Source: Takakia lepidozioides (lineage: Eukaryota; Plantae; Bryophyta). From it: DNA of 64,000 nt. Both the position numbers and the translations under genes were made by a program. Location of the stretch: contig CM060732.1 in assembly GCA_030704615.1 (NCBI GenBank), positions 70,990,001-71,054,000 of the forward strand, in the 5' to 3' direction. This document shows positions 1-64,000 of the stretch, in pieces. The notes under the pieces are model-generated. The model did not search any database. It was not told where the DNA came from and saw only the letters and a program-made list of their open reading frames with translations. Every line of letters starts with the position of its first letter. Position 1 is the first letter of the stretch.

Positions 1-784
1 AGGAGAACAAAGTATTTGGAGTTTATAAAAAAAGAAAAAAAAAGAATGTAAGTATTTAATGGAAGCATGCAATTTGACGGTATTTTTGCGGGTCTTCACG
101 GGCCCCGTCAAATCCTCCCACTCCCTCTTACACCCGACTCACTATTAAAGATTTTAGATTGCCATTGGTTGTTTTGTAGCTACAGGTAGTCTGCTACTAA
201 GGCAATGGTGATAGAAGTTATGAGGTGCAGGCTTTTATTCTTGTCGGATTGCTATGTTACCCCGGTCCGTGTAACTCCGGTTTAGGGTTCACTTTAATTT
301 GTGATATAGCAATTGGTAAATTTTGCGACACCATGTGACACCCCCTTCCATGTTGCTCCAGTATCACTCCAACTACTAGTATTACTCTGGTGATGGCACC
401 TCGTTCTGTCTCACTTTGGTGTCACCCCTAATTTGTGCCACTCTCAAGAGGGGGTGGGGAAGATTTGACAGGGAGAAAACCATCGTCTGGGCGTTAGTTG
501 GGGGCAAACGTGGTAGCGACTCTTTACATTGCTGGTTGTTAATCAGCTCCAACACCATCATCACTGAACCGAAGAATTTGGAGTTGATGGAGAGTCCAAT
601 TGCTCACAATTGGAAATTGATTCTAGGGGAAAACCATTAAAGAGCGCAAGTATACTAAATCATATCGTACCATAGACGAAAAGCGCTGAAACGACTACCT
701 TTGAATCGAATATGTCAAGGATCAATTAACCATTCGATGGTATTGTTCTGCAACGGTCGAAGCAACCCAACATGAGATCCTCCA

Positions 785-972
785 TGTCGTGCGCACACAT
801 ATCGTTACACAACTACATCGCTGTCCAAAACTACACAACACATGTGCACGCCACACACTAGTATATCACTAGTCCACCACTAGTCCGGCCACTAGTCCAA
901 CCACTAGGCTACAACTGGTCAGTCACTAGGCTGCCACTATGCTGCCCACTATGGCAGTCACTAGTCCACACA
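785..972 (-). repeat. 3' LTR-like terminal repeat of B1, containing about 9-10 CACTAG-type minisatellite units
   Basis: Starts TGTCGTGCGCA like repeat A at 19743 and ends CA next to the reverse-complement PPT (ATCGCCCCCCTAGCTGG). Confidence 0.75.
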
Positions 973-1232
973 ATCGCCCCCCTAGCTGGTGCTTAGGTCT
1001 CTCTAAGTCCAGGTAGCCACAAGATGTGATAGTGACCATAGCCTCACTAAGTGCTCTACCACTATCCCTACTACACTCAAACTCGATAGATCAAGAGGCC
1101 GGGTGCAAGAGTTGCCCCATCGTTAGTCGCCGTCTTGCAACCTGTGAACTTGAGCTTGGGATCTCATGTATTGACTCCTATGAGCTTGGCCTCCCATGTC
1201 TTGTTAGCTGCCTCCAGTCATGTCCACTACCA

Positions 1233-1700
1233 CTATCCCAAGCAGTGTGGACACAACCAATCTCCGTCAGGAACCTTCTCAAGAGGTGGTGTCAAGCATC
1301 CCATATGCCAACCCCTTGAGCATCGATCACACACCAGCATGGTGGCTGCCCCTTTGGCAGACCCACAGAGCATGCACCTCAAACCTGCAGGTACCACTGC
1401 CAAGTTTGGGTCAACTCTGCCATCGACATTGGGAAGGTGACATGGCACACAATTACGCACATGGTCCTTCCAAGTCATGCCATCCCGACCCTCCAATATC
1501 AGGACCCCTGAGGGCGACACCTCTCGAACCCTCAGAATAACATGCCCTGCAGTAACATCCAGAAGTCGTAAGAGTAGTCTGCTACAAATAAACATAGTCA
1601 CCAGGGCTAAACCTCTGAACCCTAGGACGATATCCTCCACCACGTATAGTGGCATACCTCAACGTATCACGGTGCTGTGCAATGGCAAGGTTCTCAAAAA
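1233..1700 (-). pseudogene. B1 integrase C-terminus with C4HC3 PHD finger (stop and frameshift)
   Basis: CMLCGSAKGAATMLVCDRCSRGWHMGCLTPPLEKVPDGDWLCPHC. Continues the integrase at 8703-9716 across the element A insertion. Confidence 0.9.
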
Positions 1701-1705
1701 CCATG

Positions 1706-2430
1706 TGTCGCGGCCCTTTGCCTTGAGGGCAGGGGGTCGGGACACATGAGGGGCTGCCCCTGTGGTGGGGGCAGCGGCAGCGATAGGTATGGGGGGGCTG
1801 AAGCACCCTTGAGTGCCCAAGGCACTCAAGGAGGCGGAGGCGCTCACTAGGTGGAGCCCCGCACACCGGGTTGCGGTGGAGGTGGCTCCACAAGGGGTGG
1901 TGGTAGCTTAGTGGGACTTAGTGGGGGTGGCATAGGACTCACCATGGGGTGGAGACCTCGAGGTGGGAGTCGTGGGGAGTCTTGGGACTCATCACGGTCC
2001 ATTGGGGCCGCGGTGAGTGGGCCAAGACTCACCGCGACTCACCACCGGGAGTCGAGGGTTTTCGTGGTGGTTCGCCATAAAATGGCATGGCTGGTTATGA
2101 ATCCCCCGCGGACAGCTACAGAAGTATATATAGGGAGTAGTAACCCCGAGAACGGTGCAAGCCCGTTGGCGACCAAAAACTAGTGAGTAAGCGAGCGAGC
2201 CGGAAAGCGACCAAAGAGTGGGGAGCTGTTCCGGACTGCCATCTACCAAAGGGAATTCTCCTAGTCCCAAATAGGTGGAGGGTTTAGAGGGAAGCGGAAG
2301 GGGACCGTTATGTCCCGGTGAGCAGCCGAAACTCCAAGTTGGCCCGGCGGCCAGGTTGGGAGTCAGGCGCGCGCATCAAAGCGAGTAACTATGACTTGAA
2401 GGGGAGTTTACCGAATTGAGGTGTGCGACA
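1706..2430 (+). repeat. 5' LTR of element A (725 bp)
   Basis: Differs from the 3' LTR only by one G-run indel and one T/C substitution, as far as I could find by eye. Confidence 0.97.
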
Positions 2431-2432
2431 CT

Positions 2433-2444
2433 TGGTATCAGAGC
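2433..2444 (+). promoter_or_regulatory. Primer binding site, tRNA-iMet
   Basis: TGGTATCAGAGC, 2 nt after the LTR end. Confidence 0.93.
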
Positions 2445-2485
2445 CTAGAGTTCAGTACGCGATCGTCCTTGGGATTGGCCTCATC

Positions 2486-3676
2486 ATGGGGTCGGGCAAG
2501 CCGAAGCGAAAGCGGAACGGCCCAAAAGATGATGATCCCGGTGAGCCCGAAGGGGGCGACGTGTCACCGAGGCGGCCGTTTGAGGAAGCGATTAATGTTT
2601 CCGAAAACGAGGCCGCTCAGGAGCGGGAGGAATCCGAGGAGTCGGAGCCCGAGGAATCTTTGAGAGCTCCGACAAACCAAGAGATGCCTCCCATGCCGGC
2701 AGCCTTTTGGGAAGGGTTGTTGGCGCAGTTTGGCGGGACGTTGAAAGACGTGTTGAAGGCGGCTAATGCCACTTCCACCAAGGCAAAGTTTAAGGTGAAG
2801 CCTAAGGAACCCGGCACCTTCGAGGGCGTTCGAAACCGGAAGGCACTCAACACCTGGCTCCTGGAGCTAGAGCAGTACTTCCGGGCGGCCAAGTTGAGTG
2901 ACGAGGATCGGGTGGAAGTGGCTCCCACCTATTTGAGGGGCTATGCTCAACAATGGTGGCAGAAACGCCTTCACGACCGAGGCCCAAGCCCGGAAACCTT
3001 GAACTGGAGTGAGTTCAAGGAATTGATGAAGAGACAGTTTGTGCCCCTCAACGCATCCTGGCTTGCCCGGGACAAGATGAGGAATTTGAAGCAAACAGAT
3101 GACATTCGGGGGTATGTCCAGGCTTTCAATGTGCTGTTGCTCGAAGTCGCGGACATGGCAGAACCAGAAATGGTCTTCAACTTTGTGGCGGGACTGGCCC
3201 CATGGGCTAGGCGGAAGTTGGAGGAGAAGCCACCCAAGACTTTGAACGAGGCAATTGAGAGAGCTGAATGTTTCTCGGATGTCTCTAGGGGTGAGAGACA
3301 AGGCCGTACGGAGCTGAACCACAAGAAGACCCGGCGGGAAGGTGACTCCTCCCGACCGGAAAAGAAGTGGGATAGGCCACGCGGCGAAAATGGCACGTGG
3401 AAATCGAAGGGAGGTCCTTCACACGTCAAGGCGGCACCCGGTGCTTCGAAAGGAAAAGCGGGTGGAGCGACTTATGGCGGGCAGAAGGCGACCTTTGATG
3501 GAGTGTGTTTCAATTGCGGGGAGCCCGGGCACATGGCCAAGAAGTGCACGAAGCCCTGGCAATTGAACATGACTCGGGCGACCACAGAGCTGTCGGAAGA
3601 TACCATCAGTCGCTTGGTGGAAGCGGTGGTCGCCAGGACTTGCAAGGTAGGCAAATTTTCTTGTGAGTTGTATTAG
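2486..3676 (+). CDS. gag: Gag of element A (capsid domain plus CCHC knuckle)
   Basis: ATG at 2486; EPGTFEG..WL..LEQYF, LKQTDDIRGYVQAF, CFNCGEPGHMAKKC. Ends at a TAG that is in frame with pol. Confidence 0.92.
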   Translation: MGSGKPKRKRNGPKDDDPGEPEGGDVSPRRPFEEAINVSENEAAQEREESEESEPEESLRAPTNQEMPPMPAAFWEGLLAQFGGTLKDVLKAANATSTKAKFKVKPKEPGTFEGVRNRKALNTWLLELEQYFRAAKLSDEDRVEVAPTYLRGYAQQWWQKRLHDRGPSPETLNWSEFKELMKRQFVPLNASWLARDKMRNLKQTDDIRGYVQAFNVLLLEVADMAEPEMVFNFVAGLAPWARRKLEEKPPKTLNEAIERAECFSDVSRGERQGRTELNHKKTRREGDSSRPEKKWDRPRGENGTWKSKGGPSHVKAAPGASKGKAGGATYGGQKATFDGVCFNCGEPGHMAKKCTKPWQLNMTRATTELSEDTISRLVEAVVARTCKVGKFSCELY

Positions 3677-6600
3677 GAAACTGGCGCCTTACAAAAAGGG
3701 AGTCAGTTATTGTTCGTGGATGGGATAATATCCGGAACTAATGTGTCGTTGTTGGTGGACACAGGAGCGTCGCACTCCTTCATGACGCCGGCGGCGGCGC
3801 GAAAGTTGGGACTCCCGACAAGTGACGTGGGGGCCTCTATTGAGGTGCGCTCTGCCAAAGGAGAACCTCAGTTGGCAACAAGGTTGGCGTTTGATGTTCC
3901 TCTTCAACTGGGGAGTTGGGAGGGACGTGAGAACTTCACTATCTGCGAGATCGATGGAGTGGATCTCATTTTGGGAATGACCTTTTTGAGCAAATCCGGA
4001 GCGGTCATAGATGGCCGCAAGAGAGTAGTCACGCTGCCATGTGGGAATGGTGGCGAGGTTTTACGAGTGTCGGAAACGCCCAAATCCGTGGGAGGGCGAA
4101 TAAACCTTCTATCAGCAAAGGAGTGGGCCGTGGAGGAGACACACGAGTCCCAGTTTTTGCTTTACATTAGAGAAGTGAAAGGAGAAGGCGATGGGGAGCC
4201 GAGCCCAGATTGGATCAAGGGGATTTTGGAGAAATACCAGGATGTGATGCCGGAGGATTTACCAAGCGGCTTGCCACCGCGAAGAGGAGTTGACCACAAA
4301 ATTGAGGTGATACCGGGATCGGAACCGCCTGCCAAGGCGCCCTACCGGTTGAGCCACAAAGAGTTGGTCGAGCTGAAGACTCAGCTCAAAGATCTAATGT
4401 CAAAGGGGTACATCCGGCCGAGTAAGTCACCTTACGGAGCCCCGGTGCTATTTGCAGACAAGAAGGATGGGACGCTGCGGATGTGTGTCGATTACAGGGC
4501 TCTGAATAAGGTGACTATCAAAAACCGGTACCCTTTGCCAAGGATCGACGACCTCTTCGATCGGTTGGCAGGAGCGAAGTATTTCAGCCGGATCGACTTG
4601 CGCTCCGGCTATCACCAAATTCGGGTGGCGGAAGGAGATGAGGAGAAGACCGCGTGCAGGACAAGGTATGGTTCATATGAGTTCTTGGTGATGCCTTTTG
4701 GGCTCACCAATGCACCAGCGACATTTAGCACGCTGATGAACAGCCTTTTCCAGGAGTGGTTGGATGACTTTGTGATCGTGTACATCGACGACATCTTGGT
4801 GTACTCGAAAACAAAGGAGGAGCACCTGGAGCACCTCAAAAGGGTGTTCCAAAAATTGCGAGAAGGGAAGCTGTATGCCAAAGCTTCAAAGTGCGAATTC
4901 GGGGTCACAAAAGTGGAGTTCTTGGGGCACGTGATTACACAGGATGGGATCAAAATGGATGACAGAAAGGTGAGGGCGATCTTGGACTGGGAGCCTCCGA
5001 CTTCGGTCCCGGGAGTGCGATCCTTCCTAGGACTCGCCTCCTATTACCGGAAGTATGTGAGAAATTTCGCCAAGATCGCGGGGCCGCTGTCGGACCTTCT
5101 GTATAAATCCAAAGTCTGGGTATGGAACACATTTTGTGGCCAAGCTTTTGCTGAATTGAAGCAGCGGATGACGGAAGCTCCAGTCTTAAAAATCCCGGAG
5201 TTCGATCGTCCGTTTGAGATTCATACAGATGCATCGGACTTCGCAATTGGGGGTGTACTTATGCAAGATGGACGTCCAGTGGCTTACGAAAGTAAGAAAC
5301 TGAATGAAGTGGAGCGACGGTGGCCGACGCACGAAAAAGAGATGAAGGCGGTGGTACATTGCCTTGAACTCTGGCGCCACTATGTTGGTTCCAACCCAGT
5401 GAAGGTGTTCACGGACAATGTCACGGTGAAGTATTTTGCCACGCAGCCCAAGTTGTCCCCAAAACAACTTAGGTGGCAAGATACTTTGGCAGTGTTCGAC
5501 GTGGATATCCAGTACAAACCGGGACGGGACAATGTGGTGGCCGATGCTTTAAGTAGAAAGCAGCAGCTCTTGTTGGTGTACAAGGGCGAGACGGCGCTCC
5601 AAAGGAAGATCCGGAAGGCTTGCCGGAAGGATGAGCTGGCAAAGTGCGTGATGCAAAACTTGAGAATGGGGGTTAAATCGCAGTTCCACTTGCAAAACGG
5701 ACTGCTCCGGTATAAGCAAAAACGTCTCTATGTGCCAAAGGGAGGGATCAGGGATAGTCTCTTGAGAGAATGCCATGATAGCCCGCTTGCGGGCCACGGT
5801 GGAGCCAAGCGCACTGCGGCACTCTTGAAGAAAGAGTATTTCTGGCCCAAACTGAGGGAGGAGGCAGAGGAGTATGTAAAGACATGCACCACATGCCAAC
5901 AAAACCGGAGCGAATATAAAAGCAAGCGGGGCTGTTACAACCCTTGCCGATTCCAGAGGGGACTTGGGAAAGCGTCTCGATGGATTTCATGACTGCTATG
6001 CCGCTGTCAAAAGGATTCGATGCAATCATGGTGGTGGTAGATAGGTTCAGTAAAATGGCCCATTTCATCCCCACCAAGGAGACGGCTACTGCGCAGGAGA
6101 CAGGGCGACTTTACTTCGCCCACGTCTTAAAGCATCATGGAGTCCCGAAGGATATTGTCTCGGACCGCGACCCAAAGTTTACGAGTAAATTCTGGAGAGC
6201 ACTTTGGAAGAAGATGGGGACGAGGCTGAAGATGAGCACCGCCTTCCGACCTACGACGGACGGCCAAACGGAAAGAGTGAATTCCGTAGTGAAGCAATTC
6301 TTGCGGAATTACGTGTCGGCAGACCAATCAGACTGGATGGAACACTTAGACGCGGCAGAGTTCTGTTATAATAACACAGAACACTCCGCGACGGGAGTTT
6401 CCCCTTTTGTGTTGGTCTATGGAAAAGCACCTCTGGTGCCGACAAGTTGGGCCGCCCAGGACGTTGAGGAACCGGCAGTAGCGGCGGTACTGGAAGAACG
6501 CGAGCGTTTGTTGAAGCTCGCAAAGTACAACATTGCCAAAGCTAGGAAACGGTATGAAAGGCAGGCGAATCGGAAGCGGAGGGAAGTGAAGTTTGAGGCA

Positions 6601-7047
6601 GGCACAGAGGTCTGGTTGAACATCAAGAATTTTCGACTACCTCCGGAAATGAGTCCGAAGTTCGTACCTCCGTATGCGGGTCCCTTTCGCATTCGGAGGG
6701 TTATGAATGAAGATGTGTATGAATTGGAGCTGCCAGCAAACAGCAAGGTGCACCCAGTATTCCATGTCTCCCTTTTGAAGCCTTACTTCAAAGATGAAGC
6801 ACGTCCGAATCGGCAGCAAGTGTTGCGTCCGCCACCTATGCTGTTGGATCATGAAAATGAACCCGAGTACGAGGTGGAGGCAATACTTAAGTCGAGGAGG
6901 TTCAAGAACCAAGAAACGGAGTATCTCGTCAAATGGAAGGGCTATCATCTTGTGGAGGCATCTTGGGTGCGTGCCTCAGAAATGGGAAACGCATCCGAGG
7001 CAGTTGCAGCGTTCGAAGGGCGACCTCAAAAGCGGAAGAAGCGTTGA
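3677..7047 (+). CDS. pol: Pol of element A: protease, RT, RNase H, integrase, chromodomain; one frameshift near 5920
   Basis: [26 protein letters not shown] ([13 protein letters not shown]), SMDF/SDRD/TER, GPF motif, and chromodomain [24 protein letters not shown]. ORFs 3710-5992 and 5944-7047 join if one A is restored at 5918-5921. Confidence 0.95.
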
Positions 7048-7953
7048 TGGGGACATCAACCTTGGAGCGTGGGGGAGGAAATGCATGCTTAGCCCGGTTT
7101 AGCTAGCTCAGGAATCCGATTGCAAAAACTTGTATTGTACAAAAATTTGTGATAAAGGAAATGGGTTCCAAATATTGTGCGTCCTATTGTGTTTGGAATG
7201 TTGATGCATGGTGTGGTTGACTGGTGTGTAGAATGCATGCTAGCTTACAAAAGTGGGAGAGGTAAATTGGGTTAATCGTGTGTTTGCGCAGTGCCGAAAT
7301 CGGGTGACTCCCATCCAAGGGGCAAGGAAACTTGCGCCTTATTTGGGAGTTCAAGTGCTAGTGCGCACCTGGCGCGTGCGCGTACTATAACTGCGCTACC
7401 GAGGGGGTTGCCTTGTAGTGCGGGCTAACGCGGAAGCTACGTGCTTCCGTTCACGTACTATAATCGTGTAGCCTCGGGACGAAGTCGTAGTGCGGCTTCG
7501 GCGTGTTCCCGTACCTCAGGCCAGCATTCCAAGGCGGACCCAATTGTAGTGATTGGGGCGCACGGTTGGTTCAAGATTATCTTCCTAGTCAAAGAGGGTT
7601 CCAGGTGAACCCTTGCTCAAGGTGATGCCAAAAGCGGCATCATGAGCGATCGCAAGCAATGTTGTTGCAGTAAGGCGATTCGATCCTCGGGGAGGATCGT
7701 TCCTTGGCCTTGAAGTAGGCCAAGAAGAGTGCACTAGGAGGAGCTGGAGAGGCTCCACCCTTGGCCGGGACTTGGAGGAAGTCGGCCGAACTAGCTAGTG
7801 GAGAGTGGAGTCAAGTGTGTGGTTTGGTTCTTTGCCATGGGACGCCATGGTACGAAAACAAACTCCTTGATGTGGGACGCCACAACTTGGATGTTCGTGT
7901 CTACAAAATGGACAAGTCGATGAGGACATCGACTCCCTGTTGGTAGGGGTGTG

Positions 7954-8677
7954 TGTCGCGGCCCTTTGCCTTGAGGGCAGGGGGTCGGGACACATGAGGG
8001 GCTGCCCCTGTGGTGGGGGCAGCGGCAGCGATAGGTATGGGGGGCTGAAGCACCCTTGAGTGCCCAAGGCACTCAAGGAGGCGGAGGCGCTCACTAGGTG
8101 GAGCCCCGCACACCGGGTTGCGGTGGAGGTGGCTCCACAAGGGGTGGTGGTAGCTTAGTGGGACTTAGTGGGGGTGGCATAGGACTCACCATGGGGTGGA
8201 GACCTCGAGGTGGGAGTCGTGGGGAGTCTTGGGACTCATCACGGTCCATTGGGGCCGCGGTGAGTGGGCCAAGACTCACCGCGACTCACCACCGGGAGTC
8301 GAGGGTTTTCGTGGTGGTTCGCCATAAAATGGCATGGCTGGTTATGAATCCCCCGCGGACAGCTACAGAAGTATATATAGGGAGTAGTAACCCCGAGAAC
8401 GGTGCAAGCCCGTTGGCGACCAAAAACTAGTGAGTAAGCGAGCGAGCCGGAAAGCGACCAAAGAGTGGGGAGCTGTTCCGGACTGCCATCTACCAAAGGG
8501 AATTCTCCTAGTCCCAAATAGGTGGAGGGTTTAGAGGGAAGCGGAAGGGGACCGTTATGTCCCGGTGAGCAGCCGAAACTCCAAGTTGGCCCGGCGGCCA
8601 GGTTGGGAGTCAGGCGCGCGCATCAAAGCGAGTAACTATGACTTGAAGGGGAGTTTACCGAACTGAGGTGTGCGACA
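7954..8677 (+). repeat. 3' LTR of element A (724 bp)
   Basis: Near-identical to 1706-2430; preceded by a G-rich tract (GGTAGGGG). Confidence 0.97.
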
Positions 8678-8702
8678 CCATGGGCATGACTTTCTTGAAC
8701 AA

Positions 8703-9716
8703 CTATGCACGCTGATCACATGCACGTACCCACACGTCCGGATCGTCAAGGTTAAGGACTTGAGTAGTGTCCCTACGAATGGCTGCAGGCAAATCCGGCT
8801 CTCGGCCAAAGAGAAGGAAATATGGTGAGAAGGAGGCAAGTGATGCTTGTTTCCTGAACCTGTAGCCCATGGCTAACCAAGGAACTTGAAGATCCCAATC
8901 TCCTAGGTGTCCCTTCTGCAAGCCATACTTACGCAAACCCCTCTTCACCGTCTGAATAACTCTCTCTACCAAGCCATCGGCCTCAGGATGATCCTGAGAA
9001 GTGGTGCGGTGGTCTATCAAGGCTTTATCACACAAAGCCTGAAACTCCCCCAAGAACTCTCTCCCTTGGTCCGTGAGTACCTCAGCTGGAGCACCAAATC
9101 GGCTAAGCACACGATCCAAGAATGCATACGCAGCCCCTTCACTAGCCTTGTCAGGTAATGGAACCAACTCAATCCACTTGGAGAAGTGCTCTACCATCAC
9201 TAACACATATCTGTGGTGGCGCATAGTCAGTGGCAACGGTCCTGCGAAGTCAAGACTCCACCTGTAGCCCAATCCCATGATTGGTAAATGATGCAACTGT
9301 GGTGTAGGGGCGTTGAATGAAGCACGCATCCTGTCACACACCATGCACCTAGCCACGAACTGTTGCACCTCTGTATGCATACCACGCCACCAATACTGCC
9401 CCTGCAGTAAACTGTGAGTGCGTCGCACTCCAAAATGCCCCAACTCCTCATGGGCATGCCGCACTAACCGTGCACGCTGTGTGGGGTGAGGCACAATCCT
9501 CACCCGACCATCCTCCCATACTCGGAGCAGGTGTATCCCCTCCCACTTGAACCTCTTGGCTCGTTGCAGGATCCGATCCCTCTCCTTGGCAATCACAGTG
9601 GTTGCCATGTCTCTAGTACAGAGGTAGTCCAACACAGCCGAATCCTCATGTATATCTCTGGTACCACCTGGCTCATCACTAGCCTCAGGGTCCTCATACA
9701 CTCCATCTACAGTCAA
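8703..9716 (-). pseudogene. B1 integrase core (HHCC plus DDE)
   Basis: HAHEELGH..RCMVC, WSLDFAGP, LTDQGREF, DGLVER; premature TAG at 8703. Confidence 0.92.
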
Positions 9717-9867
9717 ATGAAGGGAGAGACCCCTGCATCTGAGGTCCTCTCTGCCCTTCCCTGAGCTTCACCTGAGCCCCCTTGTTGCCTTGAGCACGTT
9801 GAGGTAGTGGTTGGCTAGGAGCACCACTACCCCGTGGTGTCTCCTTAGCAAATCCCACCATGACCAC

Positions 9868-10815
9868 TCATTCCTCCACCATGTTGAGCTCTATCCGCTC
9901 TGCCAGCAAAAACACATTTGTTAAGGTGGGTTGGGCCACTTGTAGGAGAGTTGCATCCCTCACCCTTCTCCTCAGCTCCTTGTCCAATATCCCATACCAA
10001 AATTGGACTGCATGAGCTTCCGTAACCCCTTGGGTTATATTTATCAAGCGCCTCATGCGAGTGAAAGCCTCCCTCAAGCTCTTGGTCGGCTTCCGTTGGA
10101 ACTCTTGCAAGCTCCGCAACTTCTCTGTCCTCACCCCTTGATAGTTCCCTCTCAACTCTTCGAAGAACTCCACAACAGGGTTGAAGGCAGACACGAGTAC
10201 TGGTGCTGGTGCGGTAGTGGCTTGGGTGGACGTCGTAGCTACTGCACCACCAGTCCCACTAGTCCCACTGTTGCTTGCTGAAGCTGCCGGTGCAGCGGCA
10301 GGTGTAGCCACTGCCCTCGTGGCTCTAGTGCCCCTAGTGATGGAGACATAGTCGGGTGACCAGTACATCCTCCACTCCTCGATCTCAACCTCATGCCCCC
10401 GCCTGAACTCATGGTAATCATCCATAGGCGGCCCCTCAAGGTGCTGATACAACCCCTTCCATGCCATGAAAGGCGTAAATAGTTGTGGATTGCGCATTTG
10501 CTGCAAATCACACCAACTATCAAACTCTTGAATAAAATCCAACTCGATGGTGCCCACCGCCCCAGAGTACCTTTGTGGCCCCTTGGTAGCTCCATACATC
10601 TCCTCCATTGTGTCCCACAACAATGGCAAGGAAACAACTTGCACCGCTGGTATGAGTCCTCCTGATTCACAATCCGAATCAAAACCTTCCGTAGAAGACA
10701 CAGGAGGTGAAGGTGGCCTAAACTGCACACCTCGTCTCGTGTACCTACTAATCACGCTAGTGCTCGAACCGGCACTGTTCCCAGCAACTAGTGGCACCTC
10801 CGTGTTGACACTCAA
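9868..10815 (-). pseudogene. gag: B1 gag (truncated; zinc knuckles through RNase H deleted near 9720)
   Basis: Homologous to B2 gag (MEEMYGATKGP.RYSG..FIQEFDSWCDLQQMRNP..EKLRSLQ.FQR). The junction at ~9716-9735 joins B2-equivalent positions ~22036 and ~40030. Confidence 0.85.
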
Positions 10816-11550
10816 CCGGTCATGAACATGTCCCTAACCCCCTCTCCACAAGGTAACCGGGTAGAGAACTTGTTGCGGCTTATGGTTTGGAATACTAAGT
10901 TCCTAACATAGCCTATACCTATACATGCATCCACCGCAAGCACTCCTATGGTTGGCTGGTCATCACCTCCAACCTCACCACAGGAGAAACAATGATGGTC
11001 TGGCTGGTCTTCACCCCAACCTCACCATCGACAGCATGCTCTAGGATTGGCAGGTGATCAAATCCGGACCAATCACCTATAAACAAGCGCCCACACAAAA
11101 CTAGCATGGCGCCCAGTCAAGCATGCAGGTATGGAGGGGATCCAAACACAAGAAATTAGAACGACAACTCCCCCACACCAAAAACAACTCCACGGTGTTG
11201 CTCCTGCAATGACACCCCAGCCCAAACCCGGACTGACTCTTGCCTCCACCTACGGAAAGGTCTTGGCCTAATGAGAGGGTGGAAACTACGAGGAATAAAA
11301 GCTAAATCAATGCCTAACCCCAGCATGCCCTCATCCCAACACTCTTCCTCTCCTCTCTTCCCTCACTTGCATGACCATGGGAATATCATGAAGATACTCC
11401 TCAAACTGCCCTCCACGAGCTTCAAAATTCGGCCTTCAAGACCACATGCCAGTTCTTAGGCAGTCCACCAGTGCCTCCACGAGTCAGCACAGGCCGTCCA
11501 CAGGTCAACACGAGCCACCACAGACCAGCACAGGCCCACATAGCTCACTC

Positions 11551-12545
11551 GTCACAGCCGTCACAGCCATCACAGCCCCACACAGGCCACAACCTGTCAC
11601 AGCCCTACACAGGTCACAGGATCACAGCCCCACAGGCCGCAGCCTGTCACAGCCCGTCACAGCCCCAAAGGCCACATGTCACAGCCTGTCACAGCCCATC
11701 ACAGCCCCAAAGGCCACAGGCACAGCCTGTCACAGCCCCTCACAGCCCGTCACAGCCCCACAGGCCACATAGCACAGCCTGTCACAGCCCCTCACAGCCC
11801 ATCACAGCCTGTCATAGCCCTACACATGTCACAGGGTCACAGCTCCAAAGGCCACAGCATATCACAGCCCCTCACAGCCCCTCACAGCCCCACAGGCCAC
11901 ATGGCACAGCCTGTCACAGCCCTACACAGGTCACAGGGGTCACAGCCCCAAAGGCCACAACCTGTCACAGCCCGTCATAGCCCCGCAAGCCATAGGGCAC
12001 AGCTTGTCACAGCCCTACACAGGTCATAGGGGTCACAGCCCCAAAGGCCACAGCCTCTCACAGCCCCTCACAGCCCCATAGGCCACAGGGCACAGCCTGT
12101 CACAGCCCGTCATAGCCCCACAGGCCACATGGCACAGTCTGTCACAGCCCTACACAGGTCACAGGGGTCACAGCCCCAAAGGCCACAGCCTGTCACAGCC
12201 TGTCACAGCCCTACACAGGTCACAGGGGTCACAGCCCCAAAGGCCACAGCATATCACAGCCCCTCACAGCCCCTCACAGCCCCACAGGCCACATGGCACA
12301 GCCTGTCACAGCCCCTCACAGCCCCTCACAGGTCACAGCCCTACACAGGTCACAGGGGTCACAGCCCCAAAGGCCACAGCCTGTCACAGCCCCTCACAGT
12401 CCCTCACAGCCCCACAGGCCACAAGGCACAGCCTGTCACAGCCCCTCACAGCCCCAGAGGCCACTGGGCACAGCCTGTCACTGCCCGCCAGAGCCTGTCA
12501 CAGCCCATCACAGCCTGTCACAGCCCGTCACAACCCCACAGGCCA
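11551..12545 (+). repeat. Minisatellite array of CACAGCC-core units with ~10-bp period
   Basis: Dozens of TCACAGCC(C/T) units with higher-order blocks such as CACAGCCCTACACAGGTCACAGGGGTCACAGCCCCAAAGGC. Confidence 0.95.
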
Positions 12546-12979
12546 CTCATGACAGTTTAGCCATTTCTCCAAGGGGTTTAGCCACGCCAAGCTAGGGTTT
12601 GTGTCTCTTGGACTCTAGGCTTCTTTGCACCGAGCTATGGCGGCTGTGAAGAAATCAGCAAGGTATTCTTGCTCTTTCGGCCCCCACACACCACCATAGT
12701 AGCCCTAAGCCATGAGGAAGATGGTTGCCACAAACCAAGCCTTCTTTCTCACTTAGACTCCCCAAACACGCCACTAAACTCAATGGCAAACAACCAAGCC
12801 TTGCTGGTTTCCAGCCCTTGTGAGCACTCATTCAAGCGTTTCCCTTGGCCATAGCATCTGTCTTAGAACCTATTCCAGCCCCCTACACCTGTCACTTCAA
12901 GAGCCATGCTCTATCTAGGCTTGAGGTTGAAACCCCAACTCAGAACACGCTCTACAAGTGTCGGACTGTCACATAAGAG

Positions 12980-13390
12980 CAGATCAGCCCCTGACCTTCT
13001 CTTCTAGTTCTCTAAAGCCTGAAAACAAAAGCCCAATGGACTGAAGGCATGCTCCACACATGCCCCACTCTCACCACCAGAAAATCAGCCCCTTTGCTTT
13101 ATTTCTTGCACCCACCAACCTGAAAATACACACTTCAGCGGGCTGGAAGCATGCTCCACACATGCCCTACAGGGAAACCAGCCCTTTTCTTCTTTTCTTG
13201 CACTCCCAAACCTGAAAGTACAAGCCTTCAACAGGCTGAAAACATGCTCCACACATGCATTACCCTCACATATTGGAAGTCAGCCCTTCCCTCTTCCTTG
13301 CTTGCCCTCCAAGCTTGAAGATGGAAGCTTCAATGAGCTGAATACATGCTCCACACATGCAACCTCTTCACACAAGAGGTAGCAGCCCCT
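12980..13390 (+). repeat. Four diverged ~100-bp tandem units with core CATGCTCCACACATGC
   Basis: Core at ~13048, 13150, 13243 and 13346; each unit also has a CAGCCC plus pyrimidine tract. Confidence 0.8.
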
Positions 13391-13865
13391 ATCTTGGCTC
13401 CCTGGCTCATTGATGCTCTCTAAGACAAGACTAAGCACTCCACAGCCTTTGCCAAGCTCCTGAAACCCTAAGGCTTACATTTCCAGCCACAAGACACTCC
13501 TCTTGTGGTGCAAGAGCTCTTCTTCCAAGCTCTAAAACCCTAGGTGCACATTCCATTGTCTTGCCGCACCTCTTAGATCCTGTTCCAGCCCTGCTCTTTC
13601 CATGACAAGAGCCCTCTCAATGCTGAAGCTCGAGATTGAAACCCAATCTCAACATACTCCACAAAGTGCACTGATTTTCCCCAAGCCAAATCAGCCCTTT
13701 CGCTTGGTCTTGCAATCCTTCACACAATGAAAGCTCGCATTCCCAAGGCTAGTTCTCAGATTTGCCACCAAAGCCACTATAACCTGCTCTTGACTGGTCC
13801 TTTTCCCAATCGTGCTTGCTCATGCATGTACACAATCTAAAACCATCAAGGTGCTCTGGAATTAC

Positions 13866-14510
13866 CTGCAGCATGGTGCCCCTGCGGTGGAGAACGCACT
13901 ATGACCCATGACGTCGTCCGGGATGCAGCAGCTGCGGTTGCTCGTGATGTTGGGATATACGTCATTCGATAGCATGTGCACATACTCCCATCAACCCACA
14001 ATCACCATTCCACTCGACGACATGTTGACATTGTTCTCTCACATGACGGACTGCGTACATTGGCGGACGTTGTCATCGCTGATCCTACTAGGTCGGATCT
14101 CCTGCCCCGCACAGCCTCATCACAGGGAGTTGCCGCTTCAGTAGCTGCGCAGGGAAATGAGCATGACTATCAGGCACGTCATTCTAGAGACACATTCCTT
14201 CCTTTGGCAGTCGAGATCTTTGGTTGTTTGCATCATCAGTTCAACGAGTTCCTTCGCACATGTGCCCATCGTGCAGTAGAAAACAAAAGCCTTGGAAGCC
14301 CATACACCTCTGTTCTTGTAGCTTTCTTTAGACAACGAGTTTCTGTTGCTTTGCAAAAGGCTCAAGCTCAATCTATTTTACGTCGGGCAGAGGTTGCAGG
14401 GGTGGCTTCATCTCGCCTCCCCGCACTCTCTGATCCACCCTCTTTCCTGTTGTCTGACCTTCTTCAGGCTGTAGGTGATACTAGAATAGTTTGATTTCTT
14501 TCTTTGTATT
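13866..14510 (+). mobile_element. 5'-truncated non-LTR retrotransposon, restriction-like endonuclease end (CRE-like)
   Basis: GGERTMTHDVVRD, HVDIVL..LADVVIADP, FLPLAVEIFG, FFRQRVSVALQK: the C-terminal pattern of CRE/R2-group LINEs. No RT domain present. Confidence 0.75.
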
Positions 14511-15573
14511 AATATATCTAGCTCTACGAGCTTTGGTTGTTTCCTCTTGGGGACAGTTACGCCGTCTTTTTATAAAGCTATGCAGAGATATTATATTCCA
14601 ATGGAAAGCAGTAGACCTGAGTAATCTTGAAGGCCTTGGTCCCTCCATCCCTCTGGGGCCCCAACCTTCTTTCTGTAGCGCTCTAGGTCGTGGAATGATA
14701 AAGATTTGTCGGAACACGTTTTTTCCCAAAAGCTTCATCATACATTCATCCCCCGTCCCTTGGTGTGAACTTCACCTGCATAACCTCCTTCATGGTGACC
14801 TTTGCCATGAGGAGCACAAGCCTCATGAGGGAAGGGGGGTAGATCATAGCATTTAGCAGGATTTGAACCCAAAATCACCTAGGTGGCGCACTTGGTGCTC
14901 CAACTAAGTTCCAGAGGTTGGTCATCCAAAGTTTTTTCTTGGTACCCAAACCAAGAAATCAACGCCACCTAGATGCCGCTTTATTTTCACTTTCTTGGTC
15001 TTGGTAAGTATGGCCCAAAAAAGTCTGTTTTGTCCCTTACTTGTACGATTTGAGAACCACCACCACACCAAAGTGTTAGGTCCTAATTAACTGAGGTCAT
15101 TCATTACTAAACTGGACTATTTGGAGAGCGGATCTTTTAGTAATGCGTACCTTGTAGGTACCATCCGTGCTCTCCATGGATGTGATACCGAGTCTTACCT
15201 CTAACCATTACTTTGGGGGGGGGGTCACTATATCTTTTATACATCAAGTGCGAAACAAGGGTAATTTGTATGGGGGTATTATTTTTATTTTGGTCTTTAT
15301 CAATGTTTGGGCGACATGTAGATTCTACCCAACACCCATGTGGCGAGAATAACCAGGTGACAGAGCTGGAAAAGAGGCTATATTACAGGTGTCATACTGT
15401 GACAGGTCCACGTAGGACAATCTGGCTGCTGGTATTTATCCTTTGGCGCTTTCTGGCGATTTTCTTGATTTTTAATCCCAGAATTCCTTAGTAAAAGTCG
15501 CTGACCCATTTTCCACGTCGAAATCTGGCGATTATTCGCCAGGAAAAAAAAACACTGGTCTTTATTGGCCACC

Positions 15574-15719
15574 CCTAAAATTTGCTAGCAGCAGAAAATT
15601 ATAATTAATATAGCCTGCCAGAAAATATAGCATTTTACAATTTTATATAATTTTGTAAAATGCTGGATTTTCAGACAGGCTATGTTAATTATATTTTACT
15701 ACTGCTAGCAAATTTCAGG
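15574..15719. repeat. AT-rich foldback hairpin (about 65-bp arms), MITE-like
   Basis: CCTAAAATTTGCTAGCAGCAG...GCATTTTACAA / TTGTAAAATGC...CTACTGCTAGCAAATTTCAGG. Confidence 0.8.
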
Positions 15720-18284
15720 CACACTATAATAATACAATAAAAGAAATATTTTCACAGTAAAAAATAGTTCATTATTTGGTCGAAACAAACTCATCCAAAG
15801 CTTGGGTAGCTTTCAAGCACTAAGCATTCTGAACTTTGTCAAAAGTCATAGTAACTGAACTAATGATTGAATTTATGTCTATCCATTTATTATCTGTTAC
15901 ATCATACTTGAATTTAAGGTGCCCTCTAAAATTGCGAACCAAGTGCCGTCAGCAGTTCAAGTCCCCAAATCCAAGTCTAACCCACCTGATAAACCAATAA
16001 CTAAACGATACGTGTCTCATGTTATTAGGACCCTATTGGTAGTTGTGAGCAAATTTGTTTTCTAAATTTTCTCTGCCAAGAAGATATTATACCCTATATT
16101 TTTTTGCATGTAGTATCGGAATATTTGGAAGTAGCGCCCCCGCCCCCGAAAACCATTATTAAATCAAAAGAAACCTCAATAGAAACCTTGAGTTGTTCGG
16201 ATTTGTTGACATATGCATACATTTTTGTTCAAACAATCATAAGAGTACAAAAATAAAACATTTGTCTTACTGATGGCAATAGCCTTTGCATTCGAAATGC
16301 TTAGTTCATTCAAAAGTAACACATCCACTCTTAGGTGAAGGTGCTGAATATAATTAGCAAGACCGGTAGAGAAATTCAACCCGAATATGTTAGTATATGA
16401 TATATATTTCATCAACTTACATTACTTAAAAGTGGGGTTATCACCGCGTCTATCTCCACCAGCGTTCTTCATATCAGTCCTCTTGAGATTGTCTATTCGG
16501 TGATTCCATATTTGTCTCATAATGCCACAATGAGGAAATAAAATAAAGTACTAGTTCTTTTTACCGGTTAAGTAAAGATTAAAAAGAAAAAAACCCCCAC
16601 ACCCCACAATAGGCCCTATAAAATAGGATTTATTGGCAATGGCCCAAACCCACAGATATATTTCCAGATGTGACACAATTAACACCTCTGTAGACAACCA
16701 CATTCCATGCATTTCCCCCTCCTACAATTCTTCAAGGAGAACTAGTCAAGGCCTCTTGGATTTACCACACAACAGAGGACTTACGAGGCTACGAAACACG
16801 TTCTGAGCAATGCACGCGAAAAGCTTCCAACAGAACCCAAAATTTGGTTAGCGGCAACCAAGCTTTGAAATATCTCAACATGGGATTGGTTGTTCCAGAA
16901 TAGAAGCAAAGGTGTAATAGAATATCTATAAATACAACGTGTATAGAATAGGAAGGAAGATACTGTAATAGAGTTCTTACGTTCACAACAGCTGACGAAG
17001 CTGGCATATGAGCTCTATTTCCTCACTGGAGAGCCACAAGAGTTGTAATTTGTTGTCAAACCAAGATACGGCAGCAATTTTGTTAGACACATGTTTCATT
17101 CTAATCTTATTCTCTCTCAATTGTTCCCAAATTCAAAGATCTTGAAAAACAAGTACGTGGTATATAGATATGTGCTCATGTCCACCTCAATACACCTGCA
17201 TTGTTTTGGCAAAATAGATCAACAAGGACATAAACCAGGAAAATATATTGATGAAAAAAATTGTCATACGTGACAATGTGGCATTTACCTTTGCAACCTT
17301 TCAAAAGATGTGTCATAATAGAATATCCATGTCCAAATGTCAAGTCCAAATAATCATTTCTTTCCAAATACCTATCCCTACATTTTTTGAACATATTTGG
17401 AGATGGCTTTCATATGCTGAATTCAGTTAAAATACTTACCACTATATTCATCTTATTCACACATAGATTTTGTTCGGACATTCAAAATCACAAAACAACT
17501 TGTTTTGCCCATCTATCAATCATTATTATTTTGGTAAGCTTGTTATAAGCTGGATTGTTCTTATCAGTTTCAACATTACGATTGTCAAGCAAGTGTAGAT
17601 ATCACATGAGTATGGCTTCCCATCCATTGTGAAGTAGCAATGCAGAAGCCCATTATAGATCAGTGAGATCAACATTACGATCAAGTTTAACAGCCTCCTC
17701 ATTCAATCCTCAGCCCCCTCCTCCAAACTATCAGAATCCTCCATGTTAGTATCTTTAGTGGGTGATTGCAGCCTACAATGTCCATTTTTCGCTGTCACAG
17801 CACTGTTTTTTCCAAACATAGAATATTGGTAAATTATCATACTCTTAAACTATATATGCACGACTCATACTAACATGAAACATTGACAAATGAGTGGCAT
17901 CAGCTAATTCAGGAGTGACCCATAATTACACCATGTCTCGGATGATCTCTGAGCATCCACAAATAAAGTTTCATACATTCTACAAATGTGGTAAATTTTC
18001 TATGGCAAATGTTGTATCACACCCAACCCTATACTTTTCCTTACTCAGATCTCAAAACACCTTTGCCCAGATGACTAGAACCGGACATGTATACTATATT
18101 TTGATTATATCTTGAGACCTTCATGCATAACTACTTTTTTTGGTACTAATTGACTATTGACCAACACTAAAGTCTTTCCTTCAATGTATGGAGATGCACA
18201 AAACCTTTCTTGGTGATACCAAGCTTTAACTTAGACATGGCTGGAAATCCCAAAATTGCATCAAAGATTTTTTTAGTCCTTACC

Positions 18285-19611
18285 TTATTTTATGGGACTG
18301 ATTTGGAAGGGGCTGGTTGCTAATTTTTCAGATGATGGATTGTTTGTGCCTTTGAGGGCCCATACCTCAAGCCATGCAAATCGTCCACCATCATCAGCCT
18401 CCTTCGAGGGGGAATCTTCTGCAAACATGTCTATGTTCTGATCATAGAGCAAGGTGCATAAAACACTTCCCCACCGTCGTAAGTCCAAAGAGGCATTTGC
18501 TGCACCCCTTGCTTTCTGTTTGATCCCCTCTGGCGCAAGCCCAAGCCTCTCAGCAGTGTACACCAACAAAAGTAAATCAAAACTACAACCTATATCGAGG
18601 CCACCTCCTCCAGGCGGGCTGTGGCAATATAGCCTCATGCATAATTAGGATTCGTCCAGATGACGGACCAACAGACGTGTATTTTAACGTTTTCGACTCA
18701 CTTTTTGCTTTTCTCAAGAGATTCAACAGGCTTTGAAGGCGAGGCTGCGCTCACGGAGATGATTGCCTTGGAAGTTGGCTAAGTTGTGGCCGCTCGCCGA
18801 TTCCGCACCTGAGTGAGAGAGAATTTGCATGGGGTATGAGCACTAGAGGAGCAATCGCCACCTCGAGCACGCACTCGGGGTTCGGTGCAGTTTCAGTTGT
18901 GAAAAAGATGGTGATCCCCTCTGGCGCAAGCCCAAGCCCCTCAGCAGTGTACTCCGACAAAGTAGATCAAAACTACAATCTATATCGAGGAGCACCATTG
19001 CATCACAAACATGATCTCTGGTGGTCACCTTGATACTAACGTACAAACTGCTCCTCTTATGAGTTTGACGGACTTTGAAGTTGCTGTCATCTGCAAAACA
19101 CACCATAGCCATGAATTAAGCAAATTTACCTTAAGCATCAAGTAAGTGGCTCTCCCTCTGCATACACACCGGTCACTAAGTGCTGAAGAGGATGAGAAAG
19201 AGCAATAAAGCTGATCATCAACACACCCGTCGCTGATAAGAATCCACAAAGTACGAAGAAGTGGAAATCGTAAAGGTTCTGGGGGACCGAAATTATAAAA
19301 GAAGATCACACGCGATGGTCAGAAAATTCATTCAAACAACAACCAATACATTACTGACACTACTAAACAAAGATGCGAAACTTCATAAGTTCACAAGGTG
19401 AAGAACAAAAACCTTGATTCGGAGGCATGACAATGTCAAGATTGTAGGTGCCGCCTGCAACGAACGCGTCCATGCTCAAACCCTCATTGTCGGCTTCCAT
19501 GAGACTCCCGTCTTCCATAATAGCCGTAGAGGCATTGAACCCGGTCAACACATTGGCCACCCTCACACGGCTCGTCTCATAGAACGTAGAATGGTTACAT
19601 AGAATGGTCAA
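18285..19611 (-). pseudogene. Fragmented spliced gene of unknown function; paralogous piece at 44960-45260
   Basis: Exon-like ORF 19611-19415 ends AAG|GTTTTTG. An ~80-bp segment is duplicated at 18521-18600 and 18912-18990. 19188-19440 is similar to 44960-45237. Confidence 0.4.
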
Positions 19612-19742
19612 ATAGAATGGTTATCCCGTGTCTATCATAATACGATAGTCTTGAGAAGCGATTGTTAGATACATATAATGACCAATTTTGATTATTTGGA
19701 TGTAAACGTGTTTCATTTAATATATGATATGTTCATAGGTTG

Positions 19743-19827
19743 TGTCGTGCGCATACGTATCGCTACACAACTACATCGCTGTCCAAACCACACCACACAT
19801 ATATGCACAATAAAGTAGTCTGCCACA
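19743..19827. repeat. Repeat A1 (85 bp, TG..CA), copy of the B2 terminal repeat
   Basis: Three differences from 20185-20269; flanks GGTTG and GTAGA are not a TSD. Confidence 0.9.
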
Positions 19828-19830
19828 GTA

Positions 19831-20183
19831 GATAAGAAAACTAGAAACACACTCTTAACACAAGAAACATGAAATCCATCTCGTCATCACTCTTTCAGAT
19901 AATAGTCGAGCCAGGGGCACCCCAAGCTATGGGGACTCCACCCCACAACAACCTATCCTCCCATCATAAGCACACTCAGTTCTAAACGATGAAGGAGCTC
20001 GGTCGCGCAGGCTCAACTCGAGAGAGATGAGCTGCGCGACTGCCGCTCTCGTGAAGATAAGACGGTTCAGGTGTCAAACTAAACTTGACACCTGATTTAA
20101 CACTTGACCTAAATCCAAGTGTTAAATACAAATAACTAGCTTTATTCTAGTTGTTTTCACACTGTGCTTATTTAACTTGACAG
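19831..20183. repeat. Repeat B, left copy (353 bp, hairpin-rich)
   Basis: About 4 differences from 44447-44798. Confidence 0.95.
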
Positions 20184-20529
20184 CCGTCGTGCACATACGT
20201 ATCGCTACACAACTACATCGCCGTCCAAACCACACCACACATATATGCACAATAAAGTAGTCTGCCACAATCGCCCCCCTAGCTGGTGGATAGGTCCCTC
20301 TACCTCCAGATAGCTACAAGATGTAATAGCCACAGCCGTACTAAGTCCTCTATCACTGTCCCTATTGTACTCAAACTCTATAGACCAAGAGGCCGGGTAC
20401 AAGAGTAGCCCCATCGTTAGTCGCCGTCTTGCAATCTGTGAACTTGAGCTAAGATCTCGTGTGTTCAAGGTCTCCTAGTAGCTTGGCCTTTCATTTCTTG
20501 TTAGCCTTCCATGGTTGTATCCACTCCCA

Positions 20530-22997
20530 CTATCCAATGCAATGTGGACATAACCAATCCCCATCCGGAACCATCTCAAGAGGTGGAGTCAAGCATCCCA
20601 TATGCCAACCTCTAGAGCATCGATCACACACCAGCATGGTGGCTGCCCCTCCAGCAGACCCACACAACATGCACCTCAAACTTGCAGATACCACTGCCAG
20701 GTTTGGGTCAATCCTGCCATTGACATTCGGAAGGTGACATGGCGCACAATTATGCACATGGTCCTTCCAAGTTATGCCATCCCGACCCTCCAAGACCAAG
20801 ATGCCTGAGGGCAAGACCTCTCGAACCCTCAAAATAACACGTCCTGCAGTCACATCCAAGGTCGTAGGAGCAGTCTGCTGTAGATAGACATAGTCACCAG
20901 GGTTGAATCTCCGAACCCCAGGACGATAGCCCCCACCACGTATGGTAGCATACCTCAACGTATCACGGTGTTGTGCAATGACAAGGTTCTCGAAAGCCAT
21001 GGGCATGACTTTCTTGAACAACTCTGCACGCTGCTCACATGCACGTGCCCACACGTCCGGATCGTCAAGATTAAGAACTGTAGCAGCTTCTCTGCGAATG
21101 GATGTAGGCAAATCCGGCTCTCAGCCAAAGAGAAGAAAGTATGGTGAGAAGGAGGCAAGTGATGCTTGCTTGCTGAACCTGTACCCCATGACTAACCAGG
21201 GTAACTGAAGGTCCCAATCTCCTAGGTGTCCCTTCTGCAAGCCATACTTGCGCAAACCCCTCTTTACTGTCTGAACAACTCTCTCTGCCAAGCCATCGGC
21301 CTCAGGATGATCCCGAGAAGTGGTGCGGTGGTCTATCAAGGCCTTGTCACACAAAGCCTGAAACTCCCCCAAGAACTCTCTCCCTTGGTCCGTGATTACT
21401 TCAGCTGGAGCACCGAATCGGCTAAGCACACAAATCCAAGAATGCATATGCAGCTCCCTCACTAGCCTTATCAGGCAATGGAACCAACTCAATCCACTTG
21501 GAGAAGTGCTCCACCATCACCAACACGTACTTGTTGTGGCGCATGGTCAGTGGCAACGGCCCTGCGAAGTCAAGACTCCACCTGTAGCCCAATCCCATGA
21601 TCGGAAGAGGGTGTAATTGTGGAGTATGGGCGTTGAATGAAGCACGCACCCTGTCACACACCATGCACCTAGCCACAAATTGTTGCACCTCTGTGTGCAT
21701 ACCACGCCACCAATACTGCCCCTGCAGTAGACTATGAGTGCGTCGCACCCCAAAATGCCCCAACTCCTCATGGGCATGCCGCACTAACCGTGCCCGCTGT
21801 GTTGGGTGAGGCACAATCCTCACTCGACCATCCTCCCACACTCGGAGCAGGTCTGTCCCCTCCCACTTGAATCTCTTGGCTCGTTGTAGGATCCGATCCC
21901 TCTCCTTGGCAGTCACAGTGGCTGCCGTGTCTCCAGTGCGAAGATAGTCCAACACAGCTGAATCCTCATGTATATCTTTGGCGCCACCTTGCTCATTGCT
22001 GGCCTCAGGGTCCTCAGACACTTGATCCACAGTCATCCCTGTTGCAGGTCCAACCTGGCCTTCCGCTGCCAAGATACACAGAAATGCAGATGCATGCCAT
22101 CCGGACACCATCTCCTCATCCGTCTCACCATGCCACGGAGCTCCAGTGTCATCCTGCTGGCTCGTGCATGGATTGCGACTCAACCCATCTGCATTGCGAT
22201 TGACCAAACCCGGTCGATGCACCACCTGAAAGTCATACTCTTGAAGGATGAGTGCCCACCGTGCAAGCTTCCCCGTAAGCTTGTCTGACTCCATCAACCA
22301 CTTGAGTGGTTGGTGATCCGTGACAAGGGTAAAGAGATTGCTGTATAGATAGCACCTGAAGTGTGCCACGGCCCACACTGCAGCTAAATATTCTCCCTCA
22401 TATGAAATATACTTAGACTCTGCAACGTTGTTCGAGCGGCTAGCATAAGCCACTACGAACTCTCTTCCCTCATCATCCACCTGTGTGAGCACCGCTCCAA
22501 GCCCCATCATGCTCCAATCTGTATGCAGCTGAAAAGGACGCCCCCTGATAGGTCGTCTCAAGATGGGGGCTGAGGTCAACCTCGCCTTGAGCTCTTGAAA
22601 AGCTTGTTCTTGCCCATCTTCCCACTGCCACTCCTGGTCCACCTTGGTCAGCTTGGTTAGAGCCTTTGCAATGGCACTAAATCCCTTAACAAACCGTCTA
22701 TAATAGTTTGCTAACCCCATGAAAGCTCGAACTCGGCTCACATCTGTGGGGCGTGGAACCTGTGCAATGGACTCTACCTTAGTCTGCTGTACCCCCAATC
22801 CTCCAGGATATATCATGTGACCCAGATACTCAATCTGGTCGTGGAAAAACTTGCACTTTCCTGGATGTAACTTCAATCCGTGCACCCTCAAGCGCTCAAA
22901 TACCCCCTAAAGGTGTCTCTCATGCTCCTCCACTGTAGCACTAAAGATGATGATGTCATCTATGTAGCACCGAGCAAACTCCACCCCTGCTAGAATC
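20530..22997 (-). pseudogene. pol: B2 pol 3' part: RT C-terminus, RNase H, integrase, PHD finger
   Basis: ARCYIDDIIIFS (22940-22980), LHTDWS..LGAVL, HAHEELGH..RCMVC, WSLDFAGP, ITDQGREF, GLAER, CMLCGS..CDRC..WHMGC..WLCPHC. Several stops and frameshifts. Confidence 0.93.
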
Positions 22998-24039
22998 TGT
23001 CGCGCGGCTTTTACTCACCCATCCCTTCGCTATTCGAGGCGGAAACTCCAAGATAGAAGAGTTGGAAATCTCTAAGTACTCAGCCCGCGCAGAACAATCA
23101 GTCATGACCTACAGCTAGTGTATCATGGGGGTGTTTCCTATTTGTTTCCCTTTTGGTATTCATGTTAGCTATCTTACCATTGATAATTAAGTATCAGTTT
23201 GCTTTATCAATCTATTGGATTCCATCAACTCATCCATTCATTCCACAGCTTCACTCAGATCTCTCTACACAGTGTGATTGTATCGTAAAAGTATCCGATT
23301 ATGATTTATCAGGTATCAGGCCGAAGCCATTGTGTCTCTAATCTGCTCTACAATATCATTACAGCCTTGCATATATCAAGCATCTACTCATCATCTCTCT
23401 ATCTTCACTTCGTTCTTCATCTCTGCCCGATCCCCTCCTTCCTGACCAAGAAGTCCTCCTCCGAATGATCTCCTCAATTCCCCGTTTCTTCCCTTATCTC
23501 CTATCCGTGGTTCTAAACGTTTCCCTCACTAACCGTCGTCTGTGAATTAACATGTTTCCCCACAGTCGTTCCTGTCCTACCTCCGTTCCCTATGATCGTG
23601 ACAGCTGTGTCAAGCTGTGACTGGCTGTGGAAACTGTGACGGGCTGTGACTGGCTGTGCGATGTGCTTGGCTGTGTCGGGCTGTGACTGGTGGACTGGCT
23701 GTGGCTGGTTGGCTGTGTCGGGCTGTGTGTGCTGTGTGCGACTGTGACGGCTGTGTCGGGCTGTGTCTGCTGTGACGACTGTGTACGGGCTGTGTGTGGC
23801 TGTGTCGGCTGTGACGACTGTGACGGGCTGTGTTGGCTGTGTCGGCTGTGACTACTGGACGGGCTGTGTTGGCTGTGTGGCTGTGACGACTGTGACGGGC
23901 TGTGTAACCCCCCTCTACAGTGCGCTGCTGTCACCCCTAAGGCTCCTGTTGGTCTCAGTGTTGGTCTCAGTCTGTGCAAAAATTAAGGGTACCCTACAGA
24001 TCCCGTATAAGTGTCTAAGTCCCCGACAGTCCTCTAACA
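22998..24039 (-). repeat. 3' LTR of element C, with GGCTGTG array at ~23598-23905
   Basis: Matches 35273-36279 and abuts the PPT. Confidence 0.96.
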
Positions 24040-24077
24040 TTACCCCTTCCCCCCTCAAAAAGCCGTGTCCTCACGGT

Positions 24078-27000
24078 TTACTGATTTCGATTAGCAAACC
24101 TTTGTGAGTGAGCACCTTTTTGACGTTGAGAGTTTCGTGGCGGACTGTGTGTACGAGCCCGAGGTCTGTCTCTGGTTGACGGAGATGGTTGATCACTACC
24201 TGGATAAGTGAGGCCCTCTGGAGGCTGATATCGAGGTAACCTTCCGGCATAGGAGACCCCGTCGCTTCTTCTCTGCCATCTGAATGCATAGTCTTCTCCC
24301 ATGTCAAAAGAATTCGGTGAAGAAGAAACAGTTGTATCAGAATCCTCATCGCCTCTCAGGTGTTTTAATTTTCGAACTTTTTGTGGAATCATCTGGGGCA
24401 TACAATGCTGTCCTACCATGTCTGGAAGTTTGTATTTTACAACTTGGTGTAACCGCTGAACAGCAAAATTGGTGTAGACACTGAGCTCCTTGTCTGTCCA
24501 GGTGAGTGGTGGGTACCAATTACTGGTGCAGCGTGCAAGTATTTCCATGCCACATGTCCCTTATAGAAAATGTCATCAATGCCGAATTTTGTGTTGACAA
24601 ATGGTTCCAGGCCGCTTGAAACCATGAACGAAATTGAGAATCCTTTTGCATCATAACTTTTGGGTCATATAGGTACATATGAGGTGGCACCGAAGGTAAT
24701 ACCCAATGATCTCCACTGGAATAACTCAGAAAGCGTGTTTGCATCTTTTGTTGCTCAATGTGGTAACGTACCAGAAAACAAGCAGCGTAGTATAAACCCG
24801 CACCCATGACAATACTTGCTACCTCCTTGGTCTTGGTATAAATGAGTCCATGTACAACCTGGAAAGCAATCAATTCCCTCAACATGGTACCTGCCTCGTG
24901 CCAGTATTGTGCAAAGTGATGATCTTCAATATGTCGATTGTTCGGAAGAACTTTAGTCCTAGTTGCCACTGGCAGCCAAATACGCATGATTTGGTAGTAA
25001 TGTGCGAATGACTGCGGAGGACTAAATTCTTTCCAAGCCAAATCCAACATGATGGGAATTTGGTTGAAGGGCATAATCATAGCCCTACTGTACTCCCTTG
25101 CAGCTGGAGTTTTAGGTGGGTTAAAAGCGGCATTGCCCCATACCTCCGGCTGTGGTGGCTGTGGTGTGGTTGTTGTAGTAACCACAGGTTCAGCTACTGG
25201 TACAGTGACTTGTTGTGGTGGTGGTGGTACTGGCTCTTGTATCATTGGCATCTCCTGCACCTCCTGTGAAGACTGAAAAGCCAAAGTTCTGGCTTGTAAA
25301 TAAGAAGCCATTAGCTGTTCCTGAGGGATATAGACTCTTTTGTCGATGTTTGAAGTGAGGTCTTCCACTTGAGTCTGCAGTCCGTCTACATCCTCTTGTA
25401 ACTCTGCTATCCTACTATAGACATTGTCTATAGTAGTTGTGGCAATGTTCTGCACCTGCAGCCTGAGCTCATTCATCTCGCTTTGGGTGAGCTTTCGTGG
25501 TGCTTTGCCCTCTACTGGCCCTTGTGCTAACCAGACCTGCATAAGGCTGTTATCCACCAAGTTGCTTGTGGTTCCCCTGAGAGTTTGCTCCTCTCTTAGC
25601 TTGTACAATTCCAACTGCTGTTGTAAAGCCTCCATGCGCTTCGCCTGAGGTTCAACCAATTGCGCATAAGCAGCAAGTAGATTATTGGCTTCCTTCCAAG
25701 CCTTGTTATTGACCGCGATTTCATTTCTATTGGCCATGATGGTTTGTTGCAACTCCACGATGTGCTTCTCTTGATCAGCTTCAATCTGCCTGTATTGCTT
25801 GAAAGTATCTTCATTGCGACAGATTGTATTCTTCATATCGACAATGAGCTTCATTTGCTCAACATTCTCTTCTTCTGCCTTCGTACATTTTTCCGCTTGA
25901 CTGTTTATTTCTTTTGTAGATTGGTCAAGCATAGTTGTAATGTAGCACATTGTATCGCCATCCTGTCATGCACTGTCTGCAACTCCGTATGTAGTGCATT
26001 CACTTCTTGCAACTTGCTTTCATGCTGCACCTGCATTTGGTATAGCTGTTGCTTATGTGCTTCGTGCAACTGGTCTTGCGCGAGGCCTGCCTCAATCAAT
26101 TGTTCCTTGGCCAATTGCAAAGCCATTTCTGTATTTCCCAAGTCCTGCTTCATCTTGAGAGTGACCTCTTCATCGACCTTGTTTGCACACTCAGTGGCTA
26201 GTCGAGCCTCAAACTCCTTCCTGAGTTCCTCTCTCAAGGCTGTCAATTGGGTAATTGGAACATGGGATTTGACATAAGTCCCCAACAAATTAAGTGTCCT
26301 GCCTATGGAACTCATCAGCATTGCCTGTTGAGGGTCATCATGGTGAGGTTGCTGCTGTTCCTCCTGATCTTCAACAGTGTGATGTCTCACGAACCATTCA
26401 GGCCATTGTCCCACCGGATTTTCTTCCTGAACTACTTCATCTATCACCGGTGCTACAGTGTCATGACCTTCCGCCTGTGGTACCTCCGACACAGGTGTGT
26501 GTATTATATGCACCTCAGGATTTCCCTTGGGCAACTGTTGCACCTCTGGGATCTCTGTCTCCTTGACCAGACCAGAATATTCATAGAGAAGGTCCCCCTT
26601 CTCCATTTCTGCCACTATCTGTTCTGTAGTTGGAATATCTAACCCTTCTCTTTCCAAATCAATTATTTCTGGTTGAGCTGCATGGATAACTTGTGACCTT
26701 GTGACAAGTCGATCAGCTGGCTGTGATGGTTGTGATACAGAAGTAACTTCCTCCTCCCTCTCTGAAGGTCCTGCTTCCAGTAATAGCATTTCTCTGTGCT
26801 GCTGTGCCCCTTCCTGACCATGAGCTTGGGAAACATTATCATGCGGAATCCGTGAAGCCAGTGGATCCGCCACTACAGTCTTTCCCCGTCTCTGCCTCTT
26901 AGTCTCGGGTTGCCCTGCTAGTCCACCCTCACTGTGTGAAGAGCCTTGCTCTTCCATTGCAGTTGTTTCTGGCTCAAACACTCCCATTTCCTTTCTTTCT

Positions 27001-27632
27001 TGCGCATCAAGTATGCCAGAATCAAGGATTATTTGAGCAATGATTGGGCCAGACACTATGATAGGAGACTTTGCGGTAGTACCTTGTAATCTTTTCATCT
27101 CCTCTACCAGTGCGTTGTACATTATGTCCGCCCATTGTACCTCTTGTCCCTTCAGGCCTTTGAGTATTTCCTCCGTGAAGGATCTGCTCAAATACTGTTG
27201 GTTCTGTTTCATGGCAATCAGAACGTTCAATACCTGGCCTACCTCTTTTAGCCCTGGGTACACAGCCTTGGTACAAGCATAACCCTGAGTTTTAAAGAAA
27301 CTCCCTTCTTGGAATAAGTCCCCTATTTGCAGTCTTGCCCTGTGTTCCTCCACATGCACCTGACCTGCTGGCAATCGAAACAATTGCTGGAGGTATAGGG
27401 GAGTAATCATTAATTCAACTCCCTTCACCGTTGTTGTTCCTGTCCTTGGCTCAAAGTTCTGCAAAAATTGTAACATGTACTGTCTATGGTGTAATGTCCA
27501 ATCTAGGCTTTGCAATCCTTGCAATCTCAGCTCCTCCAGTATCTGTATCGCCTGTGGGGTAGCAATCGTTTGTTTCTGCAGAATTGTGGTGCTCTTCACC
27601 CTGATTTCCTCCATTCCTCTCACTCTCTTCAT
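24078..27632 (-). pseudogene. Additional ORF of element C downstream of pol (env-position ORF: plant-transposon-protein-like domain plus long coiled coil), two frameshifts
   Basis: ORFs 25905-28622, 24520-25950 and 24078-24548 overlap head to tail. Likely ATG at 27632. FLQNF..TVKGVELMITPLYLQQLFRLP..VQWADIMYNAL..GPIIAQI resembles Athila-type extra ORFs, followed by Q/E-rich heptads. Confidence 0.65.
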
Positions 27633-28320
27633 TTTAGACTCACAGAACTGTTTTGGCTGTAACAACTGCAGGAATGCCTGTAGTGCACAAAGCATAAACG
27701 TATGGTTGCCGCAGAAAGCTATGGGTAATTTCTTGTAAGCCTGCGGGGCTTGCAAGCATCGCTCAAGAGAAAAGCTCCGCTCTGTCCTTTCGTGTCTATG
27801 CCACTGCGTAAGTAATATTGCGAGCGTATAGTCTGTTAGTTCCTCCATAGTTTCCAAGCTATAGCATTGATGGTCTGTCCCGTCGAGACGCCCGTTACTC
27901 AGAACGACGCCGCCTCTTGCGCTCAATTTCCCTCCATTTTCTTGATCCTTTCTCTGGTTTTCTATTGGCTGTATCCGCTGTGACTGGATTTTAGATTTTA
28001 TTTTCTTTAGTGGACTTTCCCTGTTGGATAGTCCACTAGGATCACACATGTGACAAGAATTCCGCTTTTCTGTACTTGCCGTTCGTTCCGTTTCCCTTTT
28101 TCCGTATTCATTAATGGGCCCGCCTTTCATCCCTTTTGACGGCCGTTCTTGTCCTCTTTCTTTTTGACACCTGTTCTTGCACTTCCTTCTCGGCTGTGTG
28201 TCGCGCCCTGACCTCCACGTGTCTATTTTTAAAGTAATTTCCGTTTTCTCTTCCGTCAGCCATTTTCCTGAAGTTATTATGCGTCCACTTGTCACTGATT
28301 CTATGGATCGTGTAACTTTA

Positions 28321-28622
28321 GTAGGCTGTGTTGAGCTGTGACAGGCTGTGTCATACTGTGTTACGCTGTGATAGGCTGTGATGCACTGTGGTAAGCTGTG
28401 ATAGGCTGTGACACGCTGTGGTAGGTTGTGATAGGCTGTGTTGCGCCGTGCTGGGCTGTGATAGGCTGTGTCACGTTGTGATGGGCTGTGATAGGCTGTG
28501 CTTTGCCTTGATGGGCTGTGATAGGCTGTGCTTTGCCTTGATGGGCTGTGATAGGCTGTGCTTTGCCTTGATGGGCTGTGATAGGCTGTGTTTGCCTTGT
28601 GGGCTGTGATAGGCTGTGTCAC
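28321..28622. repeat. GGCTGTG array (10-bp period, 30-bp higher-order unit) directly after the pol stop of element C
   Basis: ATAGGCTGTG-CTTTGCCTTG-ATGGGCTGTG repeated, with variants. Confidence 0.92.
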
Positions 28623-31600
28623 GTTGTTTTGCCCGCCCTGGTCATATATGCTGGCCTAGCGACAAGTGCTCCATACTCCGTTCGTAACACTGGTGCAGCC
28701 CGTGACTGCTCTTGCGGTTCAACATGCAAATCATGCTGCAAGGGTTTGTCATGGATACCACTGTACCCCTTCAACTTATTTGCATTGACTCTTCCCAGCA
28801 TTTCTTTGTTAATGGTTTGTAACATGGCGGTGTTGTTATCATACATCTTTTGTATGACATAAGGTCCTTTCCATGGTGATTTAAGCTTAGAAGCTTGAAT
28901 CTTTCCTTTCTTCTGCAACCATAGAACCAAATCCCCCGTCTTAAAAGTCTTTAACTTGCCTTCATCAAACTGTTCCTTTCGCTTCATCTGAATTCTGGTC
29001 ATATTATCAGCTGCATCAGCACGTACTTCTTCCACATGGTATAATTCATGTTTCCTGACCTTGATGGAGTCTTGCAATTCCATTCTTTTTCCCCACTCCG
29101 TTCTCATGGTAGGTAACAGGAATTCCACTGGAAGTAAGGCTTCCATACCATAAACTAATTGGAATGGTGTATACTTAGTGGTGACTTTATATGAAGTCCT
29201 GTATGACCACAAAGCTGTCAGCAGCTTTGTATCCCAATCCGTTCTGTTTGCATTGACTATCTTAGCCAAGATAGTACATAGTATTTTGTTGGTAGCCTCT
29301 GCCTGCCCATTACCCTGTGGGTAATATGTTGTACTCTTTCTATGCACAATCATAAACTCTTTAGTCAACAACTCAATGGTCTCATTCATGAAGTGACTTC
29401 CTTGATCACTGATAAATTCTAAGGGACAGCCAAATCGTGTAAGTATGTTCTCGTACAGGAACCTTGCTGTGGACTTGGCTGTGTTGTCCCTCAAAGCTTT
29501 AGCTTCCACCCACTTTGTAGTATAATCAGTGGCTATAATTATGCAAGGCCATCCTTCCAGATCTCTGCAAAGGTCCTAGCCTCTGACATTCATCACACTT
29601 CTGACAATACTCGTGTACATCTTTGAACAAAGTAGGCCACCAGTATCCTGCGAGTAGTATCTTTCTACTGGTAGTCTCTTCTCCAAAATGACCTCCAGCC
29701 ACTCCTTTATGAACTTCCGCCAAAACTTTATTTACTTCATGGTGGTACAAGCATCGTTTTAGTACTCCATCAGGTCCTAACTTATACATTCTGCTTCCTA
29801 CCATAGTATAAGGTAAAGCTTTGATAGCGATTCTCTTCCTCTGCTCCTTACCATAACTAGGTGGGCACTGACCATGAGCAAGGTAGTATCTGATTGGCCA
29901 CTGCCAATCTAACCAGTCATCTGCACTTCCCTGCACCTCCACTGCAAAGAGACTCGCATCTGGTAATTGATCATCTATTCCTGTGGCTGGTTCTCCTGTT
30001 GACAATCGTGACAAATGATCCGCCACAAGATGCAGTCTCCCAGGCTTGTAAACAACCTCGAACTCAAACTCGTGCAAGATTATCAACCATCTTGCTATTC
30101 TTCCGCTTATCAGAGGTTTGTTTACCAGGTATATCAGAGCCTGGTGATCCACATAGAACATAAACTTCTTGCCCAACAGGTAATGCCTGAATTTCTTCAC
30201 TGCATAGATCATTGCCAATGCTTCTCTTTCCGTTGTGCTATAGTTCCTCTCAGCACTGTTCATCAACCGGCTAGCATAGTACACAGGTGAATCTATATTC
30301 CCTGTAACATTCTGGGCTAACACCGCTCCCAACGCTTCTCCTGATGCATCGCAGTGAACATGGAATACTACATGCCAGTGAGGGTTAATCAGCACAGGTG
30401 TAGTTGTTACTGACAGTGTAAGTTCCTCAAATGCCTGTTGACATTCAGCTGTCCAGGCAAACACTGCATCTTTCTTCAGTAGTTTGCTCAATGGTGCTGC
30501 TATTTGTGCATACCTTTTGACAAATCTCCTGTAATAACTGGTTTGCCCAAGGAATCTCCGTAGACTTTTAACATTCACTGGTGGTGGAGAGGCTTTAATG
30601 GACTCTGTCTTTCTGGGATCCACAAGGAGTCCCTTCTTACACACAATGTGTCCCAGAAGCACCCCTGAGTTCACACAGAAAGTACACTTCTCTGGATTCA
30701 GGCCCAGACCTCTCATCCTGCATCTGGCCAAACATAACTCCAATTTATGCAAGTGCTCACTCTTAGAGCTGTACACACTGAAATCATCCAAGAATACCTG
30801 CATGAAATCATCCAGATACTCATGAAAAGATTCACTTATCACTCTCTGAAAGGTCGCTGGTGCATTACAAAGTCCAAAGGGCATGACTTTGTATGCATAA
30901 GCCCCCCAGTCTGTGATGAAAGCTGTTTTCCCTTGGTCTTCTTCTGCCACTTGCACTTGATTATAACCACTGAAGCCATCCATGAATGAGTACATCTCAT
31001 GGCCTGCCACAGTGTCTAATACTGCTTCTGTGAATGGCAAAGGGAAAGGATCTTTCTTCGTACAAGCATTCAGCTTCTTATAGTTCACACATACTCTTAG
31101 TTTGCCATTCTTCTTGGGAACTATAACAATGGGTGACAACCAAGTTGTATACTCTATTGGGTATATAAACTTAGCCTCAGCCAACTTCTTTATCTCTTCT
31201 CCAACCTTCTGTGCGTAGTTGGGATTCATTCTATACCTCGCCTGCTTGATTGGTACTGACCCTGGTTCCAGTTCAATCTTATGCTGACAGACTTCAGGTG
31301 GTATCCCTTTTAGATCCTCATAGCTCCAAGCAAATACATCTCTGTATTTGATGAACAAGCTTTTAGCTTCTTCGAAGAATTCCGGCTCCAAATCAGCTCC
31401 TACTTTCACCATCCTCGGTTCCTCTTTAGTTCCCACATTTACTTCCCTCACCTGCTCATCAGCTGTGATTGTCCAACCAGTCACCACTTCATCCTGTAAG
31501 CTCACAGTGGCTGGTTCTTCTAGGATTTCTATTTCTCCTTCTCTTTCTTCATAGAAATGTGATGGGTAAATGCTGGTTTCCTCTTCAGTTGGTGTTGCTG

Positions 31601-34600
31601 TCACTACACCACAGCAGATACCTCTCAAACAACTTAGGCTTTCCAGCCGCATCTCTGCAACCTGCTCCCACTCTGGGTGTGCAGCAAATAGGGTAGCTTC
31701 CTGCTCCTCATCCAGTCCTCCTTTCCAGTCATACTCTCTGACTCCTCGAGGTCTTCTTGTAGCAGGTAATCTACTAGATTTCTTTGTGGTAATTTGTATC
31801 TCGTGTATCCCATTATGCACGGTTAGTAACTGAGAATTCCAGTCATGGAATACCCTGGCCTGTTTCAGCCACGGACGTCCCAATAATAAGGAGTAAGCCT
31901 CCATGACTTCATCCATTTTTAATACAGTTACTGTGATCATAAAGATCATTTTCTGTATCTGTATCTTAACTCCTCTTATTAATCCCAATGGCTGTACACT
32001 TCTTTGATCTGCCATTGTTACTGTAAATGGGGCTGGTTTCATGTTACTTAGACCAAGCTTCTTCCTTAATTGGTCTGTCATGATATTTACTCCAGAACCA
32101 CCATCTATCAGTACATCAGTTAGTTCTGTGCTTCCAATTCTCAATTGGATTACTGGCATAGAATCATCAAAGTCCATGACTGTTTCTCGCCCTTCCGGCT
32201 TCACATTATAACTGGTCACCTTGCTGTTCAGGTCTGTGTTTCCTGTCTCTTGGGCAATTCGATTGATTGCTTGATACAGCCTGTGCCTACAATAAGGTGC
32301 CACAGCTAATAGCTGTCCAATGGTAATTTCTGCTTTGGTCTGACATATTACTTCAGCCAAAGTCTCTTCATTACTTTGCATGTCTGCATCTTCTTTTTTC
32401 CTTTCTTCCTCACTCCCTTCTTCATCCGAATCAGAGGAATCTGCCACAGGAATATCAGTACTCTTTTGCATTTCCCTTATAGTATCTGCCACTTCCTTGT
32501 GCAGTTCCTTCTCATCTTTCCAAGTCTCTTCATCTTCAGGCATATCATTGCCACTTCCATTCTCATCTTCTTCCTCTTCTACTGGAGGTATTAGTTTGGC
32601 TTTACTTCTTGTTACTATCATTGTACTTACTTCTGGTACAACACATGGCCTAACCATGTGAGCTGCCACCACTGGGCCCTCATTCACAGGAGCTCTCATC
32701 TCATTCTGGTGTCTTATCCAGAATGAACAGGCTGCCTTGCGATGTCCTGGCTGATTACAATAGTAACATAGCTCTTCACCATTGGGTCCTCGCCCTTGGT
32801 CTGTTCTTGGATTATTTCTATAATCCTGATTCCCGGGCTGGTAATTCCCCCTTGGATTACCCTGATAGTTGCCTCTGGAATTTCCTTGGTAATTCCCTCT
32901 TGAATTACCTCTCCCTTCCATGCCATTGTTATAACCACCAGACCTACCATAGTGGTCCTGATCATTGTTTCTTCTTGGCTGGGGCTGCACCTGATGCACC
33001 CTTACTTGCCTAGGTTCTCTTGCAGCTGTCCTTCTGTTGTAGTAACAATTCTCAGTAGAATGGTTATCCATTTTACAGATAGTACAGTGTTTCTCCTTCA
33101 TGTGGCATTCTGTGGTGGTATGGCCTTCATTCTGGCACTTTGCACACCATACACCCTTCCTCCAATGTGTTGCAGCCTCTGTGGCATACTTCTTCAAGAT
33201 TTCTTCCAATTTTTTTTCATAGTTATCCCTCTTCAACTTCTCCTTTCTCTTACTCTTTCTTTTTAGTTCTTGCTCTTCTTCTTCATCTGACTCATCCTCA
33301 GAGTCCTCATCTTCTTTTTCTCTCTCCTGAGCATTCCCAATTGCTCAATTCTGTTCGCAGTTTCAAATGCCTCCTCCACTGTATTATGGGGTAACATATC
33401 CACTTTCTTTTGCAACTCTGGTCTTAGTCCACTCACAAACCAAGTCTTCTGTAAACCGGGTGCTGGTACTGCAGCCAGCTTTTTCATCATCAATTCCATC
33501 TTCTCCATATACTCTTCAACAGTTTCATGCTTCTTCTGCTTCAGCTGTTGTAAACTTCCATACACTTCATCCTCAGTTTTACTTGTCCTGAACCTATTTC
33601 GAAATGCTGTATTCAAGCCATTCCAGGTTAGGAAATGATTATCAGGGAATCTTGCATACCATTCACTTGCTTTCTTGATAAGTGAACAAGGAAACAGTCT
33701 CATCTTGGCATCATCGCCATTCTCATTGTTCACTATACACATGTGCTCAAATTGGCTAATGTGTACATCGGGATCCCCTTTTCCTGAATATATTGGAAAG
33801 GGTGGTTTTGCCCGTGTTGGTTGTAACGCCATCTGTGGCCCTACCTTCTGCCCACTGACAGGTGCTGGCACCCTTGCTGGTGCTGGTCCTTCTGGACCTG
33901 TTGTTTTTGTGGTGGATCTTCCACCAAGTGGTGGCCCTTGAGCACTCCCTGCTTCTGGCCCCACGATATTCACAGTATTCCCAGCTTCAGTTGCACTACT
34001 TCCCACACTCCCTGTCCCCCCAGAGCCAGATCCAGGCAGCCCGCCTGATCCCCCTGAGCCGACACCTTCGTTGGCCTGTGATCCAAGTGCTCCACTTGAT
34101 CCAGGTCCAACGGGTTGGGATGTCCTGGTTGTAGTCTCAACCTCAGCTGTTGGGTCTACTTCTTCATATTCTTCCTCTTCTAATTTCTTCTCTCTGTTTT
34201 CATCCTCCAAGTTCTGCCCTTGGGTTTCTTCTTCACTCATGTAACTCAACTGTAATGGTGTTGGAGAGTCTGAACTCTCCGTTGGCTCTGCCACATCCTC
34301 TTCTCCTTCTTCACCTTCTGCTTCAGAAACTGGAGTTCCTGCTTTTGGTGTTCCATGCCAACTCTTATCAAAGATTTCTGTCAAGTCTTTTATCCAAGGA
34401 TGTACCTCAGATCTTTCACCTCGTGATTGATCTTCTTCCTGTACCAATTCCCTTAATCTTTCTTGCAAAGAAACAGAAGGAGTGGCATCCAACTCTAGTT
34501 CTTCCGGTATAGGTGATGCACTCTTTGATCTTAATGGTGTGAGAGGTCCAGATGATTCCCCTATGTCTATTCCTCTCTCCCAAAGATATGGATAATTAGC

Positions 34601-34663
34601 TTTCAGATAGCTTTCTCTTTTTGCTGAATATCTCTGTCGTCTAGCTTCTCTTTCATCACTCAT
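28619..34663 (-). pseudogene. gag-pol: gag-pol of element C (three CCHC knuckles, PR, RT, RH, INT); frameshift near 33315 and a deletion in INT near 29545
   Basis: YSGKGDPDVHI, CAKCQNEGH, CTICKMDNH, CYYCNQPGH, VLIDGGSGVN, FLDDFSVY, CDAS, ISDQGSHF, GPY. The PLQP..WGLDF segment carrying the first catalytic Asp is missing between RMALH and IATDY. Confidence 0.93.
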
Positions 34664-34684
34664 GTCCCATGTCTTTCATTTCTT

Positions 34685-35380
34685 TTAATGTGGCAATAAC
34701 CAAAACTCTCTTCTGTAATATCTCTCGTATATGCCTGGGTTTCTTTCAAGCTTCAATGCACCCTTGGCTATACTTGAAGTCTCCGTTACCATATAACCAT
34801 ATGGCAAACAAGTCTGAAAAGCTGTTCTTGGTGTGAGTTTGATCCACAAAATATCCTTTGGAATCCAATTCTTTACCAGTACAAGCTCTTCATGCATATG
34901 AGTATAAACATTCACCTTTCTTTCTTCCCAGCCTTCAAACTCTACTCGTTTAATGGATAGCAATGCTATCACATAAACCAATGTTGGTAACCAACGTGCT
35001 CTTCCTCTACAGGCTACCTGATAAATCTTTATCACTCCTTTCTCCAGACCCCATTCTGGATCAGCATCATGCACTCGTTTAAGAATATTTTCTTTACAAC
35101 CGTCTGGCAATTCCAAGAACCTTTGAAAGAATTGTTTGGACAATCTTTCTTCCTTCGTTCCACAGGGAATTTGATTCACTTCAAATTCTTTAATGGTCCA
35201 ACCACCATGATCCCACCAGATGCCTGTCACATCTGGTTGTTCATGTCTCAGGTCCCCAGTATGGTCGCCAAATGTCGCGCGGCTTTTACTCACCCATCCC
35301 TTCGCTATTCGAGGCGGAAACTCCAAGATAGAAGAGTTGGAAATCTCTAAGTACTCAGCCCGCGCAGAACAATCAGTCAT
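34685..35380 (-). CDS. 231-aa ORF of unknown function upstream of gag in element C, starting inside the 5' LTR
   Basis: Open from an ATG in the LTR across the PBS and ends 21 nt before the gag ATG. No motif recognised. Confidence 0.45.
   Translation of the reverse strand: MTDCSARAEYLEISNSSILEFPPRIAKGWVSKSRATFGDHTGDLRHEQPDVTGIWWDHGGWTIKEFEVNQIPCGTKEERLSKQFFQRFLELPDGCKENILKRVHDADPEWGLEKGVIKIYQVACRGRARWLPTLVYVIALLSIKRVEFEGWEERKVNVYTHMHEELVLVKNWIPKDILWIKLTPRTAFQTCLPYGYMVTETSSIAKGALKLERNPGIYERYYRREFWLLPH
35252..35270 (-). promoter_or_regulatory. PBS of element C, tRNA-Arg-like
   Basis: Minus strand TGGCGACCATACTGGGGAC, 2 nt from the LTR; resembles the TGGCGAC...CTGGGGA Arg PBS of Tat/Ogre elements. 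Confidence 0.75.
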
Positions 35381-36279
35381 GACCTACAGCTAGTGTATCA
35401 TGGGGGTGTTTCCTATTTGTTTCCCTTTTGGTATTCATGTTAGCTATCTTACCATTGATAATTAAGTATCAGTTTGCTTTATCAATCTATTGGATTCCAT
35501 CAGCTCATCCATTCATTTCACAGCTTCACTCAGATCTCTCTACACAGTGTGATTGTATCGTAAAAGTATCCGATTATGATTTATCAGGTATCAGGCCGAA
35601 GCCATTGTGTCTCTAATCTGCTCTACAATATCATTACAGCCTTGCATATATCAAGCATCTACTCATCATCTCTCTATCTTCACTTCCGTTCTTCATCTCT
35701 GCCCGATCCCCTCTCCTTCATGACCAAGAAGTCCTTCTCCGAATGATCTCTCTCAATTCCCCGTTTCTTCCCTTTATCTTCCTATCCGTGGTTCTAACCG
35801 TTTCCCTCACTAACCGTCGTCTGTGAACTAACATGTTCCCCACAGTCGTTCCTGTCCTGCTCTCCGTTCCCTATGATCGTGACAGCTGTGTCAAGCTGTG
35901 ATTGGCTGTGTGAAATTGTGACGGGCTGTGACTGGCTGTGCGACTGTGTTTGGCTTTGTCGGGCTGTGACTGGCTGTGTGGCTGTGTTGGCTGTGTCGGG
36001 CTGTGTCGGCTGTGACGACTGTGACGGGCTGTGTCGGCTGTGTCTGCTGTGACGACTGTAACGGGCTGTGTTGGCTGTGTCGGCTGTGATGACTGTGACG
36101 GGCTGTGTTGGCTGTGTCGGCTGTGACTACTGTGACGGGCTGTGTAACCCCCCTCTACAGTGCGCTGCTGTCACCCCTAAGGCTCATGTTGGTCTCAGTG
36201 TTGGTCTCAGTCTGTGCAAAAATTAAGGGTACCCTACAGATCCCGTATAAGTGTCTAAGTCCCCGACAGTCCTCTAACA
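35273..36279 (-). repeat. 5' LTR of element C, with GGCTGTG array at ~35878-36145
   Basis: Matches 22998-24039. Confidence 0.96.
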
Positions 36280-36900
36280 GAATCCTGTCCATGACTCTTT
36301 GAAACTCAGCAGGAGCGTTTTTAAGCCCAAATGGTAAGAACCGCCACTAGTATAGGCAATCCTTCTCGTGCTCATTGATCCCCCATAATGCCGTCTTTTG
36401 CTTATCCGCCTCCTTGATCGGCAACTGGTCATATCCGGATCGTAAATCCAACGTGCTAAAGACCTTGGCATGCCCAATGGCATCAAAGATCTCCTCTGGT
36501 GTCGGCATAGCATACCTATCGGACTTGGTCTGACGATTTATAGGCCGGTAATCACCGCACATACGTCTCTCCGTCCAATTGCCATAGACATCCTTCTTGG
36601 CTGGCATCACTGTGGCTGAAGCATACTCTCCCCCAGATAGCTCCACCAAACCAGCCTCCCAAAGGTCCTGAGTTCTCATCTGAATCAAGGACCTCTCCAT
36701 GTTACTATATCTATAGGGTCTCCAAAAGATTGGCGTGTCAGTAGCCAATTCAATGCGAATCTGTTGACCCTTCAGTGCTCCTAAGTCCTTCAAACTGAAG
36801 GCAAAGCAGTTCCTGTAAGCCCTCAAGAACCGCCGTATACGTCGTCTTTCCCCTTCGGTGACTATAGGTCCAACATCAGGCTCCCAGTTGTTCTCCGTGA
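36280..36900 (-). pseudogene. B2 reverse transcriptase N-terminal part
   Basis: PYRYS..YASATVMPAKKDVYGNWTERRMCGDYRPIN..LDLRSGY..LPFGLKNAPAEFQRVMDRIL. Resumes at 22992 after removing element C. Confidence 0.93.
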
Positions 36901-37259
36901 CTGCAACCTTGAGTCCAGCAGGCTTAGAGGTAGAAGACGCGTCCCGTGGTTGCTATGCTGCAACCTCTTGAGCAGTGACCACTGCCTCCTCTGTTAGTGA
37001 CAATGTCTCATCCTGCCCCATCATCCCATCCTTGAGGACCTCCTCAACCCGAGAAAAATCCCCAACCTGATCCATCACCGCCGCCTTGGCTGCCAACTCC
37101 TTCTGAACCTCGAGCACCTCCCACGTGTGCCATGGATGCGGCCTGCACCTCGTGGTCCTTACTTGCTCGTCCCCACTCACTGCCTGTACCGTCTCGGTAG
37201 GCAGGGAGACCATGAAGGGAAGTGTACTCCGTACTCTGCGCTGCTCAGCCATAGCCAAG

Positions 37260-38190
37260 CTGATAATCCAGGTCAAGCAATTGAGATCCATTACTTGCCC
37301 CAACACCTGACGACGTGATGCCTCAGAAAGAGAGGGCACCACCATGGTACCAGTGGTAAAACCCATCGCCCGCTCGCGCTCGTTAGCATTGGGCTCCACT
37401 AATTGTTGCAACTGGCTATCCCACAAGAGGCCAGGTCCACCATCCCGGAAAGCATGAGATCCTGGGAAGCTGAGCAGTGTAGGTAATGTTGCTCGTGGTT
37501 GACCCACCCTGTTGACCACTGCCAAAGGCGAACGGTCATCGTGTCTCACAAGTTGAGACTGCCTCCCTGTGTCCAAAATGCTGTCCACTATGAGGTGTGT
37601 TGGCCGCTGCACCCCATCAAATGCACGCTTGAGCAGTGCGGGTGGCATCAAGTTAGTCCACCATAGCCGTGGACGATGAGCCCGTGACCCCACTGCAGCT
37701 GCATCCAAGCCACGACCGGACTTGATGCACACTGGCCATCACCCTGGCCCGAGAATCACCCATCAGTGGCACATTCTCCAAGATGTATGCTGAAGATATA
37801 GCTTGATGAAGCTGCAAGTGGCGCAAAACCCGCACCATCTCCCAAAACAGACCCGTCCTCGAGTCTCGCAATCCATTGCCATGCCCGGCTGATGAATGCC
37901 ATTGGCAGGACCAACCTGCCACCACCAGATCAATGGAGCTAACCTGCTCCAAATCCTGCGCCCCCAGCAACGAAATGTCTGCTGGCAAGGCTTGTTGGTA
38001 TCCACGAACTGCAGACACTGGCAACAAAACATGGTACTGCTGTACCAACTGAGCAACATGGCGCAGTGAGACGCGTCGTGTAGTCTCATCCCTCTCCACA
38101 TACAGGTAACGTCGAACTCGTCCACCTGCCTGCAGCACTGCAGCCAATCCAGTGCTGATCCCGCCAAACAAGTCCAGAAGGCATATGCCT
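37260..38190 (-). pseudogene. C5-cytosine DNA methyltransferase domain (DNMT3-like) embedded in B2 Pol
   Basis: Motif I LLDLFGGISTG, II YVERD, III ADIS, IV DLVVAGWSCQ (catalytic Cys), V GLRDSRTGLF, VI YILENV, VIII AHRPRLWWTNL, IX ERERAMGF, X RRQVLGQVMD. One frameshift near 37705. Confidence 0.92.
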
Positions 38191-38548
38191 TCATCCGGGC
38201 ACTGCCACACGAGAAGTGTGGTGTCCAATGGCGACAACTGAGGTGGTCCTGGTGCAATCACCGCACTCTCCTCTTCTCCTGACGGTACGAAGGCCTCTAC
38301 CCAGGCTTGTTGCACCTGTCCATCAGCAGTCTGCTGCAAATCCTTGCTCGTACCCCACAATGGAGTGTGAGCAACCATGGCAGGCAACTCCGCCGTACCA
38401 TGCATGTCATCCTGCTCTGCTGGAGGTGGCACATCCTCTGCATGGGCATTGCCTTCCAGCAACTCTCCAGGCCAACTAACTGCAGCTGTAAAGGCGGCTA
38501 GTGTTTGCATCTTGCCCCGCTGGGCAGCAGCAATACCCCCAATGAATG

Positions 38549-39649
38549 TCACAGGGAGCTGTGCACGACAACATCCCCTGACTGCCATCCAGGCCTGTAG
38601 GATGCTGACTCCTCCCAAAAGTCCAGGGTGAAGCCCATGGGGTATAACACTGTCCCACCAACCAGGACATCGTAAGAGACCACGTCTGTCACAATAGCCT
38701 TGGCTCGCATCACTGAGCCATCTCTAGGATGATCCGGCTGCAGTCTAATGGCCAACTCATGCAGTGTCATGCCCCGAGCCTGCTCTGATCCTCCCACAAA
38801 TGTCTGTATCTGGAAAGGACAAGGCTCCATATCTGCCTCCATGAGGCCGAAACCTGCAATAGCAGCTCTGCCCAACATCAGTGGCTGAGCTCCCGAGTCC
38901 AATAAGACCCGAAGTGGCCGGTACTTCTTGCCTGCCGGTCCACTCAATGAGAAAATGCCCTCATGGTTGTCTAACAAGACAACTCCAGGTGTCACCATGG
39001 CGCGCTCAAAGGCTGGCCTAGCTGACAGCTCCGTCAACCTGGCAGCTGCAGCTTGCCATGGCGCAACCGTGGCAGTCTTGACCCTCAAATCTGAGGATCC
39101 CTCTGCCACTATACCTTCCACTAACTCCGCAGAAGATGAAGTGACCTCCCCACTCTCACAGAGTGTTGCTGCTAGTCTGAACACTGCAGCTGGTCTTACC
39201 CCCGGCGTCGCAATCATGGTTGCCAAGAACAGTGGGGCTTGACACACAGAGGTGGCTGCCCCCAACAACACACCGGCTGCACTAGCCTTGGCAGCAGGTG
39301 TCAGTGTTGCACGTGTAGCTCTCCCCAATGGCATAGTAACCTCCGCCTCGGTAATAGTCGGGCGAGAACTAGGTGCCATGGATGGCATCGACACAGTCTC
39401 CGCCAATGTGAATGACTGAGGAAGCCTCGCCTGACGGCTTGCCTCCCCACGCTGTGGATCCAATTCCACCTCTGCACCTCGTGGCTCAGGAACTCGTGCT
39501 GCTCCTCGAGTCACGGCTGCAGCAGACTCCACCAGCTCTAGTGGTAGCGCTGCTCCGCACATGAATCCCATGCCTCCCATATCTCCTCCCTCAGGAGCAG
39601 GAGGTGGACCATCCCGCCTGGGAGCCGGTACCGCCTGAGCTGTGGCCAT
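38549..39649 (-). pseudogene. B2 aspartic protease region
   Basis: VLLDSGAQPLMLG ... YDVLVGG. Confidence 0.8.
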
Positions 39650-39778
39650 GGCAGCGAGCCTCTACTCTAGCTACTGAAGCCGGTTGGCCATGCCTTGGTC
39701 AACACCCTGACCTCCGCGTCCTTGGCCATGTTGAGCTTGCCCTTGGCCTGCACCTCGTGCCGGACCACCTCGTCCTCT

Positions 39779-41052
39779 CTAGGCTGGTCCACCTCGCCCC
39801 CGGCCACCATTGTTCCCTTGGAACTGGCCTGGGCGCAACTCAGGATGCAAGTCATAACACTGGGCATCTCCATGCCCATACTTGCCACAATGCTCACACT
39901 GCAACTGTGCAGGCTGTGCTTGTACCGGCCTTCTGCCACTCTCTGGGCAATCTCTCTTGACATGGGGTCCTCCACATGTCCAACATATCACCCCTGGTTG
40001 TTGTTGGCCTGCAAAAGATGCCACAGGCCTCTGCACCTGAGGTCCCCTGTAAGCTCCATGGAACTTGGGTTGGGAAACCTTGCCCCCTGACCACGCTGTT
40101 GGGCAGTCCCTTGTGCCTGTGGGCTGGCAGCTGTGCCTCGTGCAGGCATGTCCTTGCCAAATCCAATGGTAACAACTCGCTCCTCCACTATATTGAGCTC
40201 AATCCGCTCAGCCAGCAGAAACACATCTGCTAATATGGGTTGGGCTGCTTGTAACAGGGTTGCATCTCGCACCCTTCTTCTGAGCTGTTTGTCTAGAATT
40301 CCATACCAAAACTGGATTGCCTGAGCTTCAGTAACCCCTTGGGTCACACTTATCAAGCGCCTCATACGAGTGTACGCCTCTCACAAGCTCTCACTGGGTT
40401 CGCGCTGGAAGTCTTGCAAACTTCGCAGCTTCTCAGTCTGTACACCTTGGTAGTTCCTCCGCAACTCCTGGAAGAACTCCACCACCGGGCTGAATCTAGG
40501 CACATGTGTTGTAGTCGTGGGAGGATGAGTAGTAGCACCTTCTCCAGAAGTACTGGCACTACTAGTGCTAGCTGTGGGAGGTATTGGTGCTGATGCCGCT
40601 ACTGGTCGTGTTGTTCCCCGAGTAATGGAGACGTAGTCAGGTGACCAATACATCCTCCACTCTTCAATTTCTGCTTCATGTCCTCGCCTGAACTCGTGGT
40701 AATCGTCCATAGGCGGGCCTTCCAAATGCTGGAACAATCCCTTCCACGCCATGAATGGGGTGAACAGCTGTGGATTGCGCATCTGCTGCAAATCACACCA
40801 ACTGTCGAACTCCTGGATAAAGTCATCCAGCTCGATTGTGCCCACAGCTCCAGAGTACCTATGAGGTCCCTTGGTAGCTCCATACATCTCCTCCATGTCG
40901 TCCCACAACAATGGCGAAGAAAACTGCACACTTGTTGATGAAACCTCCGGGTCAGTGTCAGATTCTACAGTAGTTGAGGGTGGCGGTGAAGGTGGTCTGA
41001 ACCGAATACCTCGTCTTGTGAACCCACTCTCACTGTTACTGCCTGCAGCCAT
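39779..41052 (-). pseudogene. gag: B2 gag with two CCHC knuckles
   Basis: ORFs 40381-41052, 39988-40365 and 39779-40036; CWTCGGPHVKRDC and CEHCGKYGHGDAQC. Confidence 0.85.
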
Positions 41053-43019
41053 ACTCCCCTCAAAACCCTTGGGTAAATCCGTGATGACACTTCAATGTGC
41101 ACCTCCCCCACGTGACACTATAAGGCTCTAGTACTAATTCTAATAGTGACACGGGTGGGCACCTGTTGCAGTTTAAGGGTCATATCCCAGTGGCTCAGGG
41201 CACCTGCACCTGCATCCACCGCAAGAACTCCTATGGTTGGCTGGTCATCAACCCAGCCTCACCATAGAAGAAACACTGGTGGTCTTGCTGGTCATCACTC
41301 CAGCCTCACCACCGACAGCATACTCTAGGATTGACCGGTGATCAAATCCGGCCTAATCCCTATGAAAGCAAGTGCCCACACAAAACCAACATGGCGCACA
41401 GTCAAGCATGCAGGTGTTGGGGGGGATCCAAACACAAGAAATCAAAACATCAACACCCCCACACCAAAATCCAGCTGCAATGCTGATCGTGCAGAATATC
41501 CCAGCCCAAAACCCCGGACTGACTGGCCTCCACCAAGAAAGGCTTTGGCAACTACAAGTACAAGATAATGAAAATAGTATAGAGATGGAGGAGAAGAATA
41601 GAAGCCCGACCAAGCAAGATCTAATCCTGATCTATGCTATCAACTGCCAGACTTCTCTCAAAGTGCCTCGCTCTGCATGATGGTAAGGTGTAGGAGGTAT
41701 ATCTATGTCCAGAAACCCGTCACTAACCTTGTCCCAAGCTACAGTAGCTCGCTCTAACCAACCCTCCTCCTCTTTCTGCCAAGTAGAAACAAAGCAATAC
41801 TCCCTATCTCCCGCTCACTGAACACTAAAGAAAACAAAGGTAGGGTCTGATAGTCTCTCAACTCGAAAGCTTTGAGACGGTTGCGGGTGTCCTCATTGCG
41901 AATGACTGCATCTCCCTCAAGCAAAACAAACTCGTCATTGCTAATGAGCCCCCGCTCATGGTTGCTTTGTGCAGAGTGTGTCCGGCTGCAACCATGTCTG
42001 ATTGCACAAACTTGTGTAGCTCTTGCTCCTCTGCTCTAGTACACCACAGCCTTGTGGCTGAACACCTTGGTCCCCGGGGCTGTCTTTGGCTGTGTTCCAA
42101 GCCTAGCTTTCACCCACTTTGGTATTTCACTTACAGCTGCAGAACTGCTGGCTCCAACAAAGTTCTGACTGTCCAAAGCAACATTGAGGCCCTCAACACC
42201 AACTACAGCAGTTTGTTGTCTACTGCTAATGCCTGACTCCCAGTATGCAATCAACTCGTCCAACTATTCTCCACTCAAATCAAATCAGTCTGAGTTCCTT
42301 GGGAAACATAAATCTTGTCCCCTTGTGTGCACAGGCTAAGAGACGAGACCTGCCCTTCAATTACGTCCTCATTTCCCCCAGCCATACAAAGAGGACATCC
42401 ACAGATTGGTCTCTCATATAGACCAGAACAGGTTCTAGAAACAGAATTGTGGATCTTTCACGGCACACTCACACTCTAAAAATTCCATAGATTTTTAGCA
42501 GAGTCCCAAAAACTAAATCCAGATCGAGATAGGTAGATTTCCTCTTTCTACAGCTATCCCCTCAAAAACTGAGTCAAACAGAGCCCATTTGACAAAGATT
42601 TGGCTCTAAATCATTTAAATTAGATCAAAGGTTTTTTTTTTTTTTTTTAATTTAATAAGTTTTTCAAAAGTTACACCCAGAATATCTGGTAACTGGTTCC
42701 CGGTTCCCTAAGTTCTATATGGTTTCCTAGGTTCCCTGGCCACGTGCCCTATAATTCCTAGGATTTCAGTTGTGTTTACAAATGCACCCCCCACAGCTCT
42801 TGGTTACCAGTGACCTGCTCTCCTCCAGTCGAGATCCGTAGCTATGCCGAGCCTTAATCCTTTGCACCAATATTCCCAACAAAAGCAGGAGCACTTACAA
42901 TGCAACCCCGGAAATCACTAGAGCTAACTAGCTTTGATCAAGAACGCTTACAGCCTTTCATGCGCGCTGATTTTTCAAGGTGGCAACAACAGATCTGCTA
43001 TCACTGATTGTGTAAGCCT

Positions 43020-44050
43020 TTACATGGAGTTGGCACAGGCTGCCCTCAAGTTCTGGATTGTAAACATAGACCGAGCAGGTCGTGTAGTGAGTTGGGCCCC
43101 TTCTGTCTTCAAGGAACCGGCAGTTTCAGATGACAACCCATTAATGCCTAAATTGTCATCATTCTCTTCAATCTCAGCACGACCACATGAGCAATTCTTG
43201 CACGTTTTTTTTTTTTTTCCAGCCTTGCCTACTTCACAGTCATCTGCAATAGGTAATTTAGGTGGCTTGAGGTCATCTTCAGTAAGCAATGCATCCTCGT
43301 CAACAAGCTCATCCATGTCGTCGTCCACAGGGGCCACCTTCCAGGAGTTGGAAACAGGAAGAACAATGTCTGTAACATCTCGTGATGACAGTCTCACAGT
43401 GGCTCCATTGGTCTGCACAGCAGCCTCTGAAGAAAACGAGCTACCAGTTGCCAGACCTTGCTCAACAGCTGCCTTCTTCTTGATAACGAAAGAAGATCAT
43501 GTTTCCCATGCAGGCTTCTACCCGCTCACCGCAACAGGTTTGAGGAGTGGACCTTGACTGGATCCCACAGAAACAGACGTGATGCCGCTACATGACTCGG
43601 CCAACCCAACACCTTCCACGCACTCAACCACTTTCGAACCAACAAAACCTGCCAGCAAAAGACCATGCTCCAATGCTGCTTGTGTCTGCACAGTAGCAGC
43701 ACCAAGCCTTTGACGCTCATCTGAAGCTACATCTCGACATGTTAGGGGCTCTTGCACCCAGAGCAGGCCGCCTGGTCTAAGGATCCGTGCTGCCTCATGG
43801 AGCCAAGCTGCAGTGTGGTGGCCGGGCGTTTCGACTAGAGAAATTATTACGTCCACAGATGACGCCTCTGCCGCAACCTTGCCACCAAGCTGTGAGACGT
43901 TGGTGATCACTGCCAATCCCTTGCCACTGGCGGATTTCTCTTCAAAGGTCTGCACAGCCCACAAAACAACTGTGGCTGGGAGCGCCGCAGTGTCCGTCAC
44001 CAGAAGCACCGCTGCCTTCCCTGCCTACGGCGGTGCACGGCTCTCATCCA
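43020..44050 (-). pseudogene. DRE2: Intronless anamorsin/DRE2 (CIAPIN1) pseudogene
   Basis: Methyltransferase-like N-domain (SSVDVII..EAARILRPGG), [46 protein letters not shown]. One frame with stops at ~44025, 43518 and ~43497. The second Cys cluster is lost. Confidence 0.88.
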
Positions 44051-44446
44051 GCCAAGCAGTCAGCAGCGCAGCCTTTCTTCGATCCCCCTGTAGTCCGGAC
44101 GGACGACAAAACCGTGGCTTGGAAGAGCGCCCAGCTCCACACCCACTTCACCTCCTCAGCTCCGCATCACTACCTCCAGCTTCACAGCAATGAAAGTGTT
44201 GCGCCTCGGGTATGGCCTCTCCTTGCCTCTAACACACCACGGGGCGATTGGAAGGCGGCCCCCTTATCAGTGTCCCACCATTGCGACTGAGGATGTGAGA
44301 CGAACTCAGGCTAGAGCCATTCTATGCTCATTGCTTGAGCTGTGTACAAGACCATGACCATCTATATTATAATAGTGCTTAAAAACAAAAACATCATATC
44401 TAGCTTAGCACTGGAAAACTAGATAGAGAGCTCATCTCTCTCGAGT

Positions 44447-44798
44447 GATAAGAAAACTAGAAACAAACTCTTAACACAAGAAACATGAAATCCATCTCGT
44501 CATCACTCTTTCAGATAATAGTCGAGCCAGGGGCACCCCAAGCTATGGGGACTCCACCCCACAACAACCTATCCTCCCATCATAAGCACACTCAGTTCTA
44601 AACGATGAAGGAGCTCGGTCGCGTAGGCTCAACTCGAGAGAGATGAGCTGCGTGACTGCCGCTCTCGTGAAGATAAGACGGTTCAGTGTCAAACTAAACT
44701 TGACACCTGATTTAACACTTGACCTAAATCCAAGTGTTAAATACAAATAACTAGCTTTATTCTAGTTGTTTTCACACTGTGCTTATTTAACTTGACAG
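44447..44798. repeat. Repeat B, right copy
   Basis: Direct repeat of 19831-20183. The upstream flank AGCTCATCTCTCTCGAGT (44429-44446) is the inverted complement of an internal 18-mer at 44633-44650. Confidence 0.95.
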
Positions 44799-44959
44799 TT
44801 GTAATTGTCCATAATATCACAATAGTGATTGTACATTGAACGAATATTTAACGATTGAATGATTACATGTGTGCGATATAGTAGTTGTAAATTTGGTGTG
44901 GATAGTTTCCATCTAGCAATTGTTTGAAGTCTCTTTATTTCTTCATGTATCATACCTAG

Positions 44960-45260
44960 AGAGGATGCGAAAGAGCAATAAAGCCGGTCATCAACACACC
45001 CGTCACTGATAAGAATCCACAAGGTACGAAGAAGTGGAAATCGTAAAGGTTCTGGGGGATTTGAACGACACTACCGAAATTACAAAAGAGGATCACAAAC
45101 GACGTTCACAAAATCAAACAACAAAGGGAACAAAAAGTAGCCAAGACACTACTGATACTACTAAACAAAGATGCGAAACTTTACAAGTTCACAAGGTGAA
45201 GAACAAAAACCTTGATTTGCAGGCATGACAATGTTGAGGGTAGCAACGGCGTGAGCAGAA
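44960..45260 (-). repeat. Paralogue of the 19188-19440 intron/exon segment, cut by the CACTA insertion
   Basis: Shared GAGGATG.GAAAGAGCAATAAAGC...GTTCTGGGGGA and CAAAGATGCGAAAC...GGCATGACAATGT. Confidence 0.85.
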
Positions 45261-46559
45261 CCCGCACTACAAGAGATGAGCGTTTTTAGGACTACGGGTT
45301 TGGCGGAGTCATAAAAACTGCACTAGGTACATGACTACAGAGCCTTGAAATGCATTACAGTTTTAGTTTTATGACTTTGTAGTAATGGATATCACTACAT
45401 GACTCCGGAAAGTTAGGGAGCATTGGTCAAACATTGTTGACCATGATGACAGGGATGGTTTATATGACTAGTGTGATATGTTTGACTACACGTGGACGAC
45501 GTTTCATGGAATCTTATGACTCCATGACTGAAGATGGTTTCAGAGCTCTATTTATACGACTACATCACTACACGTGTCATTTTGAAGGCACATATAATGC
45601 AAATAAGGTTGCCCATTAGGTTTAAAAAAGTTAAAAATTTTGCTAATAAGGTTGCCCATTAGTGTAATCGTGAACAGAAAGGAGGGCTGGGACTTGGCGT
45701 CTTTTTGTCTCCTACGCCACACCACATAGCTGAGGGATGGAACGCGATGATAGCAGGATATGCAGGGGCGTGGGATGGAGGCGTTGAACAATGATGCATG
45801 AAGGAGAAGAGGAGGAGGAGACGAGACGAGGACAAGCGAGCTCGCCGTTCTTGGGAGAGTCAGCTTGGTCTTAGCAAGCGTGTTTCAATCTCTGACTACT
45901 CATCTACGCCGTAGTGGTTCGATCTGACAGACCAATCTGACATTACCTGACTACAGACACAAGCAGCACACACAAGAGGTCATCGGTCAAATCCTCCATG
46001 GGTCAGGACAGGTCAAGGACAATGTGGTAGGGCACCTTCTTCTTCGACCTATTTCAGCCTGTGTTGCCCTCTCATCAGACTCGGCCGCAAGATGCATATT
46101 GAATTCTGTAAGTTAGGTCGTTGGGTACATCTGTGGTGGTTTGGAGTGACTTTGGCAAGTTACTGCCAGTGTGGCAGCAGGGAAGTATCCAAAAACATAT
46201 AATAGAGGTGAGGAGAAGCTTTGGGTGAACACTTTCCGACCCCAATGGTGGGACAATGGAGACAAAAAGGCGAATGCCTGTTGGACTACAGAGAGAAGCA
46301 GATGCATTTCAGATTGTGATAAGTAGGGTTGGGGTGTTTTGGGGAAGAACTCCACACCAGTATGGTTGGGGTGTTTGCTGGTAGAATTGTAGGCTGTCAG
46401 AGGCATGGATAGCTGAAGGAGCAGGGATAGAGTGTGGGTCCACATTCATCCAAGAGGGCTGGATTTCAAGCTCCACATTACCTATGATTCCCTGTGGAAG
46501 GATAGGTACAAGAAACCTACATGGGTAGATGGTCAACTGGAAGCGGCATGCTGTACTAT

Positions 46560-47540
46560 ATGTCATTACTGTACTATATGTCATTCCAGAGACTGTCATT
46601 GTTGGTCCATGTGTTTTACAACAATGCTATCAATATAAGACTCCTGGTTCGCATTGGAAGCTCAATCCCTGCAAGTTCATTGTGTGTGAAGCTCAAACTT
46701 GCGATTTGAAGGATCTTGTAGCCAAGTTCATTCAACCAGAAAGGAGAAATTCTGAAAGCTCCCAAATTTGATGTGGGCAAGCTTATGGAGGTAAGACTTA
46801 GCTTCCCTCCTCTAATGTAAGTGTTGGATAAGTTTCATTTAGTGTCGACCTTCACTGCATATATTGGCTCTTTTCTTGGCTGGTTTCATATTTTCTTGGC
46901 TAGTATGCTGTTGGTTGGCTTCTTTCATTTCATGTGTGTAGTGAAAGGGGAGAAGTACTTTCCTAAGTTCTGCTGCAACAATGTCTTTTTCCAGCCTAGA
47001 TGTTTTCGATGGATACAAATTGAAGTGCTTTGAATGTTGCTGCAATACTATAATAAAGTGGAGGGTGCTGAATGCAGTTGGCCTTGCTTCGTGCAGGCAT
47101 AATCCAGGGAAATGTGGACATAGCTGAAACCCCATGATAGCATTTCCAGAGGACGGTGTGGATGGCCTCACAATCCAGCATGCAAAATCCATGACAATGT
47201 GGAGCTGGCTGAATGGGCAAACAGGTTAAGTGGCGAACAAGCCACGTCACTGGTACATAGTTGCATGCTTACATAGTACATGAAAGCGTACTATATGTCA
47301 TTCCCGAAATTGACCATGTTGGTCCATGTATTTTACAACAATGCTATCAATAAAAGACCAATGGTTCGCATTGGAAACTCTATCCCCGTAAGTGGCTTGT
47401 GCGTGATGCTCAAACTTGTGATTTGAAGCATCTTATACCCAAGTTCATTGCAGAGGTCATTGGAAAAGACATTGAGAAGGCAATAGCCGTTATCTATAAT
47501 CTACAGATCCCCTTCAATTTGATGTGGGAAAGCCGGCTGG
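46560..47540. repeat. Diverged direct duplication (~720-bp spacing) inside the CACTA element
   Basis: TACTATATGTCATTCC...TGTTGGTCCATGT.TTTTACAACAATGCTATCAATA...CCAAGTTCATT at ~46572-46731 and ~47289-47449. Confidence 0.8.
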
Positions 47541-47899
47541 CTGGAGGTCTAGTCTCACTTTCACTCATCTAATGTCAGTGTTGTATCCATTGCAATGTGG
47601 AGATGTTTGAAACAACATTGGAGCATTTCCAAGGATGGTCTGGAAGGCCTTTCGTGGCGTGTGCTGAATCCATGGCAAGAAAACATTGCAGGCAGAACCC
47701 ATGGCAATGGTACCAGCACGGGTTGGTCCAAAGCCAATTGCAACAACAAATGAATAAAGGGTGCTGAAAGGAAAGCACTCCATAATTGATCATAAAATCC
47801 AGTGTTCAAGCATGATATCTTAATGGGAATGCGAAGGGAGTGTTACCACCTTAAACTATCATGCATGGTCTATAACTGGAGTGCACAAATCGCACATAT

Positions 47900-50800
47900 C
47901 TAATCTTCATCATCCTCATCTATGTCTGGGTCACTACATGTATCACTGTCTTCATCACAGACTTCATCTTCTCCAAGGGTTGGCTGAACATCATCACCAC
48001 ATATACGGGGTGCTCGGAGGTACAAGGAGGCCACCTGCTCTGGAGTAACCGGTACCGCTCGGCTGCATGTTGGGCCATCAGTAACCACAGTCTCCTCTAG
48101 TCTTTGTGGGGCTAACAATCCTTCCACTTCCGCCACATCATCATTATCAATTGATATGTCGCAGACCACTCTACGTGCTCGGGGGCTCTTCTCCAGGACG
48201 ACTTTCCACCCCGGCTCCTTCACACAATCAGAAAAAAAACACTTGATCAACCTGGCCAGGAAACACAAAAGGTTGCTCAGAAGGTGGAAGCATACGGTTA
48301 AAATTGACAAGTGTGAAGCCAGCATCATCCTGCTTCATTGACATAGGTTGACGACCCACGCGACTCGCCCGTACCCACGAACACAAAAACACTATAGGCT
48401 GTGTTTGGCCATAGTCAATTTGCAAAATCTCCCTTATAAGACCCACATATCTTGTAGGTTCCTCCATGTCATTGCCTGAATTGTTGGTAATGGGCTGGTG
48501 CTGGAAAACAGATGAGACTCCACAATCAAAAGACACCATACTTGTTGTGTTCATGCCGGGGGATGTAACCCTGTAATGGTTACCATACGCTATCATACTC
48601 TTGAATGACAGGGCAGTAAATGATGGAGGCCTTGAAAGATCCAGTAATTCCTCACGTGTTGTAGGATCAAGCCCATCTGATTGAATTGAGAGATGATCCC
48701 GTACACCTTGAGGGAGCCAAACAGCAAATGGAGGACAAGATGCAAATCAGGAGGGTACTGAATTGCCGTGGGATTGCTCATGCCTTCCAGCCCTTGCTCC
48801 TCACGAAACAAGCGTCGTCTGGCTTCTATCCGTGTGGACTCTGCTTCATATATCCTGTCACAATCCGAGGGTCAGCCAGGAGATTGACAGAGGTGGCGTG
48901 GGAGATTTGAAAAGACGCCATATGCCAACTAATGATAAATGACTAAAACTTGGAAATCTGAATGTCAATGAAGTAGATTTCTTACCCCAACATGACTGAT
49001 AGACGAGGATGGTTCTGAATGATGTACTCATGTACAATATCACACAGGTCATTCAATTTTCGGGCTTTAGAACTTCCTTCCACAACTTCACGTTCCACAG
49101 ATTCTGCCTCATCTGCATCCCACACCCTTCGTACACTTCCATCAAATCCTGCCATATACTCTGTGCAAAAACCCAATGCTTCTTCAAATTGGTATCCTTC
49201 TGCCATGCTCCCCTCGGGCCTTGCCATGTTTCTTACGTAGCCCTTCATATCTTTCATTGCCCGCTCCATGGGGTACATCCAACGAGATGCTACGGGCCCG
49301 CATAAGTACAACTCATCCACTAGGTGAACAACCAGATGTGTCATCACATCAAAAAATGATGGTGGGAACTCCTTCTCTATAAGACACAGAGTGAGAACTG
49401 CTTCAGTTCTCAATTCCTCATACTCTACAGGATTCACCACTTTTGCACACAACTTCTTAAATACACGACATACTCGCAAAATGGCCCTTCGAGGACCACT
49501 TGGCATGAGCCCACGGATAGCAAGCGGTATAATTTGCTGCATGAGCACATGATAGTCATGTGATTTCATGCCTGACAACTTCTTCTTCACCACATGCTTT
49601 TTGAAAGCTGATGCGTAGCCTGTTGGCACTTTCAAGTTCTGCACAATCTCCAGAAAGACTTGTAACTCAGCCTCAGTGAGGACATAAGGGGCAGGAGGCA
49701 TAATTAACGTATCTGCTCTGTCAGGATCACGTTGTAGCCACAATTCCGGGCGCATCCCAAGTAGCTCCAAATCACGGCGAACTTTCAATGTGTCTTTCTC
49801 ACCAAAGATAGTTTTAATAATATTTTCAGCCAAGTTCTTCTCGCAATGCATTGCGTCAAACGTGTGGCGGATGAGGAGACCCTACAAAATGAACACATAA
49901 GCAATTGAGCATTTACTCATCACAATTTAAACAAAAACGCAAAAATGTACACAGCCAATTTAAAGGCCATGAAGGAATTACCTCCCAATAAGGTAAGACA
50001 TATAAAATTGACAATCGCTTAACTCCATGAGTTTTTGCTGGGTCTGTCCTGCTATCTGGCGTCCCTCCGTTTTCCACCCATGCAGTGCGAGCTGTTGCAA
50101 GGTCCTTGATTTGTGTTCCAGTCTGCGTTTTTGGAGGAGTTCCATGCTCAGTAGCGCCATTGAACATTCTTGACCTTCTATATGGATGATTGCGGGCCAA
50201 AAATCTTCGGTGGCCTAGAAAACAATTTTTCCACATGTGTGTAACTGCTGTGAAGTCACCCCGGGTCCACAAGCTGGACAACCAGCATAACCTTTCGTCA
50301 CTTGACCTGAGAGCAAGCCATATGCAGGGTAGTCATGGATTGACCACATCAACACTGCCCTCAGTGTGAATTCGCGTTGACCACGAGGACGGGAAACATC
50401 ATGAGCTGCAATCCCTCTCCATAGTTCCAATAGCTCTTCCACTAGGGGCATCAGGTAAACATCTACGTTGTCCGAGGTAACAGACTCCTTACCAGGAATC
50501 AGTAGCGCTAACATGACAAAGAACTTTTTGGTCATTAACCACGGAGGCAGATTGTAATTGACCAAGAGAACGGGCCATGTGCTCCAACTTGTGGATTGAG
50601 CTCCGTAGGGATTTACACCGTCTAAGGCCAATCCAAATCGCAGAGATCGTGGCTCTGCAGCAAAATCCGCAAATGTGGTGTCAATGTGTCTCCATGCTTT
50701 GCTATCAGCTGGATGTCGAACCAACCCATCCTGGCTCTTATGTCTGTCGTGCCATGTCATGAGGTTAGCGATCGATTTACATCGGTACATACGTTTCAAC

Positions 50801-52051
50801 CTTGGAATGACAGGGAAGTGTCGCAATACTTTCTTGGGCACACTTCCACGACCTGGAATGTAACGGGAACTGCGGCACACTGGGCAAATGTCTACATTCT
50901 CATACTCCCCACGGAAGAGTACACAACCACGCTCACAGGCATGAATCATCGTGTACTGCAATCCCATCTTGGCAATCATGGTTTTTGCTTCATAGTGAGT
51001 TTTCGGCAATGAATTCTCTTTAGGCAAAAAACTCTTACGCAACAATCCCAGAAGCTCATCCACAAATGCATTGGTGCACTTGTGGGTAGTGCATGCGTTC
51101 AGCAACGTCAAAGTTGCTTGCAGCCGGCTGATGGAGCACCCTTCAAAAAGTGGACATTGCGACGCTTGGAAGAGTTTATCATACTCGGGATCAACGTGCA
51201 GGTGAGCATTCTCATCAAATTCATTGTCTCCGGAATCGTCGAGATCATCGTCATGATCGGCAAATGTGTGATCGGTTCCACCATGAATGGGGTCCTCTCT
51301 GTTTGCATCTGCAAAGAGAAACGCTTCCTGCAATGCACGCTGCATTTCTACCTCCAATCCACCACTCTCATCTGCGTTCTCTGTGACATTGGGCTCCCGC
51401 TGTGCCGCAGGGCCTTCGTCTTCATCATCTGAATATTCACATCCCTGCATCCCAATAGTCATCTTGTGAGTGGACCAACAACGATGTGACACTTGTTCAT
51501 ATTATGACATAGGAGGCACGGTGACGTTGCAGTGATGCAGTCATATTTACGTATGTATCTTATGAATATACACCCAATCAAAACACGACATTTGTAACCA
51601 TTGAAGTCATAGTTGCAGTCACTTACTTAGTCATATATGACTACATGACTACACATGACCAATGAAAACACGACATGTGCATTAATTAAAGTGATAACGG
51701 AAGTGGCGTAGTCATACTCACGTCTGTATCTTATGACTTCTTGACTACAATCACCCAACGAAATGTCGACATGTGGAGAAGAGGATCGTTGCATTCAAAA
51801 TTCAAACTAAAGTGCTGAAGGGAAAGTGACGATCTTACCGGAAGAGAACAGCGTTGGAGAAGAGGATCCCTCCCGTGTATCATGTAATGATTCCTCAGTG
51901 TTTCCAACAAGAGTACTTTTCCTCCATGACACTCATCGCAGTTGCATAACATTTTTGTATGCCCATTCCTTGTGGCATAAGCTTCTTCCATTCGCCATAG
52001 ACGGTCATCTATTCTACGCCTACGCATCCGTTCGCCACCTGCACTGTACAT
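47900..52051 (-). CDS. CACTA TnpD/TNP2-like transposase (spliced; frameshift near 50220)
   Basis: CNCDEC..H associated domain, IHACERGCVLF..CPVC, LALDGVNPY, YNLPPW, DYPAYG, MHCEKN, KSHDYH, FFDVMTHL, WMYPMER, EQPFVFP.QV. GT-AG introns at ~51838-51444 and ~49982-49883. Confidence 0.92.
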
Positions 52052-52629
52052 GCTTTGAACGTCACCCCTTCCCTCTTTGCATGCTACGCACAGTGCATTG
52101 TCTCTAGTTTTGCACCAGCTGCCAATGTGCTATTTCTATATCTATAGTATACTATAAGTATCGTTTCTGAGTGTCCATGGTGAAGCGGAAGGTCTTCGAA
52201 GTGACAGTCCCTCTCACTGAGTACGAGAAGTTCCGAGAGCGCCGGATTGCTGCCATAAAGGAGGTGGAAGCAACGTTCAAGCAGTCGATAGATGGGTGAG
52301 TTTAGTTCCTGACTTTGGATACCCACCCACTAAACTTGCGATTTGCCTTATCCTCTAACCTTCCTACAACGATCATAAGCTTCATAGCACAAATGGGGGC
52401 GAGTAGCTGCGACTTGTACAAACAGAGAGGCAAACAACATGCAGTGAGTGACGATTAGGTTTGAGGAGGGTGTGTCATTAGGCGGGAGATGTCCGCCGTC
52501 ATTCGTGGGCAGGCATTACGTCCTGGTAGGGTGCGGCTGTGTTTCAGCGTAGGCTTAAGAGTATTAGGGTATGTATGCTTACATTTGTTTGTGATTGTTT
52601 GAGAGGGAGGTCATGGAGGTGTTTGTGCA

Positions 52630-55600
52630 GGCTTGCGGGAGCGAATCGCCCTCGCAAGCCACGCGCTCCGAAGGAAAAAGGTAGGGATCAAGGTCCTGCA
52701 AGGCAAAGTGCCAGACTGAAGACGATGAAGACTACGATTCTGCATGAGGGCTCTTCTGAGGACGATGAGGACGATCCACTCCTCCCACGCCAGTGCGAGG
52801 CGAGTGCGTCGTCGGCGGATGCCACGGCAAGCCGAGGAGAACATGCCCATGCTCATGTCGCAGGACAAAAACGCCCATCATCTACACTACGAACACCTTC
52901 TCCGTCTGTGAGTTATAGTTCTTCACAATGACCATGATTCTAATTATGTATGTTTTTGGTAAAATCACGAAGAGATAGGGTATGTCTGTCAAGACAGGGA
53001 AGTTGGACAATGCAGGGGTCAGCCAAGGCACAATCACAAATGATTTCCACTAGACAAGTTGAAGTGCCAAAGGCATGATGTCAGGCCAATGTAGACTTCA
53101 GGTGTGTTCAAATTCTTTGCCCCATGAAACCAACGTCCTGGTACTAAGCTACAATGGCTACTTATAGAGATACTTGGGTTACTTATGCACCCAGAATATC
53201 AGTAAAACTTGGAGGGATACTTCTCATGGACCCATCAGGTTTGTCCATTTGAATTCTTGCTATGGATTTCAGGAACACCCCATACCTAAGAGGGCTCAAA
53301 AATGTACTGGGAGGACATCATTGGGGCCAATCAAATTTGGGAGATTTACTGCCCAAGATCATACTGAGTTTTGGGTAATCTTGTCTTTACAAATGATATG
53401 TGCTTCCAGTTTGTTTTGCTTGAATTCAAGGATTTGCTGCTTGCTGCCTATATGTATGTGTAATCACCCACATTGTACTGGGGGAATTTCTTTTCAGGGC
53501 AAGCACAAGCGCACTGGATCCACGATCCCTGCTGCTAGCAATGGAGATGGCGCCCACAAGAACGCAGGAGGTGGCCCTAACTCTCCCAACGTTGTGGGTT
53601 CTGTGCCACCAGTACCCCCACCTTATTATGGTATGCCTCAGTACCCACAGTCTGGCACTCAGTATGGTCAGGGTCAATATGGTGCTCCTCCATATGGGCA
53701 GTATGGCCAGTATCCTCCTCCACCATATTTGCCACCCCCTAATAGCTATGGGGTGGCAGGCCACCGGAATATCCTCCTGCTTATGGACAGTATGGCCAGT
53801 ATGGTCCTCGGCCTTCTGGCCAACAACCATGGCCACCAGTCCCTACTTGGCAGGATCCTCTCCTGAGCGCACGGAGGTCTCTGAAGGAGGGGAGGGTGCC
53901 GTTTCAAAGAATGATAGAACCAATGCTTTAAGGAGGGCTAATAGCTCAGCCAAAATTGAAGCTGCCAAGGTCAAGGAAGAGAGAATAGCTGCAGGTCTTC
54001 CTCCCACGGTGATTTTGACGAACCTCAAAGGAGCCCCGTATGGTCAGACTCGGAATGTATGGCACGCTGCCCTTAAAGGACAGGCTTATCGCAAGCTAGA
54101 TTGTTCCCTTGCCATCAACAACCAACCTGATGAAGTTGTATACAAAATCAGAGATCACCTGGCTAAGCTATTTTCATATACGCCGCACGAGTTAAAAGAC
54201 TTCCACCTAAAACAAACAATTGGCAGAATAATGAAGAGCCAGCGTTTTGAAGCACACACTGCGTGGTTGGGTGGTAAGGGGAAACCCATTACTGTATCTG
54301 ACGAGGTATGGAACAAGCTTGTAAGTTACTGGCAGACAGAGGTGTTCCACAAAGTGTCGGGCAACATGAAGAAGGCAAATGGTGCAATTCTGAATCCTAC
54401 CAAGACTGGCCGTGGTGGGAAGGCAATGGTGGAAGCACGCTTGGTAAGTGGCATCATCACGACTCTGTATTTTGTTCCTCATTGAATTGCTATGTGTATA
54501 TAGTCAGCCCTCACATTGCTTACTGACTTGTGGCATGGGTTTGTTTGTGGCATGGATTAATTTGTAGGAAACACTATCAGGGTGCCCTCCTACATTATAT
54601 GAAATTCAAGAGGGTTCAGTGTCACGGTTGTCAGCTGGGAGTGACAGGCGGGTAAGTGTGTTTTCCACGTTTGCTAGAGTGGTTGCTGCATCATAGGTTG
54701 CTAGGGTTTTTTTCACGGCTTTTGGCTTGGGTTTTCTTTCCAATGGTTGTTCATGCTAGGTTTTTTTGGTTTGATTCATACTTGGGCAAGTTTTCATGGA
54801 TTGGCAGGAGGGAAGTCTTGCATATTCTACAGTAGTTGGCAGGATGGATGGCTTGGACAAACTGGTGGAATCACAAGGACGTGACATGGCAGAATTAAAA
54901 TTACAGATGCAGAGTATGATTGAGTACCAGAAAGCCATTGTGACCAGATGGATTAATCTACCAGGCGCAGGACCAGTGACATCTACGATGGATACGTCTG
55001 CTGTGACAGTATCAAAATGTTTGGAATCCCAATTTCAGACGGTAACTGGTGCTCACTCTAAGCCCTTATGTCTTCCTGTCACTGATGATCTTTTGAATTT
55101 GACCGAGCAGCAGCAGGATACAAGGAAGGCCAGCTGCGAGGTACACGTGGAAATTCAGCCTTTGCCACATACAAAGGCAGTAGCAGTCCAGGGGGCAATG
55201 GTGACAGAGCCGCCGGGCACACCGGATTCTGGTATGCAGGTATGTGGGAGTTTAGATGGGGAGGAAGATGCAGACGGGGACAAAACAAACAAACATGTTG
55301 CTTTAATTTCTCCTGCTCACATGTTGAAGCCAAATGTCAGTTTACTTCCTGGACCAACGAGGAAGCATTTACTAATTCTGGACTTAAATGGTCTGTTATG
55401 TGAATCTTTTCATTCTGCTAATGGGCCTGCATCCCTTCCAAAGGTTTTGTGGGGAAGATGTGTGGCAAGAAGATGGTAGTTTTGAGACCACGCTGTTATG
55501 ACTTTTTGCAAAAGTGTTTTGAACACTTTGAGGTGGCGGTGTGGTCTTGTTGCCAAGCTCGCAACTTCTTCCCAATGGTGGACTATATTTTTGCAGCCCA

Positions 55601-55985
55601 CACTAACCTGGTTTTCCAGTGGGATGCCCTTCGCTGTGACGAGGATCCAGTCCTCCCATGCCGTAAGGGGTCTGATTCAAAGCTATTATATTTCAAGAAC
55701 TTGTCTACAATGTGGGCAGACTGGCCAGAATGGACTTTTGAGGACACTGTTCTTGTTGACGACACACCAAGAAAGGCGGTAAACAATCCTCCCTTCAGTG
55801 GGATTTTTCCAGAGCCATGGAAGGTGCAACCGGATTCACCAACTGATGAGTATCTAACAGAGGTGTTGTGGCCATTATTGTGGAAGGCATCGAAAGCTGC
55901 CAGTATTCCCAAGTTTTTGGAGTCTCAGCCTGTTTTCGGACAACAACCATACAACACTGTTACTGTGAAGGTACAAACATTCTGA
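52630..55985 (+). CDS. TnpA/PTTA-like accessory gene with a C-terminal FCP1/NIF (HAD) phosphatase-like domain; frameshifted
   Basis: KPITVSDEVWNKLVSYW..S..MKK....PTKTGRGG (PTTA-like). LLILDLNGLL, LRPRCYDFL..CFEHFEVAVWS, KNL..W, TVLVDDTPRK..NPP (FCP1 homology). Exon boundaries are inferred. Confidence 0.7.
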
Positions 55986-56033
55986 CAGTGCTCCAGAGGC
56001 TACATTTTTGTGGGTTCATTCATTGCATTGCTC

Positions 56034-57138
56034 CTATGTGGCCAATTTTCAGATGACAAGTGCAATGACATAGCAGCTCAAACAGTGTGCGTTGACGCAC
56101 ACTGTTTGAGCTGCCATGTAAGTGATGATTGAACCTCCGAGACATGCCCTATGTGGCCCATTCTCAAATGAAAAAGGCAATAATAAGGGCAGCTCAAACA
56201 GTGTGCGCCAGGATACTGCCAACGCACACTGTTTGAGCTGCCAGGATAGTGATGATTCAACCTCAAATTCAAACCCTATGTGGCCAATTTGCAGATGACA
56301 AGTGCAATGACATGGCAGCTCAAACAGTGTGCGTTGACGCACACTGTTTGAGCTGCCATGTAAGTGATGATTGAACCTCCGAGACATGCCCTGTATTGCC
56401 GAATTTCACAGGGGAAAAACAAACACAAGGTGTGCTCAAACAGTGTGCGGCAACGCACACTGTTTGAGCTGCCAGATAAGTGTTCATCGGTCCTCAGAGA
56501 CATGCCCTATGTGGCCCATTCTCAAATGAAAAAGGCAATGATAAGGGCAGCTCAAACAGTGTGCGCCAACGCACACTGTTTGAGCTGCCAGGATAGTGAT
56601 GATTCAACCTCAAATTCAAACCCTATGTGGCCAATTTGCAGATGACAAGTGCAATGACATGGCAGCTCAAACAGTATGCGTTGACGCACACTGTTTGAGC
56701 TGCCATGTAAGTGATGATTGAACCTCCGAGACATGCCCTGTATTGCCGAATTTCACAGGGGAAAAACAAAGACAATGTGTGCTCAAACAGTGTGCGGCAA
56801 CGCACACTGTTTGAGCTGCCAGATAAGTGTTCATCGGTCCTCAGAGACATGCCCTATGTGGCCCATTCTCAAATGAGAAAGGCAATGATAAGGGCAACTC
56901 AAACAGTGTGCGCCAACGCACACTGTTTGAGCTGCCAGGATAGTGATGATTCAACCTCAAATTCAAACCCTATGTGGCCAATTTGCAGATGACAAGTGCA
57001 ATGACATGGCAGCTCAAATAGTGTGCGTTGACGCACACTGTTTGAGCTGCCGTGTAAGTGATGATTGAACCTCCGAGACATTCCCTGTATTGCCAAATTT
57101 CACAGGGGGAAAACAAAGACAAGGTGTGCTCAAAGAGT
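56034..57138. repeat. Left palindrome array: ~116-bp monomers in a 347-bp trimeric higher-order repeat
   Basis: Nine full copies plus one partial of CAGCTCAAACAGTGTGCG-N4-CGCACACTGTTTGAGCTG. Confidence 0.96.
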
Positions 57139-57376
57139 GCCCAATTTGGCCGCTTTGGCTACACTTTTTGAGCTTCTTGTTCGCGGTTGATGCAACCTGC
57201 ATAGATGCCGTGTGCAGTCTATGTTCATATCGACATAGAATCTCAACTTGGGTTCACATCAGCAATGAAGCACAAAGATGGGTTCCAAAGATTGAACCTT
57301 TTTTTTGGCTGCTCCAGAAGACTCCCCAATCGCCGGGGACCCTTTGCGCTTCGGACTGCTCTCCACGTCTCGTGTT

Positions 57377-57694
57377 CTAGAGCATCTCCCCCATCCTCTC
57401 TTCCACTATTAGGTTCTTCGTGAGGCCAGCGTCAACATCATCTTCGGCGTCTGCCTCTCCCTCGGATGCAGTGTCCTCCTCATCTGTTCTTGGAACTATG
57501 GCAGGCTGCTGGTCTTCCCCGGATTCCTGCTCTTCCATCGCCGAACTTGTCTCTTTGCCCTCTTCTTCCGCCTTTTCCTCTTCGGCCACTCTTTCCATCC
57601 TCATTCTATATCTGGCTCTATTCCTGTTTCTAGAGCTCGTGAAGTACAATGATTTCCTTCTCTTCCTCCTCCGCTGGAAACAAGGGCTCCCCAC
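57377..57694 (-). CDS. Short basic/acidic low-complexity ORF, possible exon of an accessory gene
   Basis: RRRKRRK followed by an E/D-rich tract; no recognisable domain. Confidence 0.3.
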   Translation of the reverse strand: MGSPCFQRRRKRRKSLYFTSSRNRNRARYRMRMERVAEEEKAEEEGKETSSAMEEQESGEDQQPAIVPRTDEEDTASEGEADAEDDVDAGLTKNLIVEERMGEML

Positions 57695-58568
57695 GATGCC
57701 TCTAGAGCTCTCCAGTTTGACGTTTGCAACAAGGGTTGCTATTGCATGTAACCAAAATCAAAATAGGACATTGTCAACCGTATTTGGATGCCGGTGTTGT
57801 TATTGTGTGCGAACGGAATTCATCCATTTCGGCGTCTTTGTATTATTCAAGAAATAAAGTGCCAGAAAATATGTGCATACGTTGCATGTACTTGTGATAT
57901 ATGTCAGATGTACTTCGCCGCCTGCCAATATATGGCGGCCTTCTGGAATGGTTTCAAATTCGGAAGTGCCGCAGAAATCTAATGCTAGTTCAATTTGGAG
58001 CAGTTCTTGCAGATTCCCCATAAATGTTGTGCTTCACATATGCATCCACGTGTTTCGTACTGCCTGCCCTGTGCTTTGCATTTTGCCGTCATCGTCGCCA
58101 TGGGGTCATTCGGTATAAAGGGTTGTGTCGGAAATGATCTTGTGTTGCACACATCCGTGCGAGGTGACTCTTGGAGTGTCAGTGTTTGTGCTGTGCTCTT
58201 CTGGCACGACACGACCTCATTACATTCGGGGTCTTCCTGTTTACTGCTCTCCAGGGTTGTTGCCGTCTTTCCATAAAGGATGGTTTCATGTCATGTTCAG
58301 GGTTTGTTTTTCATCCAAAAACAGCACGGCTTCTTGTGGCCTTCTTTATTTGAAAACAGTTTTTCTAGTTAGTGTCTCTCAGCGTGGTTATCTCCGAAGT
58401 TCAGTGCATGTCATTCTTGCATCCTTCTGATGCATCGACCGCAGCCTTTGGGTTACTGCTACCCTTGTTGACCTCAATTTTTTTGTGCTGGATCCCCTTT
58501 CCAGAATTGCGGGCTATCAAATCGGGGATTCCGTTGTGAATCGAAAGTTTTGGTCAGCGTAGGAAAAC

Positions 58569-61500
58569 ATGTCCAAGGACAGAGATAGACTAGCACGATT
58601 TCATTCCAATGCAGGTAGTCTTCCACTGACTGCCACTGCAGACGACGATGGGTTTGCAGTTGTTCATGAGGATGAGCTGGTTACAGTGTTCCCACTGGAA
58701 TTGGGTTCTCTGCTTGTTCAAAAGGAGGTGTATGACGAGGATGGGAATTTGGATTCTGGACATTTGGAGAAACCATTGGTTGGCGAGTGTGGAAGGAAGT
58801 GGAGAGTCCTTCCAGGCACATACCGTGTCCTTGGAAAAGAGAGAAGACAATCAGCAGGATCAGTCATTACCCCTGGAACTGCAGCATCGGTCGTGCAGCA
58901 GAAGGGCACAGTTCATGTGAAAAAAGAGGTGAGCACATCCACTACATTCGTGACTCTTTCAGACACGTCCTCGGAGGATGTTTCTGAGATTCCTCCGCCA
59001 GTGCCGACTTCATTCTTGGATGAATCCGAATTGCAAGAGATAACGAGTGTCATTCTAAAATTGAAAGCCCTCGCAGGGGTGCCTGGGTGCAAGAGTGAGC
59101 TGCGTTTTGTTGATTGGGAGTCCCTTCGTGTGCAGCGGGTTCAATACGTGCCAGCAGAGTTTGATGGGGACATCTTGTTTGAGCTCAACCCTCCCACGTC
59201 TTCCAATGGACTGGCTGGGCTTCTGCAGGGCATGGACAAGAAACATGACGGACACCCTTGGTGCAGGACAAAAACGTCAAACATCCACAACGACATTGGA
59301 TTGAAATTTTGAAGGTCGGTTTGCGTTGGGCATTGCAAGTGCCTGAATATATCTTGCCCTCGCCTGAGAAACAACGCTCAACCAAACGAGAGTGAGTGGG
59401 AAGGTGTGCCCTTGAATCCTTTCACCCCAGGACTTGCCCCTCCCAAGACCAATACTTTTGTGTACAGGTTCTGCAAACTTTCCCCGTCCTGTGTTTCTGT
59501 GTGCCACGCTCGTATGTACCAGGTGGCACACCGGTGCAAAACAATGACTCGTGCCTGCATTCATATGGGTGCACACGAGCATCCTGTGTCCAAAGGAAGT
59601 TGCAGGGATAGCGTGGACATTGCTAGAAATCTGCTGAAGCAGGAGTTCCACAATGCCCCTTCTGCAACACCTTCTGCTATAGCGCTTACAGCTAGCAAGG
59701 CTTTCCTGGAAAAACACATATTGGGTGAAGGGGATTCGACACAGTCAATGCTGGATGCAGATTCGCTTGATGCAGTGATGGACCATTTCTCCGTGTTGAG
59801 CTCTCCCAATATTCGAAACCAGGTGAATGCACTCAGAGTCGGCACAGGCAATGCTGGATTCATGGACAACATTATGGACCTCAAACGGAGAAGTCGCTAT
59901 GAATTCATTCAAAACAGTATCTTCCCTGGCCAGGGCTCATCCAAGGTTTATTTGTTCAAGATGTCCGCAGTGGGCGAAGGCAGTGGTGTTAGCATTGTCC
60001 GCCGAATGCAACCTGAAGGAGATTTGGCTAAATGTTGGTTGATGTTTGATCACTGCAAACGGGTGAAGGGTTGGACAACCATGGCGTGCCATGTGTATGA
60101 TCCAGCGTACCAACGTGTGCTCTCAATAGCAATTTGTGATATGCAGTCGGAGGACACTGAATCCCAGATGCTCATGTGGAATTCGCTCCTGGCCGTCATG
60201 CAGCGCAACGGAATACAGAAGACAAATTTTGCGGGCTTCATGGCTGATAGTGCACAGGCAAATTTCAATGCAATGCGGCGCGTGTTTGGTTCAGGGGATC
60301 CTAAGGTCCCAATGGAAAATAGGGAGCGCACATGCCTCTTCCATTGGAGTCAATCTCTGGCAAGTCATACAAAGCGCTGCATTCGCCCTGACCTTCAGTT
60401 GGAGCACAGAAGGCTCTGTCTCAAGTACAAAAATGCCAAATCAATGGGAGAAGCTGAGAGCACTTACCAAGCAATCCGGGCTTGGTGGTTCTCCTTTGGT
60501 GCTGCTACTGGTATCCACCTGAAGGAGTTGGAGGACTGGTTGGTTTTCTGGCACTTCAGATATAGACAGTGGGGAGCTTTCATGACGACGGTAAGCCTCT
60601 CGAATCCCAAAATCAGAAATTTTGCAACATGCCTCTTCATTTGGGGTTCTGGATTGTCGCTTGAAGAACCTTTTCCATTTCCTTTCCTTCCTCACATTTC
60701 CATGCAATGCCTCGTGCAGGAAATGTCCTTGGAGGACTTGGCCGACATGCCATCCTGTAATTTGGCGGAGACTGTTCATAACGCCTGGATGCAGCAATCT
60801 ACCAAAGCAGGTCGTGACTTGTATGTGGCCACTGCTGATGACATGGTGCGGGCACTAACACAACAAACCAGGTACCGCAATTTTCTGATGGGACGGGGTG
60901 GAGGCAAGGGCCCCGGTTCGACTTTGTTGATGCTAAGGGCTGCGAGTAGGTCTGGAGACCCATCCAAGATGGCCAGAGCTCTGAACAGGTGCACTGAAGG
61001 CTCCCCATTGCAATCCAGGCTCCCTCATTTGGAAGGCGAGGAAAGATTTGGATCATGCAAAAGGAAATTGAACACTCTTCCAGGTTCAGATGGAGATTCC
61101 CATCGCCCAAACAGGGTCAATTTCTCTGTGCCAAAGGTGTCTCCAGTGCAGACTAAGTCCTGTGCCGGCCCCTTCCCAGGTGGGTCCTCCTCCTGTGGAA
61201 CAGGTGCAGAACATGCAAGCACAGCAGCAGGAATCCCATTGGAGGAGGTGGTGGCCATGGTGCAGGAATCTGATTGCATTGATAGTGAGTGGCATATAGA
61301 ACGCACCCCACCAGGATCTAGAGTTGCTTGCATGGCAATTCGGACCCCCTCTTTCAAGAAATGCAAATCAAAAATATGCAAAGGCTCCAGGGGGACTCCA
61401 GCTCCAACATTCACAGGGTTGTTCCGACCTTATCATAGTGGGGAGTCAAAGGACCACAAGTTCTGGTTCTGCCCAGACGATATGGCACGATGCGTCAAGG

Positions 61501-62132
61501 GAACAGTTCGTCCTTCGGTGATAATGAAACCCCCTCCCCCCGCAATTTGGCCTGTGAAACTTGGGACGTCGCTGTCAACAACCGAGATAAGCATGCTGGA
61601 GGAGGGAGGGTTTTGTCTTGCACGATCCCGAGTGGTGCCCTTGTGCACTGTCGGCACAGATGTGCCACAAGCTCCGGCAATGCCTCCACCCGGTGCCGAC
61701 TCCCACCCAACAAAAAGAGATGGAAAAACAGTGCGCCGTGTCGCTTCGGGTGCAGATCACGAATGCAAGATGGAATCGGCTAGAATTTTGCAGGCTCGGG
61801 TGGCTCGTATCACCGAAGTCCCTGCCCCGGGGTATGGACGGATTTACACAGTGCTGTCTATTGGCTCAGTTCTTCATGGCAAAGAATATCAGGTTACCGT
61901 GGGGAATTTCCCTACTTGCACTTGTCCGGATTTTGTAACGATGCGTGAGGGCGCTCTCGGCATGAGAGGGAAGTGGGTCCCCTGCAAGCATCAATATTAC
62001 ATATACCTTGTAATTATGTGTTGCGACGGTAAGAGAGACCAATTCATTCACCAAGCCACACTAGGCTACGGAGAAGTCATCACCCTTCTGCAGCGGGACA
62101 CCTCACGTAGGGCTCCGCCAAATTCTCTTTGA
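58569..62132 (+). CDS. Mutator-like (MULE) DDE transposase with a GCM/WRKY-like Zn domain and a C-terminal SWIM finger; one in-frame TGA
   Basis: ORFs 58569-59312 and 59406-62132 share a frame. Motifs: DGHPW..TSNI..CVGHCKC..CP..C..C..C..GAHEHP; MFDH, FMADSAQA, CLFH, CNLAETVH; CTCPDF..CKH. Probable 129-nt intron at 60591-60719. Confidence 0.8.
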
Positions 62133-62875
62133 ACACATACGAGCCATGCCCACTTCCCATGCTGGTTTCAAGGTTACCGTGTGAAGACTTTGCATTTAGG
62201 ACAAACACATACATTTCGTTCACGGAACCAGGGCAAATGCACATGCCATTCATTGTAAGCGTCTATCTGTGAATTGAAATAGAGTGTGTCAATCATTCTG
62301 AGCTCTATTCTGCCATATTTTCATATTACTCTTTTTGTGCAGGCATTGTAGACATGGTGCATGGTGGCCCCCTTCGTTTTGTCCACGGTAATAGGCCCTC
62401 TTCTTGCAATCCTCGCCTATAGGACCTGCTTCTCCAGCAAATTTGTGCCGCTCACGCTTTGCAGCTACAACGTGAGCTCAGCTCCCAGGCTCACGGGGCT
62501 GGGCTCACGCCGTAGCTACGCTAGCATATATGACTACGGATCTTTACACGTGGTGAAAATATGGATAAAGAATGTCGTGTCATATACTGCCACGTGTTCT
62601 GGTTTGAGCAAGAGTGATGCCACGTGTCATCAAGATTGTTTTCCGAAATAGTTTATATTTTTAATGTTCATATTTTAATTTTTAGTTTTCATTTAATATT
62701 AAAAAGAACAGGGAGATTGCAGCCTTGGATTTTTTTTAATGGTATTATTTTTAATATTATTATTTTAAATGAAAGTGAATTAAATGATTTAAAATCTTCA
62801 TTACATGGTGAAATTCCAACATGAAAACAGAATGGATCCCTCCTGCATACTATCAACCACAATGAGAATGAAAAT

Positions 62876-63776
62876 AGCTCAAACAGTGTGCGTTGGCGCA
62901 CACTGTTTGAGCTGCCCTTATCATTGCCTTTTTCATTTGAGAATGGGCCACATAGGGCATGTCTCTGAGGACCGATGAACACTTATCTGGCAGCTCAAAC
63001 AGTGTGCGTTGCCGCACACTGTTTGAGCACACCTTGTCTTTGTTTTTCCCCTGTGAAATTCGGCAATACAGGGCATGTCTCGGAGGTTAAATCATCACTT
63101 ACATGGCAGCTCAAACAGTGTGCGTCAACGCACACTGTTTGAGCTGCCATGTCATTGCACTTGTCATCTGAAAATTGGCCACATAGGGTTTGAATTAGTG
63201 GTTGAATCATCACTATCCTGGCAGCTCAAACAGTGTGCGTTGGCGCACACTGTTTGAGCTGCCCTTATCATTGCCTTTTTCATTTGAGAATGGGCCACAT
63301 AGGGCATGTCTCTGAGGACCGATGAACACTTATATGGCAGCTCAAACAGTGTGCGTTGCCGCACACTGTTTGAGCACACCTTGTCTTTGTTTTTTCCCTG
63401 TGAAATTCGGTAATACAGGGCATGTCTCGGAGGTTCAATCATCACTTACATGGCAGCTCAAACAGTGTGCGTCAACGCACGCTGTTTGAGCTCGCCATGT
63501 CATTGCACTTGTCATCTGAAAATTGGCCACATAGGGTTTGAATTAGTGGTTGAATCATCATTATCCTGGCAGCTCAAACAGTGTGCGTTGGCGCACACTG
63601 TTTGAGCTACCCTTATCATTGCCTTTTTCATTTGATAATGGGCCACATAGGGCATGTCTCTGAGGACCGATAAACACTTATCTGGTAGCTCAAACAGTGT
63701 TCTTTCAACACTTACGGTTCAATGAACACTTACCTTGCACCTCAAACAGTGTGCGTCAACGCACACTGTTTGAGCT
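62876..63776. repeat. Right palindrome array, reverse complement of the left array
   Basis: About eight full palindromes plus one half; spacers are the reverse complements of those in 56034-57138. Confidence 0.96.
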
Positions 63777-64000
63777 CACCTTTTCTACCACTGATGGCCT
63801 GTTTGCCATGCTCAAACACCCTCGTCTAATGCCTCACTCTTATGTCAATTTGAATGGACAACCCTGCAGGAGAAGATGCAAAGTGTGGCGGAGGAGATCC
63901 CTTCGGGGCTGGGGAAGGATATCATTGTTGATGTTGACGATGAGTTCTATGAAAGCAAAGCCGCTGAGATGCTGGGGGGTCAGAAGGTAAACTCTCAGCT

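Follow-up and report, generated by a model that had tools for sequence, protein, structure and literature searches.

What is a cytosine methyltransferase doing inside a retrotransposon of a bryophyte, and is it a working part of the element or a chance passenger? The question is raised by a 64,000-nt stretch of the Takakia lepidozioides genome (GCA_030704615.1, CM060732.1, positions 70,990,001 to 71,054,000; hereafter the window), in which an earlier note had described C5 methyltransferase motifs between the protease and the reverse transcriptase (RT) of a Ty3/Gypsy element. The feature proves to be a defunct member of a Ty3/Gypsy lineage of green plants that carries its own DNMT3-like domain. 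On the minus strand, gag, protease, the C5 methyltransferase domain and the start of RT follow one another, and the motifs listed in the note were recovered in order: protease LLDSGA at 38905, LDLFGG at 38177, VERD at 38099, LENV at 37781, RAHRPRLWWTN at 37684, ERERAMGF at 37381, RRQVLGQ at 37315 and RT RMCGDY at 36565. The domain also matched PF00145 (E=2.6e-9, 37.4 bits against a cut-off of 22). Position 36280, which the note had given as the limit of the feature, is where a nested LTR element inserted; RT resumes at 22997, and the whole element spans 19743-44797 on the minus strand, its RT split by this nested 13.3-kb element. From the 5' end of the element to its 3' end, followed by a second copy, the features are:

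44446..44797 (-): repeat A1, the element's 5' end (TG...CA), 352 bp, with 4 substitutions against A2
44429..44446 (-): primer-binding position, whose 18 nt are the exact complement of a stretch inside A, so that self-priming is predicted
42632..44200 (-): anamorsin/CIAPIN1 pseudogene, intronless and poly(A)-tailed, limits approximate (PF20922 and PF05093, one frame, two stops)
39700..41052 (-): gag, with a frameshift at ~40084 and four stops; 57-63% identical to ORF1 of two intact relatives (P0049, P0109)
38570..38950 (-): aspartic protease, LLDSGA at 38905-38888; weak match to PF13975 (E=0.022)
37250..38198 (-): C5 methyltransferase domain, DNMT3-like, motif order unrearranged; frameshift at ~37703, Ser for Pro
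36947..36955 (-): conserved in-frame stop, TAG-CAA-CCA (CARYYA context), ending Gag-PR-DNMT; predicted readthrough site
36280..36952 (-): N-terminal part of RT (PF00078)
22998..36279 (-): nested, unrelated LTR element with 1-kb LTRs and a 5-bp target duplication, splitting RT
20674..22997 (-): C-terminal part of RT (YIDD at 22966), RNase H, HHCC zinc finger and DDE integrase core, frameshift at ~21440 (PF17917, PF17919, PF17921, PF00665)
20533..20673 (-): PHD finger at the integrase C-terminus (PF00628, E=3.1e-11)
20270..20280 (-): polypurine tract directly before B1, also found in relatives
20185..20269 (-): repeat B1, 85 bp, then a 2-nt spacer and A2, forming the B|A junction
19830..20182 (-): repeat A2
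19743..19827 (-): repeat B2, the element's 3' end (ends CA)
19739..19742: 4-bp target-site duplication, with its other copy at 44798-44801
785..11267 (-): second, older family member, with gag joined to integrase-PHD and a single B at its end; it has no PR-DNMT-RT-RH, is interrupted by a chromovirus at 1705-8678 and is 74-91% identical in DNA to the first copy

Assignment to Ty3/Gypsy follows from the order protease, RT, RNase H and DDE integrase, and TG...CA ends, a target-site duplication, a polypurine tract and a primer site are all present. Instead of one complete LTR at each end, the element has A at one end and B-A-B at the other. The scanned frames of the element gave no match to a recombinase family, the rve and HHCC integrase domains being found instead, and a PHD finger stands after the integrase where a chromovirus would have its chromodomain. 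In an RT tree (FastTree, 33 hand-picked rows of fetched proteins), the element's RT lies distant from that of the chromovirus in the window and far from that of the nested element. The primer site and its complement in A fold as a closing stem in the window element, and a 17-nt equivalent occurs in three other loci (L052, L049 and L043). The distance from A to gag is 3.7 kb here versus ~1.35 kb in relatives, and the anamorsin pseudogene in this 5' region is probably a passenger of the window copy. The earlier note had mentioned neither the split repeats at the ends nor the PHD finger nor the nested element.

This copy can no longer function: it has four frameshifts, seven extra stops and SC in place of PC. 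The single frameshift counted previously is indeed the only one inside the methyltransferase domain (~37703), and comparison with intact relatives places others near 38567 (between protease and domain), 40084 and 21440. Besides the stop at 36955, stops occur at 40383, 39781, 39673, 39664, 36349, 22909 and 21123. The reported change of PC to SC is also real, with TCC (Ser) before the catalytic Cys in GWSCQ at 37916, and the residue after CQ is Trp, versus Gly in 70 of 74 loci. With only 4 of 352 sites differing between A1 and A2, the insertion is fairly young, and so many coding lesions in it suggest either that a template already defective was mobilized in trans or that assembly errors account for some of the indels. 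Such errors are pointed to by the LTRs of the nested element, which differ by 19 gap events. Among contigs of a public run from the same organism (run X1), 31,345 records cover 36200-39200 at at least 85%, a figure that is no copy number and shows a large family; many of these records carry letters missing from the window copy near 37705 and 38570.

A scan of metagenome contigs yielded 73 loci out of 158 pattern matches, mostly of one family and with some insertions seen twice, so that counts across them are not independent. In the bryophyte-type clade, the methyltransferase domain does not lie inside Pol, as the earlier note had proposed, and is the last domain of the Gag-protease frame, which a conserved stop then terminates. 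The continuous PR-DNMT-RT frame expected there is likewise contradicted, since the stop at 36955-36953 is a feature of the family: TAG or TAA occupies the same codon in 41 of 44 loci (38 of 48 in a looser count), and CAA comes next in 42 of 44. Full-length relatives are Gag-PR-DNMT proteins of 1228-1437 residues, which in Marchantia and in a 49%-identical clade stop 70-165 residues past the last motif. In L075, whose domain is 50% identical, frames of 1162 and 905 codons are split only by TAG-CAA-TCA. Decay as the origin of this stop was ruled out by its recurrence at one codon in 41 of 44 loci and by its being the sole stop in L075. Single-ORF forms with DNMT and RT together do occur among more distant relatives, e.g., P0101 and Closterium. 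CAR-YYA after UAG is the readthrough signal of tobacco mosaic virus according to the available text of PMC2754532, and in the window-type context we infer that the stop is passed by readthrough, in which case every Gag synthesized would bring a methyltransferase with it, RT and integrase being rare products. In the main metagenome family the stop is followed by CAA-CCC, which departs from CARYYA by one base, and an ATG lies two codons after the stop (41 of 44), a CAA-CCC-ATG arrangement that makes re-initiation possible there instead; the window and L026, however, have no such ATG.

The ends of the element bear on how its DNA would enter the genome. The A-coding-B-A-B arrangement with a 4-bp target duplication is found in the window and also in relatives: the polypurine tract leads into B-A-B in 7 of 73 loci (L013, L034, L048, L052, L061, L063 and L068, with L061 representing the same insertion site as L048), B-A runs up to the contig end in L004, and other loci end in a single B. 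Duplications of 4 bp mark four independent insertions (the window, L048, L052 and L039), and the 5' A is preceded by B neither in the window nor in any of 17 loci (14 distinct flanks). An origin of A and B in two separate elements was rejected, because A1 and B2 lie within a single target duplication in three independent insertions of the A-coding-B-A-B form. At the B|A junction, eight loci and the window have CA-GC-TG or a sequence one or two bases away from it; this junction is palindromic, and inserted copies carry its halves at their two ends. The A|B junction retains the bases that follow the polypurine tract, like a head-to-tail join of cDNA ends. The simplest reading of these junctions is that B plus A would form the working LTR and that the integrase would open the joined cDNA at B|A. 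For foamy virus, cutting of a palindromic LTR junction by the integrase is claimed in the available text of PMC1180852. The mirror form A-B-A-coding-B, expected from a freely cut two-LTR circle, was absent among the 14 distinct 5' flanks, which speaks against a simple circle. Split ends of this kind imply that the DDE integrase is used in an unusual integration route, and such elements would be mis-called by software that detects paired terminal LTRs.

Taken together, we consider it reasonably probable that the element's DNMT3-like enzyme is packaged into particles at capsid-level amounts and methylates the element's new DNA before or during integration. RT-RNase H-integrase-PHD would arise from occasional readthrough of the stop, and the protease would free the methyltransferase within the particle. 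Self-primed reverse transcription using the polypurine tract would then produce a cDNA with B plus A as its working LTR, after which the cDNA ends would join and the DDE integrase would open the internal palindromic B|A junction (CA-GC-TG), which would account for the A at the start of inserted copies and the B at their end. The methylated cDNA would thus integrate pre-marked, and the mark may damp expression or hide the element from surveillance. Packaging is made more plausible by the position of the methyltransferase in the Gag frame, and together with pre-methylation of the cDNA it is the most likely role that we would predict from the sequence.

The strongest alternative, which we nonetheless regard as unlikely, places the enzyme in the nucleus, where, travelling with the integrase-PHD complex, it would modify host chromatin at the insertion site or close to it instead of cDNA inside the particle. 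A chromatin-reading role is likely for the PHD finger, and two layouts of the element exist, PR-DNMT-RT in bryophytes and Closterium versus RT-RH-DNMT-INT-PHD in the named chlorophytes; the latter, seen in 66 proteins, puts the domain between RNase H and integrase, which would tie it to the integration complex. The two layouts separate in both the DNMT and the RT trees. In the clade of the window, however, the domain lies in the Gag frame, before the stop and far from the integrase.

A second and less probable role would be akin to restriction-modification: methylation of a single B|A junction out of two (or of the finished strand) would confine integrase cleavage to the second junction. In inserted copies, one B|A is left intact and the other was cut, in constant orientation, and the junction contains CG and CHG sites. 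Moreover, methyltransferases are carried by both Gypsy elements, the published one and the present one, that combine the domain with split repeats, and by split-repeat DIRS elements (PMC5890265), although the same source describes DIRS elements without DNMT. We think this scheme improbable.

Searched against solved structures, a profile of 30 family members found DNMT3A first (91 bits), then DNMT3B, DRM2 (55-66 bits) and M.HhaI (40 bits). In addition, the predicted model of an intact relative (pLDDT 90.8) had DNMT3A/B as its first match (E 3.5e-19, TM 0.84 on the target) and in all listed ranks among the structure matches. Four small phage C5 methyltransferases reached 68-84 bits on a profile from the same alignment as the DNMT3A/B search, nearly as high as DNMT3; the domain is DNMT3-like by profile and by structure, a label for its resemblance and not for its donor. 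It is only ~22% identical to the catalytic domain of mammalian DNMT3A/3B and lacks PWWP and ADD. The absence of introns was borne out by the two intact relatives P0049 and P0109, which align colinearly.

A third and unlikely proposal is that the domain persists because it binds DNA or RNA or forms a structural part of the particle, with little or no DNA methylation. The catalytic Cys is present in 72 of 74 loci and the Pro of GWPCQ in 71 of 74, the latter count being affected by the retrieval of the metagenome loci with a pattern that itself contains the Pro. Searches with the N-terminal half of the domain returned 45 longer homologues (best identity 77%), 34 of which have [GR]WPC; those outside this set are mostly truncated or spliced gene models. 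Among fetched proteins, 144 have Glu and 184 have Pro before the Cys, Glu occurring in many distant relatives, as a binding or structural role might predict. The same could be said of the Klebsormidium domain, for which the available text of PMC5890265 reports no methylation in yeast, a result its authors call inconclusive. Neither CpG nor CHG depletion in the window showed a footprint specific to the methyltransferase element: CpG observed/expected is 0.48 there, not lower than the 0.35 of the nested element that has no methyltransferase, and therefore gives no sign of self-methylation. Against a purely structural role, however, the SAM-binding motif, the Cys, ENV and RxR are kept across the land-plant clade and in distant relatives. 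The expectation that dN/dS would lie below 1 was also upheld among diverged pairs. For the domain it is 0.20 over 122 pairs of loci with dS>0.5 (RT, 0.12) and 0.11 between the window and the loci (13 unsaturated of 45 pairs; RT, 0.11), while the medians over all pairs, 0.54 for the domain versus 0.41 for RT, are higher because close decaying copies dominate. These ratios indicate purifying selection on the family's methyltransferase domain and do not support neutral evolution.

As the note had surmised, the domain is integral and family-wide and not a one-off insert. Of the metagenome loci that extend far enough, 47 of 54 have a protease upstream of it and 48 of 55 have RT downstream. These loci were found by the domain itself, and relatives without it, such as the second copy in the window, could therefore not appear among them. 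Both halves of the window domain cluster with element domains of Marchantia, Calypogeia and Sphagnum (support 100) in a quick-method tree of 59 hand-picked rows that holds no host DNMT3 sequence, and RT groups likewise, a placement from which a host within or close to the bryophytes would be predicted. A single captured retrocopy of a host DNMT3, decaying neutrally, would suit the broken state of the window copy and the host anamorsin retrocopy picked up beside it, yet such an origin is refuted, and is highly improbable in our view, given the homologues in several genera, the same position in dozens of loci, the purifying selection and the tree grouping.

Of the 45 N-half homologues, 25 are named to bryophytes (21 to Marchantia polymorpha, 2 to Calypogeia fissa and 2 to Sphagnum), with identities of up to 73% in these genera, and these bryophyte proteins are labelled hypothetical or unnamed at NCBI. 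Six Gag-PR-DNMT proteins of M. polymorpha that were checked carry six or all seven motifs; Mp4g09160 and Mp5g06330 are examples of Marchantia genes whose domain is intact. A wider search gave 269 clusters at E<=1e-30, with Closterium, Monoraphidium, Haematococcus, Chromochloris, Cymbomonas and Hariotina among the named distant relatives.

The closest precedent, as the earlier note had suggested, is a Ty3/Gypsy element of the charophyte Klebsormidium nitens, KnitGypsy-Dnmt3 (de Mendoza et al. 2018, PMC5890265), and the window element is probably its kin. Both combine the Gypsy domain set with an intronless, unrearranged DNMT3-like domain that has its catalytic residues (at the level of the family) and is under purifying selection (Ka/Ks ~0.2 or less there, 0.11-0.20 among diverged pairs here), and the A-coding-B-A-B repeats on a Gypsy body agree with the DIRS-like repeats described in that paper's figure legend. 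They differ in that the DNMT of KnitGypsy-Dnmt3 shares the RT ORF, whereas the window family has a conserved stop between the two in the same frame, and in that the window family has a PHD finger, a self-priming site and a 4-bp duplication, the term "PHD" being absent from the main text of PMC5890265. KnitGypsy-Dnmt3 was reported there from one charophyte as an independent acquisition, with methylation of the cDNA as the proposed role, whereas close relatives of the window family occur in liverworts and Sphagnum. No protein named to Klebsormidium was among the homologue matches of the domain searches.

Other known systems share single traits with the window element. SymbioDIRS-Dnmt3 of Symbiodinium has a DNMT3-like domain and A-coding-B-A-B repeats but encodes a tyrosine recombinase, in contrast to the protease, DDE integrase and target duplication seen here; a Symbiodinium protein scored only 51 bits on the family profile. 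Its DNMT3 methylated CG de novo in yeast, and by the available text of PMC5890265 the SymbioDIRS enzymes are the only retrotransposon DNMT3s for which this has been demonstrated. Gypsy-7a_cRei of Chlamydomonas (REM1 is cited with it) has a PHD finger in its Gypsy polyprotein, as here, but in the available text of PMC9940879 its listed domains include no methyltransferase and it has LTRs at both ends. Tf1/Tcn1-type Gypsy elements likewise have a primer site complementary to their own LTR and not to a tRNA, but are described in PMC6317226 as chromoviruses with ordinary LTRs; the main text of that survey of self-priming Gypsy elements contains none of the terms "PHD", "methyltransferase" and "Marchantia". 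In the literature within reach, which left out most subscription journals, we found no report of the domain in land-plant elements and no split-repeat Gypsy element beyond the 2018 legend, and the available text of a 2025 survey (PMC12344493) likewise refers to no cases other than the earlier ones from streptophytes and dinoflagellates.

Overall, these results extend to land plants a Gypsy-borne methyltransferase arrangement that had been described in one alga, and they make methyltransferase Gypsy elements a broad green-plant lineage. Natural full-length Gag-PR-DNMT frames exist in M. polymorpha, a model with transformation and methylome tools, and self-methylation of cDNA by a retrotransposon thereby becomes a testable question in a land plant. 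Enzymes that such elements encode but that are recorded as hypothetical proteins may distort counts of DNMT genes in bryophytes and the interpretation of methylation mutants. The most far-reaching picture would be an old Gypsy lineage running from green algae to bryophytes that makes methyltransferase at capsid level, integrates through joined ends at a palindrome, chooses the junction by self-methylation in the manner of restriction-modification and acts as a hidden source of de novo methylation in Marchantia; to this full combination we assign a low likelihood.

Beyond eukaryotes, viral contigs gave one weak match to the domain and prokaryote genomes a single one, L075, a complete Gypsy element that was binned as "Synechococcales" and is most likely eukaryotic contamination.

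Among relatives of the methyltransferase-bearing element, many of those of algal type carry GWECQ in place of GWPCQ, the catalytic-Cys motif of the methyltransferase domain (144 vs 184 among the relatives' proteins compared). In many of these algal-type elements the domain is placed between RNase H and integrase, and some additionally include Tudor or G-patch domains. An intact element of the same lineage, L075, comes from a contig that is assigned to an uncultured cyanobacterium, probably because eukaryotic DNA contaminated that bin.

Four features of the window concern the two family copies:

785-11267 (-), second family member, with gag fused to integrase-PHD and a single, longer version of the terminal repeat B
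1705-8678 (+), young chromovirus with a chromodomain and a 5-bp target duplication, within the second family member
22998-36279 (-), Gypsy element of 13.3 kb, nested in the first copy
42632-44200 (-), anamorsin/CIAPIN1 pseudogene, processed and with a poly(A) tail, within the 5' region of the first copy

The second family member may represent a non-autonomous derivative, and the LTRs of the chromovirus it hosts differ at 1 site. The anamorsin/CIAPIN1 pseudogene lies inside the unit flanked by the first copy's target duplication, and was either transported during transposition or inserted later.

The nested Gypsy element encodes a 232-codon frame ahead of gag and two long frames beyond integrase (25905-28655 and 24520-25965) that lack Pfam matches. 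Its LTRs and interior share 9-10-bp tandem repeats with a separate stretch upstream of the second family member, these kindred repeats being located at 11480-12560, 23600-23900, 28300-28630, and 35870-36150. Elsewhere, across 46000-64000, sequences at 48-52 kb and 59-62 kb look like remnants of DNA-transposon genes, and 116-bp units make up a large inverted repeat that pairs 56.2-57.1 kb with 62.9-63.7 kb.
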